This document shows positions 1-64,000 of a DNA stretch of 64,000 nucleotides, piece after piece. Under the pieces are notes generated by a model, which searched no databases, was not told where the DNA came from, and saw only the letters and a program-made list of their open reading frames with translations. How positions within the stretch are numbered: the stretch's first letter is position 1; each line of letters begins with the position of its first letter. Source of the stretch: Steroidobacteraceae bacterium. GTDB lineage: Bacteria > Pseudomonadota > Gammaproteobacteria > Steroidobacterales > Steroidobacteraceae. The stretch spans positions 27,808 to 91,807 of the forward strand of contig JBJMWM010000026.1 in assembly GCA_045810105.1 (NCBI GenBank), read 5' to 3'. The position numbers and the translations under genes are program-made.

Positions 1-492
1 TCGTTGGCCGATCTTGCGGCAAGATCGGGTGTTTCGAAGGCCATGATCAGCAAGATCGAGCGGGGCGAAGCCAGTCCGACCGCCACTTTGCTGGGACGCC
101 TGTCCGGCGCCTTTGGCCTCACGCTGTCGGCTCTCCTGGCACGCGCAGAGCACGGCGGCAGCCGGCTATTACGCGCCGCCGAGCAGCCGGAATGGCAGGA
201 CCCGGCAAGTGGATACGTGCGCCGCCAAGTCTCACCGCAGTCTGATCTGCCGCTCGAGTTGATCCGGGTCGAACTGCCCGCTGGAGCCTCGGTGACGTTT
301 CCAGCGTCCTCGTACACGTTCATCCGGCAGCTGATGTGGGTATTAAAGGGAAAGCTCACCTTCATCGAGGGGGAAACGGTTCACGAGATGGACCCTGGCG
401 ATTGCCTGCTGCTGGGACCTCCGGTGGACTGCACGTTCAAGACCCGCGGACGCGAGCCTTGTGTCTACCTCGTAGTGGTGATGCGGCAATAG
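1..492 (+). CDS. XRE-family HTH transcriptional regulator with C-terminal cupin domain (5' end probably cut by window edge)
   Basis: ORF 4..492 is open to position 1. N-terminal SKAMISKIERGEASPT matches the HTH_3 recognition helix region. The C-terminal half has a cupin-like beta pattern (GDCLLL...). Confidence 0.75.
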   Translation, partial: SLADLAARSGVSKAMISKIERGEASPTATLLGRLSGAFGLTLSALLARAEHGGSRLLRAAEQPEWQDPASGYVRRQVSPQSDLPLELIRVELPAGASVTFPASSYTFIRQLMWVLKGKLTFIEGETVHEMDPGDCLLLGPPVDCTFKTRGREPCVYLVVVMRQ

Positions 493-615
493 CGGCGCTG
501 GCTGAACGTGTCGCGCACCACCGGATGTCATTAAGATGCGTTAAATTCCGACCCGCTGGCCCGCGCGCGTAGCCGACAAACTCGGGCGCCCTTCCCCGGC
601 CGGCCAAAAGGGTGT

Positions 616-2082
616 GTGGTGGCAAAGATTCCGTCGGGTGTGGGACCGCAGTTTCCCCAAGTTGTAGTGCTTTTCGGGGCTACTGGCGACCTGGCCCACC
701 GCAAGCTGTTACCCGGACTCTTTTATCTGGCCAGTACGGGATTCATTCCAGGCTGCAGAATCGTCGGGGTCTCGCTCGATGAGATCAACGCGGACGGCTT
801 CCGCGCAGCGGCGCGCAAAGCACTCGATGAATTCTCGACGCGCAAGGTGCTCGAGCCCGAGTGGCAGGCATTTGCCAATTCACTCGATTACGTGCCGCTA
901 TCCGCGGGACCGGAAGCTCTGAAGGCGGCCGTAGCTCGCGCCGAGGAATCCATCGAAGGCGAGGCCCGGCGTTTGCACTATCTGAGCGTGCCCCCCAGCG
1001 CTGCACTGAATGCTGTGCGGATGCTGGGAGCCGCCGATCTGGTGTCTCGCTCACGGATCATCATGGAAAAGCCGTTCGGCACCGACCTTGCGAGCGCCGT
1101 GTGGCTGAATGCGAAATTGCACGAGGTGTTCGCCGAAGAGCAGATCTTCCGCATCGACCACTTCCTGGGCAAGGAACCGGCGCAGAACATTCTCGCCTTC
1201 CGCTTCGCCAATGGGCTGTTCGAGCCGATCTGGAACCGCAACTTCATCGATCACGTGCAGATCGATGTGCCGGAGACATTGAGCCTGGGCACTCGCGCGG
1301 GGTTCTACGAGGCGACGGGCGCGTTTCGTGACATGGTGGTGACCCACCTGTTTCAGATTCTCGCGTTCATGGCGATGGAGCCACCCACCGCGCTCGAGCC
1401 GGCGCCCATCAGCGAGGAGAAGAACAAGGTTTTTCGCTGCATGCTGCCGATCCAACCCGGCGACGTGGTGCGCGGTCAGTACACCGGGTACCGCTCCGAG
1501 CCCGGAGTGAGCCCGGAATCCGAAACGGAAACCTTCATTGCGTTGAAATGCTCGATCGACAACTGGCGGTGGGCCGGTGTGCCATTCTTTCTTCGCACGG
1601 GCAAGCGTCTGGCCGAAGGACAAAGGATCATTTCGATCGCGTTCCGCGAGCCGCCGAAGAGTATGTTCCCGGCCAACTCGGGTGTCGGTGCGCAAGGGCC
1701 CGACCACCTGACGTTTGACCTGGCCGACGCCTCGAAGATGTCATTGTCCTTCTACGGCAAGCGCCCCGGTCCGGGCATGCGGCTCGACAAGCTGAGTCTG
1801 CAGTTTGCGATGCATGACACGGGTTTCATCGGCGATGTGCTCGAAGCCTACGAGCGGCTCATACTCGACGCGATGCGCGGTGATCACACGTTGTTCAATA
1901 CGGCGGAGGGAATTGAACGCCTCTGGGAAGTTTCTACGCCGCTGCTCGAGTCGCTTCCCCCGGTTCGCTCGTATGCACCGGGCTCGTGGGGTCCCAACGC
2001 CATTCACCAGCTGGTCGCACCACGGGCCTGGCGTCTGCCGTTCGAGCGCGTCTGGCGGGATCCCAACAAGTTGGGGGCCTGA
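616..2082 (+). CDS. zwf: glucose-6-phosphate 1-dehydrogenase
   Basis: 488 aa with a GTG start. NADP-binding GATGDLAHRKLLP and active-site RIDHFLGKE motifs are both present. Confidence 0.95.
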   Translation: MVAKIPSGVGPQFPQVVVLFGATGDLAHRKLLPGLFYLASTGFIPGCRIVGVSLDEINADGFRAAARKALDEFSTRKVLEPEWQAFANSLDYVPLSAGPEALKAAVARAEESIEGEARRLHYLSVPPSAALNAVRMLGAADLVSRSRIIMEKPFGTDLASAVWLNAKLHEVFAEEQIFRIDHFLGKEPAQNILAFRFANGLFEPIWNRNFIDHVQIDVPETLSLGTRAGFYEATGAFRDMVVTHLFQILAFMAMEPPTALEPAPISEEKNKVFRCMLPIQPGDVVRGQYTGYRSEPGVSPESETETFIALKCSIDNWRWAGVPFFLRTGKRLAEGQRIISIAFREPPKSMFPANSGVGAQGPDHLTFDLADASKMSLSFYGKRPGPGMRLDKLSLQFAMHDTGFIGDVLEAYERLILDAMRGDHTLFNTAEGIERLWEVSTPLLESLPPVRSYAPGSWGPNAIHQLVAPRAWRLPFERVWRDPNKLGA

Positions 2083-2158
2083 GGTCCGCCGGCAGCCAGC
2101 CCCCGCCATCACGGGGCCGCGTTCCCACGCGGCCGGCCATGGGGCCAGCCCGCACCAA

Positions 2159-3145
2159 CTACCAGCTGATGCCCGTCACCGGATGCGGTGCGTAAGGCGC
2201 TTCCAATGCCTTCACCTCCTCATCGGTCAGCTTCACATCCAACGCCGCGACCGCATCCTGCAGATGCTCCGGCTTGGTCGCCCCGACGATGGGAGCTGTG
2301 ATCTGTGGCTTGCGCAATAACCAGGCGAGTGCCACCTGGGCGCGTGGAACGTGCCGCCGGGAGGCGATGTTGCCCACCTCGTCGATGATCTGCCGGTCGC
2401 TGTCGGCGAGCTTCGAGAACAGATGCGCCCCGAACTGGTCCTTCTCGGAGCGATTGGTCGCCTCGGCATTAAAGGGGCGTGCCAGCCGTCCCCGCGCGAG
2501 GGGGCTCCACGGTATCACGCCGATGCCTTCCGCGTTGCACAGCGGCAGCATCTCCCGCTCTTCCTCGCGATAGATCAGGTTGACGAAATTCTGCATGGAG
2601 ACAAACCGCGCCCAGCCGTTGCGTCTTGAGATCTCGAGCGACTGGGCGAACTGCCAGGCAAACATGGAGGAAGCGCCGATATAACGTGCTTTGCCTGCTC
2701 TGACTACGTCATTCAACGCCTCGAGCGTCTCCTCGATGGGTGTTGCGGGATCCCAGCGGTGGATCTGATAGAGATCGACATAGTCCGTGCCGAGCCGGCG
2801 CAGGCTCGCATCTATCTCCTGGAATATCGCCTTGCGCGACAGCCCCGCGCCATTCGGTCCCTCGCGCATCCGGCTGTACACCTTGGTAGCCAACACGATC
2901 TCGTCGCGCCGGGCATATTCCTTCAGCGCCCGGCCGGTGATCTCCTCACTCGCGCCGAGCGAATAGACGTTCGCCGTGTCGAAGAAGTTGATTCCGAGCT
3001 CGACGGCCTGCCTGAAGAACGGCAGACTGGCCTTTTCGCCCAAAGACCACGGCTGGTTTTTTATCGCGGGGTTGCCGTAGCTCATGCATCCGAGGCAGAT
3101 GCGGGACACGTCGAGGCCTGTGCGGCCCAGCTTTACGTAGATCAT
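2159..3145 (-). CDS. aldo/keto reductase
   Basis: The ORF runs 2159..3208, but the family-typical N-terminus MIYVKLGRTGLDVSRICLGCMSYG begins at the internal ATG 3145. The protein is AKR-like throughout. Confidence 0.85.
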   Translation of the reverse strand: MIYVKLGRTGLDVSRICLGCMSYGNPAIKNQPWSLGEKASLPFFRQAVELGINFFDTANVYSLGASEEITGRALKEYARRDEIVLATKVYSRMREGPNGAGLSRKAIFQEIDASLRRLGTDYVDLYQIHRWDPATPIEETLEALNDVVRAGKARYIGASSMFAWQFAQSLEISRRNGWARFVSMQNFVNLIYREEEREMLPLCNAEGIGVIPWSPLARGRLARPFNAEATNRSEKDQFGAHLFSKLADSDRQIIDEVGNIASRRHVPRAQVALAWLLRKPQITAPIVGATKPEHLQDAVAALDVKLTDEEVKALEAPYAPHPVTGISW

Positions 3146-3218
3146 GTCGCTCCTGTTGCCCGGGTGTTGCCCGCTCACGTGCGTGTCCAGGGCACCCCTG
3201 ATCCACACATCCTAACCG

Positions 3219-3512
3219 TTATTTGGAAGTGCCGAATCTCTCGATCGAGCGAGCGCGGGCGCGCGCGGCCTCGGTCTCCCGGTCGCGCGGGCCGGCAGTT
3301 GTTACAAGCGAGGCGATGAGGTTGGCAGCCGCGGCGGAAATATCTTCCACAGCGCGATCAAACGCCGCTTGGTTGATTTTCGAGGGCGAATTGAACCCGC
3401 TCAGTTTCCGCACGAATTGCAAGGACGCGTCCGTGATCTCTGCCTTGGTCGCGGGAGGCTCAAAGTTGAATAGGGTCTTGATATTCCTGCACACATCTTC
3501 ACCCCTGGGCAT
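3219..3512 (-). CDS. DUF2277 domain-containing protein
   Basis: CRNIKTLFNFEPPAT...FVRKLSGF is the conserved DUF2277 N-terminus. The true start may be GTG 3494, which would give M-CRNIK. Confidence 0.7.
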   Translation of the reverse strand: MPRGEDVCRNIKTLFNFEPPATKAEITDASLQFVRKLSGFNSPSKINQAAFDRAVEDISAAAANLIASLVTTAGPRDRETEAARARARSIERFGTSK

Positions 3513-3524
3513 GCTGTGAGCAGC

Positions 3525-3800
3525 TTACACCAGGGCGCGGGTGACCACGAAGCGCATGGCCTCGCGCAGGCGCTCGGCGTTCTCCTGCTCCAATTCAGAG
3601 ACGGCAACCGCCGCTTGGCCGTCGCGCAGTTGCGTGAACAAATGGCGAGCCACGCGCACCGCCTCATCGGCTGTGGCACCGTAACCGGTGCATTGGGGAT
3701 AGCCCGGCACCTCAGCCCGAAACGCCTTCCCGTCCCCCATATTGCACGGCGTGACGTGATGCGGCGGCAGACCCAGGTTCAAGGCATCCTCCAACTCCAT
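3525..3800 (-). CDS. hypothetical protein, possible HicB/UPF0150-like fold
   Basis: ORF 3525..3929. The segment AFRAEVPGYPQCTGYGATADEAVRVARHLF resembles the HicB/UPF0150 core. The internal ATG 3800 was chosen because the upstream part is Arg-rich and non-protein-like. The call is weak. Confidence 0.3.
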   Translation of the reverse strand: MELEDALNLGLPPHHVTPCNMGDGKAFRAEVPGYPQCTGYGATADEAVRVARHLFTQLRDGQAAVAVSELEQENAERLREAMRFVVTRALV

Positions 3801-4052
3801 CGCCACGCCCTCGTTTTCGGTATAACCCGCTGTGTTGCAGCAAAAATCAGACCCGCTGGCTGCCTTCCCGCCCCGCCGGCGGCGCCAAGGCTTCCTGGCC
3901 CACCCTGCAACGCTCGCTGCGCACAGCATGCGGCCAGCGGCGCGTCCACTGCAAGCACCCCGAGTGTTTGATCGAGGTTGGGTTAGTTGTGTCAGTCTGT
4001 GAGGCGGGAATCAAAAATGCTGGGTGTCTTACACTTAAGCAGACGAGGCGGT

Positions 4053-4232
4053 ATGAAGCAGAAATCCGTGCGCAAGCCAGGACCAGAGCCCGACACCCCT
4101 GGGCGGCCGAAACCCGAGGGGACCCGGCAGCAGACGCAACCCAATCAAGGCAGCCAAACAGGTAATTCCGAACTCGACTCGAAGGCCAAAGGCCCGCCAG
4201 CCTCAACCCCGCACGTGAGCCACGAGAAGTGA
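4053..4232 (+). CDS. small hydrophilic, Pro/Lys/Gln-rich hypothetical protein (59 aa)
   Basis: ATG 4053 is preceded by a GAGG Shine-Dalgarno. Third-position GC is moderately high. I recognised no family. Confidence 0.25.
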   Translation: MKQKSVRKPGPEPDTPGRPKPEGTRQQTQPNQGSQTGNSELDSKAKGPPASTPHVSHEK

Positions 4233-4251
4233 GCGCGCGCGCCGGTGTGTG

Positions 4252-4788
4252 TCAGGGTGCAAAGGCGGTCACACTCTTGAAGCCGCTGGCGGCCACCCGC
4301 ACGCTCTGCCCGGAATTCACCAGCCAGCCTTGGCTGTGACCCACTTCAGCCGTTCCGCCAGCATCCACGACGATCGCAAAATCCCGTGACGAGTGCAGGT
4401 TCGGATCGCGAAACTCCAGCATGAGAGTGAGCTGCTGGCTGCCGACGTTACGGAAACTGGCCACCATCCCCTGCCCCATCCAGGCCGGCCGGAAGGACAC
4501 CCGCACGGGCAGCTCGGGTTGGGTCGCATCCGCCAGGGCCACCTCGCGGGAGGCCAGGGCGGCATCTTTTTCCTGAACTGCCACCTCGGCGCGGGTCAAC
4601 TGCTCGCGCAGCTCGAGGACCTTGCGCTCCTGGCTCGTGAGCTGGGTCTGCAGGCGCATGCGCTCCTGTGCGAGCCACTGAGCATAAGCGGCCGCCACAC
4701 CTGCGGCCAGGATTGCCAGAACGAGCGCTGCTATGAGAGCTACAGGCCGCTTCGTACCGGCAGAGCCTGCGGGAGTGACGTCATCCAT
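4252..4788 (-). CDS. membrane-anchored coiled-coil hypothetical protein
   Basis: 178 aa. One N-terminal TM helix (VALIAALVLAILAAGVAAAYA) is followed by a heptad-like ERMRLQTQLTSQERKVLELREQL segment and a beta-rich C-terminus. Confidence 0.5.
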   Translation of the reverse strand: MDDVTPAGSAGTKRPVALIAALVLAILAAGVAAAYAQWLAQERMRLQTQLTSQERKVLELREQLTRAEVAVQEKDAALASREVALADATQPELPVRVSFRPAWMGQGMVASFRNVGSQQLTLMLEFRDPNLHSSRDFAIVVDAGGTAEVGHSQGWLVNSGQSVRVAASGFKSVTAFAP

Positions 4789-4807
4789 CGTGGCCCTATG
4801 ATGCCGG

Positions 4808-5653
4808 TCATCTGGCGGCGTCGTCCAAGAGAAATGCCAGGGCCGGGACGCACGGCTGATTCACTTTCAGGCTCAACAATGCGTCCGCCCGGGTACGGCC
4901 GAGATTCACGGCCGCAATGGGCTTAGCTGCATTTGCGGCGGCCTGCGCGAACCGGTAGCCGGAGTACACCATGAGGGACGAGCCGATGACGAGCATGGCA
5001 TCGGCCCGTTGGACAGCCTGCAATGCCGCGGCAACTCGCTCCTGAGGCACGCTCTCGCCGAAGAACACCACGTCGGGCTTCAACACACCTCCGCAGTGCT
5101 CGCAGGCTGGCACTTCAAAGCCCGCAAAATCCAATGCCTCGAGATCGGCATCGCCATCCGGGGCAGCGGGGCCCTCGAGCTGCTCCCAGGCAGGATTGAG
5201 GTGTAACAGGCGCTGCTGCATCTGTGCGCGAAGCGTGCGCCGCTGGCACTCCATGCAGCGGACCTGGTCCAGCCTGCCGTGCAGATCGATTACGGCGGAA
5301 CTGCCCGCTGCTTGATGCAACCCGTCCACATTCTGTGTGACCAACACTTCGACGCGGCCCAGCCGCTCGAGCCGCGCCAAGGCGCGATGCGCATCATTGG
5401 GATGTGCATGACCGAACCGCCGCCAGCCAATCAGGCTGCGCGCCCAATAGCGGCGCCGGGTATGCAGGTCGCCCATGAACGCCTGGAACATGACTGGCCG
5501 GGTGCGTTTCCAGTCACCATTCGCGTCGCGATAGTCGGGAATCCCCGAGGCGGTGCTGCAACCGGCCCCCGTCAGCACGAACAGGCGCGCGTGCCGCTCG
5601 ATGAATTCGCCGAGCGGATTGTCATCCGGCGCGCAGCTCGGATTTGTGCTCAT
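4808..5653 (-). CDS. cobB: NAD-dependent protein deacylase, Sir2 family
   Basis: GAGCSTASGIPDYRD NAD-binding motif, catalytic region QNVDGLH, and Zn ribbon CMEC...CEHC. Confidence 0.9.
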   Translation of the reverse strand: MSTNPSCAPDDNPLGEFIERHARLFVLTGAGCSTASGIPDYRDANGDWKRTRPVMFQAFMGDLHTRRRYWARSLIGWRRFGHAHPNDAHRALARLERLGRVEVLVTQNVDGLHQAAGSSAVIDLHGRLDQVRCMECQRRTLRAQMQQRLLHLNPAWEQLEGPAAPDGDADLEALDFAGFEVPACEHCGGVLKPDVVFFGESVPQERVAAALQAVQRADAMLVIGSSLMVYSGYRFAQAAANAAKPIAAVNLGRTRADALLSLKVNQPCVPALAFLLDDAAR

Positions 5654-5708
5654 ACCGCGACCGAGCGGTTAGCGAGGGAATCCCCAGCGGGGGGGCAACC
5701 CGAGCCGC

Positions 5709-7019
5709 TCAGAACGGATAATTGATCCCCGTGAACACGGCCGTACCATCGCTTCCATACCCGATATCGACATAACCCACCACGGATGGCCGCGCAATGC
5801 CGCGAAAACCGACGCCCGCCACCTTGTGCAGGCCATGGATAGGGAAAGTGGGGCCATTGTGAAACACGTTACCCACATCCACGAACGGTGTAACTTCGAT
5901 TTCGACGTGCGAAATGGCATCGAACTCGAACGCCCTGCGGCGCAACTCAACAGTAGCGGAAAACGAGTTGCGATCGTAGAACCGGCCCTCCCCGAAACCT
6001 CGCAGCGGCTGCTCGCCACCGACGACGGACTGCCCACCCCCCAGGCTGCTGAGCGCCCAGAACGGCAGCCGCTGCGTGCTCGGCAGATAACGCAGCGACA
6101 CGTGACTGGCGAGGAGCGTTTTCGGATTGATCGGCCAGAAGACACGCCCATCTATGCCCGCTTCGCTGTATAACGAATTGTTGAGCAAGCCACTGCGGCT
6201 GGCGACCCCCCCGTAGGCAACCCAGGTCATACCCTGTCGGGGCGCGGTGAAGTTGTCGCGGGTATCATAGATGACCGACAATCGGTTGAGTTGCTCGGTA
6301 CTCGTGCCGAGGCCGCGAACGTGCGGGAAGCGCTGCTCGATGGATGCGACCTTGTCCAACGTGCCGGGCTGGATGTCCACTGTCCGCAAACGCGCTGTGT
6401 ACAGCAACTGCCAGGCATGGGTGAAATTGTAGCCGACCTGGACCTGGAGCAATCCCTGTTTGTTGGTGAAGTTGGTCTCATCACGCTCCGGAGTGCCATT
6501 GCCGATTCCGAAGAAGCGCGGCGAGCCATTGACGTCATAGATGGCGCTACCCGTGAACGACCAGCGCCCCTCGCGCAGCCGTCCCAGCGTGTACTCAGCA
6601 TCGAACTCGCGCTCGACACGCTGCTTGAGTCCCGCCTCCAGGGACCACTGCTTGTCCTCCGAAGGATAATCGAAGATGCGGCCATGAAAGCCAACGCCGA
6701 AGTTGGGGTTATAAAGGATATCCGGGGCGATGATCCGCCGGATACGGTGCTCCTCGTCCGTCAACAGCCACACCGGCAGTATTCCCAGGGTGGTGCCGCT
6801 ATCGGGGTCCTGCGCGATTTCGGGCACCGGAATGAACGGCAGCGTGTTGTACCAGTGCCGCTCCGAAAGATTGGGGCTGGGAGCGGTGGATTTCAGGCCG
6901 CTGGCATCAGGCGCGGGGGTTTGCGCGCCTACATCCGGGGAATCCGCCCAGGAGGGGGTCGCGAACACCAGCGCGGCAGCACAGCCGCAGAACAGATTCA
7001 GACTTGCCGCGCGAAGCAC
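5709..7019 (-). CDS. Omp85/BamA-TamA family outer-membrane beta-barrel (no obvious POTRA domains)
   Basis: Signal peptide MLRAASLNLFCGCAAALVFATPSWA. Surface-antigen barrel pattern (LRGFGEGRFYDRNSFSATVELR). Terminal aromatic residues ...GINYPF. Confidence 0.7.
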   Translation of the reverse strand: MLRAASLNLFCGCAAALVFATPSWADSPDVGAQTPAPDASGLKSTAPSPNLSERHWYNTLPFIPVPEIAQDPDSGTTLGILPVWLLTDEEHRIRRIIAPDILYNPNFGVGFHGRIFDYPSEDKQWSLEAGLKQRVEREFDAEYTLGRLREGRWSFTGSAIYDVNGSPRFFGIGNGTPERDETNFTNKQGLLQVQVGYNFTHAWQLLYTARLRTVDIQPGTLDKVASIEQRFPHVRGLGTSTEQLNRLSVIYDTRDNFTAPRQGMTWVAYGGVASRSGLLNNSLYSEAGIDGRVFWPINPKTLLASHVSLRYLPSTQRLPFWALSSLGGGQSVVGGEQPLRGFGEGRFYDRNSFSATVELRRRAFEFDAISHVEIEVTPFVDVGNVFHNGPTFPIHGLHKVAGVGFRGIARPSVVGYVDIGYGSDGTAVFTGINYPF

Positions 7020-8071
7020 TGCAAAAGCCGGTCGAGGTCAACGGAAGTTACATGACCCATGGTCGAGATCCGAAACAAGCTCTGCGCCAGGTCCCCCTGT
7101 CCCGCATAGATCACAAAGCCTTGCGCCTTCAAGGCGTCATGTAGTTTTGTATAGCTCATGCCAGCTGGCAATTTATAAGATCGCAATACAACCGAGGACT
7201 GCTCGGGCGCGACGACGGGCTCGATCCCGAGCGTGGCCAGCCCGGTCCGAACCTGCTCAGCTAGTGCCGCATAGCGTTGGTAGCGAGCTGCGCGTCCGCC
7301 CTCATCTGCAAACTCGCGGAGCGCTTCGACGAGCGCGTAATAAGCCTGCACCGCTGGCGTGAAGGGCGTATTGCGTTGATCCTGCATGCGCGCCAGTCGG
7401 CCAAGATCGAGGTAATACGTACGGCTCGCCGCCTGCGGCAAGAGCGCACGCCGGACTACCACGAAGGAGGCGCCTGGCACCCCGTGCAGACATTTATTAG
7501 CGGTTGCAGCTACCGCACCCAGGCTGTCTTGCGCGAAATCGATGGGCTCCGCTCCGAAACTGCTCACCGCATCGACGAGTAGGCGCAAGCCTCGGGCCCG
7601 GCACAACTGCATCAAGGGCACAAGATCATTGAGCCGCCCGGTTGTGGTCTCGTGGTGAACGACGGCCACGTGGGTGAACTGCGCGTCCTGCTTCGCGCCA
7701 TCGAGTCGAGCCGCGATGGCATCGAGGTCCAAACCCTGCATCCAGGGAAAGATGACGCGCTCGTGCGCGATCCCATATTGCAAGCAGATCTGGGCTATCC
7801 GCTCGCCATAGACGCCATTCTCGAGGTTGAGCAGCCGGCCGCCGCTCGGAACCAGCGCAGCCGTCATGCTTTCCACCGCCGCAGTGCCGGAGCCGGTCAT
7901 GAGCACGGCAGTCCACAGGTTCGGATCCAGGTCGTACGTGGCGAGCAGCCGCTGGCGTGCCTCATCCTGTACAGCAAAGAATTCGCTTTCACGGTGACAC
8001 AGATCAGGCTGCAACAGGCTCTGGCGTACACGGCCACTGAGCGTGACAGGCCCGGGGTTGAGCAACAGCAT
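6998..8071 (-). CDS. 2-aminoethylphosphonate--pyruvate transaminase (class V aminotransferase, PhnW-like)
   Basis: N-terminus LLLNPGPVTLSGRVRQSL...LCHRESEF is typical of AEP transaminases. ATG 8071 shares one base with the ppd stop codon; TTG 8074 is an alternative start. Confidence 0.8.
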   Translation of the reverse strand: MLLLNPGPVTLSGRVRQSLLQPDLCHRESEFFAVQDEARQRLLATYDLDPNLWTAVLMTGSGTAAVESMTAALVPSGGRLLNLENGVYGERIAQICLQYGIAHERVIFPWMQGLDLDAIAARLDGAKQDAQFTHVAVVHHETTTGRLNDLVPLMQLCRARGLRLLVDAVSSFGAEPIDFAQDSLGAVAATANKCLHGVPGASFVVVRRALLPQAASRTYYLDLGRLARMQDQRNTPFTPAVQAYYALVEALREFADEGGRAARYQRYAALAEQVRTGLATLGIEPVVAPEQSSVVLRSYKLPAGMSYTKLHDALKAQGFVIYAGQGDLAQSLFRISTMGHVTSVDLDRLLQCFARQV

Positions 8072-9279
8072 CAAGGAACTCCGGCTAAAGAGCCGAAGTG
8101 TTGCATCAGACGTGTCTTTACGTCGACTGGAGTTACGGAAGGACGCGGCAGGCCGTCAGGTGTGCCCGCACGAGTCAGCAGGCGTGCAAACCTCGGCCCC
8201 CCGGTTGGTGGTGATTCCAGCCAGGCGCCGATTCGCGCTACATCGTCGGTTTCAAGCGAGGAAGCGTAGCCGCAGGCAGCTGCAATTTCTGCGAACGACA
8301 CGTGTGTCGAAACGGTCGCCTGACCGCCAGTCGAATCATGGACGCCGTTATCCAGCAGCAGGTGCTGAAGATTCGGTGGCCCATAAGCGCCCACCGTTGC
8401 GAATGCGCCCATGCGCATCAGAGCGGCTCCGTCGCCATCCAATGCAATCACACGCACGTCTGGCCGAGCCAGTGCGAGTCCCAGTGCCAATGGCACTACG
8501 CAACCCATCGATCCAACCATGTACAACTGGTTGGGCCGATCATCGATAGCGTAGAGCTCGCGACCGCAAAATCCCGTAGACGCAAGCACGGCCGTCGAGG
8601 CCACTGGCGTGCGCGCGATGACCTCCCGAAGCGCATCCTGCCGAGATGGGCGCGCACTATCGGGCAGCCTGAGAGGTTCCAGCACGACCCGTGCTGCCGG
8701 CGTGCTACCAGAGGGACTCGTCTGCGAACCAGAAGGCTTTCCGACCGCGCTGGCACCTGGTTTGAGGGCGTATGGCGCTACCGTGCCCTTCTGCATTACC
8801 AAGGCGTATGGGCGCCCTGTGTCGTCCATGTAGGCCGTGGCTCTGTCCAGCGCGGGACCGATGGCATCAATCTCGGCAGGAAACAGCTCCCACGGGATCT
8901 CCATGGTTTCGAGCATCTTGGGCGTGATCGGGCCCATGAGAGCGTGTTGGGGTTCATCAGGCACGCCGGGCTGGGCCCGCCAGGTGACGATCAGCAGTTG
9001 AGGCAGGCGGAAGGTCCAGGTAAGCGAAGTCAGCGGACTGACGGCATTACCCAGGCCGGAATTCTGCATCATCGCCACGCCACGCCGGCCGCCACCCGCC
9101 AACGCAACACCCGCAATCAGAGCGACCGCGTCTCCCTCATTCGCCATCGACACATACTTCAGCGACGGATCCTGCAGCACATAGTTGATGAAGGGCGTCA
9201 GATACGAGCATGGGACGCCGGCGTACCACTCGAAGCCCCGCTCACGCGCGGCTTCGACGAAATGCCGCGCTTCAATCAT
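8071..9279 (-). CDS. ppd: phosphonopyruvate decarboxylase (ThDP enzyme)
   Basis: The internal start [33 protein letters not shown] is the family N-terminus. ATG 9279 overlaps the pepM stop (ATGATTGA). A ThDP-binding GDGAALM motif is present. Confidence 0.85.
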
Positions 9280-11011
9280 GGGGCGCTGCGTCCGCCGCGC
9301 TGCCAAAGGGGGTTTGTGCGTGCGCGAAGTCCACCGCCTGGCGGAAATCCTCGAGATCGTTGACACCCCGCCAGTGACCATGGACATACAGCACTTCGAT
9401 CTGCGCTCCGTCCGCAATCAGCGCGTTCATCAACGCCGGCATGTCCAGCGTGTCAAAGTCAGGCCGCTCGCGCAGGCGCGCGAGCACCGCTTTCACCTTC
9501 AGCAGTCCCTCGCGGCTCACCTTGAGCAGGCCAATCCAACGGCCGTTGGCGGTCTCACCCGAATCGCTGCTTTGCGGCTGCTTGGCGCTGACCACCCGCT
9601 TCAACAACACGGGCGTGCCGAACAGCCCACGGTCATCCGCACGCGAGCTGTAGGCAAAGTCACGGACGGTGCGATCGCCCTCCGCGCTCGGCGAAGAGTC
9701 CACGACCACGGAGAAGTCCGCCTTACTCTCGACGAGAGCCCGCAACACATAGCTGCGGAACAACAGGTCGCCGTACGAAATCACCGTTTCAGATTCGAGC
9801 CCGTGCATGGCGCAGGCAAGCGACCCCAGCTCACCGGTCTCGGTGTAACGCTCGTTGACGACCAGTTTGATTCCCGCGGTGTCGATCGCATCGACCCGAT
9901 AGCCACCGACTACGGTAATGTCGTTGACATTCTCCTTCTTAAAGCCGTCCACGAGCCAGCGAAGCAGCGGCTTGCCTGCGATCGGCAACATGACTTTGGG
10001 CCGATCGGCCGTCATCGCATCCAGTCCACGGCCGCGGGTTGCGGCCAGCACCACTGCCGAGCGCGACGCTTCCGATGCGGACAGGTACAAGCGTTCGGCC
10101 GCGGAGTACTCATCGGCATCCTGTAATCGGAAGATCTCGTTGACCGAGGCCACGCGGTCTTCGACGTTCACGAGCGTTTCATTGGTGTGGATTTCCCTGG
10201 CCACGCTCTGCATTGCGGCGGTTGCCGCGCGCACCAGGTGATTTGCCCAGATCACCATGCTGATGCCGGCCTTGCGGAACACATCCGTAGGCGTGCTGTA
10301 GTATTTCGTCGGCACGATCACCAACGGCGCTCTGCCAGCCCACTCGCGCGCGAACGTCACGATCTCATCCGGCTTCGACAGCTTGCTGTGAATCAGGATG
10401 GCATCAGCGCCGGCGCGCCGGTACGCTTCGGCCCGCCGCAGAGCCTCGTCCATGCCCCAACCGGCAATTAACGCCTCGACGCGCGCGACGATGCAGAAGT
10501 TCGGATCGTTCTGCGTGTCCTTGCCAGCCGCAATTTTCCCCGCGAACTCTGCCATCTCTGCCAGGGGCTGGCGCTCACCATTCAGAAAGCTGTTGGTCTT
10601 GGGGAACTGCTTGTCTTCGATGCAGACACCGGCAATACCGCGCTGCTCGAGCTTGCGGACCAGGCGGCGCATGTTGTTGAAGTTCCCGTAGCCGGTATCA
10701 CCATCCAGCAGGATGGGCAGATCACTGGCATCGGCCATGAATTCCAACATGTCCACGACCTGGGTCCAGCTCGCTTCGTTGTTGTCGCGCACGCCGAACT
10801 GCGCCGAAATGGATAGCCCCGAGCCCCAGATTCCCTTGAAGCCCGCTTCGCGCACGATGCGCGCGGACAGGCCGTTGTGCGCCTCCATCAGGAACTCGAG
10901 CTGCTCGCTCAACAGCATCTGCCGTAATCGTTGGCTGCGTGTCCGCAGGACCCCCTCGTTGGCAGCTGAGTGGAGCTCGCGGGTGGCGGATGATCCCATT
11001 GAAGCATTCAT
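9272..11011 (-). CDS. pepM: phosphoenolpyruvate mutase fused to a C-terminal nucleotidyltransferase domain
   Basis: The PepM-diagnostic EDK-x5-NS motif is present as [10 protein letters not shown]. The C-terminal ~250 aa ([11 protein letters not shown]...[12 protein letters not shown]) is an NTP-transferase fold. The start shows an ATGA overlap with the upstream gene. Confidence 0.9.
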
Positions 11012-11775
11012 GGCTGCGATCCTGGCAACGGTGGAAGTTTGGGCAGCACCGTGCGTGCCGCCCGGGAAACATCATTCGGAAAATCGATCTCGATCCAGGG
11101 CAACCCGGTGACATCGGCAATGTCGATGATCTGGCTATGCTCGAGCAGCAAGTCGCGAACGGCCTCCTCATGTGGCATGTTGGCGCGGCCGCGCTCGACA
11201 TAGCCGGCGACGAGCGTCGCGAGCCGGCGTGCGCCCGCGGGGTCGAACCGGAAAAAACCGACCGACTCGCCAATGGTGTCATATTGCAAGCCGGGTGCGA
11301 CCTGTTTACGCAACTCAACCGGCACGCCATCGCGCACGCACACCTTGACCGGCTCATCACCAGGTTCGAATTCGCGGTCGATGAGGATGCGGTTGACGGG
11401 CTTCCGCCCGGCTACCAGCGCTGTCATGATTCCCTCGTGGTACAGCACATCAGCGTCCATGAGCAGCACATCGCCGCCGCGGGTCATGGCCTGCGCGACT
11501 GTGTGAACCGTGAGGACACTTCCGAGCTCGAAGCCCGGGTTCAACACAACCTCAGGCCGCGGCGTCCAGCGCAGGCGATCGAGCTCAGTCTCGACCAGCT
11601 CGTGCCGGAATCCCAAGGCCAGCACGACCTCCTCGACGCCGGCTTGCTTCAAAAGCAACAGGTGCCGCTCGAGCAGCGTCCGCCCGTCGAATTCCAACAG
11701 GCACTTGGGCAGTTGCTGATCATCCGACTGTTGCAGACGCATTCCACGGCCCGCGGCAAGAATGATGGCGCGCAT
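11008..11775 (-). CDS. LicC/PntC-like nucleotidyltransferase (candidate phosphonate cytidylyltransferase)
   Basis: [14 protein letters not shown] glycine-rich NTase motif. A strong AAGGAG Shine-Dalgarno lies upstream of ATG 11775. Confidence 0.8.
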
Positions 11776-11797
11776 TGAGCTCCTTATCGAAGTCGCA

Positions 11798-12784
11798 TTA
11801 TATGGCGAGGCGGCGACGCCAGCCTCGTTCGGACAGGTGCAGGTACAGCAATCCGGGTAGCCCCAGCAGAACCTCGCGCGCCCGCTTCGCCAGCGACAAG
11901 GCGAGCGCAGTCTCGGGCCGCAGTCCTACCAACGGCGCCAGAAGCAGATAACCACCCTCCTGCACGCCCAGGGATCCCGGGATGGCAAAGCCTGCCGCGC
12001 GAATCGCCTGGCCGAGGCTTTCCAACAGCAGCGCATCGCTCCAAGTTACGGGAAAGCGCAACAGCAGCAGGATCAAGTAGACTTCCGCAGTACCGATCAG
12101 CCAGCCGATGAGGCTCAGCAAGAAGCTGGCGGCAACCCGACCCGTGCGGCCGTAGGCATCCTGGACGGCCGAATCGATCGCATCCGCCTGGGTCATGATC
12201 TGCGACCAGTCCCGTTTACCGCCGATGCGTGCGATCGCGCGCATCAGCTTCCCAAACAGCCCGCGCCGCTGCATCAGGTAAAAGCCGGTCAGACAGAATG
12301 CCAGGACGCCGCTGGACAGCAGCAACGCCGTGCGCACCGAGTGTTCGGAGCTCTGGCTGGCGTGGGCACCCAGCAACGCCATGCCCAGCAGCGCAAAAAT
12401 AATCTGCGCAAAAGTCTGAAGGGTCGTACTGACAGTGACGCCAGCGGCAGCATCGCGCATCGACATACCGCGTTGCGCAAGATAACGCACCATCATCACG
12501 GGTCCACCGATGGGCCCCGCGGGCAGAAAACTGTTGGCAGACTCCCCTACCCAGCGCGCGAACAACGTATCACGCAGGGTGCTGCGCACTTTGGTCGTGT
12601 CGAACATCACCCTTATGGAGGCGGCGTCCAGGGCCAAAGGCACGAGGTGCAGCAGAGCGACCAGCGGCAGTCCCCATCCGGCAACGGCCAATGTGGCAAA
12701 CACTGCGGTGAAGCCCTGCGAGATCAGCACGCCGGCGAAGAGCAGCACGCCCGCCGAGAGCAGCCAGATCGCCGCCCGGGTCAT
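11798..12784 (-). CDS. UPF0104 / lysyl-PG-synthase-TM-like (flippase-like) integral membrane protein
   Basis: About 8 TM helices. The internal ATG 12784 forms an ATGA overlap with the stop of the oxygenase gene. The family also contains the hopanoid-associated HpnL. Confidence 0.7.
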   Translation of the reverse strand: MTRAAIWLLSAGVLLFAGVLISQGFTAVFATLAVAGWGLPLVALLHLVPLALDAASIRVMFDTTKVRSTLRDTLFARWVGESANSFLPAGPIGGPVMMVRYLAQRGMSMRDAAAGVTVSTTLQTFAQIIFALLGMALLGAHASQSSEHSVRTALLLSSGVLAFCLTGFYLMQRRGLFGKLMRAIARIGGKRDWSQIMTQADAIDSAVQDAYGRTGRVAASFLLSLIGWLIGTAEVYLILLLLRFPVTWSDALLLESLGQAIRAAGFAIPGSLGVQEGGYLLLAPLVGLRPETALALSLAKRAREVLLGLPGLLYLHLSERGWRRRLAI

Positions 12785-13491
12785 GGGGATCCCTTGCGGC
12801 CGCGGAAGACTTGCCGCAGGCCAAAGTAGGCGACGGCGTCCTTGACATTGGAGATCAGCCGCCACCAGGGGTGCATGCTCTGATCGGTTACATACTCGAA
12901 GGTCAGCGACACGCGTTTTTCGTTCTCACCCAGGGGCGTAATGCGATGGCGTAGTTTGTCACCATCGAAAAACACCAGGCCACCGGGTGGAATCTGCACT
13001 GAGCCGGGTACCACGGCCACGCCACTCTCACGCGTGTGTAACTCGTAGTCGAGGCGGCATGACGATTGGTCGAGCACACCGAGTAGCAGCGTGTAGCGGC
13101 GTCCCGCGTAGTAGGAAGTATCGTAGTGCCAACCGATGTGATCGCCCGGACGCGTGTAGAAATACAGGGCGTAGGCATGCGGATCGTCAGGAGGCGAGAG
13201 CTGCAGGCGTTCCCCGGCCAGCTGCTCCAAAACACTGATCAACACCGGCGATCGATACAACTCGCCTATGAACGGCGCCAGCTGGTCGATCGTGTGGCGG
13301 CTGACACTGCCACCCTGCTTGTGGCCCGGCAGGTAGTTGCGGTTCATTGCGGGCTCAACCGCGGCAACCGCGCGGACGAGTTGCGCCGTGACTTCGGGGG
13401 TGAGGAACTCGGGCAGATACAGGAATGCGCCCTGCCGCACAAACTCGCTGCGCAGGGAGTGCGTGTCGAGCTTGTCCACGCGCGCTTCCAT
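12781..13491 (-). CDS. 2-oxoglutarate/Fe(II)-dependent oxygenase
   Basis: HxD...H facial triad candidates (GWHYDTS and KLRHRITP) plus RVSLTF for 2OG binding. The ORF track extends to 14007, but that part overlaps the CDP-alcohol transferase gene. The ATG 13491 start gives MEARVDKL.... Confidence 0.65.
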   Translation of the reverse strand: MEARVDKLDTHSLRSEFVRQGAFLYLPEFLTPEVTAQLVRAVAAVEPAMNRNYLPGHKQGGSVSRHTIDQLAPFIGELYRSPVLISVLEQLAGERLQLSPPDDPHAYALYFYTRPGDHIGWHYDTSYYAGRRYTLLLGVLDQSSCRLDYELHTRESGVAVVPGSVQIPPGGLVFFDGDKLRHRITPLGENEKRVSLTFEYVTDQSMHPWWRLISNVKDAVAYFGLRQVFRGRKGSP

Positions 13492-13508
13492 CACTCGATG
13501 GACGCTGA

Positions 13509-14189
13509 TCAGGTCGCCCCCGAGGTCCGCCGGGCTTGGACAGGCTGCAGACGATTCAGCACGCGCCGGTAGTCGATCACCACCCAGACAGCGAACAAGG
13601 GAGCGCCTATGGAGGCCGCTATCAGGAACGGTGTCAGACCATTGAAGATCGTCACGAGCGGTAGAAGGTACAGCACGTCTTCGGTTTCGAACCCGGCCAG
13701 CGAGACCTGTTGGCTCGCAGCCTTGCCGGCCAGCCCCTCGATCCGCATGCGCAGGAAGAAGATCAACGCGACCGCGCTGCCGGCCACCAGGCCGAGCACG
13801 GCCGGCGGCATCTGCAGGACGGAGCCAACTCTCGCGGCCACGCCGACACCCATCGCCAGGAACAGCAGGATCGTAACCACGGCATCGCTCGCCAGGTCGT
13901 AGATGTGACCGATACGGCTCGTCTTGCCGCTGATTCGGGCCAGCTCGCCATCGGTATGATCCAGAAAATTTGACAGAACCAGCAGCAGGGCGCCGATGTT
14001 CGTCCATCCGTAGGTACCGGGCAGGAACGCAGCCGCAGCGGCGAGGCCAAAGGCGAGGCGCACGGTCGTCAGATGATTCGGGGTCGCCCGGCTGTCCTTC
14101 AGCGGTGTAACCAGGCGACGCGCCAGCCGTGCGTCCCAGGGCCGTTGCGTCACGGGGACAGAATGAGAAAGTAGCGGTGACTCAGGCAT
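13509..14189 (-). CDS. CDP-alcohol phosphatidyltransferase family protein
   Basis: The signature D-x2-DG-x2-AR-x8-G-x3-D-x3-D is seen as DHTDGELARISGKTSRIGHIYDLASD. The protein is multi-TM. Confidence 0.85.
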   Translation of the reverse strand: MPESPLLSHSVPVTQRPWDARLARRLVTPLKDSRATPNHLTTVRLAFGLAAAAAFLPGTYGWTNIGALLLVLSNFLDHTDGELARISGKTSRIGHIYDLASDAVVTILLFLAMGVGVAARVGSVLQMPPAVLGLVAGSAVALIFFLRMRIEGLAGKAASQQVSLAGFETEDVLYLLPLVTIFNGLTPFLIAASIGAPLFAVWVVIDYRRVLNRLQPVQARRTSGAT

Positions 14190-14269
14190 GATCGACCTAT
14201 TTTACGCTCGTTTTCTGGGGCATCCAACGGAAATGCCTCCCTCAAAAGGCGGACCTGGCGGGCGTGGTT

Positions 14270-15256
14270 TTAAGAGAGCGAACCTTGCTCGCGCAGCCAG
14301 GCAATGGCATCGCGCAACGCTTGCGCGGGTGGGCGCCAGTGGTATCCGAGCTCACGCATTGCCTTGTCACTCGAAAAGAACATGCGCTTACGCGACATGC
14401 GTACGGCTTCAAGTGTGATTCGCCCGGGTCGCCCGGTTACCCGCGCCACGGCTTCAGCTACATAGGCGATGGGGAACACGACTGCCGTTGGCAGGCGAAT
14501 ACGCGGCGGTTTCCTCCCCACGAGCTGCGCAATCTCAAACAGGATTTCCCGCAGCGTCATGTCCTCGCCGCCCAGGATGTACCGCTCGCCGGGCCGGCCG
14601 CGGTGGAAAGCAAGCAGATGGCCGGCGGCAACATCGTCCACATGTACGATGTTGAGTCCAGTATCGACGTAGGCAGGCATTCGCCCGGCAGCCGCGTCGA
14701 GGATCACCTGGCCCGTTGGCGTTGGTTTGACGTCACCCGGCCCTATTGGTGTCGATGGGTTCACGATCACCACGGGCAGTCCCGGCAGAACCGTTTCCCG
14801 CACCATCTGCTCGGCAAGAAATTTCGAGCGCTTGTAGTGACCGATCATGTCGGCTACGCCCACCGGCGTATCTTCGTTGCCGGGCGAGCCGTCAGCAGGA
14901 ATGCCAACGGTCGCGACACTGCTGGTGTAGACAACACGCCGCACGCCGGCTTGCCTGGCCGCTTCGAGAATATTGCGGGTCCCCTCGACATTCGTTTGGT
15001 ATAGCTGGCTCGGATCCGGCGCGCCCAGCCTGTAATCAGCCGCGACGTGAAACAGCGCCTCGCATCCTGACAGCGCGCGCTCCAGTGATGGTCTGTCAGC
15101 CAGGTTACCCTCGCTGACTTCCACGGGCAGAGCCTGAATGTTGCGCCGGTCCGACCCCGGGCGAGCAAGCGCCCTGACCTGCCATCCTTCCTGTACGAGC
15201 GCACGCGCAACGGCTGCCCCGACAAACCCAGTGGCGCCCGTCACTAAAGCTCTCAT
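14270..15256 (-). CDS. hpnA: hopanoid-associated NAD-dependent sugar epimerase/dehydratase family protein
   Basis: MRALVTGATGFVGAAV Rossmann motif. ATGA overlap with the hpnG stop. Sits in a hopanoid gene context. Confidence 0.8.
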   Translation of the reverse strand: MRALVTGATGFVGAAVARALVQEGWQVRALARPGSDRRNIQALPVEVSEGNLADRPSLERALSGCEALFHVAADYRLGAPDPSQLYQTNVEGTRNILEAARQAGVRRVVYTSSVATVGIPADGSPGNEDTPVGVADMIGHYKRSKFLAEQMVRETVLPGLPVVIVNPSTPIGPGDVKPTPTGQVILDAAAGRMPAYVDTGLNIVHVDDVAAGHLLAFHRGRPGERYILGGEDMTLREILFEIAQLVGRKPPRIRLPTAVVFPIAYVAEAVARVTGRPGRITLEAVRMSRKRMFFSSDKAMRELGYHWRPPAQALRDAIAWLREQGSLS

Positions 15257-16068
15257 GGCAAGCGGGTGTCGGCTGCCGTGGAAAATTCGTAGCGCGTCAA
15301 CGAGCCCGTGCGTGCAATTGCAGCCAGAGAGCGATTGGCCGCTCTGTAGCGACGGGCCAACCGGATCAGTGGAGCCAACTCATTGGGCGCGAGCGCCAGC
15401 GCGCCGATCAAACGCCAGACCTGCAGATGTCCCTCACTATCCGCGGCCGCCGTCACCGCACGCGGCAGGACATCTGCCGCGCAATCGACGATCACGCGCA
15501 CGGCGATGAACGGTAGTTGGTGTTTTGTGGCAACTTCGCCCACCGCCAGGCTTTCCATATCCACGGCCGCGGCACCGGTGGCCTGGAACAATCCAGCCTT
15601 GTCCGCGACCGTACCGATGGCGCGGGAGGTTGTCAGCAGCTTACCGCTACGGACGGGTGCAAGCGCCGCGACCGCACGGCTCAGCCGCTCCCGCCAGGCT
15701 GTGGCAGTGTTTAAGCGCTGTCCGTCCGACCCGATCACCTCTGTCGGCAGAAGAATGGCGCCGGCGCTCAGAGTTGGATCGAGCCCTCCAGCCATGCCCC
15801 AGCTCGCCAGCGCGCTGGCACCAGCGTCGACGAGGGCGCGGGACCCGGCGGCAGCGGCCGCGTTGCCCATCCCGGTTACGGCAACGAGCGTGCCGTCGGC
15901 AAGCGTCGCCAGCGCAGGCTTGTTCAAACGTACGGTTGGCCCCAGGTGCCGCGCTTCCGAGGCCAGCGCGCATACGATCCCAACTACGACGTTCAGTGCC
16001 AATGCGCGGCTCCGGGCCGCACCAGGTTGCGATAGGCGGACAGTGCCCAGAGCGGAAAGTACGCGCAA
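15253..16068 (-). CDS. hpnG: hopanoid-associated phosphorylase / adenosylhopane nucleosidase
   Basis: PNP/UDP-1 family features (VGIVCALASEA..., GMGNAAAA). The start is uncertain: ATG 16068 overlaps shc by 76 nt, whereas TTG 16002 overlaps it by only 10 nt. Confidence 0.7.
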   Translation of the reverse strand: MRVLSALGTVRLSQPGAARSRALALNVVVGIVCALASEARHLGPTVRLNKPALATLADGTLVAVTGMGNAAAAAGSRALVDAGASALASWGMAGGLDPTLSAGAILLPTEVIGSDGQRLNTATAWRERLSRAVAALAPVRSGKLLTTSRAIGTVADKAGLFQATGAAAVDMESLAVGEVATKHQLPFIAVRVIVDCAADVLPRAVTAAADSEGHLQVWRLIGALALAPNELAPLIRLARRYRAANRSLAAIARTGSLTRYEFSTAADTRLP

Positions 16069-18005
16069 TAGCCGTGATACTTCAGATAAAACACTCTCGG
16101 GAAACCCGGCGCGGTGAAATGCGGATCAGTCCACAGCCCATCCGCCTGTTGGGCACGCAGCAGGTATTCGATGCCGCAGCGCACGGCAACCGAGCTCGCC
16201 TGCCCGCTGGCCATCAGGGCCAGCAGTGCCCAAGCGGTTTGGTGCGGGGTGCTCTGCGTCTGCTCGTTCAGGTGCTGCTTGCAGTGGTATCCGTCGTTGC
16301 TCTCGCCCCAGCCACCGTCAGGATTCTGCCTGCCGACGAGCCAGGTCACGGCGCGGCGGACCGCCTCGTCATCCGGACCGATGCCAGCCAGCCCAAACGC
16401 GGACAACACCGACCACGTTCCGTAGATGTAGTTGGTACCCCAACGGCCGAACCACGGACCTTCAGCCATCTGCTCCTTGCGCAGAAAGTCAATCGCGCGC
16501 CGCAGCGGTTCCCGGTCCTGCGGCCGGGCGACCAGCGACATCGCCGCCACGACGCGCGCCGTCACATCACTCGTCGGCGGATCCAACAGCGCGCCGTGAT
16601 CCGCGAACGGAATCAGGTTGAGGTTGTAGTGTGTGTTGTCGACATCGAATGCCGCAAACCCCCCATTGCTGCTCTGCATTCCCGCGAGCCAGTCCAGCGC
16701 CCGCTCGATGCTGGCCGAATAGCGGGCGCGGTCGTTGGCGCGGTGCATCGCCCAGACGATGACGGCCGTATCGTCCAGGTCGGGGTAGTGGCCGTTGGCA
16801 AATTGGAACGGCCAGCCACCGCTCTTGAGATTCGGGCGGCTGACCTGCCAGTCGCCCGGCTCTTCCACCAGCTGTTTGCTCTTGAGCCAGCCGAGCGCGG
16901 CATCGGTCGCGACAGCCGCCGCTGTACCACCAGCTTCCTGAAGTGCAAGGCCCGCGAGCGCGGTGTCCCAGACTGGGGATACGCACGGCTGACAGTAGGC
17001 ACTGTTGTCGTGCACCACGAGCAATTTCTTCAGCGCCCGTTTGGCCGTGACGACCCGCGGGTCATCGCTGGGATAACCGAGCAATATCATCGCTTCCAGA
17101 GCGTTGACCATGGCGGGGAAGATTGCGCCCAGGCCATCTTCGCCGTTCAGGCGCGCCAGGAACCAGGCTTCGGCCCGGCGGGTCGCGGCCGCGCGCATGC
17201 GCTTCGGAATCAAAACATCCAACCGCCGGAAGACCCGATCGACCAGCAGGAATGCCGAGGCGAGCAGCCGCTCACGCCGGCTCGAGCGTTCCGGTCCCAA
17301 GCGAAAATACGTGTGCTCGCTCTCGGGAGGCGTCACGAACAGCTCGCGGACATCCACATTCCGCGGATTTTTGGCCCGTGGTTTGTAGGTGCACAGTATG
17401 AACAGCGGCACCATCACCGTGCGCGACCAGTACGACACCTTGTCGAGATGAAATGGAAACCAGCGCGGCATCAGCATGATTTCGACCGGCATGTACGGCA
17501 CGGCGCGCCACGGCACCTGGCCGAAGAGCGCGAGCGCGATCCGGGTGAACACGTTGGCCCGCGCAGCGCCGCCCCGCTCGAGAATGGCTTTGCGTGCCCG
17601 CACCATGTGCGGCGCGTCCGTACTGTCACCGGCAAGCTTCAAGGCGTAGTACGCCTTGACGGTGCAACTGATGTCGAGCTCGCCTCCGTAGTACAGCGGC
17701 CAACCACCGTGCTCGGCCTGGTGAGCGCGCAAATACACCGCGATCTTCGCTTCCAGCGACGAATCGATTTCGTCGAGGTAATGCATCATCATGATGTATT
17801 CGGCCGGAATGGTGCAGTCCGCTTCCAACTCGAACACCCAATAGCCGGACTCGCCCTGGCGCTCGAGCAGCCCATCGCGGGCGGCGTCGATGCCGCGGTT
17901 CAGTGACAGGTGCCCGGCGTGGCGCTCGAGCTTCTGCGCCAGCTGCTGCTGCCGGGTGTTATGTTTGTTGGTGGCGGCCTCTACGGCGCGGGAATTACGA
18001 CTCAA
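15993..18005 (-). CDS. shc: squalene-hopene cyclase
   Basis: 670 aa. Catalytic DxDDTA is seen as DLDDTAV, with multiple QW repeats. The TTG start forms a TTGA overlap with the sqs stop. Confidence 0.95.
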   Translation of the reverse strand: MSRNSRAVEAATNKHNTRQQQLAQKLERHAGHLSLNRGIDAARDGLLERQGESGYWVFELEADCTIPAEYIMMMHYLDEIDSSLEAKIAVYLRAHQAEHGGWPLYYGGELDISCTVKAYYALKLAGDSTDAPHMVRARKAILERGGAARANVFTRIALALFGQVPWRAVPYMPVEIMLMPRWFPFHLDKVSYWSRTVMVPLFILCTYKPRAKNPRNVDVRELFVTPPESEHTYFRLGPERSSRRERLLASAFLLVDRVFRRLDVLIPKRMRAAATRRAEAWFLARLNGEDGLGAIFPAMVNALEAMILLGYPSDDPRVVTAKRALKKLLVVHDNSAYCQPCVSPVWDTALAGLALQEAGGTAAAVATDAALGWLKSKQLVEEPGDWQVSRPNLKSGGWPFQFANGHYPDLDDTAVIVWAMHRANDRARYSASIERALDWLAGMQSSNGGFAAFDVDNTHYNLNLIPFADHGALLDPPTSDVTARVVAAMSLVARPQDREPLRRAIDFLRKEQMAEGPWFGRWGTNYIYGTWSVLSAFGLAGIGPDDEAVRRAVTWLVGRQNPDGGWGESNDGYHCKQHLNEQTQSTPHQTAWALLALMASGQASSVAVRCGIEYLLRAQQADGLWTDPHFTAPGFPRVFYLKYHGYCAYFPLWALSAYRNLVRPGAAHWH

Positions 18006-19174
18006 AGCGCGGATCTCCCTTCGGAGCGGCGTGCTCCCCGTTCGTGCGGTACCGACCGCACGGCATGGCTGTACTCAGGCGCGGGAGCGGCCGCGGTTAG
18101 TGCCGGCCTGGATGCGCGGCGCACGGTTCCGGCAGGCGCGAGCGGTACCCCGCGGGCGGCAATGTCGAACAGGCGCTTGAGCATCCAGTTGTTACGTACG
18201 GTCATGTTGGTTGAGATTCGGGTCATGGCCACGGCCGACCGCGGGATCTTCACCTGGCGGCCGCTGGTGAAGCCGGGCGTCGCGGCAATCTTGCGCAGGG
18301 TGAGGATTGCCATGCCGATGGCCCAGAGGCAGAAACGGCGGATGCCCGCTTCCGTACCCGGGATGAGCAATGTGAAGGACAGCGCATTGCGCAGGTGCGC
18401 GTGGGCCACCCCGACCAACTCGCGCATGGCCGCATCGAAGCGTCCATCGGCGCGTGCCGGCGTGAGCTGGCCCAGATCGATGCCATGGCGGGTGAAGACT
18501 TCCTGCGGCAGCCAGCAAGCTCCCCGGCCGCGGTCCTCCCACACATCCTTCAGGATGTTGGTCATCTGCAGCCCCTGGGCGAATGACACATCGAGCTCGT
18601 GCAGGCCGGCGCGTTGCTGGGCGATCTGCGGTGAGTATCCGCAGAACAGCTCCGTGAGCATCTGGCCCACGACCCCGGCGACGTAGTAACAGTAGTCGTC
18701 CATGTCCGTCTGGCGCGGCACTCCCCGCAGGCTGGCAGTCTGCTGGAACTGGTGCATGCCGCCGCACATCACCTCGACGCAGCGTTGAATCGCGAACTGT
18801 TGTTGTGCCTCCAGCCGGTTGGTCACGCGGACCACCCGCTCCATGTTGGCCACCAGGTCGGCTTCGGCCTTCAGAGTCTGATTGGAGAGCTGCGGACCTA
18901 AGTCCTGGGCCAGGGCAGCGGCCGGTTCTTTGCCATACAGCATTGCCACGAAGCGCTGCAGGAAATGCAGGCTGGCGGCCGGCGTCAGCGCGGGTTCGTC
19001 TTCGATGGTATCGGCAATCCGACACAGCAGGTAGGCGTTGGTGACGGAAGTGCGCAATGCCGGGGGCAGCTGCGGGATGGTCAACGCGAAGGTGCGCGAC
19101 ACGTCCGGCAGGATATGCTCCTGGTAAGCCTCATCCGACAGGCTGGAATCCGTCTGTACAGCGTCTGGCGACAT
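18002..19174 (-). CDS. sqs: squalene synthase (farnesyl-diphosphate farnesyltransferase, single-enzyme type)
   Basis: 390 aa. VSRTFALTIPQLPPALR...YLLCRIADTIEDE is the SQS_PSY family signature. Confidence 0.85.
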   Translation of the reverse strand: MSPDAVQTDSSLSDEAYQEHILPDVSRTFALTIPQLPPALRTSVTNAYLLCRIADTIEDEPALTPAASLHFLQRFVAMLYGKEPAAALAQDLGPQLSNQTLKAEADLVANMERVVRVTNRLEAQQQFAIQRCVEVMCGGMHQFQQTASLRGVPRQTDMDDYCYYVAGVVGQMLTELFCGYSPQIAQQRAGLHELDVSFAQGLQMTNILKDVWEDRGRGACWLPQEVFTRHGIDLGQLTPARADGRFDAAMRELVGVAHAHLRNALSFTLLIPGTEAGIRRFCLWAIGMAILTLRKIAATPGFTSGRQVKIPRSAVAMTRISTNMTVRNNWMLKRLFDIAARGVPLAPAGTVRRASRPALTAAAPAPEYSHAVRSVPHERGARRSEGRSAL

Positions 19175-19445
19175 CGCTCGAACAAAACCTCCGACTTCGA
19201 CTGACCCACGCGAGACGCGCGGATGCGGCTCGAAATGCCCCAGCGCATACGCACAGCGCGTATGCGCACCCTCAGGGGCGCGACTTTACCATGCAATCAA
19301 TCAGTTAAGGTCTAGCCACTTAGAGGCAAGGGGCGTACCAACGTTCGCGGCCGGGCCACCCTCTTCCGGCGCGAAGCGCCGCTACTCTTCGCGGGTCGCC
19401 CCTGGGCGATCCCGCCAAGGCGTGGGGCGCAGCCCCTGAAAAGGG

Positions 19446-20390
19446 TCAATAATGCCGCGAAAGCAGCCAGTCAGCCAAAGAGCGCAATAGGTCGGCACGT
19501 GAGCCCAGCGGGGCGAGCGCATCGATTGCCTGGGCATGCAGCAGCCGCACCCGCTCCTGGGATGCCTCGATGCCGATGACTGAAGGGTGGGTCGGCTTCG
19601 AGCGCTCGCTATCCGCGCCAGTCGCCTTACCCAAGGTGGACACGTCGCCGAGCACGTCCAACAAGTCATCCTGGATCTGAAACGCCAGCCCTATGGGACT
19701 CGCAAAACCGGCGAGCGCCTCCTGCAACCGAGAATCGAGGGACGGCGCACAGGCGGCGGCCATCATCAGGCTGACGCGGATGAGCGCGCCGGTCTTACGC
19801 GAATGCATCTCTTCCACTTGTGTCAGGTCCAGTTGCTTGCCCTGGACCGCCAGGTCTATGGCCTGACCACCCGCCATGCCGAACGAGCCGCTCGCTTCCG
19901 CCAGCAACTCCACGAGCCGCAGGCGAATGGCCGGCGATGCCGGCAGGGCCGGATCCCGTGTCAACACGTGGAACGCCAGCGTCTGCAGGGCATCGCCTAC
20001 CAGAACCGCCGTCGCCTCATCGAAAGCTTTGTGACAGGTTGGACGCCCGCGACGAAGGTCGTCATTGTCCATTGCCGGTAAGTCATCGTGCACGAGTGAG
20101 TAGACATGTATGAGTTCGATAGCGCAGGCGGCGCCTTCGACCTCCTCCTCGGAACGGCCTATCGCACGAGCTGCAGCGAACAGCAACGCCGGCCGGATAC
20201 GCTTGCCACCGCCAAGTACGGTGTAGCGCATCGCCTCATGTAGACGGGCCGGCACGACCTCCGGGCCCGGAAGCCGCGCGGCTAATGCCGACTCCATGCG
20301 CGCCTGCCACGATTCCAGCTGGGCGCGAAACGCTTCGCGCCCGGCCGAATCGCTCACAGGGGCCTGTCGAGCCCCGACAGCGGCGCTCAC
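19446..20390 (-). CDS. ispA: farnesyl-diphosphate synthase (polyprenyl synthetase)
   Basis: Both Asp-rich motifs are present (LVHDDLPAMDNDDLRRG and FQIQDDLLD). GTG 20390 has a GGAAGG Shine-Dalgarno 6 nt upstream. The longer ORF to 20471 would overlap hpnH. Confidence 0.85.
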   Translation of the reverse strand: MSAAVGARQAPVSDSAGREAFRAQLESWQARMESALAARLPGPEVVPARLHEAMRYTVLGGGKRIRPALLFAAARAIGRSEEEVEGAACAIELIHVYSLVHDDLPAMDNDDLRRGRPTCHKAFDEATAVLVGDALQTLAFHVLTRDPALPASPAIRLRLVELLAEASGSFGMAGGQAIDLAVQGKQLDLTQVEEMHSRKTGALIRVSLMMAAACAPSLDSRLQEALAGFASPIGLAFQIQDDLLDVLGDVSTLGKATGADSERSKPTHPSVIGIEASQERVRLLHAQAIDALAPLGSRADLLRSLADWLLSRHY

Positions 20391-20424
20391 GCCCACCCTT
20401 CCCGGAGGCCAGTATTTGCCAGGA

Positions 20425-21609
20425 TCATTGCTGTCTGGAGGGATGCCCGCCTTCGGGCTCACGGTTGGCACGCTTCACATCGGCAACGGCAACGGTGGCC
20501 ACCGTGCCACCGCGCGCAGGCCGGTCGCCATCGCTATAAAGAATGGGCAGATCGGCAGCCATCTGACCCGACACCCGGGCTCCCAGGACCGCCGTCTTGA
20601 GCAATTTCAGCGGATGACTGAATGCGTCATCCACGGCGGTACCCTCGAATCCACAGTGAGCCATGCAGTTGTCGCAGGCAGGGTTGCGGCCCACACCATA
20701 CTTCTCCCAATCGGTGTCTTCCATGAGGGACTTGAAAGTCGGGGCATAGCCTTCGTCGGTCAAGAGGTAACAGGGCCGCTGCCAACCGAACAAGTTGTAG
20801 GTAGGCGTGCTCCATGGGGTGCACTGGTAAGCCTGGTTGCCGGCCAAAAAGTCCAGAAACAGCGCCGAGTGGTTGAAGGACCAGCGGGTGCGCGCTCTAC
20901 CTTTCGGCGAGCTTGCACTGCGGCCGCGCTTGAAGATTTCCCTGAACAGCCGCTTGCTCGCGCTACGGCCGAGGAATACATCCTGGCGCGGCGCATGGTG
21001 ATAGCTGTAGCCGGGCGAGACCATGATTCCTTCAATGCCGAGCGCCATCGCTTCATCAAAGAAAGCGGCCACCTCGTCAGGGTTCTCACCGCTGAAGAGT
21101 GTGCAGTTGATGGTCACGCGGAAGCCCTTGCTGCGCGCCAGACGGATCGCAGCCACCGCCTTGTCGAACACGCCTTCCTGGCAGACGGACTCGTCGTGGC
21201 GCTCGCGGCTGCCATCGAGGTGAATCGAGAACGTGAGGTATGGCGAAGGGGTGTATTCGTCGATGTGCTTGGGCAACAGGATTGCGTTGGTGCACAGGTA
21301 GACGAATTTCTTGCGCGCGACGATGCCCGCGACGATCTGCGGCATCTCCTTGTGGATCAGCGGCTCGCCGCCTGGGATGGACACCATGGGCGTGTCACAT
21401 TCATCCACTGCACGCAGTGCGTCTTCGACGCTCACCCGCTTCTGCAGGGTTTCCTTGGGGTAGTCAATCTTGCCGCACCCGGCACAGGCGAGATTGCACT
21501 GAAATAACGGCTCGAGCATCAATACCAGCGGATAACGCTTGATGCCGCGCAGCTTCTTGCCGGCGATGTATCGACCGACCTTGTATGCCTGTAAAAGCGG
21601 AACGCCCAA
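20425..21609 (-). CDS. hpnH: adenosyl-hopene transferase, radical SAM
   Basis: [20 protein letters not shown] contains the CxxxCxxC cluster in the HpnH-typical N-terminal context. TTG start with a GGAGAG Shine-Dalgarno. Confidence 0.9.
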
Positions 21610-21621
21610 CTTGTAACTCTC

Positions 21622-22188
21622 CTATTGCTGAGCAGAAAGCACGGCGCGGTGATCCCGCCAGATGCGCTCCCACTCCATCACAAACCACGGTGTGAACCGC
21701 CCTGCCTCGCTGCCGGCGAGCTGCGCCTGCAGGTCCTCGGGACTGATCCAACGCCACGCGAGAATCTCGCGTGGATCGATCCTGACAGGATCTGAGCAGC
21801 GGCCGACGAACACGGAGCACAGCTCCTGCTCGGCGCCCGCCGCATCGAACTGCGCCTGGTACTGAAACTTGAACAGGAAGTGCAGCGGACAGCGCAATCC
21901 CAGCTCTTCATACAGCCGCCGGTGGATCGCAGTCTCCATGCTCTCCGCGCGCCGCGGATGGCTGCAGCAGCTGTTGGACCAGTACAGCGGCCACAGCCGC
22001 TTTGCGGCTGCACGCTGTTGCAGCAGCAACTCGCCCGCAGCGTTGAAGATGAGCAACGAGAACGCGCGATGCAGAACGCCGCGGCCCTGATGACACTGCG
22101 CCTTGTCGAGGTGCCCGACTTCCCGGTCGGCTTCGTCCACCAGGATCAGCGACTCGGAATCGGCCGCGCTGCCCCGAACTTCATCCAT
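21622..22188 (-). CDS. idi: isopentenyl-diphosphate delta-isomerase, type 1 (Nudix)
   Basis: [11 protein letters not shown]...[25 protein letters not shown]...RRLYEELG matches type 1 IDI, including the catalytic Cys and Glu regions. Start is ATG 22188; TTG 22194 is an alternative. Confidence 0.9.
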
Positions 22189-22202
22189 CGTCAAGACAAC
22201 TC

Positions 22203-22241
22203 CCAGGCAAAAACGCCTAGCCAGGCAAAGCGCCTAGTATA
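22203..22241 (-). promoter_or_regulatory. tandem operator-like repeats overlapping a -10-like TATACT upstream of idi
   Basis: The plus strand reads CCAGGCAAAAACGCCTAG then CCAGGCAAAGCGCCTAG back to back. Each unit is an imperfect inverted repeat (CCAGGC / GCCTAG). A TATACT lies on the minus strand at 22241..22236. No good -35 was seen. Confidence 0.3.
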
Positions 22242-22413
22242 CATCCGCACATCATAGCGGCCTGTCGGCCATTCGCCACAGCAATCTTCTGAGTGGGACG
22301 GCCTGTCCGCTGCGTACTGTCCAGGCCTGCCGCGCTGCTGGCAAGGGCCACCCGGGCATTGCCTGAGGAGCCAAAGGGATAGACCCGGCTCCCCTTTTGG
22401 CTGGGGATCACCC

Positions 22414-22755
22414 CTACGCCGGCACTTTGAACGCGAACGCGAACACGGCCGCCCCGATGAGCAGACAGAACGCAACAATGTAGTTCCAGGCGACTTTCTC
22501 CTGGAGGAAAAGCACCGCGAAGACCAGGAAGACGGCCAGTGTGATGACCTCCTGGATGATCTTCAGTTGAAAGCCCGTGAAGTGGCCGTAGCCCCAGCGG
22601 TTTGCCGGTACCGCCAGGCAGTACTCGATCAGGGCGATACCCCAGGACACCAGGACCGCCTTCCACAGCGGCCATGCGTGGCCATATTTCAGATGGCCAT
22701 ACCACGCGAAGGTCATGAAGACGTTCGAGAAGATCAACAGCACCGGGGTGCTCAC
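22414..22755 (-). CDS. DUF486 (DMT-superfamily-like) small membrane protein
   Basis: FMTFAWYGHLK...IQEVITL is conserved DUF486 sequence. GTG 22755 forms a GTGA overlap with the dmeF stop. The ORF-track extension to 22899 lies inside dmeF. Confidence 0.75.
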   Translation of the reverse strand: MSTPVLLIFSNVFMTFAWYGHLKYGHAWPLWKAVLVSWGIALIEYCLAVPANRWGYGHFTGFQLKIIQEVITLAVFLVFAVLFLQEKVAWNYIVAFCLLIGAAVFAFAFKVPA

Positions 22756-23804
22756 GAAGTGCCGCCCCTGTTCACCTCGACGGTAACGTGTGAGAGACAT
22801 TCGAATGAGCTGAGACGGCCCCGGTAGAACAGCGCATCGCGCTGCTGGCTCGTCGCAATCGCGAGCACGGCCGCCAGATGGCCCGGCCCCAGCCGCCACA
22901 GATGCAGATCGACAACACGGTCGCCATCGGCCTCGAGAGTTCGCCTGAGCTTCTCGCGCGTCAGCTCATCGGGACACACATCCAGAAGGATGCCGGCCGT
23001 GTCGCGAATCAAGGTGATGGACCAGTTGACGATTACCACGGCTCCGATGATGCCCGCGAGGGGGTCCATCCATAGCCAGCCATACAGCTTGGCCAGCAAC
23101 AGACCTGTGATCGCCAGAACCGATACGAAAGTATCGGCGAGCACGTGCACATAAGCCGATCGGATGCTGTTGTCGCGCGTGGTCGCATGGGCTGCGGGAT
23201 GGCCAGGACCCTGGCCGGAATCGTCACGGTCGGCCGGCTGCACGTGGTCGTGATCGTGCGCATGAGCTTGTGCATGAGCATGGGCGTGCGCGTGATCATG
23301 CCCACCGTGGCTGGGACCGTGGTGCTCGCCTCCACTGAGCAGCCACGCGCTCACGATATTCACCGCGAGGCCGGCGATGGCGATCGGAATGGCTTCGCGG
23401 AACTCGATACTCACAGGCGCGAAAAACCGCACCACTGCCTCATAGCCGATCAGGAGCGCAATCAGTGCCAGGACAATGGCACTGGTAAATCCCGCCAGAT
23501 CGCCCAACTTGCCGGTGCCGAACACGAAGCGGTTATCGGTGGCATGGCGGCGCGCGTAGGTATAGGCCAGAGCGGCGATCAACATTGCCCCCGCGTGAGT
23601 GGACATGTGCAAGCCATCTGCGACCAGGGCAAGCGAGCCAAACACGCTGCCGCCAACTATCTCCACGAGCATCATCAGGCCGCACAGGATGATGACGGCC
23701 CAGGTCTTGCGCTCGTTCTTCTCGTGCCCGGCTCCCAGGAACACATGGCTGTGCGGCAGCGCGATGGCTGAATCGTTGTGCCGTTCCATCCGCGAATGCC
23801 TCAT
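22752..23804 (-). CDS. dmeF: cation diffusion facilitator transporter with His-rich loop (DmeF-like Ni/Co efflux)
   Basis: Six-TM CDF architecture. His-rich loop GGEHHGPSHGGHDHAHAHAHAQAHAHDHDH. ATGA overlap with the dmeR stop. Confidence 0.85.
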   Translation of the reverse strand: MRHSRMERHNDSAIALPHSHVFLGAGHEKNERKTWAVIILCGLMMLVEIVGGSVFGSLALVADGLHMSTHAGAMLIAALAYTYARRHATDNRFVFGTGKLGDLAGFTSAIVLALIALLIGYEAVVRFFAPVSIEFREAIPIAIAGLAVNIVSAWLLSGGEHHGPSHGGHDHAHAHAHAQAHAHDHDHVQPADRDDSGQGPGHPAAHATTRDNSIRSAYVHVLADTFVSVLAITGLLLAKLYGWLWMDPLAGIIGAVVIVNWSITLIRDTAGILLDVCPDELTREKLRRTLEADGDRVVDLHLWRLGPGHLAAVLAIATSQQRDALFYRGRLSSFECLSHVTVEVNRGGTS

Positions 23805-24064
23805 TTGAAGTAGCTGTGGACCACGTCCAGGAGCTGTTCGCTCGCTTCCTTGTTGGCCGGCGTATTCGCGAAATGCGAGGTGATGTGTTCTTCGAGCAGT
23901 TCCGCGAGCAGCCCATTCACGGCGCCCCGGCAGCTGGTGATCTGCTGCATTACATCAGCGCAGTCCGCCTCGGCCTCCAACGCACGCTCAACAGCCTCGA
24001 GCTGCCCTTTGATGCGCCGGACCCGGTTCAAAAGCTTGGTTTTTCCTTTCAGGGTGTGGGTCAC
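23801..24064 (-). CDS. dmeR: RcnR/DmeR-type metal-sensing transcriptional repressor (CsoR/RcnR family)
   Basis: 87 aa with a GTG start. Counting residues gives His3, Cys35, His60 and His64, which is the RcnR Ni/Co fingerprint. Confidence 0.85.
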   Translation of the reverse strand: MTHTLKGKTKLLNRVRRIKGQLEAVERALEAEADCADVMQQITSCRGAVNGLLAELLEEHITSHFANTPANKEASEQLLDVVHSYFK

Positions 24065-24109
24065 AGGGATCTCTCGTGGTGCGGGACACGCATGGGTTGT
24101 AGCATGGGC

Positions 24110-24131
24110 ATACTATAGGGGGGTATAGTAT
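24110..24131. promoter_or_regulatory. type-1 CsoR/RcnR-family operator
   Basis: ATACTATA-GGGGGG-TATAGTAT is a perfect 8-bp inverted repeat flanking a G6 tract. It lies 46 bp upstream of the dmeR start codon, in the divergent region shared with the GFA gene. Confidence 0.75.
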
Positions 24132-24173
24132 CACACGGGCCAACTGGCGCGCCCAGCGCAGTCGGAGATGTTA

Positions 24174-24662
24174 ATGAGCAATGGCAGAAGCTTTCCGCTG
24201 GCGGGTGGCTGCACGTGCCGCGCAGTCCGCTACCTGATGACGAGTGCACCGCTGTTCGTGCATTGCTGCCATTGCAGGTGGTGTCAGCGCGAATCGGGGT
24301 CGGCATTCGCCCAGAATGCGATGATCGAGGCCGATCGGGTCGTGCTTCAAAGTGGCGCACCCGAGCTGGTGAACACGCCGTCCAACAGCGGCAAGGGGCA
24401 AAGAATTTTCAGATGTCCCGCCTGTCGTGTCGCCGTATGGAGTAACTATGCTGGGGCGGGCGATGCCATCCGGTTCGTTCGCGTTGGTACCCTTGATGAG
24501 CCGGACCTGCTTCCCCCGGACATACACATTTTTACCTCCAGCAAACAACCGTGGGTCATTCTGCCCGCCGACCGGCCCGCGGTTCCCGAATACTACGATC
24601 GGAGGAAATACTGGCCTGCGGACAGTCTTGCGCGCCGGCAGGCGCTCCTTGGTGGACATTGA
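24174..24662 (+). CDS. GFA (glutathione-dependent formaldehyde-activating / CENP-V) family zinc protein
   Basis: GGCTCRAVRY...HCCHCRWCQRESGSAF...FRCPACR is the Cys pattern of the GFA domain. ATG 24174 has a GGAG 6 nt upstream; ATG 24168 is an alternative. Confidence 0.8.
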   Translation: MSNGRSFPLAGGCTCRAVRYLMTSAPLFVHCCHCRWCQRESGSAFAQNAMIEADRVVLQSGAPELVNTPSNSGKGQRIFRCPACRVAVWSNYAGAGDAIRFVRVGTLDEPDLLPPDIHIFTSSKQPWVILPADRPAVPEYYDRRKYWPADSLARRQALLGGH

Positions 24663-24690
24663 GATGCCGTGGCCCGGCAATCTCCAGCAG

Positions 24691-27201
24691 TCATTGCTGC
24701 GGATCGGACGCGGTAAATGGTGAGCAGCAGGGCGTGCCAATGGCATGCAACTCCATGATCTCGGCGCGCGTCCCGTCCGGATCGAGCAGGTTGAGCTGCC
24801 ACTTGGCGTCGCGGCCGATTTTGGGCGTGTTCGACTGACCGGTGAGGCGATCCTCGTTCCACAGCAGTGTGTAGGCGGTTTGCGCGTTGGGCACTCCCAG
24901 CGAAAAATGGTCGAGCACGCCCAGATCGGCGCGGGTCATCGTCGGGGGAATGCCGCGGCCGTCCGGTGTACCCACGATCATGTACTCGAGCCAGTCCGTG
25001 CCATCCGGCACCTGCTGGGAGATCCAGCTTGGCGTATCGTTCGTCATGCCGCCGAACCAATAGGGCCTGAAGCCCAGCAGCGCGCGGAAGAAGCTATCCT
25101 CCAGCGCACGGTTGTGCACGATGAACCCGACATGGATGATGTGGTTGGATAGTGAGTTGGCCGGCACGTCCGCTGTTTTCGCCGGTGGCTGCACGAATTC
25201 GATCTTGTTGCCTTCGGGGTCGATGACAGCGAACCAGCGGCTGCCATCGCTGCCCTGTTGCACCTTTGCGGGCACGGTGACTTTCCGGGCCGCCAGGTAG
25301 TTGCGAAGTGCCTGCGCATCTGGCGTGGTGAAGGCCACATGGTCCAGCCGGTTGATGGAAGTGGGTCCGGACGGTGTTGGCAGCACTTCGACGAATTGGG
25401 TCGCCGCGAAGTGATAGCGCACGCCGTTGGGGCTTTCCGGATCGTCACGCTTGATCCCGCCGAGGTCGTGAACATAGAAGCGCTCCGTCCTGGGAGGGTC
25501 CGTCGTATACACGGCAATGTGAGAGATTCCGGTGATCGGTGGGCGCGCGGAAACGGCTGCGGCGCGCGCACCGGCCTTAGGCGCGCCGCTCGCACTGCGC
25601 GGCCTCCCCCGATCTTGTTCGATACCCGCTGTCGCATCATCCGAGGCCGCGGGTAACATCTGATAGCTCACAAACGCCAGGTGAGTGGCGTCGCCCCAAC
25701 TGTACATTGAAAGGCTTCCCCGATTACCCCGGAAGCTGGCGATCGTCCGAATCAATCCATCCGCGGCACCGATGACCTTGAGAGACGTAGAGCCGATATC
25801 GGGACCGTCTGTGGTTGTGTGTCCGGCCGGCTCGCTGAGGAAGGCGACGGCTTTGCCGTCGGGTGACACATGCGGCGATGAGTTGAGATTGTCATCATCT
25901 GTAATCTGCTCCGCAGCTGAGCCATCCGGTTGCATGCGCCAGATCTGCAGTCCTCCAGAGCGCCAGGAATCGAAATAGATGAACCTGCCGTCTGGAGAAT
26001 AGTCGGGCCCGTCATTGCGGGTGTCGTTTGTCAGGCGAGTTTCGGCTCCGCCTTCCACGGGAATGGTGAAGATGTCCGCCTTGCCTGCACTGCCACGCGT
26101 GAATGCAATGGTCCGGCTGTCCGGTGCCCAGGCATGGAAATAACTGGACGTCGCACCGTTCGTCACCTTGCGCGGTGTGCCGCCACCCGCCGCAGGCAAA
26201 ACATAGACGTCGTGCAGGCCACCCGGCGCCCGGGCGCAACTCACCGCCAGCAGTTTGCCATCGGGTGACAGGCCAAAGTTTCCCGAGCAACCGATCAGCC
26301 CGCCCGTGTCTATCAGCTGCGGCGTACCCCCGGCCGGCGGGTCGAGATAGGGAATCTTCTGAATATGGCCGCCTTCATGCACATAGATGCTCTTGCCGTC
26401 CGGCGCCCAGTTCGCAGACTGCACATACGCTTTGACCGAGCGGACGACCATGGCGCGGCGGAATTGGTCGTTGATCGAAATCGTCTGCACGGTGCTGTAC
26501 AGAGAGGGTTGCAAAGTCTTCGCAGCGGCTGGCAGAGGCTCCAGGCTGACCCCGGAAAACTCAACCACATCGGTCGTCTTTGCATCGTGAGAGACGGCGC
26601 CCAGGCCAATGTAGAACGGCTCCTTGAGATGCAGTGTGACCGAGGCGCCGACGTGTTGTAGGGGCTCACCCTTGCGCGACAGAAACAGTGTGAAACTATC
26701 ACCGTGCTTTTCGATGCGGATCGTCCTGGGCGCATCGATGTTCAGCTCGACGTCCTCCGAGTTGGCGCCGCGCTCGCGACGAAACTGCAGTGCAGTGAGG
26801 CCCGAGCCATGCCAGGCGGCGCCGACGTACTCGGCGCCCGCATCGAGTGTCTGGCGAAACATCAGGATGCCCTTGCGATGCGGGTCAGGATCGTGATTAT
26901 AGGTATGCGCCGGGAAGGCAACGCTGGCCGTCAACACCATATCGCCGGACGCCTTCTTCCACAGGTAGTGGAAGTTGTCTACGTGATACCAGGTATTGGC
27001 GCCCGCCGCCGTGAGAGTGTAGACACCCGTCGCAGCACTGAAATTGGCTGTGCCGGCAGGAGTGACGCTACCAACATCGCTCTGCTCTTCGAACAGCCCC
27101 AACGAGCTCGCTCGCTCCCCGGCCTGCAGCCAGGCCCAGGCCGCGAGGCCCAGCATCAACAACCCCGCCGAGACCATCCGTCCTTTCGAATACGCCCGCA
27201 T
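24691..27201 (-). CDS. secreted multidomain protein: N-terminal jelly-roll-like domain, TolB-like PD40 beta-propeller, two C-terminal VOC/glyoxalase domains
   Basis: Signal peptide present. Repeated PD40 motifs (SPDGKLLAVS, APDSRTIAFT, SPDGRFIYFDS, SPDGKAVAFLS). VOC-like ISHIAVYTTD...FYVHDLGG, LDHVAFTTPD and IIHVGFIVHN segments. Confidence 0.75.
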   Translation of the reverse strand: MRAYSKGRMVSAGLLMLGLAAWAWLQAGERASSLGLFEEQSDVGSVTPAGTANFSAATGVYTLTAAGANTWYHVDNFHYLWKKASGDMVLTASVAFPAHTYNHDPDPHRKGILMFRQTLDAGAEYVGAAWHGSGLTALQFRRERGANSEDVELNIDAPRTIRIEKHGDSFTLFLSRKGEPLQHVGASVTLHLKEPFYIGLGAVSHDAKTTDVVEFSGVSLEPLPAAAKTLQPSLYSTVQTISINDQFRRAMVVRSVKAYVQSANWAPDGKSIYVHEGGHIQKIPYLDPPAGGTPQLIDTGGLIGCSGNFGLSPDGKLLAVSCARAPGGLHDVYVLPAAGGGTPRKVTNGATSSYFHAWAPDSRTIAFTRGSAGKADIFTIPVEGGAETRLTNDTRNDGPDYSPDGRFIYFDSWRSGGLQIWRMQPDGSAAEQITDDDNLNSSPHVSPDGKAVAFLSEPAGHTTTDGPDIGSTSLKVIGAADGLIRTIASFRGNRGSLSMYSWGDATHLAFVSYQMLPAASDDATAGIEQDRGRPRSASGAPKAGARAAAVSARPPITGISHIAVYTTDPPRTERFYVHDLGGIKRDDPESPNGVRYHFAATQFVEVLPTPSGPTSINRLDHVAFTTPDAQALRNYLAARKVTVPAKVQQGSDGSRWFAVIDPEGNKIEFVQPPAKTADVPANSLSNHIIHVGFIVHNRALEDSFFRALLGFRPYWFGGMTNDTPSWISQQVPDGTDWLEYMIVGTPDGRGIPPTMTRADLGVLDHFSLGVPNAQTAYTLLWNEDRLTGQSNTPKIGRDAKWQLNLLDPDGTRAEIMELHAIGTPCCSPFTASDPQQ

Positions 27202-27260
27202 TGTGCCCCCTCCAGCTTCTTGGTCCGACTAACTTCCCTTGATGTAGCGGCTCGCGAATG

Positions 27261-29390
27261 TCAGAACTGTCGGCCAGTTGGGTCCGGCGAGACGACAGAC
27301 AACTCGAAAGGTCCGGCCGGTAATCCCGAACTGTCGAACAACGTGCAGACCGGGCTATCGCCCCAGCAATACCGAACCCGCGCCGGCGGCGCGCCGCCGT
27401 CCGGAACTGACAGCAAAACCCGCGAGCCCTCGACCTGTGCCTCGGCGAATTGGCAGCGGCCTTGCAAGTCCCCGCACAGCTCAAAGCCAATAGGGCTTGC
27501 GTGGCTGTAGCTGACCAGGCCCTGCTCGACGCCAGCGAACTCGACGGCTATCCCGTCAGCGCTGCGGGTTGCACTGACCGCGGCGGGTCCGGATGGCGAG
27601 ACTGGCTCACCAAAGACTACATGCCGTGCCGCCTGGGCCAGGCGCTTGCCGACGTCCTGCTTGTTGGTTGGATGCAGGTTGTGGGGATCGCCCACATCGA
27701 TGGTGACCGCGAGTCCCGCATGAGGATCATTCGCGACAGCCAGCCGCTCGGCTTCGCGCACGTCGGCCCAGCCCGACTCAGCAGGCGTAATCGACGGTGG
27801 CCCGAAATTCGGCAGCTGCACAATCAGAAACGGCAGATCCGCGCCGAACTGGCGGCGCCAATCGGCCATCAGGCCCTCGAGCAGCGAGCGATAGGTCTGC
27901 GCTTCGCTGGTGTTGGATTCGCCCTGATACCACAGTACGCCACGCAGGCCGTACGAGCCGAGCGGCGCAACCATTCCGTTGTAGATCGTGCTCAGACCAC
28001 CCACGGATTCCCACGGAGTCCGCGGCGAACTGCCGATCGTCGAAGGCACGATCCGGTATTGCCAGAGGCCGTTCAACGGGATCGACCCTCCTCCCGTCAA
28101 GTGCAACGCCCGCTTGCCGCCATCTCCCAGTAATCCCCCCGGTCCCCAGGTAGTAAGTACATTGATTACCAGAACGTTGTCGCCGGCATGTAGCAGACCA
28201 GGCGGGACGGCATACGTGCGCTCGCTTTCGTACCCGAAGGTGTTGCCTAGCGCGTGGCCGTTAACCCACGTCTCATCGACCTGATTGATCGCACCTAATG
28301 ACAACGTGGCAGCTGACTTGGCCTGCGCGGCGGTCAGGCTGATGCGGGTCCGATACCACACGAGACCGGTGAAACTCTCGAGCTCGGCCACGCCCCAGTG
28401 GCGCCAATCACCGAGCCCCGCAGGCGCCGTCCGCCACTCACCTGCCGCTCCCGCCGGCCGCGTGCTCCACGGTTCAGCACCGCGGCGATCGTGCGATTTG
28501 TCGCGCCACCACTGCTCCCACTGCTGCGCAAACCCACTCTGGGCTGCGGCTGGGTCGCGTGCATACAAATTCAGCAGGTCCAACGCTGAGTCATAACCTC
28601 CATGTGCCCGCAGCGCCGGTGCGCTCATGAACGGACGGATGTTCGCGCCACCCCATGCGGATTGTACGAGGCCGATTGGAACCTGAGCGCGCTGGGTCGC
28701 CTGCAGCGCGCGGGCAAAGAAGAAGCACACAGCCGACCAGTCGGCTACGGTTTCGGGCGCCGCGATCTTCCACGTCACGGGTTTGCGGAACGTCGGCAAT
28801 GACGTTGGACTGGTGTCGTGAGCGACACTGAGGAGACGAATTGTGTTGTTGGCCGCGCCTCGGATCTCGGCATCCGAGTCACCGGAGCGCAGCACCGACA
28901 TCTCCATGTTCGATTGGCCCGAACACAGGAATACATCGCCCAGCAAAACATCGCTCGCGGACTGCCGCCTTCCGGAACTGTCCTGGGCCGCGAGCACGAA
29001 GGGTCCGCCAGCTTCCATGGCCGGCAAGACCGCGTGCCAGTGTCCGGCAGCGTCAGCTGGTGCGTGCGCGGAGGAAATGGCCTGCCCGGTCGGCGTGGCT
29101 TGCAGCGAAAGCGTCACCATTTCACCGGCGGTAGCTTCGCCCCACACGGCTATCGGCTTGTCGCGCTGCAACACTGCATGATCCCGAAACAGCTCATCAA
29201 GAAGGGCTGGCGGCGCGGTCACAACGGCCTGTGCAACTGACACGGAAGTGCGCACCACGGCGCCGACGAGCGCGGCCAACAAAACAAGCCCCCCGTACCA
29301 TCCGGCCGGTTTGCCCGCAAGTCGCCAGTGGGGCTTGGCAAACCGCCGCAACCGCCACCGCCGGTCAGTCAAGAGCCACTCTGTTTGCAT
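27261..29390 (-). CDS. SASA-family (sialate O-acetylesterase-like) carbohydrate esterase
   Basis: The SGNH-like block FLCSGQSNME is typical of the SASA/DUF303 family. An N-terminal signal anchor is present. Start is ATG 29390; TTG 29411 is an alternative. Confidence 0.8.
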   Translation of the reverse strand: MQTEWLLTDRRWRLRRFAKPHWRLAGKPAGWYGGLVLLAALVGAVVRTSVSVAQAVVTAPPALLDELFRDHAVLQRDKPIAVWGEATAGEMVTLSLQATPTGQAISSAHAPADAAGHWHAVLPAMEAGGPFVLAAQDSSGRRQSASDVLLGDVFLCSGQSNMEMSVLRSGDSDAEIRGAANNTIRLLSVAHDTSPTSLPTFRKPVTWKIAAPETVADWSAVCFFFARALQATQRAQVPIGLVQSAWGGANIRPFMSAPALRAHGGYDSALDLLNLYARDPAAAQSGFAQQWEQWWRDKSHDRRGAEPWSTRPAGAAGEWRTAPAGLGDWRHWGVAELESFTGLVWYRTRISLTAAQAKSAATLSLGAINQVDETWVNGHALGNTFGYESERTYAVPPGLLHAGDNVLVINVLTTWGPGGLLGDGGKRALHLTGGGSIPLNGLWQYRIVPSTIGSSPRTPWESVGGLSTIYNGMVAPLGSYGLRGVLWYQGESNTSEAQTYRSLLEGLMADWRRQFGADLPFLIVQLPNFGPPSITPAESGWADVREAERLAVANDPHAGLAVTIDVGDPHNLHPTNKQDVGKRLAQAARHVVFGEPVSPSGPAAVSATRSADGIAVEFAGVEQGLVSYSHASPIGFELCGDLQGRCQFAEAQVEGSRVLLSVPDGGAPPARVRYCWGDSPVCTLFDSSGLPAGPFELSVVSPDPTGRQF

Positions 29391-29432
29391 CTTCCAGGTC
29401 CGGTGTTGCAAGGCCCGTCTTAGGCGATGTAG

Positions 29433-29462
29433 TTGCCACGCGAGCGGCAGTATGCATATACT
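29433..29462 (+). promoter_or_regulatory. candidate sigma-70 promoter P1 (TTGCCA-18 bp-TATACT)
   Basis: Hexamers lie at 29433-29438 and 29457-29462. A near-identical module recurs about 493 bp downstream (P2). Confidence 0.45.
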
Positions 29463-29473
29463 CGAAGCACAAA

Positions 29474-29485
29474 GGTAGCGCTACC
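29474..29485. promoter_or_regulatory. LacI-family-type operator O1 (GGTAGCGCTACC)
   Basis: Perfect 12-bp palindrome with a central CG, extended as AAAGGTAGCGCTACCATTT. It lies 12 bp downstream of the P1 -10 and about 90 bp upstream of the divergent esterase start. Confidence 0.6.
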
Positions 29486-29799
29486 ATTTGGACCCGACGC
29501 GGTATCATCCGCTGCATTATCGGGGTTCGTCCAGCTTGTTGGTCAGCGATGGCCAGTTTTGGGGGACGTTTGAAGGGGGATCTAACATTTTGTTCCGGCA
29601 GGCATTTGCCCTACGCGCGCTGCAGGCAGCGGCACGCGGATCCGGCCGGTGCCTTCCCGAACCACACCTCGCTCAGCGGCTTCGCCGTCACCGGAGCACG
29701 CAGGTGGACTTCAATTCCGGCTATGACATCAACAGCCATTTCGGTAGGCGCTTACCCTCGGCGTCGACGCGAAGTTGTAGCCTGCGGAAGTCCCGTGCA

Positions 29800-29833
29800 G
29801 GGCCGCCCCCATTGCGTGGCGGCCCTTTTTTAT
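29800..29833 (+). terminator. rho-independent terminator with no upstream plus-strand gene
   Basis: GGGCCGCC-(10 nt loop)-GGCGGCCC followed by TTTTTTAT. The orientation only works on the plus strand. Confidence 0.7.
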
Positions 29834-29925
29834 CAACCACCGTCCCGTGCGTCGCACCGGCTTGCTCCCCACGTCCATGGGGCAGCCGCAGATGTTGCAA
29901 TCGCGCCGCAAAGCCGCAATTGCAG

Positions 29926-29955
29926 TTGCTACGGGGTTGGACGTGTGCATATACT
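29926..29955 (+). promoter_or_regulatory. candidate sigma-70 promoter P2 (TTGCTA-18 bp-TATACT) for the TonB-dependent receptor operon
   Basis: Hexamers lie at 29926-29931 and 29950-29955. The module is homologous to P1 over about 57 bp, including the operator. Confidence 0.45.
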
Positions 29956-29967
29956 CGGGCCCACCAA

Positions 29968-29981
29968 GATAGCGCTACCAT
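29968..29981. promoter_or_regulatory. LacI-family-type operator O2 (GATAGCGCTACCAT)
   Basis: It shares the TAGCGCTACCAT core with O1 and sits at the same spacing from the -10 hexamer. Confidence 0.55.
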
Positions 29982-30030
29982 TACCGCAGGGGGACTTCCC
30001 TTGCCAGCATGAGGGCGCTATCTTCCGTGT

Positions 30031-30046
30031 ATGACAGCGCTGACAT
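30031..30046. promoter_or_regulatory. possible additional LacI-type site (ATGACAGCGCTGACAT)
   Basis: 14 of 16 positions are palindromic around a central CAGCGCTG. It lies in the receptor leader. Confidence 0.3.
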
Positions 30047-30202
30047 CCGGGGCGCTGCGGGTCGGGCTCGGGCGCGATGCCTTAGCGAGCGGGAGACGAT
30101 AGTGAGGGGGTTAAACGTTTTCTTCAGTAGTGGACCGTACCCGTCACGGGAGCGGACCTGCTGTTGCTTGTTTGCAACATTCTACGGTTGGGGGGATTTC
30201 GA

Positions 30203-33193
30203 ATGAGCCGAAAAACACGGCGAAATGCGTTCCGTAAGGCAGCCAGGACTTCATGTGCGACGGCCGACAAGGCCACCTACGCCAAGTTAGGTCTTTCAGG
30301 CTTCACGTTGAGCTCCATGGCCATCGGCAGCACGGTGTTTGCCGCGGACGCGGCGGACGTTCCAGCCGCAACTACCGCCAAATCATCCGAGCCGCAGGAA
30401 CTGCAGGAAGTGGTGGTCACGGGTATCCGGGCCTCCCTGCAGCGCTCGCTCGACATCAAACAGAAGGCGATCGGCGTCGTGGACGCGGTCTCGGCCGAGG
30501 ACATCGGTCAGTTCCCCGATGCCTCGATCGGTGAAGCCCTGTCGCGTATCCCCGGTGTCACGGTGAACCGCGGCTCCATCAACCAGATGGCCGGCGCCGG
30601 TGCACCCACAGCCACGGGCGCCACGACCGGAATTACCGTGCGCGGCTTCGGTACGCAGTTCAACGAAATCCTGACCGAGGGCCGGCAAGTCGCCTCGGGC
30701 AACGGACAGAACTTCGACTTCTCGGCGTTGGGCGCCGAATACGTCGGTGAGCTCGACATTCACAAGACTCCCGACTACAGCCTCTCCGCTGGCGCGGTCG
30801 GCGCGACGATCAACATCAAGTCGCCGAAGCCTTTCGATAAGCCCGGGATGCAGGCGCGCGCCTTCGCGGCCGCCAACGACAGTCAAAAGGATGGTGGCGT
30901 CAAGCCCGCCTTCGGTGCTCTGTTCAGCGATACCTTCTTCGACGATACGTTCGGTATCCTGGTCGCCGGCGACTATACGAAAAAAGAGGTCGTCGGCCAC
31001 CATTTCGATATCGTGGGTTGGAAAGGAGCGTACCTGGATCCCTGCCAGATGCTTGGCGGGCCGCAACCTTGCCAAAAGGACGCCAAGGGCAACTATATTA
31101 CGAAGCCCAACTCCTTCCCGAGCTGGTATATCCAGGACGAGGCCATGTACCTCGAGCGTACCGAGTCGACGCGCCGGGACGGGCGGGTGGCTCTGCAGTG
31201 GCGCCCCTCGGACACTGTCCTGATCACTTTCGACGACAACTATTCGTCTGACAGCCAGGTGACCCACCGCTGGCAGTACAGCACTTGGTTCGGATGCTTC
31301 CCGTCCAACTGCATGAACGTCCAGCAGGACTCCAACGGCACGATCACTGACTTCACCAACGCCAATGCGCCGACGGACTTCAACGCCAACATCGACCGGA
31401 CTTACATCACAACCAACACTCCAGGGCTCAATGTGGTCTGGGACGTCAATGACCACTTGACCGGGTTGCTGGATGTCAGTCAGTCCACGGCTCACTTGAA
31501 TCCGCGCCACACATGGTCGGCGTTCGATATCGACGTCGGCTACGGTAACGGTACGAACAACTATACCGGCGGCGTCCACGTCACCGGCGACCCCAAGACG
31601 CTGCCCTATTGGACCGCGTACGGCCCCAACACGGTCGCGGGGACCGCAAATGCCTACTCGCCGAACGTCCTCGGGCAGAACCCCTATATCATCGGCTCGC
31701 ACGTGGTTCCGATAGGGGTCCAGTACAACACCGACAAGATCAATCAGATCAAGCTCGAGGGGACCTGGCACACCGCAGACACAACGGTGAGTTTCGGAGC
31801 CCACATCCTCCAGGACGTCTGGGACTCGAGCAGCGGGAACACATTGACCAACGGCGAATGGCAGCTGTGGTCGGGATACGGACCGGCCTCGGGCAACGAC
31901 GCTGGCGTCGCCCTGCCGCAGAAGTTATTCACGCCCATATCGCTCCCGAACTTCATTCCCGGCTTCAACGGCGGCAAGCTGCCGCCCGGGGTGAACCTGT
32001 ACAACCCGTTCGACGTGCTCAACTATCTGATCACTCAACCCATCAATCCGAAATACGCACCGAACAAGGGTTATCCAAACTATGCGGGCGGCTACCCGGT
32101 GGTACCGCAGGCCCCTGGCAATGTGCAACACGTGGATCGCAAGAACTACGCCCCATTCATCACCGCGGACCACACCTTCCCCCTCGGGGACATGAGCTTC
32201 AACGCCAGAGTTGGCTTCCGGTATCAGAAGACGAACGTATACATCGCGGGGCTGACGCAGCCGCTGGTCAGCCTGACAGTGCCACAGGGTGACCTCACGG
32301 CCTATAATTTCAATCTTGGCGATGCTGTTCCCGTCTCGGCCAAGAACTCCTATGGCTATTTCCTGCCGTCTCTGGATCTCAATCTCCTGGTCCGGCCGAA
32401 CCTGAAAGTGCGACTCGATTACTCGCGCACCGAGAGTCCGCCAAACAACCAGCAGCTCATCCCGACACTCAATTACGGTGGGCGCGTGAGCGCACTCACA
32501 GCGCAGGGCAACGACCCATACCTGCTGCCCTATCTGTCGCAAAACTTCGACCTGGGTGCCGAGTGGTACTACGCTTCGAACGACTACGTATCTGTAGACG
32601 GCTTCTTCAAGCATGTCACTCAGTTCCCAGTCTCGACCGTGACACCCATCAGTGTGCCGGGCGTACTCGACAAGGACGGTAATCTGGCGGTCTTCCAGGA
32701 GAGCACCATTACCAACGGTGGATCCGCCAACGTGACAGGCGTAGAGTTGACCTGGCAGCAGATGTTGCCGTACGGTTTCGGATTCCAGGTGAACGGAACC
32801 TATGTACACAGCAACGCCAGTTTCGACCCCTACAAGCTGCAGGCCAACCAGTTCGCCGTCCCGGGAATCGGCCACTCGGCGAACCTCATCGCCTTCTATC
32901 AGAACTACGGGTTCCAGGCGCGTCTGGCGCTGCAGTGGCAGGGCGAGCAGCTGCTGCAGATCGGTCAGGAGCAGAACGGCGGCACGTTCCCGAACGAGCC
33001 CACGTACCTGAAGGCCAACACCGAGTTGGATTTCAGCACTCAGTACGACATCAGTGAGCACTTCAACGTGTTCTTCGAGGCAATCAACCTTACGGATAAC
33101 GTGTACCACACCCGTGGCCGCTTCGATAACCAGACGCTGAACGTGGTGGACTATGGCCGCTCGTTCACGATAGGAGCTCGCGCTAAGTTCTAA
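30203..33193 (+). CDS. TonB-dependent receptor (carbohydrate-scavenging type)
   Basis: Signal peptide, then QEVVVTGIRASLQRSLDIKQKAIGVVDAVSAEDIGQFPDASIGEALSRIPGV (plug/TonB-box region). The C-terminal barrel ends ...IGARAKF. ATG 30203 has a G-rich Shine-Dalgarno. Confidence 0.9.
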   Translation: MSRKTRRNAFRKAARTSCATADKATYAKLGLSGFTLSSMAIGSTVFAADAADVPAATTAKSSEPQELQEVVVTGIRASLQRSLDIKQKAIGVVDAVSAEDIGQFPDASIGEALSRIPGVTVNRGSINQMAGAGAPTATGATTGITVRGFGTQFNEILTEGRQVASGNGQNFDFSALGAEYVGELDIHKTPDYSLSAGAVGATINIKSPKPFDKPGMQARAFAAANDSQKDGGVKPAFGALFSDTFFDDTFGILVAGDYTKKEVVGHHFDIVGWKGAYLDPCQMLGGPQPCQKDAKGNYITKPNSFPSWYIQDEAMYLERTESTRRDGRVALQWRPSDTVLITFDDNYSSDSQVTHRWQYSTWFGCFPSNCMNVQQDSNGTITDFTNANAPTDFNANIDRTYITTNTPGLNVVWDVNDHLTGLLDVSQSTAHLNPRHTWSAFDIDVGYGNGTNNYTGGVHVTGDPKTLPYWTAYGPNTVAGTANAYSPNVLGQNPYIIGSHVVPIGVQYNTDKINQIKLEGTWHTADTTVSFGAHILQDVWDSSSGNTLTNGEWQLWSGYGPASGNDAGVALPQKLFTPISLPNFIPGFNGGKLPPGVNLYNPFDVLNYLITQPINPKYAPNKGYPNYAGGYPVVPQAPGNVQHVDRKNYAPFITADHTFPLGDMSFNARVGFRYQKTNVYIAGLTQPLVSLTVPQGDLTAYNFNLGDAVPVSAKNSYGYFLPSLDLNLLVRPNLKVRLDYSRTESPPNNQQLIPTLNYGGRVSALTAQGNDPYLLPYLSQNFDLGAEWYYASNDYVSVDGFFKHVTQFPVSTVTPISVPGVLDKDGNLAVFQESTITNGGSANVTGVELTWQQMLPYGFGFQVNGTYVHSNASFDPYKLQANQFAVPGIGHSANLIAFYQNYGFQARLALQWQGEQLLQIGQEQNGGTFPNEPTYLKANTELDFSTQYDISEHFNVFFEAINLTDNVYHTRGRFDNQTLNVVDYGRSFTIGARAKF

Positions 33194-33195
33194 AC

Positions 33196-34743
33196 GTGGT
33201 ACAGCCGCTCAAAACGGTCGTCATCGTCGGTGGAGGAACCGCCGGGTGGCTCACCGCAGGGCTCATCGCCGCCCGCCATCAGGCTCGGATGAAGGCGGGC
33301 GGCCTCTCTGTAACGCTGATTGAGTCACCGGACATCAAGATCATCGGCGTTGGGGAGGGTACGTGGCCGACGATGCGCGCATCCTTGGAGGGGATGGGCG
33401 TATCGGAAACTGCACTCTTCCGCGAGTGCGACGCGGCGTTCAAACAGGGAGGCAAATTCGCTGGCTGGACCACGGGGGCGGCGGATGATGCGTACTATCA
33501 TCCCTTGATGCTTCCGCAGGGATTCAGTCAGCTCAATCTCGTGCCGCATTGGATGCAGGAAGCGCGAAGCCGAAGCTTCTGCGACTTCGTTACACCGCAG
33601 GGTAAGCTGTGCGATGACGGGCTGGCTCCCAAGCTGATCACGAGCCCGGAATACCGGGCGCTCGCGAATTACTCCTATCATCTGGATGCAGGCAAATTCG
33701 CGCCCTTTCTCGCCACGCACTGTACGCAGAAGCTCGGTGTCCGCCATGTCCTGGCTGATGTCGTGCAGGTCAATCAGAGCGAGTCTGGCGATATCGAGAG
33801 CGTGCTCACGCCGCAGGCCGGTGAGATCTCGGGCGACTTGTTCATCGACTGCAGCGGCTTCTCCGCGCTGCTCATTGGCAAGACGCTCGGTGTCGGCTTC
33901 AAAGATTGTGGCGACATCCTCTTCTGCGATACGGCGCTCGCGGCCCAGGTTCCGTATGCGACGCCCGATGAGCCCATGGCATCTCAGACCCTCTCCACTG
34001 CACAGGAAGCCGGCTGGATCTGGGATATCTCTCTACCGACGCGACGCGGGGTCGGTTACGTGTATTCGAGCCGCCACTCGAGCGAGGCAGCTGCGCGTGA
34101 GACTTTGCAACGCTACATTGGACCGCAACATCGCGACCTGCCCGCTCGTAAAATCCCGATCCGTTCCGGCCATAGACAGACCTTCTGGAAAAACAACTGC
34201 ATCGCGGTCGGACTCGCAGGTGGTTTCCTCGAGCCGCTGGAGTCTTCCGCGATCGTATTGGTAGAGCTGTCGGCGAAGTTGATCGCCGAGCAGCTGCCCG
34301 CCAACCGGGAGATCATGGACATCGTGGCGCGGCGCTTCAATGACGTGACGATGTACCGGTGGGGCCGGATCATCGATTTCCTGAAGCTCCATTACGTTCT
34401 CACGCGGCGCACCGATACCGCGTTCTGGCGCGAAAATGTTGACCGTGCGAGCATTCCGGAACGGCTCCAGGAGCTGTTGAAGCTCTGGAAGTACCACCCG
34501 CCGTGGTTTTTCGATGAATTCGACCGGCTGGAAGAGGTTTTTCCGGCCGCCAGCTATCAATACGTGCTCTACGGAATGGGATTCGAGAGTGAGGCGCGGC
34601 CGCAGGATACAATCGATACCGAGCTGCTCGCAGCGCGGCTGCGGCAGGAGAATGAGCGGCAGACCTTCGAATTGCGCTCGCGGCTGCCCAGGAACCGCGA
34701 GCTGCTGAATAAGATCTACGAGTACGGGCTGCAGCCCGTTTGA
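33196..34743 (+). CDS. flavin-dependent tryptophan-halogenase-family protein 1
   Basis: GGGTAGW FAD motif, GVGEGT, and Lys in AAFKQGGKF (aligns with the PrnA Lys79 region). The WxWxIP-like motif is GWIWDIS (Pro replaced by Ser). GFLEPLESS is present. GTG start lies 2 nt after the receptor stop. Confidence 0.85.
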   Translation: MVQPLKTVVIVGGGTAGWLTAGLIAARHQARMKAGGLSVTLIESPDIKIIGVGEGTWPTMRASLEGMGVSETALFRECDAAFKQGGKFAGWTTGAADDAYYHPLMLPQGFSQLNLVPHWMQEARSRSFCDFVTPQGKLCDDGLAPKLITSPEYRALANYSYHLDAGKFAPFLATHCTQKLGVRHVLADVVQVNQSESGDIESVLTPQAGEISGDLFIDCSGFSALLIGKTLGVGFKDCGDILFCDTALAAQVPYATPDEPMASQTLSTAQEAGWIWDISLPTRRGVGYVYSSRHSSEAAARETLQRYIGPQHRDLPARKIPIRSGHRQTFWKNNCIAVGLAGGFLEPLESSAIVLVELSAKLIAEQLPANREIMDIVARRFNDVTMYRWGRIIDFLKLHYVLTRRTDTAFWRENVDRASIPERLQELLKLWKYHPPWFFDEFDRLEEVFPAASYQYVLYGMGFESEARPQDTIDTELLAARLRQENERQTFELRSRLPRNRELLNKIYEYGLQPV

Positions 34744-34757
34744 CCAGTTACGGGTCA

Positions 34758-34791
34758 CGACCCGTACGACCCGTACGACCCGTACGACCCG
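34758..34791. repeat. 9-bp tandem repeat CGACCCGTA x 3.8
   Basis: Read directly from the sequence. It lies between the halogenase stop (34743) and the sapC ATG (34800). It is in frame with TTG 34740, giving (RPV)n. Confidence 0.85.
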
Positions 34792-34799
34792 AGTGCACC

Positions 34800-35540
34800 A
34801 TGACGCAGATCGTTCCCCTCAACAAAAACACCCACCGCTCCTTGAAAGTCGACGGGCGCTCTTCGGCTGCCTACGGTGACAATCGGCGCTTCGTGCAGGT
34901 GATCGTCAAGGAATTTCCACAACTGCTGGTCCACTACCCGATTCTGTTCTCGAAGGACCCGAAGACGGGCCACTTCTACTGTGGCGCGATGCTGGGTTTT
35001 GACGAGGCCGAGAATCTTTTCCTCGACGAGTGGGCGGATCGCGATGTCTACCGTCCGCTCATGCTGCAGCGCGGTCCCTTCTACGCAAATGGCCCGGACC
35101 TCGCGATCGATCTCGACGATCCGCGGGTAGGCGTGGAAGGCGGTAAGACTCTCTTCACCGACCAGGGGGAGCCGAGCCGCTACCTGCAGAGCATCATCTG
35201 GGCCTTCCAGGATCTGAGCCCCGGCGTCGAAATGACGAAACTGTTCATCGAGCGGCTCCTGGAGCTGAAGCTCATCGAGCCCGTCGATGTCGAGGTGGAG
35301 TGTGACGATGGCACGATCCGCAGGTGTATCGGCCTCTACACGATCAACCAGGACGAGTTGATGAGGCTGCCCGATGCAGCCGTCGTGGAGCTTTTCAGGC
35401 GCGGATATCTGCGCCTGATCCATCACATGATCGCCTCGCTCAAGCAGGTTCGGGTGATGGCGCGGAAGAAGAACTCGCGGCTCCTGAGGGCAACCGAGGC
35501 TCTGGCGCGAACGCACGCGCCGGCGGCGGCCATCGGCTGA
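34800..35540 (+). CDS. SapC family protein
   Basis: MTQIVPLNKNTHRSLKV...FPQLLVHYPILFSKDPKTGHFYCGAMLGF is the SapC N-terminal pattern. The alternative TTG 34740 forms a TTGA overlap with the halogenase stop. Confidence 0.8.
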   Translation: MTQIVPLNKNTHRSLKVDGRSSAAYGDNRRFVQVIVKEFPQLLVHYPILFSKDPKTGHFYCGAMLGFDEAENLFLDEWADRDVYRPLMLQRGPFYANGPDLAIDLDDPRVGVEGGKTLFTDQGEPSRYLQSIIWAFQDLSPGVEMTKLFIERLLELKLIEPVDVEVECDDGTIRRCIGLYTINQDELMRLPDAAVVELFRRGYLRLIHHMIASLKQVRVMARKKNSRLLRATEALARTHAPAAAIG

Positions 35541-35569
35541 CGTCAGACGAACGCTCCGCGAGCCTCTGC

Positions 35570-36586
35570 ATGCCTCACGCACTCACTGAGATCGCCGCCC
35601 GCGATCTGGATGCGGCGCTTTTCCTGCAACAGGTCGTGCAGGCGTGTCGGCCGGTGGTCATCCGTGGATTGATTGACAACTGGCCGATCGTAAGCGCAGC
35701 GCGCGGCTCGCCGCGGGGGTTGAAGGACTATCTTGCGGCGTTCGACAACGGGGGGAATGTCGAAGTATTCTTCGGGGATCCCGAGATCCGTGGCCAGTAT
35801 TACTACAACCCCGGGCTGGACGGATTCAACTTCGAGCGGCGCATGATGAAGTTCATGGAGGCCATGGATTGCATCCTGGAAGCGCTGGATCATCCGGGTA
35901 CGCGGTCGGTTTATGTTGGCTCCGTACCTACCGGCGATTGCCTGCCGGGTTTCGCCGCCGGCAATCCCGTGCCCTTCGCCGCTTCCGCAGCTGGCGCGCG
36001 GATCTGGCTCGGAACTGCCTCGAACGTCTCGAGCCACTACGATACTTTCGATAACCTCGCCTGTGTCGTTGCCGGGCGGCGCCGATTCACGCTCTACGCT
36101 CCCGAGCTCATCAGCAGCCTCTATATAGGCCCCCTCGACAACACCATGTCCGGACCGCCGGTCAGCCTGGCCGCTTCGGCATCGGCGGGCAGCAGCGACA
36201 AGTTCCCGCTGTTCGAGCAGATCCGTGACCAGGCGCTGCGGGTGGAGCTCGAGGCCGGGGACGCCCTGTACCTGCCGAAGCTGTGGTGGCATCAAGTTGA
36301 GTCGCTCGCTGACTTCAACGGGCTCGTCAACTACTGGTGGGATGCATTCAGCGCCGGCCCGGATGCTCCTTACACCGCCCTCCTCCTCAGCATGATCACC
36401 ATTGCAGAGCGGCCGCCTGCCGAGCGGCGGGCATGGAAGGCTTTCTTCGATCACTATGTTTTTCGTACTGCCGGCCATCCGCTTGCGCATCTGCCTCCCG
36501 AGCACCATGGGCTGCTTGGGCCCCTCAAACCAGACAACTACTCGAAAATCCGCGCGCGCATCCTGCGTATGTTGAGGGCGCTGTAG
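35570..36586 (+). CDS. cupin-like JmjC-type (Cupin_8) 2OG oxygenase family protein
   Basis: HxD is seen in SSHYDTFDN and the distal His in LWWHQVESL. The ORF-track extension upstream overlaps sapC, so ATG 35570 was chosen. Confidence 0.8.
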   Translation: MPHALTEIAARDLDAALFLQQVVQACRPVVIRGLIDNWPIVSAARGSPRGLKDYLAAFDNGGNVEVFFGDPEIRGQYYYNPGLDGFNFERRMMKFMEAMDCILEALDHPGTRSVYVGSVPTGDCLPGFAAGNPVPFAASAAGARIWLGTASNVSSHYDTFDNLACVVAGRRRFTLYAPELISSLYIGPLDNTMSGPPVSLAASASAGSSDKFPLFEQIRDQALRVELEAGDALYLPKLWWHQVESLADFNGLVNYWWDAFSAGPDAPYTALLLSMITIAERPPAERRAWKAFFDHYVFRTAGHPLAHLPPEHHGLLGPLKPDNYSKIRARILRMLRAL

Positions 36587-36605
36587 GCTAAGGACGAGCC
36601 ACGTC

Positions 36606-38819
36606 ATGTTGACAGGTCAGATGTTCGAGGCTGCCATGCTCCACCACCGCGGTGGACGTCTGAGGGAGGCCGAGCGTCTCTATCGGCTAATCCTGGAGGC
36701 AGACTCCAACCATGCCGAGGCATTGCACATGCTCGGCGTGCTCGCTTATCAGACCGGTCAACAGCAACTCGCAATCGAGATGATCAGCCGCGCGATCGCC
36801 CGGAACGGGCAGATGCCCGCCTTTCACAACAACCTGGGCAATGTATACGCAGCTGCCGGCAATTGGCAGGATGCGGAAACCTCGTTCCGACGGGCCTTGG
36901 ATCGAAAGCCGGATTACGCCGAGGCTCACTACAACCTGGGGAATGCCCTGCAGGCCCAGAACAATCTCGAGGCTGCGGCAGCCGCGTATCAGCACGCTCT
37001 GCGGCTTCGGCCAAACCATGCCGAGACCTGCCTCAACCTCAGCAACGTTCTGCAAGCGCAGGGCAAGTTGGAGGAAGCGCTCGAAGCCTCTCAGCGGGCG
37101 ATTGCCTTGAAGCCGGATCTGGCCGCCGCGCACAATAATCTGGGCAACATCCTGGCAGCGCAGAACCGCTTCGAAGCTGCGGTGGCTGCATACTCCCGAG
37201 CGCTCACCCTGAGGCCCAACCTCGCGGAAGCGCATCACAATCGGGGGCTCGCCCTGTTGAACGCGGGACGGGCAGACGAAGCGGCGGTGTCGTGCCGGCA
37301 AGCCGTGTCGCATAAGCCGGATTACATCGCAGCCTACATCACTCTCGGGCATGCCCTGACACAGAGCGCAGATACTGAAGAAGCTTTACGGTGCTATCAA
37401 CGCGCCATCACTCTCGATCCAAACTGTGGGGAGGCCATGTGGGGGTGTGCGGTTGCGCCAATTCCGATCGTCTGTGGCAGCGTCGTTGAGAGCAAGGCGG
37501 CAGCGGAAACATTTGGTCGCCACCTGGACACATTGGTGCAGTGGAGTGGCGCGCACCCGGGAAAACTCGGCGAAGCCGTCGGCCGGGTTCAGCCGTTCTA
37601 TCTCGCATACCGGCCATCCGATGCGACGGCCGTCCTGTCCCGCTACGGGGACCTGGCAAGTACCGAAGGCACCGCCTATTGGAAGCCGCCGGCAGTAGCC
37701 GATCGAGGGTCTCGACCGGATCGGGACCGCATCCGCATAGCGGTAGTGAGTGGGCACGTGAGGCAGCGCCATCCTGTCTGGGAAATCATACTGCGTGGGC
37801 TGATTGCGCACCTGGATCCACAGCAATTCGAGGTGGTTCTGTATCACACGGGTGCGGCTGTCGATGAGGAGACCAACTGGGCCCGCGGGCAAGTCGCACG
37901 CTTCGTGCAGGGCCCCAAACCAGTGAAGGTTTGGCTGGCCGAGATCGTCCACGGGCAACCCGATGTGATCTTTTATCCCGAGCTGGGAATGGATCCAAAC
38001 ACCGGTACCCTGGCCGCTTTGCGGCTGGCCCCTCTGCAGATCGCAGGCTGGGGACACCCGATCACGACCGGGCTACCGAGCATCGACTGGTTTCTGTCTG
38101 CCGAGCTCCTCGAGAGTCCGCAGGCTGAGCAACACTACCGAGAGAGACTCGTACGCTTGCCCGGAACGGGCGTGTACACCGAATTTCGCGCACAGCAGAC
38201 CGAGAGTTGGGATGGCCCCGAGCGGCGCAAAGACTTTGTCCGCTTCGCGTTGTGCCAGCAGCCTGCCAAATTCGATCCGGGGGACGATGTGCTCCTCGCG
38301 CGCCTTGCGAAGGCTGTCGGAGCCGCTGAATTCTGGCTGGCGACACCGAGGAACATGCCATGGACCGCTGCGAAGCTCCGCGAGCGGCTTTCGCTCGCTT
38401 TCCGAGCTGAGGGCCTCGATCCGGAGGCGTACCTGCATACAACACCCTGGTTGCCCCGCCAGCAGTTCCTGAGCTTCCTCGAGGAAATGGACATTTATCT
38501 GGATTGCCCCGCTTTCTCCGGCTACACGACAGCCTGGCAGGCGCTCCATTGCGGTCTGCCGATCGTTACACTCGAGGGGCAGTACCTTCGTCAACGGCTC
38601 TCAGCAGGTTTGTTGAGGCAGGTCGGGACAACCGACGGCATCGCTTCCTCCCGCGAGCAGTACTCAGCGACGGCGATTGGTTGGGCGAACGAATGTCGGG
38701 ACGCCGAGCGCTGGGCTGCGCGCCGCGCCGAGCTTCGTCGCGCAGCGGCACGGGCCGACGGAAACGCTGCCGCGATCCGCGTGTTCGAGCAGCGACTACG
38801 GGAAGCGTTTCAGCGCTAA
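36606..38819 (+). CDS. TPR-repeat protein with C-terminal SPINDLY/OGT-like (GT41) glycosyltransferase domain
   Basis: About seven TPR units (AEAHYNLGNALQAQ, AETCLNLSNVLQAQ, AAAHNNLGNILAAQ ...). The C-terminal RIRIAVVSGHVRQRHPVWEIILRGLIAHLDPQQFEVVLY is typical of the GT41 catalytic half. Confidence 0.8.
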   Translation: MLTGQMFEAAMLHHRGGRLREAERLYRLILEADSNHAEALHMLGVLAYQTGQQQLAIEMISRAIARNGQMPAFHNNLGNVYAAAGNWQDAETSFRRALDRKPDYAEAHYNLGNALQAQNNLEAAAAAYQHALRLRPNHAETCLNLSNVLQAQGKLEEALEASQRAIALKPDLAAAHNNLGNILAAQNRFEAAVAAYSRALTLRPNLAEAHHNRGLALLNAGRADEAAVSCRQAVSHKPDYIAAYITLGHALTQSADTEEALRCYQRAITLDPNCGEAMWGCAVAPIPIVCGSVVESKAAAETFGRHLDTLVQWSGAHPGKLGEAVGRVQPFYLAYRPSDATAVLSRYGDLASTEGTAYWKPPAVADRGSRPDRDRIRIAVVSGHVRQRHPVWEIILRGLIAHLDPQQFEVVLYHTGAAVDEETNWARGQVARFVQGPKPVKVWLAEIVHGQPDVIFYPELGMDPNTGTLAALRLAPLQIAGWGHPITTGLPSIDWFLSAELLESPQAEQHYRERLVRLPGTGVYTEFRAQQTESWDGPERRKDFVRFALCQQPAKFDPGDDVLLARLAKAVGAAEFWLATPRNMPWTAAKLRERLSLAFRAEGLDPEAYLHTTPWLPRQQFLSFLEEMDIYLDCPAFSGYTTAWQALHCGLPIVTLEGQYLRQRLSAGLLRQVGTTDGIASSREQYSATAIGWANECRDAERWAARRAELRRAAARADGNAAAIRVFEQRLREAFQR

Positions 38820-38854
38820 CAGTCCGTCGGACTTGCGCATGCGCCGCCGGCGCA

Positions 38855-38882
38855 GCCGGCAAAAACCACGCTTTTTGCCGGC
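38855..38882. other. perfect 11-bp-stem hairpin GCCGGCAAAAA-(6)-TTTTTGCCGGC
   Basis: Read directly from the convergent intergenic region. No flanking T-run was seen, so a terminator function is uncertain. Confidence 0.4.
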
Positions 38883-38901
38883 GACCTACGAAGTGATGTC
38901 C

Positions 38902-38926
38902 GAAAAACGGCTGCAAGCCGTTTTTC
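38902..38926. terminator. bidirectional intrinsic terminator GAAAAACGGCT-gca-AGCCGTTTTTC
   Basis: A GC core stem is flanked by A5 on one side and T5 on the other. It lies between the convergent TPR-GT41 and halogenase-2 genes. Confidence 0.65.
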
Positions 38927-38933
38927 TAATCGA

Positions 38934-40463
38934 CTAGAGTGCAGGAAGCCCATGCGGTTCTTGAGGTGCTGCGCAGTGCTGGGCTATGAAAGCCTCATGC
39001 AATGGCATGTCGGCAGCACACTTGGCAACGACGTCTCGTATATTGTCGAGCGCTCTCTGACCCCGTTCGAAGGTCAACGCGTCAGCCCTCGGGTCGTAGC
39101 CTTCGGGGCGCACATCCTGACCTACGAACAGGTACAGCCAGCTCTGCACGTTGAATAGCTCGTTCTCATCGCGCACGATGCGGCCGTAGCTGCGGAAGAG
39201 ATCCAGGCGCTCCCTGAGGCTGTCGGGCAGCTCCATGTTGCGGCAGTAGCGCCAGAACTCGCCCTCGCGCTCCGTCTTGTTGTAGTGGACTATCAGGAAA
39301 TCGCGGATGCGCTCGTACTCGAAGGCAAGCTGCCGGTTGTAACGATCGATGTCCGGTTGACTGAACCGGCGGTCCGGAAAGAATTGCCAAAGCAGCGCGA
39401 TGCCGCGCTGGATCAGGTAAATACCACTCGATTCGAGCGGCTCGAGAAATCCCGCGGCAAGCCCGATCGCGACGCAGTTCTTGTTCCAGCTCAGCCGCCG
39501 CCGTCCCGTCGTAAATCGCAGCGGCAGTGGATCGCGCAACGCGCGGCCCTCGAGGCTCGACATCAGCTTCTGCTGCGCCTCATCGTCCTGGACGAAGCTA
39601 CTGCAATACACATACCCGTTACCCACCCGGTGCTGCAGAGGAATTCGCCATTGCCAGCCGACATCACGCGCAGTAGCGAGGGTGTGCGAGGAAAACGGGC
39701 CAGTCCGTTCGCATGGGACCGCTACAGCACGGTCACACGGCAACCACCGCGTCCAGTCCTCGTATCCGGTCTTCAGCGCCCCTTCGATCAGGACACCGCG
39801 GAAGCCGGTACAGTCGACAAAGAGATCAGCCTCGATCTGCTCGCCACTCTCGAGCGTGAGTGACGCGATGAAGCCGTCCTCGGGCCTGAGGGTAACGCCT
39901 TGGAGTTTGCCCTCCGTCCGGATAACGCCGCGCGCTTCTGCGTAGGTCCGCAGGTAAGCCGTCAAGAGCGAGGCGTCCAGATGCAAGGCATAGGTGATGG
40001 TCTCAACGGGCGACTTCGGGACTTTGATCGGTCGCATGAAGCGTCCCTGACGAGCCGCCACGGCCTGCAACGAATACTCTTCGAGCGGGCTCGCCCGGCC
40101 GCGCTCGCGGTGTTTGAACCAGTAGGCAGAGAATTCCACTCCCCCCTGAGGCAAACCCGTTGGGCCGAAGGGGTGGATGTAGGAGTGCCCGGGCCGCGTC
40201 CAATCCTTGAATTCGATGCCGAGCTTGAAGCTTGCCTGGGTCTTGCGGATCAGCTCATTCTCGTCGATGCCGAGCAGCCTGATGGCATCGATGATAGGCG
40301 GGATCGTTGCCTCACCCACCCCGATGGTACCAATTTCGGCCGACTCGATCAGACGGATGCCGCATTCCGTGCCCTCGAGGAATTTGGCCAGTATGGCAGC
40401 CGTCATCCACCCGGCTGTGCCCCCGCCGACGATGGCGATGCTGCGGATTCGATCGAGGGGCAC
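38934..40463 (-). CDS. flavin-dependent tryptophan-halogenase-family protein 2
   Basis: GGGTAGW, GVGEATIP, Lys in ASFKLGIEF, canonical WxWxIP as GWQWRIPL, and GFLEPLESS. GTG start. Confidence 0.85.
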   Translation of the reverse strand: MPLDRIRSIAIVGGGTAGWMTAAILAKFLEGTECGIRLIESAEIGTIGVGEATIPPIIDAIRLLGIDENELIRKTQASFKLGIEFKDWTRPGHSYIHPFGPTGLPQGGVEFSAYWFKHRERGRASPLEEYSLQAVAARQGRFMRPIKVPKSPVETITYALHLDASLLTAYLRTYAEARGVIRTEGKLQGVTLRPEDGFIASLTLESGEQIEADLFVDCTGFRGVLIEGALKTGYEDWTRWLPCDRAVAVPCERTGPFSSHTLATARDVGWQWRIPLQHRVGNGYVYCSSFVQDDEAQQKLMSSLEGRALRDPLPLRFTTGRRRLSWNKNCVAIGLAAGFLEPLESSGIYLIQRGIALLWQFFPDRRFSQPDIDRYNRQLAFEYERIRDFLIVHYNKTEREGEFWRYCRNMELPDSLRERLDLFRSYGRIVRDENELFNVQSWLYLFVGQDVRPEGYDPRADALTFERGQRALDNIRDVVAKCAADMPLHEAFIAQHCAAPQEPHGLPAL

Positions 40464-40481
40464 GGCCGGAAGACCGGGACG

Positions 40482-41798
40482 TCAGTAACGGCAGTGCCGC
40501 GCGATCAGGCTCTCGGCCAACTCCTGTTTACCGGAACGCGGCGCAGGATCGAGCCCCTTGTCGGTAGCCAGATCCGCCAGGCTGGCAAGATTCAGCTCCC
40601 CGCCCAGGATTCGCTTACCGAGCTCGCCACTCCAACCCTGATAGCGCTCCTGCTTCAGCCGCTGCAATGCGCCGTCCGTGACGATATCGGCCGCTGCCAG
40701 CAAGGCCCGTGAGATCGTATCGATACCGCCGATGTGAGCGAGGTACAGGTCGGCGGGATCCACGGACTGGCGGCGCAGCTTGGCATCGAAGTTGAATCCG
40801 CCGGTGGTGAAGCCCTGGTCCTCGACCAGCTGCACCAGCGCGGGCGCCAGCTCCTGCGCATTGTTGGGGAACTGGTCCGTGTCCCAGCCATTGCGCGGAT
40901 CGCCGCGGTTGATGTCGATTGAGCCGAAGATGCCGTAGGCGCGCGCCGCGGCGATCTCATGCTCGAAATCCAGGCCCGCAAGTGTTGCGTGGTTGACCTC
41001 GATGTTGACCTTTACCTCCTTCGTCAGCCCATAGCGCTGCAGGAAGGCAAACACGGCGGCCACGTCATGATCGTACTGGTGCTTGGTGGGCTCGAAGGGC
41101 TTCGGCTCGATGAGAATGGTGCCTTTGAAGCCGATCTTGTGTTTGTGCTCCACCACCAGCGAGAGAAACCGGCCGTATTGATCCAGCTCGCGGCGCAGGT
41201 CGGTATTCAACAGCGAGTCGTAGCCTTCGCGGCCGCCCCACAACACGTAGTTCTGGCCACCCAGGCGGTGCGTGGCCTCCAGGCAGCAGCGCACTTGCGC
41301 CGCGGCCCAGGCGTAGACCTCCGGATCGGGGCTGGTGGCAGCGCCGCCGGCATAGCGCGGGTGACTGAACAGGTTGGCCGTACCCCACAGGAGCTTCACC
41401 CCGGTAGCGGCCATCTTCTGCGCCATGCCCGCTTCGATCGTCTTCAGGTTCCTGTCGTGCTCTTTGAGCGTGGCCGCGGTGGCCATGGCATCCACATCAT
41501 GGAAGGTGAAATATGGCACCCCGAGGCGCTTGAAGAAGTCGAACGCGGCTTCGAGCTTGCTGTCCGCCATGGCCTGGGTGACCGGTGTGCCGATCCAGGG
41601 CCGGTTCAGCGTTCCGCCGCCAAAGATATCCGCACCCGGCCAGTTGAAGGAGTGCCAGTAGCACACGGCGACTTTCAGCCACTCCTCCATGCGCTTGCCA
41701 AGGACCACGCGGTCCTTGTCATACACACGGTACGCAAACTCGTTCTTCGTGCTGGGTCCTTCGAAGCGAACGGGCTCAACACTTGAAAACAAACTCAT
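40482..41798 (-). CDS. xylA: xylose isomerase
   Basis: 438 aa. FEGPSTKNEFAYRVYDKDRVVLGKRMEEWLKVAVCYWHSF and FHD/WGGREGY motifs. Confidence 0.95.
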   Translation of the reverse strand: MSLFSSVEPVRFEGPSTKNEFAYRVYDKDRVVLGKRMEEWLKVAVCYWHSFNWPGADIFGGGTLNRPWIGTPVTQAMADSKLEAAFDFFKRLGVPYFTFHDVDAMATAATLKEHDRNLKTIEAGMAQKMAATGVKLLWGTANLFSHPRYAGGAATSPDPEVYAWAAAQVRCCLEATHRLGGQNYVLWGGREGYDSLLNTDLRRELDQYGRFLSLVVEHKHKIGFKGTILIEPKPFEPTKHQYDHDVAAVFAFLQRYGLTKEVKVNIEVNHATLAGLDFEHEIAAARAYGIFGSIDINRGDPRNGWDTDQFPNNAQELAPALVQLVEDQGFTTGGFNFDAKLRRQSVDPADLYLAHIGGIDTISRALLAAADIVTDGALQRLKQERYQGWSGELGKRILGGELNLASLADLATDKGLDPAPRSGKQELAESLIARHCRY

Positions 41799-43255
41799 GC
41801 TGAATACTCCACGAAAGTGTGCTTGAGATCCTGATACAGCCGCACGAAAGTGCGGCGGCGGTTAGCCAACAGCGATGCCAGTGCGGCGTCCGGTTGGACC
41901 ACTCGTCCGATGGGTGGCGCTGCACATACGTCCTGCGTGCTGGCACCACCAAGGGCGAGACGCGCAAGCCGGGCGGCGCCCAGTGCCGCTCCCACTTCGC
42001 CCCCCACCCGGTAGGTCAATGGCCGATTGAGTGCGGCTGCGAGTAGTTCGCCCCAATACGGCAGGCGCGCGCCGCCCCCCGTAACACTGATCTCCCCGAT
42101 CGTCCCTCCCTTTTCCAACAGCACGTCGAGACCGTCGGCGAACGCAAGGGCAACACCTTCCAGGACCGCGGATGTAAGATCCGCGGCTTCGGTGTCCGCG
42201 CGGATGCCGAAGAAGACTCCACGGGCATCCGGGTCATTGTGCGGCGTGCGCTCGCCCGAGAGATACGGCAGAAAGATGGGGGAATGGCGGCTGACGCCCC
42301 GGGCTTTGGCACGCTCAACGAGACGCGGGAGATCCTGTTCGCCTGTCAGTTGCGCAACCCAATCCAGTACGCTCGCAGCACTCAACATGACCGACATCTG
42401 GTGCCAGGTGTTGGGGAGGCAATGGCAAAAGGCGTGGGCGGCCCGCTCGGGATTGGGACGGAAACTGTCTGTCACCACAAACAGCACGCCGGAGGTACCC
42501 AGCGACAGGAATGCCTGGCCGGCTGACACCACACCCAAACCCACCGCGCTGGCGGCATTGTCGCCGCCGCCACCCGCTACTACGACTCGCGGCAGCTGTA
42601 GCTGCTCCGCCGCGGCAGCCGTGATCGAACCAGTGCCTCCTGTGCCCTCCACCAAACCTGGCATATGCGCCCGAGTCAGGCCCGTTGCCTCGAGCAACGC
42701 ATCCGACCAGTCGCGTTTGCCCACATTCAACCAAGCCGTTCCGGAGGCGTCGGACATGTCGCTGACCTTCTCGCCGGTCAGCTTAAGCCGTATATAGTCC
42801 TTCGGTAGCAACACGCTGGCCGTGCGCCGAAATGTTTCCGGTTCGTGGTTCGATACCCACAACAACTTCGGCGCAGTGAACCCCGGCATGATGATGTTGC
42901 CGGTAATGGCGCGCGCCGCGGGCACGCGGCGTTCGAGCTCCAGGCACTCGTGTGCCGACCGCCCGTCATTCCAGAGTATGGCCGGGCGCAACGGCCGGTC
43001 TTTGTCGTCCAGAAGGGTCGCCCCGTGCATCTGCCCGCTCAGGCCCACGGCTCGGACCGCTGCGCGCGGACCGCTCGGCAAAGCTCTCACAGCGTTGACC
43101 GTTGCCTGCCACCACGCCTCCGGGTCCTGTTCGCAGAACCCCGGCTGAGGCCGGCTTACGACAAGAGCATCGGACGCCTGCCCCACGATGACGCCGCTGT
43201 CGTCCACCAACACGGCTTTCACGCTCGAGGTGCCGATATCTATTCCCAGGTACAC
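41795..43255 (-). CDS. xylB: xylulokinase
   Basis: FGGY kinase N-terminus YLGIDIGTSSVKAVL. ATGA overlap with the xylA start. GTG start. Confidence 0.9.
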   Translation of the reverse strand: MYLGIDIGTSSVKAVLVDDSGVIVGQASDALVVSRPQPGFCEQDPEAWWQATVNAVRALPSGPRAAVRAVGLSGQMHGATLLDDKDRPLRPAILWNDGRSAHECLELERRVPAARAITGNIIMPGFTAPKLLWVSNHEPETFRRTASVLLPKDYIRLKLTGEKVSDMSDASGTAWLNVGKRDWSDALLEATGLTRAHMPGLVEGTGGTGSITAAAAEQLQLPRVVVAGGGGDNAASAVGLGVVSAGQAFLSLGTSGVLFVVTDSFRPNPERAAHAFCHCLPNTWHQMSVMLSAASVLDWVAQLTGEQDLPRLVERAKARGVSRHSPIFLPYLSGERTPHNDPDARGVFFGIRADTEAADLTSAVLEGVALAFADGLDVLLEKGGTIGEISVTGGGARLPYWGELLAAALNRPLTYRVGGEVGAALGAARLARLALGGASTQDVCAAPPIGRVVQPDAALASLLANRRRTFVRLYQDLKHTFVEYSA

Positions 43256-43535
43256 CTGACTTGCTCCAAACGTAGACTGCTCTCAAATTGCGAATCGCCC
43301 GCCGGGGGACTATCTGCGGCTTGCCGCCGGGTCACGGCTGGGCGCACCTGGATGGCGGGACGAGTGGCCGTGGCGCCGACCCACTGTTAACCGCGTCGCC
43401 TGGGTTGTGCAGGCGCACAACGCCCACCGCCGTTTCAGGGCGTCATGCCAACGGCCGGCGAGGTGTTGTTTTCGTACCTGGCCCCCCTTTGCCAAACGTC
43501 TCGGTGCCGGCACCAGCCAGTGCACCACAATGACG

Positions 43536-43565
43536 ATGGTAGCGCTATCACGAAGCGGGCGTCAA
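43536..43565 (-). promoter_or_regulatory. candidate xylBA promoter (TTGACG-18 bp-TACCAT on minus strand) with overlapping LacI-type operator TGGTAGCGCTATCA (43537-43550)
   Basis: The operator shares the TAGCGCTA core with O1 and O2. It overlaps the -10 hexamer. It lies about 280 bp upstream of the xylB start. Confidence 0.5.
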
Positions 43566-43635
43566 TTCGGGGCAGCACCTAATTTTGGCCCGCACACCCG
43601 GGGAATTACGCGCTTGCGGGGCCTGGGGGCCGCGG

Positions 43636-44673
43636 TCAGAGGGCGGCCGAAGAGTCCCGCTTGACGAGGGTGAAATTCATGAAGTGCTGCAGGGGTTCGA
43701 GCGTCTCGCCGAGGCGGCGGCGCCGGATCTCCTCCAGGAGCAGCTCCACGGCCTTGCGGGCCATTGCGGCCACCGGCTGGCGTATGGTCGTCAATGCGGG
43801 CCAGATGGTCGTGGCGAGCGGCGTGTCATCAAAACCCGCGATGGTCAGGTCTTTTGGCACGTCCAGGCGTACGCGATGAGCGGCGGCAATCGCCGCGGCG
43901 GCCATGTCATCGTTGCTTGCGAATATAGCCGTCGGTTTGCGTGCCGAGCTGAGCATCTGGTCCGCTGCTACCAGGCCCGAGTGATAGCTGAATGATCCTT
44001 GCTTCACCCACTCGGGGTGCACCGGCACGCCAGCCTCGCGCAGTGCCAGCTCGAAACCGGCGCGCCGTTGGGCACTGACAGTCTGGTTTGCAGCGCCCAC
44101 TATGAGGCCGATGTCGCGGTGGCCGAGGGACAGGAGATAACGAGTCATGGCCGCGGCCGCTTCCAGGTCATCGATACGCACCGACAGCCCCGATTCCTCC
44201 GCGCGTCCGGTAGCCACCGCGACGAAGGGGATCTTGGCAGCGCGCAGGGCCTCGAGCGCGATGTTGGAATCTGACAACGGCGGCGGCAGAATGACACCAC
44301 CGACGCCATCACCCAGGAGCCGCTCAATTGCCGTGCGCTCGTTGCGGGCGCCGCACTTTTCCAGCACGAGCTGACATCCGGCACGGCTGGATTGCTCGAG
44401 AACACCGACCAGCAGCTCGTTCAGGTAAGCCGCGCTGGGGTTGTTGTACAGAAGCCCGATATGAACCGTGGCTGCCCTGGCGAGGTTGCGGGCGGCGACG
44501 TTGGGCGAGTAGCCCAGTTCCTTGATGGCGGCCTGCACCCGTTGGCGCATGTGCTCTTGTACGTGGGCGTCGCCGCTGAGGGCACGCGATACGGTCATTG
44601 GCGAGACACCGGCGTGTTTCGCGACTTCATGCATCGTCACTGCGTTTCGGCGCCTGCGGGGCGTTCTTTTCAC
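43636..44673 (-). CDS. LacI-family transcriptional regulator (XylR-like by context)
   Basis: VTMHEVAKHAGVSPMTVSRAL HTH and a periplasmic-binding-protein-like sugar domain. Only the C-terminal 345 codons of ORF 43636..46122 are protein-like. Start is GTG 44673; GTG 44640 and ATG 44634 are alternatives. Confidence 0.85.
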   Translation of the reverse strand: MKRTPRRRRNAVTMHEVAKHAGVSPMTVSRALSGDAHVQEHMRQRVQAAIKELGYSPNVAARNLARAATVHIGLLYNNPSAAYLNELLVGVLEQSSRAGCQLVLEKCGARNERTAIERLLGDGVGGVILPPPLSDSNIALEALRAAKIPFVAVATGRAEESGLSVRIDDLEAAAAMTRYLLSLGHRDIGLIVGAANQTVSAQRRAGFELALREAGVPVHPEWVKQGSFSYHSGLVAADQMLSSARKPTAIFASNDDMAAAAIAAAHRVRLDVPKDLTIAGFDDTPLATTIWPALTTIRQPVAAMARKAVELLLEEIRRRRLGETLEPLQHFMNFTLVKRDSSAAL

Positions 44674-44802
44674 TTCTGACCTCAGCGCTGTTCGATGCCG
44701 CCCATTGTAGCAAGCGCGCGCGTCCACTCCGGCGCCTGGATTTGAACTTTGTAGCAGACAGCCGCACACTGCGCAGCCTGCCGCATTAGACTTAAGTGGA
44801 CG

Positions 44803-45906
44803 ATGGATATGGCCACACGTCGCAAGTTCGTCATGCAAGCTGCCGCCCTCGCCGCGGCGCCTTTCATCAGCACCACGGTGACCCGCGCGCTGGCCGCCGC
44901 GTCCAAAAAGAAACTGGGCTTCGCCCTGTGCGGTCTGGGCAGTCTGAGCACCGGGCAGATTGCCCCGGCGCTGCAGAAAACGGCCAATTGCCGCCTGGCC
45001 GGCATCATCACCGGCACGCCCGCGAAGGCGGTCCAATGGAAAGCGCAGTACAACATTCCCGCTCGGAACATCTACAACTACGAGAGCATGCATCGCATTG
45101 CCGACAACCCGGACATCGATGTCGTGTACGTGGTGACACCCAATGGCTTGCATCTGGACCATGCGCTCCTCGCCGCGAAGGCAGGCAAGCACGTGTTCTG
45201 CGAAAAGCCGATGGAGATCTCCGTGGCGCGCTGTCAACAGATGATCGATGCTGTCAAAGCAGCCGATCGGGTACTCGGGATCGGGTACCGGTGCCAGTTT
45301 GAGCCACACCACCTGGAGTGCATGCGGATTGCGCGCGAGCGCGAGTTTGGCGCAGTCAAAGTAATCGATGCGCACTTTGGCTACAACAGCCCTCCAGGGG
45401 TATGGCGCTTGAACCGCGCGCTCGCCGGCGGGGGCCCGTTGATGGACGTGGGGATCTATGCCTTGCAGGCAACCAGGTATCTGACCGGCGAGGAGCCCGC
45501 GTGGGTCTCGGCCACGACGACCCAGGGCGATCGCGCGCGCTTCGCGGAAGTCGAGGAGTCGGTACTCTGGGAAACGAAGTTTCCCGGGGGCGCAGTCAGT
45601 CACTGCAGCAGCAGCTACAACGCCGCCGGAGTCGGTTACTTTCGCGTACTCGCGGAGCGCGGTTGGTTTGGTTTGGATCCCGCGTTCAACTATGGCGGGC
45701 TGCACGGCATGCGTAGTGATGGTAAAGCGATTGAATTTGCGGCCACTGACCAGTTCGCCGTCGAGATGGATGACTTTGCCCGCTGCATCCTGGAAAAAAC
45801 ACCCACGCGGGTACCTGGAGAAGAAGGCCTGCGTGATGTGAAGCTCATGATGGCCATTTACGAGTCGGCGCGGACGGGCAAGCCCGTGGAGTTGCGCAGC
45901 GCCTGA
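44803..45906 (+). CDS. Gfo/Idh/MocA family oxidoreductase with twin-arginine signal peptide
   Basis: Tat motif TRRKFVMQAAALAAAP. Rossmann GFALCGLGSLSTGQIAPAL. EKP motif FCEKPM. Confidence 0.85.
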   Translation: MDMATRRKFVMQAAALAAAPFISTTVTRALAAASKKKLGFALCGLGSLSTGQIAPALQKTANCRLAGIITGTPAKAVQWKAQYNIPARNIYNYESMHRIADNPDIDVVYVVTPNGLHLDHALLAAKAGKHVFCEKPMEISVARCQQMIDAVKAADRVLGIGYRCQFEPHHLECMRIAREREFGAVKVIDAHFGYNSPPGVWRLNRALAGGGPLMDVGIYALQATRYLTGEEPAWVSATTTQGDRARFAEVEESVLWETKFPGGAVSHCSSSYNAAGVGYFRVLAERGWFGLDPAFNYGGLHGMRSDGKAIEFAATDQFAVEMDDFARCILEKTPTRVPGEEGLRDVKLMMAIYESARTGKPVELRSA

Positions 45907-45945
45907 GAGCGGGCCTGCGAGGGCGGGCCTCGTGGCACTGGCGCC

Positions 45946-46091
45946 GCACTGCTGGCCTCGCACTGCTGGTCTCGCACTGCTGGTCTCGCACCGCTGGCCC
46001 GCACCGCTGGCCCGCACCGCTGGCCCGCACCGCTGGCCCGCACCGCTGGCCCGCATCGCTGGCCCGCACCGCTGGCCCGCATCGCTGGCCC
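45946..46091. repeat. tandem repeat: 3 x 14 bp (GCACTGCTGGYCTC) then 8 x 13 bp (GCAYCGCTGGCCC)
   Basis: Unit boundaries were counted directly. The unit length is not a multiple of 3. It is intergenic, between the oxidoreductase stop (45906) and the kinase-like gene start (46200). Confidence 0.9.
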
Positions 46092-46199
46092 CGCGGCGTG
46101 GCCTCGCCGCCCTCCCTTTCATCTGCGGCCACTGCGCCTTATCCAGTGATATCTTTGCGTGTTCTTGCGGGCTTGGATCAGGGGACGGCGGTGGTGGCG

Positions 46200-47891
46200 A
46201 TGACTGAGGTGTGGACTCGATGGGAAGGTCAGGTGGTCAACGGAATTTATCCGTTGCGCCGCTTTCTGAATGCGTCCGACCACAGTTCGGTATTTCTCAC
46301 CGAATCCACGACCGAAGGCTTTCTCAACGCAGCGATCAAGCTCGTCCCGGCCGACCCGGAGCTTACCGCGGTGCAGCTGTGGCACTGGAAGACGGCCGCC
46401 ACCTTCTCGCATCCACATCTCATCCGGCTCCTCGATGCGGGCCAGTGCGAAATCGAAGGGCGACCGCTGCTGTTCGTTGTAATGGAATATGCTGAAGAGA
46501 GCCTCTCCCAGATTCTTCCCTATCGTGCCCTGGAGGCGGGCGAGGTGCGGGAATTGTTGGTCCCCACGCTCGATGCGCTCGCTTTTCTGCATCGCGAGAA
46601 CTGGGTGCAGGGTCAGCTCAAGCCGTCGAACTTTCTGGTCGTCAACGATCAACTGAAGCTCGCGAGCGACACCATCCGCCCTGTGGGAGTTGCCATAGAG
46701 AGAGGTGCTCGCCGCTCTGTGTACGATTCTCCCGAAACGGAACGCGGCAAGGTATCCGCCGCCGCGGACGTCTGGGCTCTCGGCGTAACCTTGATAGAGG
46801 CGCTCACTCAGTATCCTCCAGCGGGACTCGAGTCCGGCGCCCCTTCCCTGCCGCCGAATCTGCCATCAGAATTAGCGGATACGCTGCAGCGTTGTTTGAG
46901 CCCCGACCCAGCCGATCGGCCAACAATTGCCGATCTGCAGGCACGGACAAGGCCGACACCTGCCGTGCAAGACGGCAACCTGGCCTCATCGGCGCAACCG
47001 GCCACACCAGGCCGGCCGGAGTCAGCAGGCCGTGCAGAGTCAACTGCCCGAGCGCAGGCATCAGCCGGCGCGGAGCCAACGACCCGAGCGCAGGCATCAA
47101 CCCGCGCGGAGCCAACGACCCGGGTGGAGGCATTACCCCGCGCGGAGCCAACGGTTCGAGTCGAGACACCCCGCGCGGCGGCATCGGCCCGAGCGGCGCC
47201 ACTGGGATCGGAGCCTCAACCGGAATCCGCCAGACGTGCGACGGCGCATGCCTATTCGCCTTCTTTCGAGCCAGCCAAGCGCAGCTTTGCAACGCCGACC
47301 AATGCAGCAGCCTTGCTCGTCGTGCTGTTGGCTGCATGGGGCGCTACACGCCTGTTTCACGGGCATTCCAAAAGCCAGCGATCCGCTGATGGGACTTCGT
47401 TCCAGCAGAGTGCCGCGCCCGCTTCCTCCGACCAGCCGCCGCCCGCGCCTGCTGCCGCGCCCCCATCGGAACCGTCCACAATGCAACAGCCCGCACCGCG
47501 ATCATCAGCATCGTCGGCGCAGCGCTCAGCCTCCCAACCCGCCGTGCCGCACCATGCTCCCGAATCCGCCGCGCAACGCCGGCACTCGGCGGCGAATACC
47601 TCCTCGGCGGTAGTTCACGAGGAGATTCCCGAAGTTCCGCAAAGCGCACGCGAAACTATTCGCGGCCGCGTCAAGGTGGCGGTGCGGGTGACTGTGGACA
47701 GATCGGGCAATGTCGTCCGCGATAAGTTCGAAAATGCCGGGCCGAGCAGGTACTTCAGCCGCCTGGCGAGCGAAGCGGCCCGCAAATGGAAGTTCACATC
47801 CGCGGATAACGAGGGCTCGCGGGAGTGGCTGTTGCGGTTTGAATTCGGGCGGGACGGCACTACCGTGCACGCAGTCCGGGCGCGGTCCTAG
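46200..47891 (+). CDS. Ser/Thr-kinase-fold pseudokinase with Ala/Pro-rich repeat linker, TM helix and TonB_C-like C-terminal domain
   Basis: The kinase fold is recognisable (AAIKLV Lys, SPE, DVWALGVTL, DPADRP). HRD is replaced by QGQ (WVQGQLKPSN), DFG by ASD, and there is no Gly-rich loop. The C-terminus PQSARETIRGRVKVAVRVTVDRSGNV...ARKWKF is TonB_C-like. Confidence 0.75.
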   Translation: MTEVWTRWEGQVVNGIYPLRRFLNASDHSSVFLTESTTEGFLNAAIKLVPADPELTAVQLWHWKTAATFSHPHLIRLLDAGQCEIEGRPLLFVVMEYAEESLSQILPYRALEAGEVRELLVPTLDALAFLHRENWVQGQLKPSNFLVVNDQLKLASDTIRPVGVAIERGARRSVYDSPETERGKVSAAADVWALGVTLIEALTQYPPAGLESGAPSLPPNLPSELADTLQRCLSPDPADRPTIADLQARTRPTPAVQDGNLASSAQPATPGRPESAGRAESTARAQASAGAEPTTRAQASTRAEPTTRVEALPRAEPTVRVETPRAAASARAAPLGSEPQPESARRATAHAYSPSFEPAKRSFATPTNAAALLVVLLAAWGATRLFHGHSKSQRSADGTSFQQSAAPASSDQPPPAPAAAPPSEPSTMQQPAPRSSASSAQRSASQPAVPHHAPESAAQRRHSAANTSSAVVHEEIPEVPQSARETIRGRVKVAVRVTVDRSGNVVRDKFENAGPSRYFSRLASEAARKWKFTSADNEGSREWLLRFEFGRDGTTVHAVRARS

Positions 47892-47959
47892 CACTGCGCG
47901 GGAAGCGAATCGCGCTGCATCGCTACCGCAACTTCCACGCGGCTCAGCGACACCTGCTG

Positions 47960-49171
47960 CTAGCGCGGCCTGGTGATCGCAGCGGGCAAGATCCAGCGGC
48001 CAACGCACAGCCCGCCGATCGCCGCCAGGGTCGAGCCTATCAACACTGCCAGCTTCGCCGTCGCGAGCAACTCATTGGTAAACGCCAGGTTGCAAACAAA
48101 CAGCGACATCGTAAAGCCGATTCCGCCCAGACAACCAACAACCGCAAAGCGCCGCAGATCTACACCTGCAGGCAGCGCGCACCAGCCGAGCTTTATCCCT
48201 ATGGCCGCCGCCAGAATGATTCCAATGGGCTTACCGATCACCAGGCCTGCGGCGATTCCAGCGGCGAGCCGCACGGCCGTCGGCAGATCCGACGTGAGCG
48301 CATGAAGAGCCACGCCAGCGTTGGCCAGCGCAAACAGCGGCATGATCCCGAATTCTACCCAGGGACGAATAGCATCTTCCGCATGTACCGCGGAGCCACC
48401 GGGAATCAGTAATCCCAGTATCACGCCAGTCAATGCCGGGTGGATGCCGGCGTGTAGCAACCCTATCCAGATTGCCACGCCCGGCAGCGCATAAAGCACT
48501 ACCCAACGCGAGCCGATGACTCGAAGCAGCAGGCCCGCCCCGATTCCAGCGCCAGCAATGCCGAGCCCGCCAATGCCGATGCCGTCGGCATAGAAGAACG
48601 CGATCACCAGGATGGCCACGATGTCATCGATGACCGCAATGGCGAGCAACAGAGCGCGCAACGCGGGGTGAGCGCGCCGGCGTAAAAATGAGAACACCGC
48701 AATCGCGAAAGCAATATCGGTGGCGGTCGGAATGGCCCAGCCGCGGCGCACGGACGCATCCGGATTGAGAGCCAGGTAGATCAACGCTGGCAAAATGACC
48801 CCGCCGAGTGCCGACACCAAAGGCAATGCCGCCAACCTGACCGAGCGCAGGTCCCCTGCAATGAACTCCCGGTGAATCTCGAGCCCGACGGCCAGGAAGA
48901 AGACCGCCATCAAGCCCTCGTTGACCCAGAAGTGCAGCGACCCTGAAATGCAGAGCGCGCCCGTGCCCAGGGTGAGCGGCAACGCCCACAGGCGCTGATA
49001 TTCGGGTTCCCAGGAGGAATTAGCCCAGAGCAACGCGGCAATGGTCGCTGCGAGCAGCAGCAGACTACTGCCGGCTTCCGACCGGAAAACGAGCTCGGAC
49101 AACCGTGATGGCGGTGCTGATCGTTGGGACAAAGTCAATCCACAGCTACAGTTCCAGGAGCGCGTTCGCAA
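47960..49171 (-). CDS. nhaA: Na+/H+ antiporter NhaA
   Basis: FFLAVGLEIHRE, AIAVIDDIVAIL and other NhaA signature segments. The start codon is uncertain, with several in-frame TTG candidates between 49171 and about 49100. Confidence 0.85.
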   Translation of the reverse strand: MRTRSWNCSCGLTLSQRSAPPSRLSELVFRSEAGSSLLLLAATIAALLWANSSWEPEYQRLWALPLTLGTGALCISGSLHFWVNEGLMAVFFLAVGLEIHREFIAGDLRSVRLAALPLVSALGGVILPALIYLALNPDASVRRGWAIPTATDIAFAIAVFSFLRRRAHPALRALLLAIAVIDDIVAILVIAFFYADGIGIGGLGIAGAGIGAGLLLRVIGSRWVVLYALPGVAIWIGLLHAGIHPALTGVILGLLIPGGSAVHAEDAIRPWVEFGIMPLFALANAGVALHALTSDLPTAVRLAAGIAAGLVIGKPIGIILAAAIGIKLGWCALPAGVDLRRFAVVGCLGGIGFTMSLFVCNLAFTNELLATAKLAVLIGSTLAAIGGLCVGRWILPAAITRPR

Positions 49172-49321
49172 CAGTCGTGCGACGCTGCAATCCCAACGCG
49201 CGGCGAATGAATTCGTCGCTCAGGGAACGTAGACGGTGGCGTCAGGCCTGTCAATCTCGAGGGACTGGTCCTCAGCGTTGACCAGCCCCTCCGGGGCCGT
49301 GAACATCAAGTCAGGCAGTGC

Positions 49322-49882
49322 TCACTCATCGCGCACGCCGAAGCTGAATCCACGCCGAATCTCCCCGCGGATCTCGCCGGCTGGAAAAGCAGTCGTGTGC
49401 ACGTTCGCGTAGGTCGTATCGCTCTCCAGGGCATCCACGATCGCCTGGAAATCCCCTGCGGTCACGCCCTGCATCGCGGGTCCCACCACGTTGCCGGCAC
49501 TCAGCGTCCCACTTACTGTCCCACTGTTTGCCGGGCAGGGTTGGGTCCCCGCTGGCGACGTGGCCGGATTGTTCGAGCAGAAGAACACCATGACGCCCCC
49601 GGCCATGTGTATCTTGCCGAAATGGATGTGCGCCTGGGTGACTCCGGAAGCCAGCCCGGAATACTTGAGGACGAACGCCAGCGTTTGATCCGCACGGTTG
49701 AGCCGTAACTCGAGCGTAGCCCGGCCATCCGACAGAATGGCTCCGGTCTGCGCATTGAGTCCACCTACTTCGTTGAAACCCGAAAAGACGGCGTGAAACT
49801 CTTCGCCATGAGGCGCGGCCAGCACGGCCGGCGAAACAGACAGTCCGGACAGGATCGCTCCCAGCAACATCGCACGATACAT
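49322..49882 (-). CDS. CHRD domain-containing secreted protein
   Basis: Signal peptide MYRAMLLGAILSGLSVSPAVLAA. CHRD-like AHIHFGKIHMAGGVMVFFC and HTTAFPAGEIRGEI. ATG 49882 has an AAGGAG Shine-Dalgarno. Confidence 0.75.
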   Translation of the reverse strand: MYRAMLLGAILSGLSVSPAVLAAPHGEEFHAVFSGFNEVGGLNAQTGAILSDGRATLELRLNRADQTLAFVLKYSGLASGVTQAHIHFGKIHMAGGVMVFFCSNNPATSPAGTQPCPANSGTVSGTLSAGNVVGPAMQGVTAGDFQAIVDALESDTTYANVHTTAFPAGEIRGEIRRGFSFGVRDE

Positions 49883-49926
49883 GACTCGCTCCTTTTGCGC
49901 GGGCACTGCCCGCTCACCCTCGCTCC

Positions 49927-49967
49927 CGGGCAACCCGCCCGGGTTGCCCGTGCGGACATGTCCGCAC
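49927..49967. promoter_or_regulatory. two abutting perfect palindromes (CGGGCAACCCG-cc-CGGGTTGCCCG and GTGCGGACATGTCCGCAC)
   Basis: Read directly from the sequence, 45-85 bp upstream of the CHRD start codon. Their function (operator, REP-like element or terminator) is unknown. Confidence 0.35.
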
Positions 49968-50132
49968 CCTTATCATTCAGGTGTATGTGCCGCAGAAAGC
50001 TCCGGAGTGTATACGCGGGATGGAGAAGATTTGGTGCTTCCTGAACACGGTGCCCGTTCCCGGCGTTCCCGGCGTTCCCCGGGGCGAATCGCTACAACAC
50101 TGGCTGTCACCCAGCAGACTGCGGGCAGCAAG

Positions 50133-51377
50133 TCAGGGAAGAGCGTGCAGTGTCGTATTGAATAGAAAGCGGCTGCTGAATTGTGTTTGCTCACCAGCCT
50201 TCTTGCCGGCCACGGGTTGCAGCCGCGCGGAGAGCGGCTTTTTCCATTTCCAGGCGAGCGCTGCCACATCCCCGAAGATGCGCGCCATCTGCTCGACACT
50301 GATGTCCCCCGGATAAGGCACAGTATCCAGGCCCGTTCCACAGACCGCGGAGTAAGCCAGCAGATCGTCCGTGTTGATGGCGCCCTCGGCCCAACGTTGT
50401 GCCAACAGTTTGTCCTCCATGACAGGTACCATCAGCCCTGAATAACCAACCTGCTTGACCGGAACGGCCCTGACGGCCGATGTGATGATCAATGCCGCGG
50501 TCAGCGTGCCGCTCGACCCGAACGCGGCGCCGGTGTAGGTCTCGATCGCCGCGCCGATCGACACGTCACCGAGAGGAGCCGGAGTCGGATCTACCCCCAT
50601 GAATGTCCACCCGTTCGCAGCCGCAATCCGCTGGCCTATTGCCTCTGCTGCCTTGGCGTGGACAGTCAACTGGCGCGTGAGCTCCGCGACTGATCCTGAA
50701 AAATCACCGCGGGTACGCGCAAACACTTCCTGGACGACGTTGGCAGCTTCGAAGCCGATTGAGAATTGCCGCCCCGCGCCCGTATGGTAGGCGCCGGGAT
50801 AAAAGGGGCCATAGGGTTTCAACATCGCGGTAGCCGTGAAGCCGAAATTACCCTGACTATGCGGACTGTGCTCAGTCACGTAATGCACGAGTGCCGCACT
50901 CTCGCGGATCACTTTCCAGTGAATGCCGTCATCATCCGCAATGATGGTATTGGCTTGCAGATTGGGCAGCGTCGAGAGCGCCTTCTCGAGCAGCCGCATG
51001 CTGCGCGGATCATCCGTGTCACGCATCATGGCGGGCCCCAGGCTGGGAATGAAGCCCTCCTTCGATCCCAGATCATCCAAACTCTTCAGATAGGCGAGCG
51101 CCTGTGTTTCCGACTGGCCGCTGATCAACTCGGGCAGCGGTTGCGTCACGACGCGGAGCGTTTCCACCTCATAACCCTGCTTCTCGAACTCTCCCTTCAC
51201 AGCACGCAATACCACCAGGGCTGCGGCAATTTCGTGCTGCCCAGGGGCTGGCTCGAGCCGCACGAATGCCGTGATCGCCCGAACCTTAGGCCGGGTGTAG
51301 CTCTGTGCCTGTACGGTGACGCTCAGCGCGGTAGCAACCAACACCAAGAATAGTTTTCGTCGAAGACTGCGGATCAT
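50133..51377 (-). CDS. DUF711 (UPF0210) family protein with predicted signal peptide
   Basis: The internal ATG 51377 gives MIRSLRRKLFLVLVATALSVTVQAQS followed by DUF711-like sequence (KVRAITAFV...GYSGLMVPVMED...CGTGLDTVP). The upstream part of the ORF is antisense to DUF167 and non-protein-like. Confidence 0.75.
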   Translation of the reverse strand: MIRSLRRKLFLVLVATALSVTVQAQSYTRPKVRAITAFVRLEPAPGQHEIAAALVVLRAVKGEFEKQGYEVETLRVVTQPLPELISGQSETQALAYLKSLDDLGSKEGFIPSLGPAMMRDTDDPRSMRLLEKALSTLPNLQANTIIADDDGIHWKVIRESAALVHYVTEHSPHSQGNFGFTATAMLKPYGPFYPGAYHTGAGRQFSIGFEAANVVQEVFARTRGDFSGSVAELTRQLTVHAKAAEAIGQRIAAANGWTFMGVDPTPAPLGDVSIGAAIETYTGAAFGSSGTLTAALIITSAVRAVPVKQVGYSGLMVPVMEDKLLAQRWAEGAINTDDLLAYSAVCGTGLDTVPYPGDISVEQMARIFGDVAALAWKWKKPLSARLQPVAGKKAGEQTQFSSRFLFNTTLHALP

Positions 51378-51527
51378 GGACCCCCCCGGATCTGCCAGCT
51401 TCTGCCAGGGCATCATCGCATGTGCGCGCGGGATTGACACCCGCGGATGGCTGTTTTCGTGCTCACACCCAGGTGCCCGCGCTGATTTCGGGTCAATATA
51501 GGTGGGTGCTGAACCCGTACCCTGAGC

Positions 51528-51815
51528 GTGAGTCCCCTTGCCGTGCCACCCGTTCGTCTCGATGTCTACATTCAGCCGCGCGCCTCCAGAACCGAACTTG
51601 CTGGAATGCATGCGGGTGTGATCAAGATCCGTGTTGCAGCGCCTCCCGTGGAGAATGCCGCCAATCGCGCGTTGATCGATTTCGTTGCGGAGCGCCTCGG
51701 GGTTGCGAAACGCTCCGTGCGCGTCGTATCCGGAAACACGAGCCGCCGCAAGATTCTGGAAATCGACGGTGTCACGGCCGAGGTACTGGCGGCGGCACTG
51801 CGCTCGGGAGGCTGA
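51528..51815 (+). CDS. DUF167 (YggU/UPF0235) family protein
   Basis: LDVYIQPRASRTELAG...IKIRVAAPPVENAANRALIDFVAERLGV...V.SGNTSRRKILEI is the conserved YggU pattern. GTG start. Confidence 0.75.
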   Translation: MSPLAVPPVRLDVYIQPRASRTELAGMHAGVIKIRVAAPPVENAANRALIDFVAERLGVAKRSVRVVSGNTSRRKILEIDGVTAEVLAAALRSGG

Positions 51816-51907
51816 TTCCGCGAGGCTTTTCGACCGGACTGTGACCCCCCTCAACGCTGCCAACCTCACGATCGGTACCATCGGGCGTTAAGTTAATAGC
51901 GCCGAAA

Positions 51908-52579
51908 GTGGACGGTCACATGAGTGTCGAAGGTTCTGCTCTCCCAGTCGCGACACTGCGGGCCTCGGCCGGTTCCCGGGAGCGGGCCGCTATCTATTGG
52001 CCGGTCGGACTGTTCTTCGTGTCAGGCATGGCCGCGCTCCTCTACCAAGTGTGCTGGCAACGGCTGCTATTCCAATCGGTGGGTGTCGATCTGCAGTCGG
52101 TCACGATCATCGTGTCGACATTCATGTTCGGCCTGGGCCTGGGCGCCCTCGCGGGCGGTGAGCTGGCGGATTGCTACCCCGAGCGTACGCTCGCGCTTTT
52201 TGCGCTCATCGAGCTCGTCACCGGGGCATTCGGAGCTGCCAGCCCCTGGCTGCTGCGCGCGGTCGGCGCTGCCACCGTTCATTGCTCCGTTGCCGTCATT
52301 TCACTCGTGAACTTCGGCCTGCTACTGATCCCGACGACACTCATGGGCGCCACCCTGCCAATTCTCGTAACGCATGTGGTCCGGACCTTCCGCAACCTCG
52401 GTGTCTCGGTGGGCGTGCTCTACTTCTCCAATACTCTCGGAGCTGCGCTCGGAGCCTTTCTCACGGGCTTTCTGGTTTTGTACTACTGCGGTCTCACGGC
52501 GACGATCTGGATTGCGGCCGCACTGAATGTTGCGGTGAGCGTGCTCGTGTGGCTCACGATGCGAGGTGAACGTGTTTAG
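51908..52579 (+). CDS. membrane protein homologous to the N-terminal transmembrane half of fused MFS/spermidine-synthase proteins
   Basis: About 7 TM helices. LFFVSGMAALLYQVCWQRLLFQSVG...FMFGLGLGALAGGELAD motif. Start is GTG 51908 or ATG 51920. Confidence 0.65.
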   Translation: MDGHMSVEGSALPVATLRASAGSRERAAIYWPVGLFFVSGMAALLYQVCWQRLLFQSVGVDLQSVTIIVSTFMFGLGLGALAGGELADCYPERTLALFALIELVTGAFGAASPWLLRAVGAATVHCSVAVISLVNFGLLLIPTTLMGATLPILVTHVVRTFRNLGVSVGVLYFSNTLGAALGAFLTGFLVLYYCGLTATIWIAAALNVAVSVLVWLTMRGERV

Positions 52580-54125
52580 TTTTGCCTGGTGGCTGTCATT
52601 CGTCATCGGGTTTCTCAGCCTGAGCATCGAGATCGTCTGGGTACGAATCATCGGGTTCGGTTATGAAACATTGCCACCCGCGTTTTCCTTCGTCCTGGCC
52701 TGCTACCTCGTAGGAATTGCGTTCGGCGCCGCGCTGGGCAAACGACTCTGCGAGCGCAGCGAGAATCTGTACGGCGCCGCGGCGGTGATGTTGAGCCTGT
52801 CGGCGCTGGTTGACGTGCTGAGTCCCACGTACGTCAGCGGAATCGTCGCAACGAACTCAGGCCTCCTGTCGTTTCCCGCGGTGGCAATAATCTGCACGGC
52901 CGCGCTGAAAAGCACGCTGTTCCCCATCGTTCACCATCTTGGATCGGTTGCGACGGGACCGCGCGTAGGGCGCTCGGTTTCGCGGATCTATTTCGGCAAC
53001 ATCATGGGCGCGACACTGGGGCCCCTGGTGACCGGTTTTCTCGCATTCGACTATCTGAGCACCGATGAGTGCCTGGGTGTCGCCGCAGCGATCGCTCTGC
53101 TGGCGGCGGCGGCGTGTGTCCTTAAGAGCTCACGTCATCTGCTGATAGGGGTGCCATTGGCCGCCTCCATAATCGCGAGCGCCGTCGCCATGAGATCCAT
53201 CGGGCCTGGCGCCGGCTCGCTCACAACCATGGCGGCCGGCGGCAGCTCGATAAATGGCTACATGGCCAACAGCCATGGAATTATCCATACCGCACTCACC
53301 ACCCAGGGAGAATTCATTTTCGGAGGAAACGTCTACGACGGGATCGCAACCACCAATGTCGATACGAATCCGAATGGGCTCGACCGGGTATACCTGCTTG
53401 CGCTGGTTCACCCGCATGTCAAGCGAGTGCTGTCGGTAGGGCTGTCCGGCGGCGCCTGGATACGCGCCTTGCAAGGGTTTCCCGAGATCGAGACAATTGA
53501 TGTCATCGAGATCAACCCAGCCTACGTCGAGCTGGCCAGGCGCTATCCGCAGCTTGCGGGTTTTCTAAAGGATCCGCGCGTTCACATTCACATTGACGAC
53601 GGCCGCCGCTGGTTGCGGCGCAATCCCACTCTCAGGTTCGACGCCATCGTTCAGAACACGACCTACCATTGGCGTGCCAACGCAGGCAATCTCCTGTCCC
53701 GGGAGTACTTCCTGGAGTGCCGGCAGCACCTGAGCCCCGGAGGGGTCATCCTCGGCAACACCACCGGGTCCTATGATGTTTTCACGACCGTCCAGTCGGT
53801 GTTTCCCGCTGCCTATCGGTACACCAACTTCATGTTCGCATCGGATCATCCCCTGGTGAAGGATATGGCGCGGCTCTGGCAGGTTCGCCGCCCGGACGGC
53901 AAAATGTTCCAGCCCGGCGTGGCGAAGGAAGCTTCGGTGATCGGCCGGCTGGCCAGCGTGCCCATGGAGCCAGCGGCACAGTTCCTGGCGAGCCACAAAA
54001 CGACCGGCGAGATCATCACCGATGACAACCTGTTGACCGAATACCGTCACGGCCGGCGCTTCGGACCCGCGCTCCTGCAAGCCCTGCTGCCCCCAACGCC
54101 GAAGGACTTTCCGTTCATCGATTGA
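52566..54125 (+). CDS. membrane-anchored spermidine-synthase-like (PABS/SAM-MTase fold) protein
   Basis: The N-terminal TM repeat (LSIEIVWVRIIGFGYE...VGIAFGAALGKRL) is paralogous to the preceding ORF. The C-terminal VLSVGLSGGAWIRAL...IDVIEINPAYVELARRY is a SpeE-like domain. The GTG start overlaps the previous ORF by 14 nt. Confidence 0.75.
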   Translation: MNVFSFAWWLSFVIGFLSLSIEIVWVRIIGFGYETLPPAFSFVLACYLVGIAFGAALGKRLCERSENLYGAAAVMLSLSALVDVLSPTYVSGIVATNSGLLSFPAVAIICTAALKSTLFPIVHHLGSVATGPRVGRSVSRIYFGNIMGATLGPLVTGFLAFDYLSTDECLGVAAAIALLAAAACVLKSSRHLLIGVPLAASIIASAVAMRSIGPGAGSLTTMAAGGSSINGYMANSHGIIHTALTTQGEFIFGGNVYDGIATTNVDTNPNGLDRVYLLALVHPHVKRVLSVGLSGGAWIRALQGFPEIETIDVIEINPAYVELARRYPQLAGFLKDPRVHIHIDDGRRWLRRNPTLRFDAIVQNTTYHWRANAGNLLSREYFLECRQHLSPGGVILGNTTGSYDVFTTVQSVFPAAYRYTNFMFASDHPLVKDMARLWQVRRPDGKMFQPGVAKEASVIGRLASVPMEPAAQFLASHKTTGEIITDDNLLTEYRHGRRFGPALLQALLPPTPKDFPFID

Positions 54126-54152
54126 GGGCTCCTGATTCAGGTACGACTGTGC

Positions 54153-56213
54153 CTACGCGCGCCCCGTAACAGGTCGTCCGGTTGCCCTCGAACGCACGGT
54201 TGCTTCAGCGAGATAGTCATCCGCAGACCCGTGGGCTCGTCGCTCCACGACCCACGTCTCGACGTGGGGATCGCTTGCGCCAGCGCGTCGCGCAGCCGCG
54301 AGCGCGTGTTCACGAGAGACGCGCCTCGCCTCCTGGATCGCTTCGTCTGCGTCCGAGTAGTCTCTGCTGCCTACGGGATCGTGGACGCGAAAGACTTTGA
54401 AGGTCGTCTGGTTGACGAGAACCTCGCATGTTTCGGACACCACCCCGGCGACCGCGCCCACTGCATTACACACGGCTGCGTGTTCGGGCACGAAGAGTTG
54501 AGCTCCCAGGCGGCGTGCAACTTCGGGATAATACGCGCCAACGGGAGCGCCGATCGCGACCAGCGATGTCGCAAGCCTGATTCGGGCGTCGATGAGCCGC
54601 GAGAATGAACGTCCATCAACAAGATCGTCGATCAGCCTGGCCAGCGGTCCCCAGCGTCCGTTCGTCGCTTCGACGCCCGGATCGTGGGCAAGGGCACTTT
54701 CGAGAATGACACGAGTTGCCTCTCGAACCACGTGCTGATACGTCCGCTCGCAGAACCCCTCTGGCGTATCCCGCTCTTTGCGGGCTCTGGAATTACGCTC
54801 TTCCGTCGTCAGTACCGCAGCGCCAAGGCGGGCCGCCTCCACACTCCAGCCCTGCTGTCGTCCGAGCACGTGCATCGCGTCGCTCGGCGTGAATGCTGCA
54901 ATGGTCGCAAGTCCACGGTCGACCAATCGTCGCAGCGCTTCGATTCCCGGCCCCGTGCGCGCGACCTCTTCGAGACTCCGCGGAAATTCGGCGAGGGCGT
55001 CCCAAACTCTTCGCTCGAGACGTTCAAGCTGAGCGCCGGCATCGCGTCCGGGATTACGGTAAGCAAACTGCCCAGCGAAGGCGGGAGGGCGCTCCGAATT
55101 TGCAAGCTTGCGCAGCTCAATCAGTACGTCGGGAAAGTGCTCTGCCAGTAGACTCAGCGGCATAGCCTTCCGCGGACCCACCGCCAGGCGCTGGTTGCGG
55201 TCAAAGTAGACCTCGCTATCACCGCCGAGCCCGCAGGTGCGAACGTCGACTGCCTCAACCATCGTACGCCAGCCCCCGATAACAGCGCCTTCGGCGCGAA
55301 TGACGGGGCGCCCGCCGGCGACGATCGCAACGTCGGTCGTCGTTCCGCCCATATCCGCAACCGCGAAGTCCTCGAATCCGCTCAGGAACCCTGCACCCAC
55401 AACGCTTGCCGCTGGACCTGACAACACTGTCTCGACCGGGTATTCCAGGGCGACTTGGGACCTCATCAAAGTTCCGTCGCCCTTCACAATCATCAACGGA
55501 GCCGAAATCGCCTCCCGTTCGAGCACCTGGCCCAGAGCACCGAGCAGATGACGGATCTGCGGTGTCAGGCGCGCGTTGAGAGCGGCCGTCAGTGCCCGCT
55601 GTGGCGCGTCGAGGTTGGAACTCAACTCGTGGCTGCAGGTGACCGGTTTCGCGGCGCCAGACCGAACCCGATCGCGCACCCGGCGCTCGTGCGCAGGATT
55701 GCGCACCGAAAACAACCCAGCCACCGCAAAGGCCTCGACTGCCGACCCGAACTCCAGCACCGCGGCGTCAACAGCCGACTCGTCGAGCGGCTCCAACTCT
55801 TCGCCAGTGGCGTCGTGTCCGCCCCCCACGCGTACAACGACGCATCCGTCCATGCGTTTGAGACCGGAGCGTTCGACCATATTTTCATCGAAGCCCAGCA
55901 GAATTACGCAGATAGGGCTGAAGCGGTTCTCGACGACAGCGTTGGTCGCAAGCGTTGTGGACACTGATACAAGTGAAATGTGCTGCCGCCCGACACCTTC
56001 GGGAAGACCCGCAAGTACAGCGCGGATCGCGTTGCCCAGACCGATCGATAGATCCCAGGCGGTCGTCGGTGCCTTCGCGCTCGCTACGATGCGGCGGCCA
56101 TCAAGCGCGACGGCGTCTGTGTAGGTACCGCCCGTGTCCAGACCGATCCGGATCTCAGCCGCCGAACCCGTCCGCGTGCCCTCTGTATTCGCTACGTTGG
56201 AGACTCGTTCCAT
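54153..56213 (-). CDS. hydantoinase/oxoprolinase (HyuA-type) family protein
   Basis: IRIGLDTGGTYTDAVALDG ATPase motif and DMGGTTTDVA second phosphate motif. The internal ATG 56213 was chosen. Confidence 0.8.
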   Translation of the reverse strand: MERVSNVANTEGTRTGSAAEIRIGLDTGGTYTDAVALDGRRIVASAKAPTTAWDLSIGLGNAIRAVLAGLPEGVGRQHISLVSVSTTLATNAVVENRFSPICVILLGFDENMVERSGLKRMDGCVVVRVGGGHDATGEELEPLDESAVDAAVLEFGSAVEAFAVAGLFSVRNPAHERRVRDRVRSGAAKPVTCSHELSSNLDAPQRALTAALNARLTPQIRHLLGALGQVLEREAISAPLMIVKGDGTLMRSQVALEYPVETVLSGPAASVVGAGFLSGFEDFAVADMGGTTTDVAIVAGGRPVIRAEGAVIGGWRTMVEAVDVRTCGLGGDSEVYFDRNQRLAVGPRKAMPLSLLAEHFPDVLIELRKLANSERPPAFAGQFAYRNPGRDAGAQLERLERRVWDALAEFPRSLEEVARTGPGIEALRRLVDRGLATIAAFTPSDAMHVLGRQQGWSVEAARLGAAVLTTEERNSRARKERDTPEGFCERTYQHVVREATRVILESALAHDPGVEATNGRWGPLARLIDDLVDGRSFSRLIDARIRLATSLVAIGAPVGAYYPEVARRLGAQLFVPEHAAVCNAVGAVAGVVSETCEVLVNQTTFKVFRVHDPVGSRDYSDADEAIQEARRVSREHALAAARRAGASDPHVETWVVERRAHGSADDYLAEATVRSRATGRPVTGRA

Positions 56214-56310
56214 CACAATTGATACCTGGCCGATGACATTGCTGGGCAGCGGATGCGTCTTGTGGAACACTTCGCCTGCCGAGGGTATTTATACTGCAAG
56301 AGGCAATGCT

Positions 56311-56664
56311 ATGACGTACGCGCTTTTGGTGGTCGAGCCACCGGGACAACGAAGCACACGCTCGGATGCTGAAGGTCAGGAGGTTTACGGGCGCATGGTG
56401 CGCTTCAGCGAGGACTTAAAGCGACGAGGCCTGCTCACCGTGAGTCAATCGCTGAAGACTGGCGCTTCGGACGCTCGGGTTAAGTTGCGCGGAAACTCGG
56501 TGGTCATTACTGACGGCCCGTTTACCGAGGTCAATGAGGTAATCGGCGGATTCTTCCTGCTCACCTGCGAGACGCGTGAGCAGGCCCTTGAGATCGCGCG
56601 TGAGTGTCCGGCGGCACAGTGGGCGACTATAGAAGTGCGCGAATTGGGCCCCTGCTTCGCGTAA
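56311..56664 (+). CDS. YciI/DGPF family protein
   Basis: 117 aa. ITDGPFTEVNEVIGGFFLLTCETREQALEIARECP is the DGPF-domain hallmark. Confidence 0.8.
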   Translation: MTYALLVVEPPGQRSTRSDAEGQEVYGRMVRFSEDLKRRGLLTVSQSLKTGASDARVKLRGNSVVITDGPFTEVNEVIGGFFLLTCETREQALEIARECPAAQWATIEVRELGPCFA

Positions 56665-56710
56665 TCGGGCGGCCCCGCCTGAAGCGGATGCGGGCGGTTC
56701 GCGCTGCCGG

Positions 56711-57349
56711 TCAGGATCCCCGCGAGCCCATCCGAGACATCGACGGATCCGTCCCAGCCCGCAGCAATTTGACCACCGACTGCGCGGAGGGTAGCTCGTT
56801 GGTTCGCCACATGAGGCACGCGTGGCGATCGATGATTTGAACCTGGGTGGCATGCGAGGTGAACGAATCGGCTCGCGTACCGAAGAATTGCAGCAGCTGC
56901 GGGAGTCTCATCGCTTCGGGCACCGCGGCGACCCAGCCCTGCCGCGCCCCGAAACGTTCGAGCCATGCCCGCAACTGCGCCGCCGTGTCCTGAGCTGGAT
57001 CGATGCTCAACGAGAGCAGCTGCGCTCCTTCTTGCACATGCTCTGGAAAGAGACGCTGGACACGCTGAAAGATCGCTGCCTGCATGGGACAGGTCGTGGT
57101 GCAATGTGTGAAGACAAGCTGAAGTGCCGTCACCTTCTGACTGAGCAGCTCACGTAGACTAACGCGCCTGCCATCAGCCAGTTGCAATCGTGCATCTGGT
57201 ACGGTCACAGGAGGCACGATCGGTCCGTCATGCACGTTCGCCTGCTCCAAGGCGAACACCGCGCAGGGGAAACTGGCCGCGGCAGGTAGGCACACAAGGC
57301 TCCGCAACACAGCGCGCCGCTCCTGTTGTGGGTGGCGCTTCGGCGTCAT
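56711..57349 (-). CDS. SCO1/SenC family copper chaperone (thioredoxin fold)
   Basis: CxxxC copper site FTHCTTTCPMQ. ATG 57349 forms an ATGA overlap with the stop of the cytochrome c gene. Confidence 0.8.
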   Translation of the reverse strand: MTPKRHPQQERRAVLRSLVCLPAAASFPCAVFALEQANVHDGPIVPPVTVPDARLQLADGRRVSLRELLSQKVTALQLVFTHCTTTCPMQAAIFQRVQRLFPEHVQEGAQLLSLSIDPAQDTAAQLRAWLERFGARQGWVAAVPEAMRLPQLLQFFGTRADSFTSHATQVQIIDRHACLMWRTNELPSAQSVVKLLRAGTDPSMSRMGSRGS

Positions 57350-57804
57350 TGGGCCCGCTCCGTAAGAAATCTCCAGAGGGCATTGCATTCCTCGTCACTC
57401 AACTCGTATCGCGGCATCTCCACGTTGATCACGATGTACGCCGGGTCGACCCCCGCGCGCAGTAGGGAGCAAAACCGCTCACGGTCGTAGTGCGAGTTCG
57501 GGCCGCCGCGGCGTTGATGATTTGTCAGCAGCCATTGCGCGCTCAGGCGCGGGGCATTCGAATAAGGGACCGGGGCGGAGTCCCCGTACGGGTGGCAGTT
57601 CGAGCATCGCGCCGCATCGCTCGGAAGCTCGTCCGATTGCGTATACAGCCGGCCGTGTAATGGCGCAGGGCCGAGGAAAAGGCGGCTGCCGAGGCCGGTG
57701 CTACACTCACCTCTACACGGCTCAGACCGACCAATCGGCGTCCCGGCGCTCAAGAGCAGAGTCAGGACTGTAAACAACCCCGCACGATTGCCTCGAAGCC
57801 ACAT
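57346..57804 (-). CDS. monohaem c-type cytochrome, secreted
   Basis: Signal peptide. Single CxxCH site (CSNCH). The start lies 7 nt after the stop of the galactose-oxidase-like gene. Confidence 0.65.
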   Translation of the reverse strand: MWLRGNRAGLFTVLTLLLSAGTPIGRSEPCRGECSTGLGSRLFLGPAPLHGRLYTQSDELPSDAARCSNCHPYGDSAPVPYSNAPRLSAQWLLTNHQRRGGPNSHYDRERFCSLLRAGVDPAYIVINVEMPRYELSDEECNALWRFLTERAQ

Positions 57805-57811
57805 GACAGGC

Positions 57812-60247
57812 TCAAGGGACCCGAACTGTCACACCAACGCTCGGTACTCCCTTGGCATCGAGCGCAAACAGCATGTAGTAGCCCGGCAGCGCAATACCCG
57901 GATCGGCCGGTATAGTCAACGTGTACGTCGTGGCACTCGCTGCTGAAATGCTCAACGGGACCCGCCGCTGATCATTATTCACCGTATGAGTTGTTGCCGA
58001 TAGTCGCAGCAGGGCAAATTCTGTGACGACATTCTGTGTTGTTATGCTGATGCTGCTGCCGCGCTGCGCGGTGGGAGGGGCGGAACTGATGACTGGCCGC
58101 ACGGCTGCGCTGCCATCGGCGTTGAACAAATACGGCGGGCTGAGGATTTGGGCGTCCAGGTGGTTGTTCGGGCAGCCGACGCCGCACTGACCACCACCAC
58201 CCACGAAGACCCGCGCGTCCGGCAACAAAATGGCCGTGCTGTGATAGGTGCGTGGAACCTGCATCGGTACCAACATGTTGAACTGCTGTGTCCGCGGATT
58301 CCATATCTCAGGAACCAACACTCCATCCGTGTCGGTAAAGGGCTGCGGCAAGGTTTGCCCGCCGACGATCACTACTTCACCGTCGGGTAGTACGACCGCA
58401 TTGGCGAAAGCCCGCCGGTAGGTCATTCCGTTTAGCTGAGTAAGCTTGACGGGCTGCTTCGGACCTGCGGTGATATCAATGATGTAAGCCGAATTCGTGG
58501 CATAGGTGGGTGTGCTGGCATCCTGATTGTAGGAGCGCGAACCGCCCACCTTGAGGATCTTGCCGATGTCGTACAGCACCGCGTTGCCGTTGATGCTGAA
58601 CGGGTCCGAGCCCCGATTACCGGCGGATGTAATGGTGCCGGCGCCGGCTGTCGTGATCCAATTCATCTGGGCACTCGGACCTGCGTGGAAAACGGCGCCG
58701 TTGCTGGTAGCGAAGAGCCAGAGGTGGTTGTCACCACGATAAACCCCCTGGGGATCCGGTCCGATCACGTTGGTTTCCGGCACGCCGCTCAACACCGCCC
58801 AGCCAGTGGCCGATTTCCAGATCTCGGCCGTCTTGTTACCCCTGCCCCCGCTCCAGGACCCTCCCAGCGTGAACACGTCGCCAGTGGATAGCAGCGTGTC
58901 GCCCTCATAACCGCGCGGAATATTCATGCTCGCCGCGCTGGACCAAGCGTCTGCGATGGGGTCATACAGAGAAGTCTTGGGACTGCTCGAGCCGCCGTTG
59001 ATCAGGATCGTGCCGTTCGGCAGTACGGCCGTTCCCGGGCAGAACAGATCGGCACCGGTGACGGTCACCAGCACCTTGGTTGAAGTTCCGCTTGCCGGAT
59101 CGAAGCTTCCCGTGTAGGTCTGCCCGGCCGCGGTGTTGATATCGCTTTCGAAGGAGTACGGCGCGTAAGCCGACCACATCAGCAGCTTGCCACTGGGCAG
59201 ATTGGCAACGCCGATCGGGTTGACCGGCAAGGCAATCACGTCTGTCCACGTGGAGTTCAGAGTGGTGGCAACCGCCGACGGCGTGAACAGATCGAATTGA
59301 TCGTTGAGCGTCGTCGCCGGTTGACAGGGGTACTGGATGATCGGGGCGCCCGGGCTTTGCGAGTTTTTCGCGATGTTGACGCACTGCCCGCTGCTCGCCG
59401 AAATGATGTGATAGCTCGTGCCCACAGGCACGAGCTGCCATTGATCACTCGTGCCCGCTGATCCCTGACAGGTACTCTGAATGAGCTGTGTAGCCTGGAT
59501 GGTGGAGGCGCCGGGGACATTCAGGCATAGGCCGCTGAGCTTCGAGACTAAGTGGTAGTTGGAGCCGATGCGGCTCAGGACCCAGGTCTTATCGCTCTTG
59601 TCATCGCACACGGCCTGGACGAGGACGGCCGAGGGACTCTGGCTCGCATTACTGACAGCAACGCACTGCCCGCTGCTCAACGCGACAATCTCAGTGCTCG
59701 ACGGTTGGATCTGAGCCGCTATGCCGGGCATCTGCACGATCATCTGATCGTTGAGCACCGCGCTGCCCTGACAGGCCCACTCAACCACCCGCGCCCCGCT
59801 TGCCGCAGAGTTGCCTGAGATACTCACGCACAGTCCCGTCGCCACGGAAACCAGGTGAAAGCCGACGGCCTCGACAATCAGCTGCCATTGATCATTGAGC
59901 GCTGCGGGCTGGCATGGATACTGGATGAGCTGCGTGCCGGGCGTGCCGGAGCTGTGGGGTACATTCAGGCACATGCCGCTGTTCTGGGCAATGACGTGGT
60001 AGCCGGATCCCACTCGCACGAATGTCCAGACCGAACTGCTCTGGCCAGCGCAGGGAGTCTGCACGATGAGCGCGCCAGAGGTGGGGCTCGAATTCGCAAC
60101 GCTGACGCACATGCCACTGTTGGCGGCGACAATTGTCGAGGTGACACTTTGCGCGTGGGCGGGATGCGTCGCGCTGAAGCCCGCCAATACTAACGTTAGG
60201 GCGATGAGGATATCGCGCCAGAGCGGCTTGGGATCGCTGCGGATCAT
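57812..60247 (-). CDS. galactose-oxidase-type copper radical oxidase with two N-terminal ricin-B (beta-trefoil) lectin domains
   Basis: Signal peptide, then six QxW-type subrepeats (for example NSGMCLNV...NDQWQL). The catalytic part retains FCPG (crosslink Cys), RGY, GGSWSGG, RTYHS (Tyr-His ligands) and NNHLDAQ (His ligand). The C-terminal domain is ATHTVNNDQRRVPL...LPGYYMLFALDAKGVPSVGVTVRV. Confidence 0.85.
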   Translation of the reverse strand: MIRSDPKPLWRDILIALTLVLAGFSATHPAHAQSVTSTIVAANSGMCVSVANSSPTSGALIVQTPCAGQSSSVWTFVRVGSGYHVIAQNSGMCLNVPHSSGTPGTQLIQYPCQPAALNDQWQLIVEAVGFHLVSVATGLCVSISGNSAASGARVVEWACQGSAVLNDQMIVQMPGIAAQIQPSSTEIVALSSGQCVAVSNASQSPSAVLVQAVCDDKSDKTWVLSRIGSNYHLVSKLSGLCLNVPGASTIQATQLIQSTCQGSAGTSDQWQLVPVGTSYHIISASSGQCVNIAKNSQSPGAPIIQYPCQPATTLNDQFDLFTPSAVATTLNSTWTDVIALPVNPIGVANLPSGKLLMWSAYAPYSFESDINTAAGQTYTGSFDPASGTSTKVLVTVTGADLFCPGTAVLPNGTILINGGSSSPKTSLYDPIADAWSSAASMNIPRGYEGDTLLSTGDVFTLGGSWSGGRGNKTAEIWKSATGWAVLSGVPETNVIGPDPQGVYRGDNHLWLFATSNGAVFHAGPSAQMNWITTAGAGTITSAGNRGSDPFSINGNAVLYDIGKILKVGGSRSYNQDASTPTYATNSAYIIDITAGPKQPVKLTQLNGMTYRRAFANAVVLPDGEVVIVGGQTLPQPFTDTDGVLVPEIWNPRTQQFNMLVPMQVPRTYHSTAILLPDARVFVGGGGQCGVGCPNNHLDAQILSPPYLFNADGSAAVRPVISSAPPTAQRGSSISITTQNVVTEFALLRLSATTHTVNNDQRRVPLSISAASATTYTLTIPADPGIALPGYYMLFALDAKGVPSVGVTVRVP

Positions 60248-60573
60248 CTGATCCTCGCGAGTCTGCCTGTAATTTTGGAGTCAGAACTTAGCACGGAATG
60301 GCGTCCGCGCCAAACCCGCGCGCCGGCAGTCGGTCGTTGCGGTTGCAATCGATTCCCCGCGGCTCGGACGTGGGGCCCGCCGGCGCGCCCAGGCAGCTTG
60401 ACGGTCGGTTCGGGCTCGGTTCGGGCTCGGGGCACTCTTCGTCTATGACTCAGCATAGTGCCGATATACCACCTGGGCCATACGTATCATACGTAATCGC
60501 CGCGGGCCCGGATCGGCCTACACTGCGTAGCAGACCCTTGATAGCACGAGGCAGGTCTGCGGACCACGGGACA

Positions 60574-61368
60574 ATGAATACCGGCTCGACCGCTCACTCA
60601 CCCCGCCCCGATCCCGAGCAACTTCCGTTCGTCGCGCCATGTCACTGTATCGGGCCCTGGACCCCATTCCAATGGCTCCAACTCGGGTGGCAGGACATGA
60701 TTGCTGCATCACGAGAGAGCTTGTTCTACGGCCTGCTGTTCGCATTGCTTGGGGCCCTGCTCGCGGTGCTGACCTGGCGGCTTGGACTCCTGGCGCTGTA
60801 TGTCGGCCTCGCGAGTGGCTTTGTGTTCATCGGCCCCTTTCTCGCAATGGGCCTGTATTCGATCAGTTACCAGCGCGAACACGCCCACGACCCGACCCTC
60901 CTGTTCAGCCTTCAAGAAGGTCGAGCACACCTGCACGAAACGCTGGTGTTAGGGGTGTGCCTGCTCATTGTGCTGCTCGTGTGGGGACGGGCAGTTATGA
61001 TAATGAGCGTTTTTCTCCCGAGCGATGCGGTTCCCGCTTGGCATGCGCTCATTCCCTATCTGAGTATCGGGACCCTCGTAGGCGCGTTTTTCTGCGCGGT
61101 TGTGTTTGCCGCAACCGCCTTCTCACTGCCGATGCTCCTCGACCGTCGCGTCGACACCATTACCGCGGTAGTAACCAGCATTAACGCAACACTGCGGAAC
61201 AAACTCGCGATGCTCGTCTGGGCGTCAATCATAGTGACGGCCGTGCTGATCGGGTTCGCGACGATGTTTTTGGGTTTCATCGTAATTATGCCCCTCCTCG
61301 GTCATGCAACTTGGCATGCCTATCGTGGGACCATCGACGCCACCCCCTGGCCGGCAACCCATCCGTAA
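60574..61368 (+). CDS. DUF2189 family integral membrane protein
   Basis: The internal ATG 60574 gives a protein with about 5 TM helices. The conserved WLQLGWQDM...GFVFIGPFLAMGLY pattern is present. Confidence 0.7.
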   Translation: MNTGSTAHSPRPDPEQLPFVAPCHCIGPWTPFQWLQLGWQDMIAASRESLFYGLLFALLGALLAVLTWRLGLLALYVGLASGFVFIGPFLAMGLYSISYQREHAHDPTLLFSLQEGRAHLHETLVLGVCLLIVLLVWGRAVMIMSVFLPSDAVPAWHALIPYLSIGTLVGAFFCAVVFAATAFSLPMLLDRRVDTITAVVTSINATLRNKLAMLVWASIIVTAVLIGFATMFLGFIVIMPLLGHATWHAYRGTIDATPWPATHP

Positions 61369-61550
61369 AACGGCTGTCGTCGCCGGGCGTAATCGAACTG
61401 CCTCTACATTCGCCCTGCCCTGCCTGGATCGATGTGCGGTACCCCCTCGCAACACAGGCTTTGAGCGGTTATCCTCGGGCTTCATCCGCGCAATACCTGG
61501 TAGCAACTCGCTGAACCACGGGCATGAGAATTTGTGTTGGGCCAGAGACG

Positions 61551-61841
61551 ATGATGAACAGCAAGAGCAAATCCGACCCGCTGCATGAAATTCCGGCAGA
61601 TTTGTCCGAGGCCCTCGGCTCGCAAGCCACCACGCAGGCCGCCTGGAAGGATCTGACGCCGCTGGCGCGGAACGAATGGATCTGTTGGGTCATTTCGGCC
61701 AAACAGGCAGCGACGCGCAGCCGCCGGATCCAACGCGCGGTCGAGGAGCTCCAGGCGGGCAAGCGCCGCCCCTGTTGCTGGCCCGGCTGTCCGCATCGCC
61801 GGCCGAGCGCAAAGAAGTGGTTCGAGAGGCGAGCGCGCTGA
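61551..61841 (+). CDS. YdeI/OmpD-associated family protein
   Basis: IPADLSEALGSQATTQAAWKDLTPLARNEWICWVISAKQAATRSRRIQRAVEEL matches the YdeI C-terminal domain pattern. Confidence 0.65.
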   Translation: MMNSKSKSDPLHEIPADLSEALGSQATTQAAWKDLTPLARNEWICWVISAKQAATRSRRIQRAVEELQAGKRRPCCWPGCPHRRPSAKKWFERRAR

Positions 61842-61877
61842 CCACACCGAGGATAAAGCGGTTTGCGCCAAACGGCG

Positions 61878-63662
61878 TCACATCGAGGGCTGCCGTTTCG
61901 GCTTGAGCAACCCAAACTTCCGCAAACGATATTCCAACGCGGCCCGGCTCAACCCTACCGCACGCGCTGCGGCGGAAACGTTGCCTCGATGACGCTCCAG
62001 TGCGTCAGCCAACAGCCGCCGCTCGACTTCCGGTAGCGTCGGTTGCGTGTTCGCCGTGGGGGTGGGCGTGGCTCCGAGGCTGCGCCTGAGGGTGCCGGAC
62101 GGGCTGATTTCCATTGAACGTGCTTCCAGTTTCTCTCCATGCCGAAACATGTGCGTGACATCGATCAAGTCACCGGGCTCAGCAAAGACAACGCCGCGTT
62201 CAATGAGGTTCTGCATCTCGCGCACGTTGCCCGGGTAGTCATAGCTCAACAACGCCTCGATGGCACGGCGCGTAAAACCGCTCCGGGCGACTCGATGCTG
62301 GCGCGAATACAAGCGCAGGAAATGATCCATCAGCAACGGAATATCGTCCCGACGCTCGCGCAGGGGCGGCAAATCGATGGGAAATACGTTCAAGCGGAAA
62401 AACAGATCTTCGCGAAAGCGTCCGGCCGCAACTTCCTTGCGCAAATCCACATTGGTCGCGACGACGACGCGTACATCGACTTTCGTGGTGCGCGTGCTGC
62501 CAATACGCTCGATCTCGCGCTCCTGCAGCACTCGCAGCAACTTGCCCTGAGACACCGGGCTCAATGATGCGATTTCATCCAGAAACAGAGTGCCGCCCTG
62601 AGCGCGCTCGAAACGGCCAGCGCGCGAATGAGTTGCCCCTGTAAACGCGCCCTTCTCCACTCCAAATAGCTCGGCCTCCATCAAACTGTCCGGAATAGCG
62701 GCGCAATTGACGGCGATGAACGGCCGCGCACGGCGCGGACTCATTTCATGGAGCGTGTGCGCAAATAGTTCCTTACCGACGCCCGATTCCCCCGCCAGCA
62801 ACACTGTCGCGTCGGTCCGTGAGACACGTTCCAGCATGTGGCGTGCAGTGATGAAGCTGCCCGAGACGCCCACCACGTGATCCGATGCGAGATCATTGTC
62901 ATCGTTAGTGAGTTCCTTCACCTGGGGCACCGCAGCGCGCGGTGGCGGCTTGAGAGCCTGCAAATCGAACTTGTCGGCAGCATCGCCCCAAGCGTCGACA
63001 GGCTGCCCTATGCAACGGCAATACGGCGCCCCCATGGCGCGACACTCCACCTCGCGGAACAGAATGAGTTTGCCGAACAACCAGCTCGTGTAACCCGTCG
63101 GATATGCAATCTGCAGCCAGCACATGGGTTGATTGGCAACGGCATGTAACATCAGATGTTCGTCTGCTTCACTCGAGTCCCGCCACAGGAACTCGCCATA
63201 GTAGTGACCGGAATCTACGTCGTATTCGAACCGCACGGTCTCTGCTTTGACATAGCCCTCGATGGTGTGAATGCGCGGACCAGCACCCAGGTAGTGCGTG
63301 AGGTCCTTATCCGGCCATCGCTTGCGAATCAGCTGCGCGTCGCGTGCGCCTTGCGCGTAACCCACGCGAGAAAATACGCCGCGGGCCCGCTCCAGTCCGA
63401 CCAGGTCGATGAGCTCCTGGCGCAGCCGGCTCAGCGTGGCCGTCTGCATCAACACTATGCGTTGGTCGTTGAGCCAGGCCCGCCCATCTCCCGGCGAGAA
63501 ATAGATGCACTCTGCCAATTCCTCCAGAGTCGGCGTTGCCTGTTCTGCGAGCTCTTCGCTGCGGCCCCTATTGAGCATGCGTCCCGACTGCCGCGAGGCT
63601 TCTGCCAACGAGATCCGGTTGGGCATGGCCCCGGACGAGGCTTTTGGTTCCCTTGGTTTCAT
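61878..63662 (-). CDS. sigma-54-dependent transcriptional activator of the XylR/DmpR type (XylR_N + V4R sensor, AAA+, Fis HTH)
   Basis: AAA+ motifs [17 protein letters not shown] and Walker B LFLDEI. The N-terminal sensor [27 protein letters not shown]...[17 protein letters not shown] is XylR/DmpR-like. C-terminal [27 protein letters not shown] 63662. Confidence 0.9.
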
Positions 63663-63788
63663 CAAATGAGTATATCAGCTCAGATGCTTCATCAAGTCAT
63701 GAAATCGAGGCGACCACAGACAGCCCCGCCCAAGATGTAACTCATTGTTCTTGCGCATTGTTGTATTGGCATCCGCAATTTAGCTATT

Positions 63789-63804
63789 TGGCATAGCTAT
63801 TGCT
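63789..63804 (+). promoter_or_regulatory. sigma-54 (-24/-12) promoter TGGCAT-N5-TTGCT
   Basis: The GG and GC dinucleotides have the exact canonical spacing. It lies 76 bp upstream of ATG 63880 and is divergent from the sigma-54 activator gene. Confidence 0.65.
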
Positions 63805-63879
63805 CCGTTTTTAGGCGCGCCGCATGAAAAACACATAGCCGGCGCCGCTGAACAAACCGGAATATTGAGGGGGACCCGA

Positions 63880-64000
63880 ATGAAAGTCTTGCATCGATTG
63901 CGTGACCGCCGTGTAGCTACGTTCTGCGGATGCACGTTGCTGAGCATGCCCGTAACGGCAACCTTCGCTGCCGACGATGAAGCGCCGACGCTCCAGGAAG
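63880..64000 (+). CDS. probable TonB-dependent receptor, 5' fragment (runs off window)
   Basis: A GAGGGGGA Shine-Dalgarno precedes the ATG. MKVLHRLRDRRVATFCGCTLLSMPVTATFAADDEAPTLQE looks like a signal peptide followed by the start of the LQEV... TonB-box region. Only 40 codons are visible. Confidence 0.45.
   Translation, partial: MKVLHRLRDRRVATFCGCTLLSMPVTATFAADDEAPTLQE

Follow-up and report, generated by a model that had tools for sequence, protein, structure and literature searches.

A carbohydrate-type TonB-dependent receptor and its co-transcribed halogenase, SapC and JmjC cassette in a xylose locus of a Steroidobacteraceae bacterium

The window analysed here (64,000 nucleotides of contig JBJMWM010000026.1, Steroidobacteraceae bacterium, assembly GCA_045810105.1) contains a carbohydrate-scavenging locus under XylR-type control, in which a TIGR01782-type TonB-dependent receptor (TBDR) shares its transcription unit with a widespread accessory cassette, one that is independent of the sugar. 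The receptor gene (30203..33193, + strand; Pfam Plug and TonB_dep_Rec_b-barrel) belongs to NCBIfam TIGR01782 'TonB-Xanth-Caul' (504 bits, cut-off 310), the Xanthomonas/Caulobacter carbohydrate-type subfamily, and its product has a long signal region at the N-terminus. Downstream on the same strand are the genes for Hal1, a flavin-dependent halogenase of the 2PYX clade (33196..34743; Pfam Trp_halogenase 1.9e-118), a SapC family protein (PF07277; 34800..35540; 5.1e-55), a Cupin_8/JmjC Fe(II)/2-oxoglutarate oxygenase (35570..36586; Cupin_8 4e-59, plus JmjC_2) and a TPR-repeat protein with a C-terminal GT41 (OGT/SPINDLY-like) glycosyltransferase domain (36606..38819), which matched many TPR families of Pfam together with Glyco_transf_41 (44.8 bits, cut-off 25). 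Hal2, a flavin-dependent halogenase of the BrvH/Xcc4156 clade (38934..40463, - strand; Trp_halogenase 1.7e-183), is convergent to this set and is the last gene of the xylB-xylA unit. According to the Pfam analysis, all six genes named in the preliminary description are therefore present and on the strands claimed there. The unit itself comprises xylB (xylulokinase, 41795..43255, - strand; TIGR01312, 547 bits, cut-off 380) and xylA (xylose isomerase, 40482..41798, - strand; TIGR02630, 616 bits, cut-off 533), with xylB and the xylA start overlapping by 4 nt. Next to it is a LacI-family regulator gene, the XylR candidate (43636..44634, - strand). Its matches to Pfam LacI and Peripla_BP_1/3/4 all fall inside residues 496-825 of the mechanical ORF 43636-46122, of which only about the C-terminal third is likely to be the real gene. 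On the other side, divergent from the receptor operon, we found a SASA-type carbohydrate esterase with a galactose-binding-like domain (27261..29411, - strand; Pfam SASA 3.7e-22) and a hydrophobic, signal-like N-terminus. It is also found at the equivalent place in the closest syntenic locus (L005) and is probably a member of the xylose regulon.

The genes of the set had been described as joined by 2-nt and overlapping junctions. The 2-nt gap between the receptor stop and the Hal1 start is indeed there, but most of the other junctions proved to be short gaps. SapC homologues are 240-245 aa long, so its start is most likely ATG 34800 and not TTG 34740. With this start Hal1 and SapC do not overlap, and the 56-nt spacer between them holds a (ACCCGTACG)x3 repeat. 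The cupin start at ATG 35570 gives a protein of 338 aa (333-338 aa in its homologues), and the gaps are 29 nt from SapC to the cupin, 19 nt from the cupin to GT41 and 18 nt from the xylA stop to the Hal2 start. Between the convergent GT41 and Hal2 genes there are two hairpin terminators (38855-38882 and 38902-38926), with folding energies of -19.7 and -15.8 kcal/mol; the one at 38902-38926 carries U-runs and is bidirectional, its z being -5.1 (+ strand) and -4.2 (- strand). As previously claimed, none of the five non-receptor proteins has a signal peptide: Kyte-Doolittle analysis found neither a signal-like hydrophobic stretch at the N-terminus nor a transmembrane one, the best mean over 19 residues was ≤1.7, and in both halogenases the most hydrophobic stretch was the Rossmann beta-alpha-beta motif. 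This argues for a cytoplasmic location of the five.

The palindrome WGRTAGCGCTAYCA, a xyl-box, is present in three copies (29473, 29967 and 43537), which are confined to three promoter regions near the LacI-type regulator gene; it had no matches in 100 shuffles. In the receptor promoter (29926..29980, + strand) a promoter-like site TTGCTA-18-TATACT is followed by the xyl-box AGATAGCGCTACCA (29967-29980), and this block is conserved in related loci by blastn (L004-L006, L012 and L047-L049). Upstream, a block with TTGCCA-18-TATACT and the xyl-box AGGTAGCGCTACCA at 29473-29486 (29433..29486, + strand) is a local duplicate, 76% identical to the receptor promoter. In the case of xylB, the promoter-like site (43536..43565, - strand) overlaps the xyl-box TGGTAGCGCTATCA (43537-43550). 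Of 49 related loci, 38 also have a xyl-box upstream of their TBDR gene. These three boxes in three promoters beside a LacI-type regulator place the receptor set in the xylose regulon, in agreement with the earlier assignment and with the presence of xylA, xylB and the regulator gene adjacent to the set.

All the halogenase motifs quoted previously are present in the translations: GGGTAGW, AAFKQG, GWIWDIS(LP) and EPLES in Hal1, and GGGTAGW, ASFKLG, GWQWRIP and EPLES in Hal2. The idea that these motifs are apparently competent was strengthened by the invariance of the Lys, the Glu and the WxW in the homologues, that is K83, E349, W274 and W276 in 155 Hal1-type proteins and K80, E344 and WxWxIP in 60 Hal2-type proteins. 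GWIWDIS is not a degenerate WxWxIP, as GW[ITV]WDI[GCA]L[P] is the invariant signature of the whole Hal1/2PYX clade. Hal1 matches the PDB entries 2PYX (6e-162), 9LTB and 9LU2, and a literature search by PDB code returned nothing on the newer structures. Hal2 is closest to 6FRL (BrvH, 6.5e-150) and 6Y1W (Xcc4156, 4.8e-142), and its motifs ATIPPI and HPFGP are those of group C; motifs for binding the Trp backbone are absent. Both BrvH and Xcc4156 brominate indole derivatives in vitro but not free tryptophan, their active site is open with the catalytic Lys exposed to solvent, and peptide substrates, as for MibH, have been suggested by the authors (PMC5945002, PMC7336383). Consequently, the statement that no substrate or biochemical role has been established holds for the native substrate only, an activity being known for proteins close to Hal2. 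The Xcc4156 gene lies in a TBDR-SapC-Cupin_8-Hal-TonB operon. Hal2 follows xylA in eight related loci and is missing from L005. No recognisable flavin reductase was found among the cassette genes with Pfam and NCBIfam.

The AF2 model of SapC is confident (pLDDT 96.6), and it had no match in PDB or BFVD, no solved fold being similar. Its conserved positions include a polar constellation (H12, E38, E71, N72 and R91), which could indicate an enzyme rather than an adaptor, and do not include a nucleotide-binding Gly-rich motif. In-frame Hal1-SapC fusions occur in three contigs (52-85% mutual identity; both domains confirmed by Pfam) and a Hal-DUF6445 fusion occurs in Cellvibrio; the natural fusions suggest that Hal1 and SapC act jointly. 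SapC is also found with a receptor and an oxygenase in the absence of a halogenase (L084, L021 and L079). Among solved structures the cupin is nearest to JMJD7, TYW5, JMJD5 and FIH, all protein hydroxylases except TYW5, whose substrate is tRNA. The HxD...H triad (H156, D158 and H241) is invariant in 110 homologues, and the cupin has an Arg at the position of the 2OG-binding Lys of JMJD7 and FIH. This Arg and the SapC polar constellation count against the tailoring proposal given below. The catalytic half of GT41 aligns with Thermobaculum OGT (5DJS), SPINDLY, human OGT, XcOGT and HMW1C and retains the hallmark motifs HP, GHPxTTG, QQPAKFDP and GYTT; the solved relatives found for this domain (OGT, SPINDLY, HMW1C) are all protein glycosyltransferases. 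TPR-GT41 belongs to the set here, but not to its core, since 8 of the 46 related loci with complete flanks have a close homologue (≥45% identity).

Gene order and orientation are kept in ~160 loci of Gamma- and Alphaproteobacteria. Among 79 reference-genome loci, a Hal1-type gene is directly upstream of SapC in 53 of the 59 with enough upstream sequence, and Cupin_8 is directly downstream in 64/72. In 80 independent metagenome loci, SapC follows Hal1 in 61/67 and a TBDR is adjacent in 39/51 (elsewhere in the locus in 7 more). Of 54 loci in which the distance between the TBDR stop and Hal1 could be measured, 30 have a gap of ≤8 nt. TBDR and SapC are the near-constant pair of the cassette, and the Hal1-type halogenase comes immediately behind the receptor. 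The gene after SapC encodes a Cupin_8 oxygenase of the JmjC type, replaced in other genomes by a DUF6445 or 2OG-FeII_Oxy_5 protein. The Hal2-type halogenase, relocated here to the last position of the xylBA operon under XylR control, completes the set, and a TPR-fused transferase is an optional addition (GT41 here, a sulfotransferase elsewhere). Between one and three halogenases, each of its own clade, occur per cassette, along with one or two oxygenases and a transferase. The cassette accompanies receptors of xylan, beta-glucan and further loci, and the same order is found beside GH1, GH3 and MFS genes in Shewanella, beside GH81, GH3 and GH16 in Cellvibrio, and also in Microbulbifer, Pseudoxanthomonas and Xanthomonas; these differing neighbours indicate that it is independent of the receptor's sugar. 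Furthermore, single genomes carry several receptor-specific copies: six have two paralogous TBDR-Hal1-SapC sets each, one linked to xylAB and the other to LacI/GH1/MFS, with identities of 56-63% (TBDR), 76-86% (Hal1) and 70-78% (SapC).

We propose, with a probability of roughly 35%, that the cassette is a cytoplasmic module, dedicated to its receptor and dependent on O2, for the tailoring of a protein or peptide linked to that receptor, the prime candidate being the precursor of the receptor itself. In this scheme aromatic and aliphatic side chains would be the targets of the halogenases, which use FADH2, O2 and halide, and of the JmjC enzyme, which uses Fe(II) and 2-oxoglutarate. The OGT-like enzyme would add a sugar, perhaps onto a new hydroxyl group, and SapC, which some organisms carry in natural fusion with Hal1, would hold or present the substrate. 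A macromolecular substrate is suggested by the relatives of Hal2, the cupin and GT41 and by the TPR fusions, which are found in both the GT41 and the sulfotransferase variants. Neither a free sugar nor free tryptophan is a likely substrate: xylose and xylo-oligosaccharides as such would not be processed by the cassette, and a free-tryptophan halogenase pathway is also disfavoured. Several points go against this proposal. No modified TonB-dependent receptor is reported in the literature searched, we know of no precedent for halogenation of a full-length bacterial protein, and the activities shown for relatives concern small indoles only. Sec export needs an unfolded precursor, which leaves a brief window for modification. 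Moreover, no candidate target motif was identified in the receptor, which was examined without unlinked TIGR01782 receptors as controls.

It is possible, if rather unlikely, that the halogenases, the JmjC/2OG oxygenases and SapC make a halogenated, hydroxylated metabolite from tryptophan or indole (Iyer et al. 2010), glycosylated or sulfated in some cassettes and imported or sensed by the TBDR like a siderophore. This is the published prediction for the neighbourhood (PMC2938197) and accords with the bromination of free indoles by BrvH and Xcc4156; the SapC polar residues would suit an enzyme, and one to three halogenases of different clades with several oxygenases and a transferase look more like the stepwise tailoring of one small aromatic scaffold. 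However, the receptor is of the carbohydrate and not the siderophore type, control is by a xyl-box and a LacI-type regulator and not by iron, and the neighbours in ~85 loci include no NRPS, amino-acid-activating enzyme or conserved exporter, GH3, GH1, GH67, GH9, CE15, AXE1 and sugar MFS genes being recurrent instead. Several paralogous cassettes per genome, each with its own sugar receptor, are also hard to square with one diffusible product, and the cupin and GT41 families have no known action on small molecules. The latter applies as well, with regard to small aromatics, to the doubtful proposal that the cytoplasmic targets of the enzymes are the parts of the imported cargo other than sugar, for instance aglycones of phenolic or indolic type or xylo-oligosaccharides decorated with feruloyl and coumaroyl groups, which would be detoxified or made usable. 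One receptor per cassette copy would fit this, as would co-regulation with xylan side-chain enzymes (the SASA esterase in the window; CE15, AXE1 and GH67 in related loci). Nevertheless, the cassette also occurs in beta-1,3-glucan (GH81, GH16), beta-glucoside (GH1, GH3) and peptidase-flanked loci whose cargoes share no aromatic moiety, halogenation is not known as a catabolic step, and the cluster in the window has no inner-membrane transporter.

A narrower suggestion, compatible with any substrate, is that SapC supplies what the halogenases lack, either as their flavin reductase or as a subunit that handles flavin or halide. The lack of a recognisable reductase in the cassette and the adjacency and fusion of Hal1 and SapC speak for it. 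We nevertheless consider it improbable, as SapC occurs without a halogenase, its model resembles neither a flavin reductase nor any other solved fold, and the Gly-rich motif is not conserved. Finally, the genes could be chance neighbours or remnants of a decaying natural-product cluster, in line with the absence of Hal2 from L005 and of GT41 from most loci. This is very improbable and is already contradicted by the conservation data, namely the order and orientation kept across the loci, the invariant catalytic residues, the tight junctions and the recurrent gene fusions.

The cassette is not new as a kind. The JmjC/halogenase/SapC/TonB-receptor neighbourhood has been known since 2010 (Iyer et al. 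2010; PMC2938197), which matches the earlier remark that the co-occurrence had been noted with its role unknown, and our literature searches found no established function for it. What the present analysis adds is the operon context of Xcc4156, the spread of the cassette irrespective of the sugar and the multiple receptor-specific copies per genome, together with the recurrent Hal1-SapC fusions, a SapC model unmatched among solved folds, and catalytic residues that are invariant over 60-155 homologues.

Mechanical ORF listing together with Pfam and NCBIfam scans defined two convergent transcription units. On the forward strand, a TonB-dependent receptor gene (TBDR; 30203-33193) is followed by genes for a flavin-dependent halogenase, Hal1 (33196-34743; Pfam Trp_halogenase, PF04820, 1.9e-118), a SapC protein (34800-35540; PF07277, 5.1e-55), a Cupin_8/JmjC protein (35570-36586; Pfam 4e-59, Cupin_8 201 bits) and a TPR-GT41 protein of 737 aa (36606-38819) that combines about eight TPRs with a GT41 domain at the C-terminus. 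On the reverse strand, a second halogenase gene, Hal2 (38934-40463; Trp_halogenase 1.7e-183), comes after xylB (41795-43255) and xylA (40482-41798), both assigned by the same scans, and a LacI-family regulator gene (43636-44634, reverse strand) lies beyond xylB. The preliminary description had proposed exactly this set with a convergent Hal2, and Pfam and NCBIfam agree with it. The receptor, in which both Plug and barrel were found, belongs to the TIGR01782 'TonB-Xanth-Caul' subfamily (504.1 bits, above the curated cut-off of 310). It had also been proposed that the forward genes are joined by 2-nt and overlapping junctions; the 2-nt gap between TBDR and Hal1 stands, but the remaining junctions are gaps of 56, 29 and 19 nt without overlaps, because the starts of SapC (ATG 34800) and of the cupin (ATG 35570) were placed according to homologue lengths. 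The 56-nt spacer between Hal1 and SapC (34744-34799) carries a 9-nt tandem repeat, (ACCCGTACG)x3, which would encode PVRPVRPVRP under an alternative, TTG-started reading of SapC. The stop codons of the convergent units flank two hairpins, the second of which is a bidirectional terminator (z = -5.1 / -4.2). No signal-like or transmembrane segment was found in the five accessory proteins, as had been noted for signal peptides, and all five are predicted to be cytoplasmic.

Base composition is uniform across the window (GC 0.59-0.65), and no genomic-island signature was seen in it. The regulator gene can also be read as part of a longer ORF (43636-46122, reverse strand; 828 aa), in which LacI and Peripla_BP matches appear only from residue ~496 on; its Arg/Ala-rich N-terminal 490 aa are probably not translated. 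Away from the receptor locus, the window contains a phosphonate-type set (5709-14007) with a PEP mutase-nucleotidyltransferase fusion, a TPP-dependent decarboxylase and an aminotransferase, beside which lie an Omp85-like gene and an ORF with a HalD-like domain (PF23169); hopanoid/isoprenoid genes (15993-21609) for a squalene-hopene cyclase, a squalene/phytoene synthase, a polyprenyl synthetase and an HpnH-like radical SAM protein (DUF3463); and an 811-aa protein (57812-60247, reverse strand) in which three ricin-type lectin domains are fused to a galactose-oxidase-like Kelch/E-set catalytic region.

The placement of these genes inside a xylose regulon was confirmed. The palindrome WGRTAGCGCTAYCA (the xyl-box) occurs three times in 64 kb and in none of 100 shuffles, and its three copies fall in three promoter regions with the LacI-type regulator, a candidate XylR, nearby: just downstream of a promoter-like site before the TBDR (29926-29980, forward strand), in a duplicated promoter about 490 nt upstream of the receptor copy (29433-29486, forward strand), and overlapping a promoter-like site of xylB (43536-43565, reverse strand). 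Of 49 related loci, 38 also have a xyl-box upstream of the receptor, and several keep the receptor-proximal promoter-operator block at the DNA level. Hal2 lies directly 3' of xylA on the same strand, 18-28 nt away, in eight related loci, and this repeated arrangement indicates that Hal2 regularly ends the xylBA operon in this lineage. The xylose regulon is genuine, with regulator binding to the boxes being predicted from the sequence, and we conclude with high confidence that the window contains a XylR-controlled receptor operon bearing a conserved halogenase-SapC-oxygenase cassette. As for the upstream promoter and xyl-box copy (region 29428-29832), it shows 76% identity over 62 nt to the receptor promoter and is followed by ~330 nt without a conserved ORF and by a terminator-like hairpin with U6 (29799-29832), making it a candidate source of a short xylose-responsive transcript. 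The region matches nothing in Rfam and is missing from the closest syntenic locus; a search upstream of the receptor for a precursor peptide or sRNA gave neither a conserved ORF nor an Rfam match.

Similar regulation has been described in Xanthomonas campestris and Caulobacter crescentus, where the receptors XCC2828, XCC4120 and CC0999 are induced by xylose and share a conserved palindrome (Blanvillain et al. 2007; PMC1790865). The xyl-box of the window matches that palindrome, and its receptor resembles those three in being of carbohydrate type and in its linkage to xylose/xylan genes and to a LacI-type regulator. The halogenase, SapC and cupin genes are not mentioned in that work, which defined a CUT locus as a TBDR plus an inner-membrane transporter, a degradative enzyme and a regulator (PMC1790865). 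In the window we found the TBDR, a SASA esterase and the LacI regulator, and no inner-membrane sugar transporter among the ORFs scanned at 19-60 kb, so that it amounts to no more than a partial CUT locus; in related loci, a Sugar_tr MFS gene is present.

In order to see how constant this arrangement is, we surveyed reference genomes with a SapC-seeded scan that yielded 79 loci. A closer SapC alignment was used for it because two broader ones were too diverse, which biases this survey towards Steroidobacteraceae, a bias offset by targeted searches that started from the Xcc4156 and 2PYX sequences of the PDB and by 80 further loci from a scan of metagenomes; several distant SapC loci lie on contigs too short to be informative. 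In the reference loci with enough flank, a Hal1-type gene immediately precedes SapC in 53 of 59 and Cupin_8 immediately follows it in 64 of 72. The 46 fully flanked loci include 24 with Hal2, 33 with xylA and 8 with a GT41 protein at least 45% identical to that of the window; the closest syntenic locus (L005) repeats the gene order of the window, GT41 included, but has no Hal2. Recurrent neighbours in this lineage are genes for GH3, sugar MFS, CE15, AXE1, GH67, GH1 and GH9 proteins, as well as for a secreted retropepsin-like protease and another type of TPR-GT41. The protease, an aspartyl enzyme absent from the window, is encoded directly 3' of the cupin in 17 Steroidobacteraceae loci (e.g., L030 11879-12988). 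The second TPR-GT41 type (L018 1116-2900 and about 7 other loci; Pfam GT41 1.5e-72) is located divergently upstream of the receptor and is only 25-28% identical to that of the window.

Beyond this lineage, a Xanthomonas locus (L087 5099-12709) reads TBDR-SapC-Cupin_8-Hal-TonB_C, with a halogenase 99% identical to Xcc4156 (6Y1W), and the order TBDR-Hal1-SapC-Cupin_8-Hal2 is found in Pseudoxanthomonas, Shewanella and Microbulbifer. Cellvibrio has TBDR-SapC-Cupin_8 and three halogenases between GH81 and GH3/GH16 genes. Of the metagenome loci, 39 of 51 carry the TBDR as an adjacent gene, and another 7 carry it farther away in the locus. Hal1 is followed by SapC in 61 of 67, and SapC is in turn followed by a Cupin_8 gene in 21 of 42 and by a DUF6445 gene in 8. 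DUF6445 (PF20043) appears as a recurrent cassette member (L089 15070-15795, L090 6215-8440 and metagenome loci L095-L145), in other loci between TBDR and Hal1. One locus consists of TBDR-SapC-2OG-FeII_Oxy_5 without a halogenase. From these surveys, receptor and SapC emerge as the most constant pair, with oxidative enzymes and TPR-transferases being exchangeable. In 30 of 54 loci no more than 8 nt separate TBDR and Hal1, and six genomes contain two paralogous TBDR-Hal1-SapC sets each, located in different sugar loci. The cassette is ancient and widespread and does not depend on the sugar, and the halogenases of the window are its canonical Hal1 and Hal2 pair, split between two XylR-controlled operons.

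Both halogenases had been described as competent-looking, and this view holds at the level of motifs. The GxGxxG FAD-binding motif reads GGGTAGW in both and is kept in the homologues that cover the N-terminus. The catalytic residues are K83 and E349 in Hal1, and K80 and E344 of Hal2 align with K83 and E349 of BrvH. The catalytic Lys is K79 in PrnA and RebH and K83 in BrvH, and the catalytic Glu is E346 in PrnA and E349 in BrvH. The homologues collected from the related loci, 155 of Hal1 type and 60 of Hal2 type, all retain the catalytic Lys, the two Glu of EPLES and the two Trp. The WxWxIP motif, which keeps the substrate away from the flavin, is canonical in Hal2 (GWQWRIP; invariant in 60/60), as had been stated; the GWIWDIS of Hal1, which had been set apart from it, turned out to be the signature of a clade, GW[ITV]WDI[GCA]LP. 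Hal1 reads GWIWDISLP, with no variation among homologues at the two Trp or the Ile; its Pro is displaced by two residues, as it is in 2PYX, 9LTB and 9LU2, and Hal1 forms a separate clade with these three (2PYX, 6e-162). Hal2 is closest to BrvH (6FRL, 6.5e-150), Xcc4156 (6Y1W, 4.8e-142) and 9LUQ, with only ~250-277 bits to true Trp halogenases and ~30 bits to phenol- and pyrrole-type enzymes. It aligns without insertions to the short substrate loops of BrvH and Xcc4156, and carries the group-C motifs ATIPPI and HPFGP, whose equivalents in Hal1 are GTWPTM and HPLML. A free L-Trp halogenase in the strict sense was rejected, since the motifs Trp3/Trp4 and the long substrate loops, by which such enzymes hold the amino and carboxylate groups of Trp, were not found.

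In the cupin, H156-Y-D158 and H241 align with the iron-binding triad of JMJD7 in an HxD/E...H arrangement, and H156-x-D158...H241 is invariant in 110 homologues. In classical 2OG oxygenases an Arg binds the C5 carboxylate of 2OG; at this position the cupin has GRRRF versus GEKHF in JMJD7, the residue being Lys in FIH and JMJD7, and its 110 homologues have Arg in 103 cases and Lys in 7. Among solved structures, those nearest to the cupin are hydroxylases of proteins or of tRNA. The TPR-GT41 protein has its TPRs at the N-terminus and a GT41 domain supported by Pfam (PF13844, 44.8 bits; cut-off 25). Its GT41 half alone matches the Thermobaculum OGT (5DJS, 7e-19), SPINDLY (6e-18), human OGT (1.6e-15), XcOGT (2.4e-13) and HMW1C (1e-6), and every solved GT41 relative found is a protein glycosyltransferase. 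The nucleotide-sugar and catalytic motifs HP, GHPxTTG, QxxK(F/I)DP and G(H/Y)TT are all kept, with QQPAKFDP, SGYTT and RHP aligning with the motifs of human OGT and SPINDLY; the Lys of QLYKIDP is K842 in human OGT. Judged by their motifs, the halogenases and the GT41 protein look fully competent, as does the cupin in its iron-binding triad. Membership of an anti-phage defence system was considered and rejected, the only match to PADLOC models being a generic TPR one on the GT41 protein.

SapC matches its family over the full length (186.9 bits, PF07277 profile positions 1-218 of 220), a family of 2408 representative clusters at 50% identity. E38, P47 and P86 are invariant in 152 homologues, and H12, E71, N72, R91, P93 and F94 nearly so. 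No sequence homologue was found in the PDB. An AlphaFold2 model built on 118 diverse sequences (pLDDT 96.6, pTM 0.89) gave no Foldseek match at E ≤ 1e-3 against PDB and BFVD, and a winged-helix or MurB likeness was discarded because these matches were sub-threshold with TM-scores of at most 0.2; on this evidence, the modelled SapC appears to have a fold without a solved relative. In-frame Hal1-SapC fusions of 770-775 aa, with both domains confirmed by Pfam, are encoded in three metagenome contigs (L083 1125-3437, L092 5986-8313 and L093 3617-5932) and are 52-85% identical to each other. The fusion in L092 has as its neighbours two TPR-sulfotransferase genes and a TonB-dependent receptor of the CarboxypepD_reg type; in fusion-type loci TPR-sulfotransferases stand in place of the TPR-GT41. 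A Hal-DUF6445 fusion occurs in Cellvibrio. The fusions would be explained if SapC were the missing flavin reductase, an idea that leaves the SapC genes without a nearby halogenase unaccounted for and that we regard as very unlikely.

The neighbourhood itself has been known since 2010, and relatives of Hal2 have already been crystallised and assayed. Predicted operons that join JOR/JmjC, halogenase, SapC and TonB-receptor genes were reported from alpha- and gammaproteobacteria, and their halogenases, between one and three in number, keep the Rossmann fold and the catalytic Lys (Iyer, Abhiman, de Souza and Aravind 2010, NAR 38:5261; PMC2938197). The window has these four families in a comparable predicted operon, adds a TPR-GT41 gene to it and carries the second halogenase gene inside the xylBA operon. 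BrvH and Xcc4156 brominate indole, do not accept free Trp and have a solvent-exposed catalytic Lys and short loops; larger substrates such as peptides were suggested by the authors (PMC5945002; PMC7336383). Hal2 shares with them the catalytic Lys and Glu, WxWxIP and the short substrate loops; their activity is known only in vitro on surrogate indoles, and Hal2 is known from its sequence. These two papers appear not to mention the TBDR/SapC context, as literature searches on that pairing missed both. Hal1 shares with 2PYX (from Shewanella frigidimarina), 9LTB and 9LU2 the GW[ITV]WDI[GCA]LP signature in place of WxWxIP, and Shewanella relatives of 2PYX are located in TBDR-Hal1-SapC-Cupin_8-Hal2 operons; literature searches returned nothing on the newer structures 9LTB, 9LU2 and 9LUQ and no reported activity for any halogenase of the 2PYX clade. 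The preliminary description had stated that the co-occurrence of these families had been noticed before with no role established. Iyer et al. (2010) fit that statement and a full-text search found no paper assigning a function to the cassette. This description and its conclusion of function unknown are essentially correct.

We tentatively propose that the cassette is a receptor-dedicated cytoplasmic module that would tailor a protein or peptide, and we give this inferred mechanism a probability of about 0.35. The receptor-specific paralogy points to a protein or peptide tied to the receptor as the substrate to look for, and the receptor precursor would be the most economical candidate, with SapC possibly acting as a holding or presenting subunit. 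More specifically, the cassette could serve TBDR maturation, the precursor or a receptor-specific partner being held by SapC and halogenated, hydroxylated and, in this locus, glycosylated before Sec export; in this full form the proposal is unlikely. There are partial analogies for such tailoring: HMW1C, a GT41 enzyme, glycosylates the HMW1 adhesin, a protein of the outer-membrane pathway, in the cytoplasm before Sec export, and Skp1 is a single dedicated protein modified by an O2/2OG-dependent prolyl-hydroxylase and then by glycosyltransferases. These are analogies only; neither system has an equivalent of the halogenases or of SapC. The active site of MibH, a Trp halogenase from the NAI-107 lanthipeptide pathway, is open, and the Trp that it halogenates has to be part of a peptide. 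MibH was proposed as the functional analogue by the crystallographers of BrvH and Xcc4156; Xcc4156 is only ~26% identical to MibH and does not cluster with it (PMC5945002; PMC7336383). In contrast to that pathway, the window has neither a precursor-peptide gene nor lanthipeptide machinery.

The main alternative, proposed in 2010, is that the cassette makes a halogenated and hydroxylated tryptophan-derived small molecule. The presence of several halogenases per cassette and the in vitro activity of their relatives on indole speak for it, but the receptor subfamily is the carbohydrate-type TIGR01782, the regulation is sugar-specific, there are cassette paralogues per receptor, and scaffold and export genes are absent from the neighbourhoods surveyed; we consider it possible and rather unlikely. 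A TIGR01782 receptor with a xyl-box argues against the siderophore-type receptor and siderophore-like product envisaged by Iyer et al. (2010). A siderophore or NRPS-type cluster was rejected for the same two reasons and for the absence of scaffold enzymes: no NRPS/NIS scaffold enzyme, exporter or iron-type receptor and regulation was found among the ORFs of the window or the recurrent neighbours, and no conserved scaffold-building enzyme, exporter or precursor-peptide gene near the cassette in the window or in related loci. Against a processing of aromatic decorations of the imported glycan stands the occurrence of the cassette in xylan, beta-glucan and other loci alike, and we regard this reading as very unlikely.

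Such cassettes adjoin carbohydrate receptors in Proteobacteria of soil, plant-associated and marine habitats (Steroidobacteraceae, Xanthomonas, Shewanella, Cellvibrio, Microbulbifer, Asticcacaulis and Sphingomonas), which take part in the turnover of plant and algal glycans, and two halogenases of the cassette, BrvH and Xcc4156, are being developed as biocatalysts. Our analysis ties Xcc4156 to a TBDR-SapC-cupin operon, reveals recurrent Hal1-SapC fusions and receptor-specific paralogy, and offers in this window a xylose-inducible and genetically compact test case for the function of the cassette. If the small-molecule proposal is true, the cassette would represent a new class of sugar-regulated halometabolites. 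If protein tailoring is true, it would be a new layer of outer-membrane protein biogenesis. In the event that the receptor itself is matured in this way, many carbohydrate receptors of environmental Proteobacteria would bear covalent modifications that have gone unrecognised, and among these receptors would be the first bacterial outer-membrane protein known to be halogenated. Such modifications could tune transport, stability, or recognition by phages and bacteriocins.

Follow-up and report, generated by a model that had tools for sequence, protein, structure and literature searches.

A predicted galactose-oxidase-type copper radical oxidase with two ricin-type lectin modules, encoded beside cytochrome c and Sco genes in a Steroidobacteraceae bacterium

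In a 64,000-nucleotide stretch of DNA (the window) from a soil proteobacterium of the Steroidobacteraceae we identified a gene whose product is probably a Sec-exported copper radical oxidase of the AA5_2 type, with the C6 hydroxyl of a galactoside as its likeliest substrate and with operon partners that would serve copper loading and redox chemistry. This reading draws on sequence comparison and structure models. The type of oxidase and its architecture are already known, and the only less ordinary feature is that the gene shares a conserved operon with those for a small cytochrome c and for a copper chaperone. CBM13-AA5_2 proteins were described by the CAZy authors in 2013, who in 2015 reported ∼270 bacterial AA5_2 entries, mainly from Burkholderia. 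Since the oxidase adds one more sequence to this large, catalogued group, the main value of the analysis is as a correction: the resemblance to fungal enzymes is family-wide and old, and does not point to recent transfer into this genome.

Results

Domain architecture

The features of the oxidase gene and its two downstream neighbours are collected in Table 1; the reading frame of the oxidase was confirmed at precisely the coordinates given at first pass. The signal peptide of the oxidase is of the Sec type, inspection of residues 1–32 revealing no twin-arginine motif; its cleavage site is presumed from the AxA rule rather than taken from a predictor. Pfam searches detected Kelch motifs (Kelch_6) and a GO-like_E_set domain (PF09118) at residues 717–810. 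A full-length AlphaFold (AF2) model computed with 44 homologues as input reached a mean pLDDT of 84.9 and displayed two separate all-beta domains at the N-terminus, with low-confidence linkers at residues 174–182 and 323–325 parting the two trefoils from the propeller. When this model was submitted to Foldseek, galactose oxidases were the top PDB matches (5c86, TM 0.92, rmsd 2.3 Å). The AA5_2 plan of a seven-bladed Kelch propeller followed by a C-terminal E-set (DUF1929) was recovered by Pfam, the alignment to 1gof, the model and Foldseek alike. Sequence and model together support a galactose-oxidase-type (AA5_2-like) copper radical oxidase with a predicted intact cofactor set. They likewise support the proposal, made in a first-pass annotation of this DNA, that two N-terminal trefoils take the place of the fungal carbohydrate-binding domain (CBM32).

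Table 1. Features of the predicted oxidase operon (positions in the window).
Feature	Position	Strand	Evidence
Oxidase gene, ATG start, 811 aa: signal peptide, two ricin/CBM13-type beta-trefoils, copper-radical-oxidase propeller, GO-like E-set	57812..60247	-	ORF, Pfam, PDB phmmer, AF2 model, Foldseek
Shine-Dalgarno-like GAGGA, 4 nt 5' of oxidase ATG	60252..60256	-	Read from sequence
Sec-type signal peptide, residues 1-32 (...THPAHA/QS)	60152..60247	-	Sequence; model helix 10-26, then low-pLDDT stretch 24-33
Beta-trefoil 1, residues 34-173, three sub-repeats, one Cys pair each	59729..60148	-	Pfam RicinB_lectin_2 and Ricin_B_lectin; sub-repeat alignment; ThreeFoil 3pg0, E 1.4e-15; model linker 174-182
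Beta-trefoil 2, residues 183-322, three sub-repeats, one Cys pair each	59282..59701	-	Pfam; sub-repeat alignment; 3vsf ricin B lectin, E 3.7e-9 on residues 229-307; model linker 323-325
Seven-bladed Kelch propeller catalytic domain, residues 326-715, with Cys403, Tyr447, Trp465, Tyr668, His669 and pocket Phe366, Tyr503, Arg504, Tyr573, Asn574, Phe637	58103..59272	-	Alignment to 1gof/1t2x and 9g8h; invariance in 44 homologues; Foldseek 5c86
GO-like E-set (DUF1929) domain, residues 716-811, with fourth copper ligand His754	57815..58102	-	Pfam PF09118, 88.2 bits; alignment of His754 with Fusarium His581; invariant in 44 homologues
Putative monohaem c-type cytochrome, small and exported, 152 aa; begins 7 nt past oxidase stop	57346..57804	-	Junction; 64 orthologues; profile versus PDB; weak Pfam
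SCO1/SenC-family copper chaperone, 212 aa from Met14 of the listed ORF	56711..57349	-	Pfam PF02630, 46 bits (cut-off 22.8); junction; 64 orthologues

Active site

phmmer against the PDB aligned residues 332–810 of the oxidase with residues 159–637 of mature Fusarium galactose oxidase (E 8e-117; 44.9% identity across 470 aligned positions), bearing out the homology from about residue 330 onward that had been noticed at first pass. The closeness to the fungal enzyme is a matter of degree: a solved bacterial enzyme is nearer (52%, E 2.5e-152), as are more than 150 representatives of clusters at 50% identity.

Fusarium Cys228, Tyr272, Trp290, Tyr495, His496 and His581 correspond to Cys403, Tyr447, Trp465, Tyr668, His669 and His754, so that the ligands are in register with the fungal enzyme and the copper and radical-cofactor residues are all intact, as claimed. 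The copper ligands Tyr447, Tyr668, His669 and His754 were invariant among the 44 homologues, and so were Trp465, Arg504, Tyr573 and Phe637. Cys403, which lies in an FCPG motif and is in register for the Cys–Tyr thioether, was at least 90% conserved in the same set. One assignment had to be moved: the second histidine ligand had been sought in NNHLDAQI, where the histidine is His696, the equivalent of Fusarium His522 and no copper ligand. The second copper histidine is His754, in THTVNNDQRR, a motif that had been listed but left unassigned. Six of the seven peptide motifs quoted were verbatim; the seventh was off by one letter, reading ATTHTVNNDQRRVPL and not ATHTVNNDQRRVPL.

Membership of the GlxA/glyoxal-oxidase clade, raised at first pass as the counter-case, was rejected. 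Structures of galactose oxidases, AAO and AlcOx were matched with E-values of 1e-106 to 1e-152; the match to GlxA had an E-value of 1e-29 and was limited to the C-terminal part, and Fusarium glyoxal oxidase (9n3u) was matched at 1e-10. The NCBIfam GlxA equivalog NF052501 scored 134.3 bits against a cut-off of 800, covering residues 583–811 only.

Substrate pocket

The galactose-pocket residues Phe194, Tyr329, Arg330, Tyr405 and Phe464 of the Fusarium enzyme are retained as Phe366, Tyr503, Arg504, Tyr573 and Phe637. Given this conservation, together with that of Trp465, a carbohydrate substrate is plausible, which agrees with the glycan-type substrate suggested earlier. The Fusarium counterpart of Trp465, Trp290, is the residue swapped for phenylalanine in fungal aliphatic alcohol oxidases. 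The Arg330 equivalent is also kept in the galactose-bound bacterial enzyme (FRSDNH segment). Fusarium Gln406 is replaced by Asn574, with Gln575 next to it, and the alignment places a five-residue insertion in the surrounding loop; specificity may therefore differ from D-galactose. In the galactose-bound bacterial enzyme this position is not glutamine either (YDNS in the PDB phmmer alignment).

The altered Gln406 position and neighbouring loop speak for an alternative that we consider possible though rather doubtful, namely that the protein is a copper radical oxidase but no galactose oxidase. Its substrate would then be a different primary alcohol (an aryl or aliphatic alcohol, HMF, a sugar alcohol or some sugar besides galactose) or else a polysaccharide of bacterial or fungal origin that has no relation to galactose. 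Characterised AA5_2 members vary widely in specificity (PMC11267884, PMC4703870), the sole characterised Burkholderia AA5 enzyme is named an ‘alcohol oxidase’ in the title of a paper, and according to a 2022 review no galactose oxidation had been shown for bacterial homologues of galactose oxidase. Set against this are the equivalents of Trp290, Arg330, Tyr329, Phe194 and Phe464, conserved here and invariant in the clade, the two lectin modules, which indicate a glycan, and the closest solved enzyme, a bacterial galactose oxidase crystallised with galactose.

Lectin modules

Over approximately residues 36–315 the Pfam profiles RicinB_lectin_2 and Ricin_B_lectin scored 148.6 bits (cut-off 25.6) and 107.7 bits, respectively, and the CBM13/ricin-B-type trefoil plan of two modules with three sub-repeats each was found. 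The first-pass description of two trefoils made of six QxW-type sub-repeats was right about the trefoils and about the number of sub-repeats, each of which carries one Cys pair; a literal Q-x-W occurred in none of the six on inspection. The corresponding motifs are VW, DQW, DQM, TW, DQW and DQF, DQM and DQF implying that the tryptophan has been lost from both gamma repeats. In the sub-repeat alignment the Cys pair was conserved throughout and the tryptophan kept in four of the six.

The residue following the first Cys–hydrophobic pair reads Ser, Asn, Ser, Ala, Asn and Asn across the sub-repeats. We take this position (‘CLDV’) to be that of the canonical sugar-binding aspartate of classical CBM13 modules. 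Sugar binding by the trefoils, and its specificity, are hence only putative.

Modules of this kind are commoner in enzymes whose targets are glycans outside the cell, which speaks against a morphogenetic or matrix role in which the oxidase would modify the producer's own exopolysaccharide or an envelope glycan, like GlxA together with CslA in Streptomyces or like FbfB in the fruiting bodies of Stigmatella, instead of attacking or sensing foreign glycans or serving as an H2O2 weapon. The export of the oxidase and its partners to the periplasm, as predicted from their signals, would suit such a role. Neither in the window nor in the other loci inspected does a glycan synthase (cslA-like) gene adjoin the module, whose flanking genes vary between genomes; we regard a morphogenetic function as unlikely. 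It concerns biological role and not chemistry, and is compatible with a galactoside-oxidizing enzyme.

A conserved gene trio

The ATG of the Sco gene overlaps the stop codon of the cytochrome gene as ATGA, and no terminator was found inside the oxidase–cytochrome–Sco run. From these junctions we infer that the oxidase heads a three-gene, translationally coupled operon with a divergent, putative monohaem cytochrome c and a Tat-signal Sco protein.

Assignment of the cytochrome came from features invariant in 64 orthologues: a CxxCH motif (C67/C70/H71) as the presumed site of haem attachment, Met130-Pro131 with the methionine as candidate distal ligand, a Cys112/Cys140 pair and an RRGGP motif. 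A profile of the family searched against the PDB gave best matches with E-values of 0.004–1.3 (7w2j at 0.004; 2l4d, a Sco/cytochrome c fusion), which were to haem-c domains bar one marginal unrelated match. The Pfam families Cytochrom_C and Cytochrome_CBB3 weakly matched 18–19 of 25 members; the window protein itself scored 14.7 bits with Cytochrom_C, under the gathering threshold of 21.3, and its single-sequence structure model had a pLDDT of 39. In the Sco protein the copper-ligand set, CxxxCP (C83/C87, P88) and His166, was invariant in 64 orthologues, of which 63 carry the RR motif of a twin-arginine signal.

The three genes occurred together in 63 of 84 related loci (63 of 77 when counting loci with enough flank), and 60 of these 63 have the gene order oxidase, cytochrome c, Sco. 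These loci came from Burkholderia, Chromobacterium, Undibacterium, Rhizobacter, Sphaerotilus, Acetobacteraceae, Terriglobales, Bryobacterales and Polyangia, with differing flanking genes. Fourteen loci lacked the module despite adequate flank, so it is not obligatory for the oxidase family. In Rhizobacter the oxidase is naturally fused to a CCP_MauG/RoxA-like di-haem cytochrome c peroxidase domain; judged by sequence match to the Rhizobacter segment, this fusion segment was present in 34 of the loci fetched.

Proposed mechanism

By the known chemistry of the family, the exported apo-oxidase would bind copper and then self-process the Cys403–Tyr447 cross-link, after which the Cu(II)-tyrosyl-radical state would convert a primary alcohol to the aldehyde and O2 to H2O2. 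Oxidation would most likely fall on the C6 hydroxyl of a terminal galactose or of a galactoside, and the trefoils may tether the enzyme to the glycan that bears this sugar. The Tat-signal Sco protein most likely hands copper to the exported apo-oxidase, paralleling the need for Sco in the maturation of Streptomyces GlxA. As redox partner, the monohaem cytochrome c could perform the one-electron oxidation of the resting Cu(II)-Tyr enzyme to the radical form or take part in the Sco redox cycle; synteny, from which a role for it is inferred, fits both equally. H2O2 may also be used or removed by haem partners, as suggested by the relatives with a fused di-haem cytochrome c peroxidase.

We tentatively advance a further idea, which we regard as possible rather than probable: the operon may form a self-contained periplasmic system for copper loading and switching-on, in which a dedicated high-potential cytochrome c, as the native oxidant, would generate the Cu(II)-tyrosyl radical by withdrawing one electron. 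It would be a counterpart, across several phyla, of the fungal peroxidase–AlcOx redox switch, taken further by the di-haem peroxidase fusion in Burkholderiales. To mature, GlxA depends on Sco as well as on DtpA, a haem peroxidase, and in Burkholderia the Gox genes are found together with sco (PMC4736821); in fungi a peroxidase turns on AlcOx via one-electron oxidation (PMC9770985). In the literature searched we found neither the cytochrome nor the Tat signal on Sco described, nor the range of phyla in which the trio occurs, nor the peroxidase fusions.

The tight translational and syntenic coupling of oxidase and cytochrome could also be read to mean that the cytochrome is the physiological electron acceptor, the enzyme being a cytochrome-c-linked dehydrogenase that feeds the respiratory chain and not an O2-reducing oxidase. 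Periplasmic H2O2 production would be harmful, and the best PDB matches of the cytochrome profile are cytochrome subunits of membrane-bound sugar or alcohol dehydrogenases. These matches are, however, marginal (E 0.004 or weaker) and to a generic class-I fold, and the relatives fused to cytochrome c peroxidase imply that H2O2 is made. Copper radical oxidases are not known to use any acceptor but O2, and we consider a dehydrogenase highly improbable.

Origin of the oxidase gene

The fungal likeness had been taken at first pass as a sign of horizontal transfer, with nesting in fungal AA5_2 and foreign composition as its expected traces. In composition (GC 0.608, GC3 0.740) the gene was typical of the window and matched its neighbours, as it did in codon usage, which correlated with that of the remainder of the window at r = 0.95. 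At E ≤ 1e-30, 2,777 clusters at 50% identity were matched by the oxidase, and the best 150 of these 2,777 representatives all outscored the Fusarium enzyme. The family is spread over Proteobacteria, Acidobacteriota, Myxococcota and Actinomycetota, and the nearest relatives of the oxidase are bacterial proteins 64–77% identical to it.

In a neighbour-joining tree of 186 catalytic regions (midpoint root, 100 bootstrap replicates) the oxidase fell within an all-bacterial ricin-type clade (bootstrap 92). The 13 fungal sequences sampled formed a separate clade (bootstrap 99). Discoidin-type, largely actinobacterial enzymes were nearest to this fungal clade in 100 of 100 replicates. The fungal AlcOx, AAO and RafOx subclades lay outside the tree and were judged only by their lower PDB scores (360–384 bits, versus 395 for Fusarium galactose oxidase). 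Because the tree separates the ricin-type clade from the fungal and discoidin-type enzymes, any fungal–bacterial transfer would concern another, older branch of the family.

A fairly recent fungus–proteobacterium transfer, suggested by 45% identity across 470 residues with few gaps and by a proposal that the Streptomyces GlxA gene was acquired laterally from fungi (PMC3543389), is thus largely refuted for this gene and very unlikely, given the native composition and codon usage, the bacterial clade and nearest relatives, the separate fungal clade with its discoidin-type neighbours, and the more than 150 cluster representatives that outscore the fungal enzyme. Enzymes of this type had been catalogued before and are frequent in soil bacteria, so that a recent import from fungi is not indicated.

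Discussion

The fungal galactose oxidases seem to have their nearest relatives in the discoidin-type branch of actinobacteria. The ricin-type enzymes of Proteobacteria and Acidobacteriota, of which seemingly none has been characterised, could provide galactose-oxidase-like biocatalysts that can be expressed in bacteria and bring their own modules for targeting glycans. Their cytochrome c and Sco partners suggest a route to fully copper-loaded, radical-activated enzyme in a bacterial host, and the operon offers a testable model for the periplasmic maturation and control of bacterial copper radical oxidases.

Comparison with known systems

The same organisation is seen in the ‘RICIN domain-containing’ or ‘lectin repeat-containing’ proteins of Burkholderia and Chromobacterium (CAZy AA5_2), of ∼800 aa, which likewise combine two trefoils with the oxidase, share 56–58% full-length identity, are followed by cytochrome c and Sco genes and belong to the same well-supported clade, though to a different lineage. 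The nearest relatives of the window oxidase, 72–76% identical to it, are proteins from metagenomes or genomes. In the literature searched we found no biochemically characterised ricin-type enzyme of this kind.

The closest solved relative is bacterial, a Pseudarthrobacter siccitolerans galactose oxidase (PDB 9G43, and 9G8H for the galactose-bound form; release year 2025), the 52% identity holding for propeller and E-set. It shares all cofactor residues, the stacking tryptophan and the Arg330 equivalent. In contrast to the two ricin/CBM13 trefoils of the window oxidase it carries one N-terminal discoidin/CBM32 module, and its place in the tree is outside the ricin-type branch, among the discoidin-type, largely actinobacterial enzymes with which the fungal ones group.

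Fusarium graminearum galactose 6-oxidase (GaoA; PDB 1GOF), the AA5_2 archetype, shares the plan of carbohydrate-binding module, seven-bladed propeller and E-set, and its Cys515–Cys518 pair is conserved here. At 45% identity, GaoA differs in having CBM32 in place of two CBM13-like trefoils and Gln406 in place of asparagine, the adjacent loop being longer in the window oxidase. The latter also has, unlike GaoA, a Sec signal without the fungal pro-peptide and an operon with cytochrome c and Sco.

The tandem peroxidase–AlcOx pair of Colletotrichum and Magnaporthe offers another case of an AA5_2 oxidase genetically paired with a haem protein that activates it by one-electron oxidation. There, the haem protein is a class II peroxidase, the genes lie head to head, the substrates are long-chain alcohols and no copper chaperone is involved.

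The operon has its functional model in Streptomyces, where the Sco/ECuC/DtpA pathway of copper trafficking serves GlxA, a bacterial copper radical oxidase whose Cys–Tyr maturation needs both Sco and a haem protein. GlxA itself is distant (E 1e-29), differently arranged in its domains and membrane-associated, with glycolaldehyde as substrate. The haem protein that partners GlxA is a DyP peroxidase, and its gene lies at a distant chromosomal site, whereas here an adjoining gene encodes a putative class-I cytochrome c.

The oxidase is a galactose-oxidase-type enzyme carrying two trefoils

The open reading frame of the oxidase, a galactose-oxidase-type (CAZy AA5_2-like) copper radical oxidase, was found as the first-pass annotation had described it, preceded by a Shine-Dalgarno GAGGA 4 nt 5' of the start. 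Pfam recognizes two ricin-type beta-trefoil regions (RicinB_lectin_2, 148.6 bits; Ricin_B_lectin, 107.7 bits), Kelch motifs and a galactose-oxidase E-set domain (residues 717-810). In a phmmer search of the PDB, residues 332-810 aligned to residues 159-637 of mature Fusarium galactose oxidase (E 8e-117), and the rebuilt alignment gave 44.9% identity over 470 positions. An AlphaFold model of the full-length protein, built on an alignment of 44 homologues, had a mean pLDDT of 84.9; its low-confidence stretches are residues 24-33 (the signal peptide end), 174-182 and 323-325, and such stretches set off two all-beta domains from the propeller. When this model was submitted to Foldseek, galactose oxidases ranked first, and its catalytic part superposed on 5C86, an alcohol oxidase of Colletotrichum, with a TM score of 0.92 and an rmsd of 2.3 Å. 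The assignment as a galactose-oxidase-type enzyme is thus upheld by the PDB alignment, the register of the cofactor residues and the Foldseek matches.

Features of the oxidase locus and of the rest of the window
Feature	Position in window	Strand	Remarks
Squalene-hopene cyclase	15993-18005	-	Pfam E 1e-131 and 1e-127
PD40/glyoxalase-superfamily protein	24691-27201	-	836 aa
SASA esterase with galactose-binding domain	27261-29411		
TonB-dependent receptor	30164-33193		
TPR/GT41 protein	36606-38819		
Tryptophan-halogenase-family protein	38934-40463		
Xylose isomerase	40482-41798		
LacI-family regulator region	43636-46122		
SCO1/SenC-family ORF (Sco)	56711-57349	-	Pfam 46 bits; in-frame Met14 ATG overlaps cytochrome stop as ATGA
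Cytochrome ORF	57346-57804	-	152 aa; start 7 nt after oxidase stop
Oxidase	57812-60247	-	811 codons; ATG start
DUF2189 membrane protein	60298-61368	+	upstream of oxidase
Inverted repeat TACGTAT-G-ATACGTA	60481-60495		about 235 nt 5' of oxidase start
OmdA-family protein	61524-61841	+	upstream of oxidase
XylR_N/V4R/sigma-54 activator	61878-63665	-	upstream of oxidase

The residues Cys228, Tyr272, Trp290, Tyr495, His496 and His581 of the Fusarium enzyme (mature numbering) correspond to Cys403, Tyr447, Trp465, Tyr668, His669 and His754 of the oxidase, respectively. The last five do not vary among 44 full-length homologues, in which Cys403 is conserved to at least 90%. Since these residues are in register and conserved, the earlier conclusion that the cofactor set is intact was correct. 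The histidine of NNHLDAQI (His696), which had been named as the second His ligand, was wrongly chosen: it corresponds to Fusarium His522, a non-ligand, and the second ligand lies in the THTVNNDQRR motif, which had been copied with one letter wrong. Reading the oxidase as a pseudo-enzyme or a pure lectin was rejected because the catalytic residues are all invariant, and membership of the family of GlxA, the Streptomyces copper radical oxidase, was considered and rejected with the GlxA family model. Alignments and model together show that this predicted exported protein carries two trefoils and that its active site, of the galactose-oxidase type, is complete.

Of the galactose pocket of the Fusarium enzyme the oxidase keeps most residues, namely Phe194, Gln326, Tyr329, Arg330, His334, Tyr405, Pro463, Phe464 and the Cys515-Cys518 pair; Gln406 is changed to Asn574, which adjoins a slightly longer loop. 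In fungal aliphatic alcohol oxidases Phe takes the place of Trp290 and carbohydrate activity is lost (PMC4703870). Retention of both Trp290 and Arg330 favours, but does not prove, a carbohydrate as the predicted substrate.

Each lectin module (residues 34-173 and residues 183-322) is built from three sub-repeats, which are about 46 residues long and hold a conserved Cys pair. The first-pass description of six Q-x-W-type sub-repeats in two trefoils therefore holds for the number and arrangement of the repeats, but not for the literal Q-x-W, which does not occur. The trefoil Trp is retained in the alpha and beta repeats and replaced (by Met and Phe) in the two gamma repeats. At the position of the sugar-binding Asp in classical CBM13 modules, the six repeats carry Ser, Asn, Ser, Ala, Asn and Asn. 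The trefoil fold of both modules is secure; their predicted sugar binding and specificity are not.

The gene has a native composition and an all-bacterial clade

Horizontal transfer had been proposed for this gene. Its GC content is 0.608, compared with 0.625 ± 0.017 for 43 probable window genes, and its GC3 is 0.740, compared with 0.737 ± 0.038; the codon-usage correlation with the other window genes, 0.95, is among the highest. Neither GC, GC3 nor codon usage, judged against these 43 genes, gave any sign of a recent acquisition.

In a neighbour-joining tree of 186 catalytic regions (100 bootstraps, midpoint root) the oxidase paired with a protein from assembly GCA_003427375 (99/100), within a clade of 12 members, all of them bacterial and ricin-type (92/100), that includes Terriglobales, Bryobacterales, Burkholderia, Chromobacterium and Undibacterium. 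The fungal clade, comprising 13 named fungal sequences and an unnamed one whose signal peptide is eukaryote-like, was separate (99/100); the fungal AlcOx, AAO and RafOx subclades of AA5_2, which are not among the 186 regions, were gauged from PDB scores alone, and these are lower (360-384 bits). In 100 of 100 replicates, at least 80% of the sequences added to the fungal clade in the smallest group without the oxidase had the discoidin architecture, the exact 36-tip discoidin clade having a support of only 28/100. Streptomyces, Lentzea, Actinosynnema and the Pseudarthrobacter enzyme belong to this discoidin-type branch.

With a native composition, an all-bacterial clade and the fungal clade apart from it, the proposed transfer could not be sustained for the oxidase. 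The fungal clade groups with the discoidin branch and the oxidase elsewhere, so any fungal-bacterial transfer would have involved the CBM32-type branch and not the oxidase gene. The oxidase clade contains both Acidobacteriota and Proteobacteria, which points instead to probable exchange among soil bacteria. In the same tree the fungal clade was closest to a large actinobacterial group (Arthrobacter, Lentzea, Streptomyces and Actinosynnema), the CBM32-propeller-E-set plan being common to both. This closeness is relevant to the question of where fungal galactose oxidase came from.

A probable cytochrome c and a Sco protein accompany the oxidase

The cytochrome and Sco genes downstream are translationally coupled to the oxidase, as seen from the 7-nt gap and the ATGA overlap. 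A terminator scan found none between the three genes; two terminator-like matches were rejected because they fall inside the oxidase ORF and are fewer than expected by chance. By tblastn and phmmer, 63 of 84 fetched loci, from several phyla, have both genes beside the oxidase. Seven of the 21 loci without them end less than 1 kb from the oxidase, so the informative count is 63 of 77. The order oxidase, cytochrome, Sco on one strand was kept in 60 of the 63. The nearest relative and B. pseudomallei both have the trio amid wholly different flanking genes, and none of the other window neighbours (YCII, hydantoinase, DUF2189, OmdA and the XylR-type activator) was syntenic with the oxidase in the fetched loci. 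Locus comparison shows that the predicted operon, in which the oxidase is joined by a haem-c protein and a copper chaperone, is conserved in several phyla.

The cytochrome had no Pfam match at E ≤ 0.01. Its 64 orthologues share an invariant CxxCH, a Met-Pro and an extra Cys pair, together with an RRGGP motif. The best PDB matches of a 25-member profile were haem-c domains (best E 0.004), save one marginal unrelated match, and included cytochrome subunits of fructose and alcohol dehydrogenases, NorC and 2L4D, a natural Sco/cytochrome c fusion. Weak Cytochrom_C or Cytochrome_CBB3 matches were present in 18-19 of the 25 members; an AlphaFold model of the 152-residue protein alone had a pLDDT of 39, too low for use. 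We read this small protein as a probable divergent class-I monohaem cytochrome c.

The Sco-family protein has invariant copper ligands in 64 orthologues, in a CxxxCP motif and a His, and a twin-arginine motif in 63 of the 64 (loci L001-L084). Conservation of this motif implies that Sco is probably exported by Tat as a soluble, folded and possibly pre-loaded protein, whereas the usual Sco is membrane-anchored.

A metagenome scan with the cytochrome protein alone matched one short contig, OUNM010618474.1 (locus L085, 4-518), in which the C-terminus of an oxidase is followed by a cytochrome c. No Sco homologue was detectable in the 2.5 kb downstream, and this locus is a putative module variant without the chaperone.

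Some oxidases are fused to a peroxidase

In Rhizobacter sp. Root1238 (L037, 5827-10965, + strand) a 1,712-residue protein begins with the oxidase, followed by Ig-like (He_PIG), F5/8 type C, PKD and YncE-propeller domains and, at the C-terminus, a CCP_MauG/RoxA-like di-haem cytochrome c peroxidase region. Discoidin-plus-CCP fusions are encoded in 34 fetched loci including this one, which alone was scanned with Pfam; the other 33 were recognized because their sequences match its discoidin and CCP segments. The fusion proteins are ricin-less and 1,400-2,250 residues long, and 29 of the 34 loci also retain separate cytochrome and Sco genes. This natural joining of oxidase and peroxidase supports a haem link of the oxidase.

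Proposed mechanism

From context and precedent, the Sec-exported apo-enzyme would receive its copper from Sco; the GlxA of Streptomyces fails to mature when Sco is lacking (PMC4736821). By analogy with the enzyme family, the Cys403-Tyr447 cross-link would then form by copper-dependent self-processing, and the mature enzyme would oxidize a primary alcohol by two electrons with formation of H2O2. The likeliest substrate would be the C6 hydroxyl of a terminal galactose on a trefoil-bound glycan. The cytochrome c may oxidize the resting oxidase to its radical form, comparable to the fungal tandem peroxidase, which oxidizes AlcOx to the radical form (PMC9770985). Another possibility, suggested by Sco-cytochrome c fusions, is a part in the redox cycle of Sco. 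The cytochrome may have either role, oxidase activation, which would call for a midpoint potential of about +400 mV or more, or the Sco redox cycle, and the data do not separate the two.

Upstream region and surroundings

The divergent region common to the oxidase and DUF2189 genes contains an AT-rich perfect inverted repeat that stands out in 62% GC sequence and is a candidate operator. The DUF2189 ORF as listed appears to be too long at its start, by ~90 codons, because the domain begins at residue 169. A sigma-54 promoter was sought because of the XylR-type activator upstream; the scan returned 37 matches against 37.8 expected, none credible upstream of the oxidase, and a sigma-70 promoter scan found nothing.

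Elsewhere in the window, positions 24691-46122 resemble a carbohydrate-utilization neighbourhood. Its xylose isomerase shares a cluster at ≥90% identity with a Steroidobacteraceae MAG protein, which supports a proteobacterial host; scans of the window found no tRNA gene and no plasmid match. An unusual protein there has PD40 (WD40-like) beta-propeller repeats as well as a glyoxalase/dioxygenase-superfamily domain, and its 90%-identity cluster has a single other member, a fragment. The squalene-hopene cyclase gene indicates probable hopanoid synthesis in the host.

Distribution and comparison with known enzymes

A search of 5.8 billion proteins found the same ricin-plus-oxidase architecture in hundreds of proteins, the nearest at 72-76% identity. 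Relatives from B. pseudomallei, B. oklahomensis, B. pyrrocinia and Chromobacterium are 56-58% identical to the oxidase and are annotated 'RICIN domain-containing' or 'lectin repeat-containing'. A Burkholderia pseudomallei AA5-CE3 oxidase has reportedly been characterized in a 2023 FEBS Lett paper. Scanning one genome per prokaryotic species matched 136 relatives; the 80 whose loci were taken include Burkholderiales, Chromobacterium, Undibacterium, Acetobacteraceae, Methylobacterium, methanotrophs, Terriglobales, Bryobacterales, Polyangia, Oligoflexus and Micromonosporaceae. When 1.84 billion cluster representatives were searched with HMMER, 2,777 clusters reached E ≤ 1e-30; the top 150 of these scored 425-766 bits, all above the 395 bits that the Fusarium enzyme reached in a separate PDB search.

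The closest solved structure also comes from a bacterium: it is that of Pseudarthrobacter siccitolerans galactose oxidase (9G43; E 2.5e-152, 52% identity). It was released in 2025, as was 9G8H, the same enzyme with galactose bound; a literature search found no paper citing either entry. Among named proteins, discoidin-domain proteins of Arthrobacter and Pseudarthrobacter come nearest to this enzyme. In 2015 Yin et al. put the number of bacterial AA5_2 members at about 270, 'primarily from Burkholderia' (PMC4703870). The combination of oxidase and ricin domains is thus not unusual, its architecture and bacterial distribution being already in the literature and in CAZy. Only the operon with its own cytochrome c and Tat-signal Sco and the peroxidase fusions extend past the descriptions we found, and these too were partly anticipated; the co-occurrence of Gox and sco in some Burkholderia had already been noted by the GlxA authors (PMC4736821).
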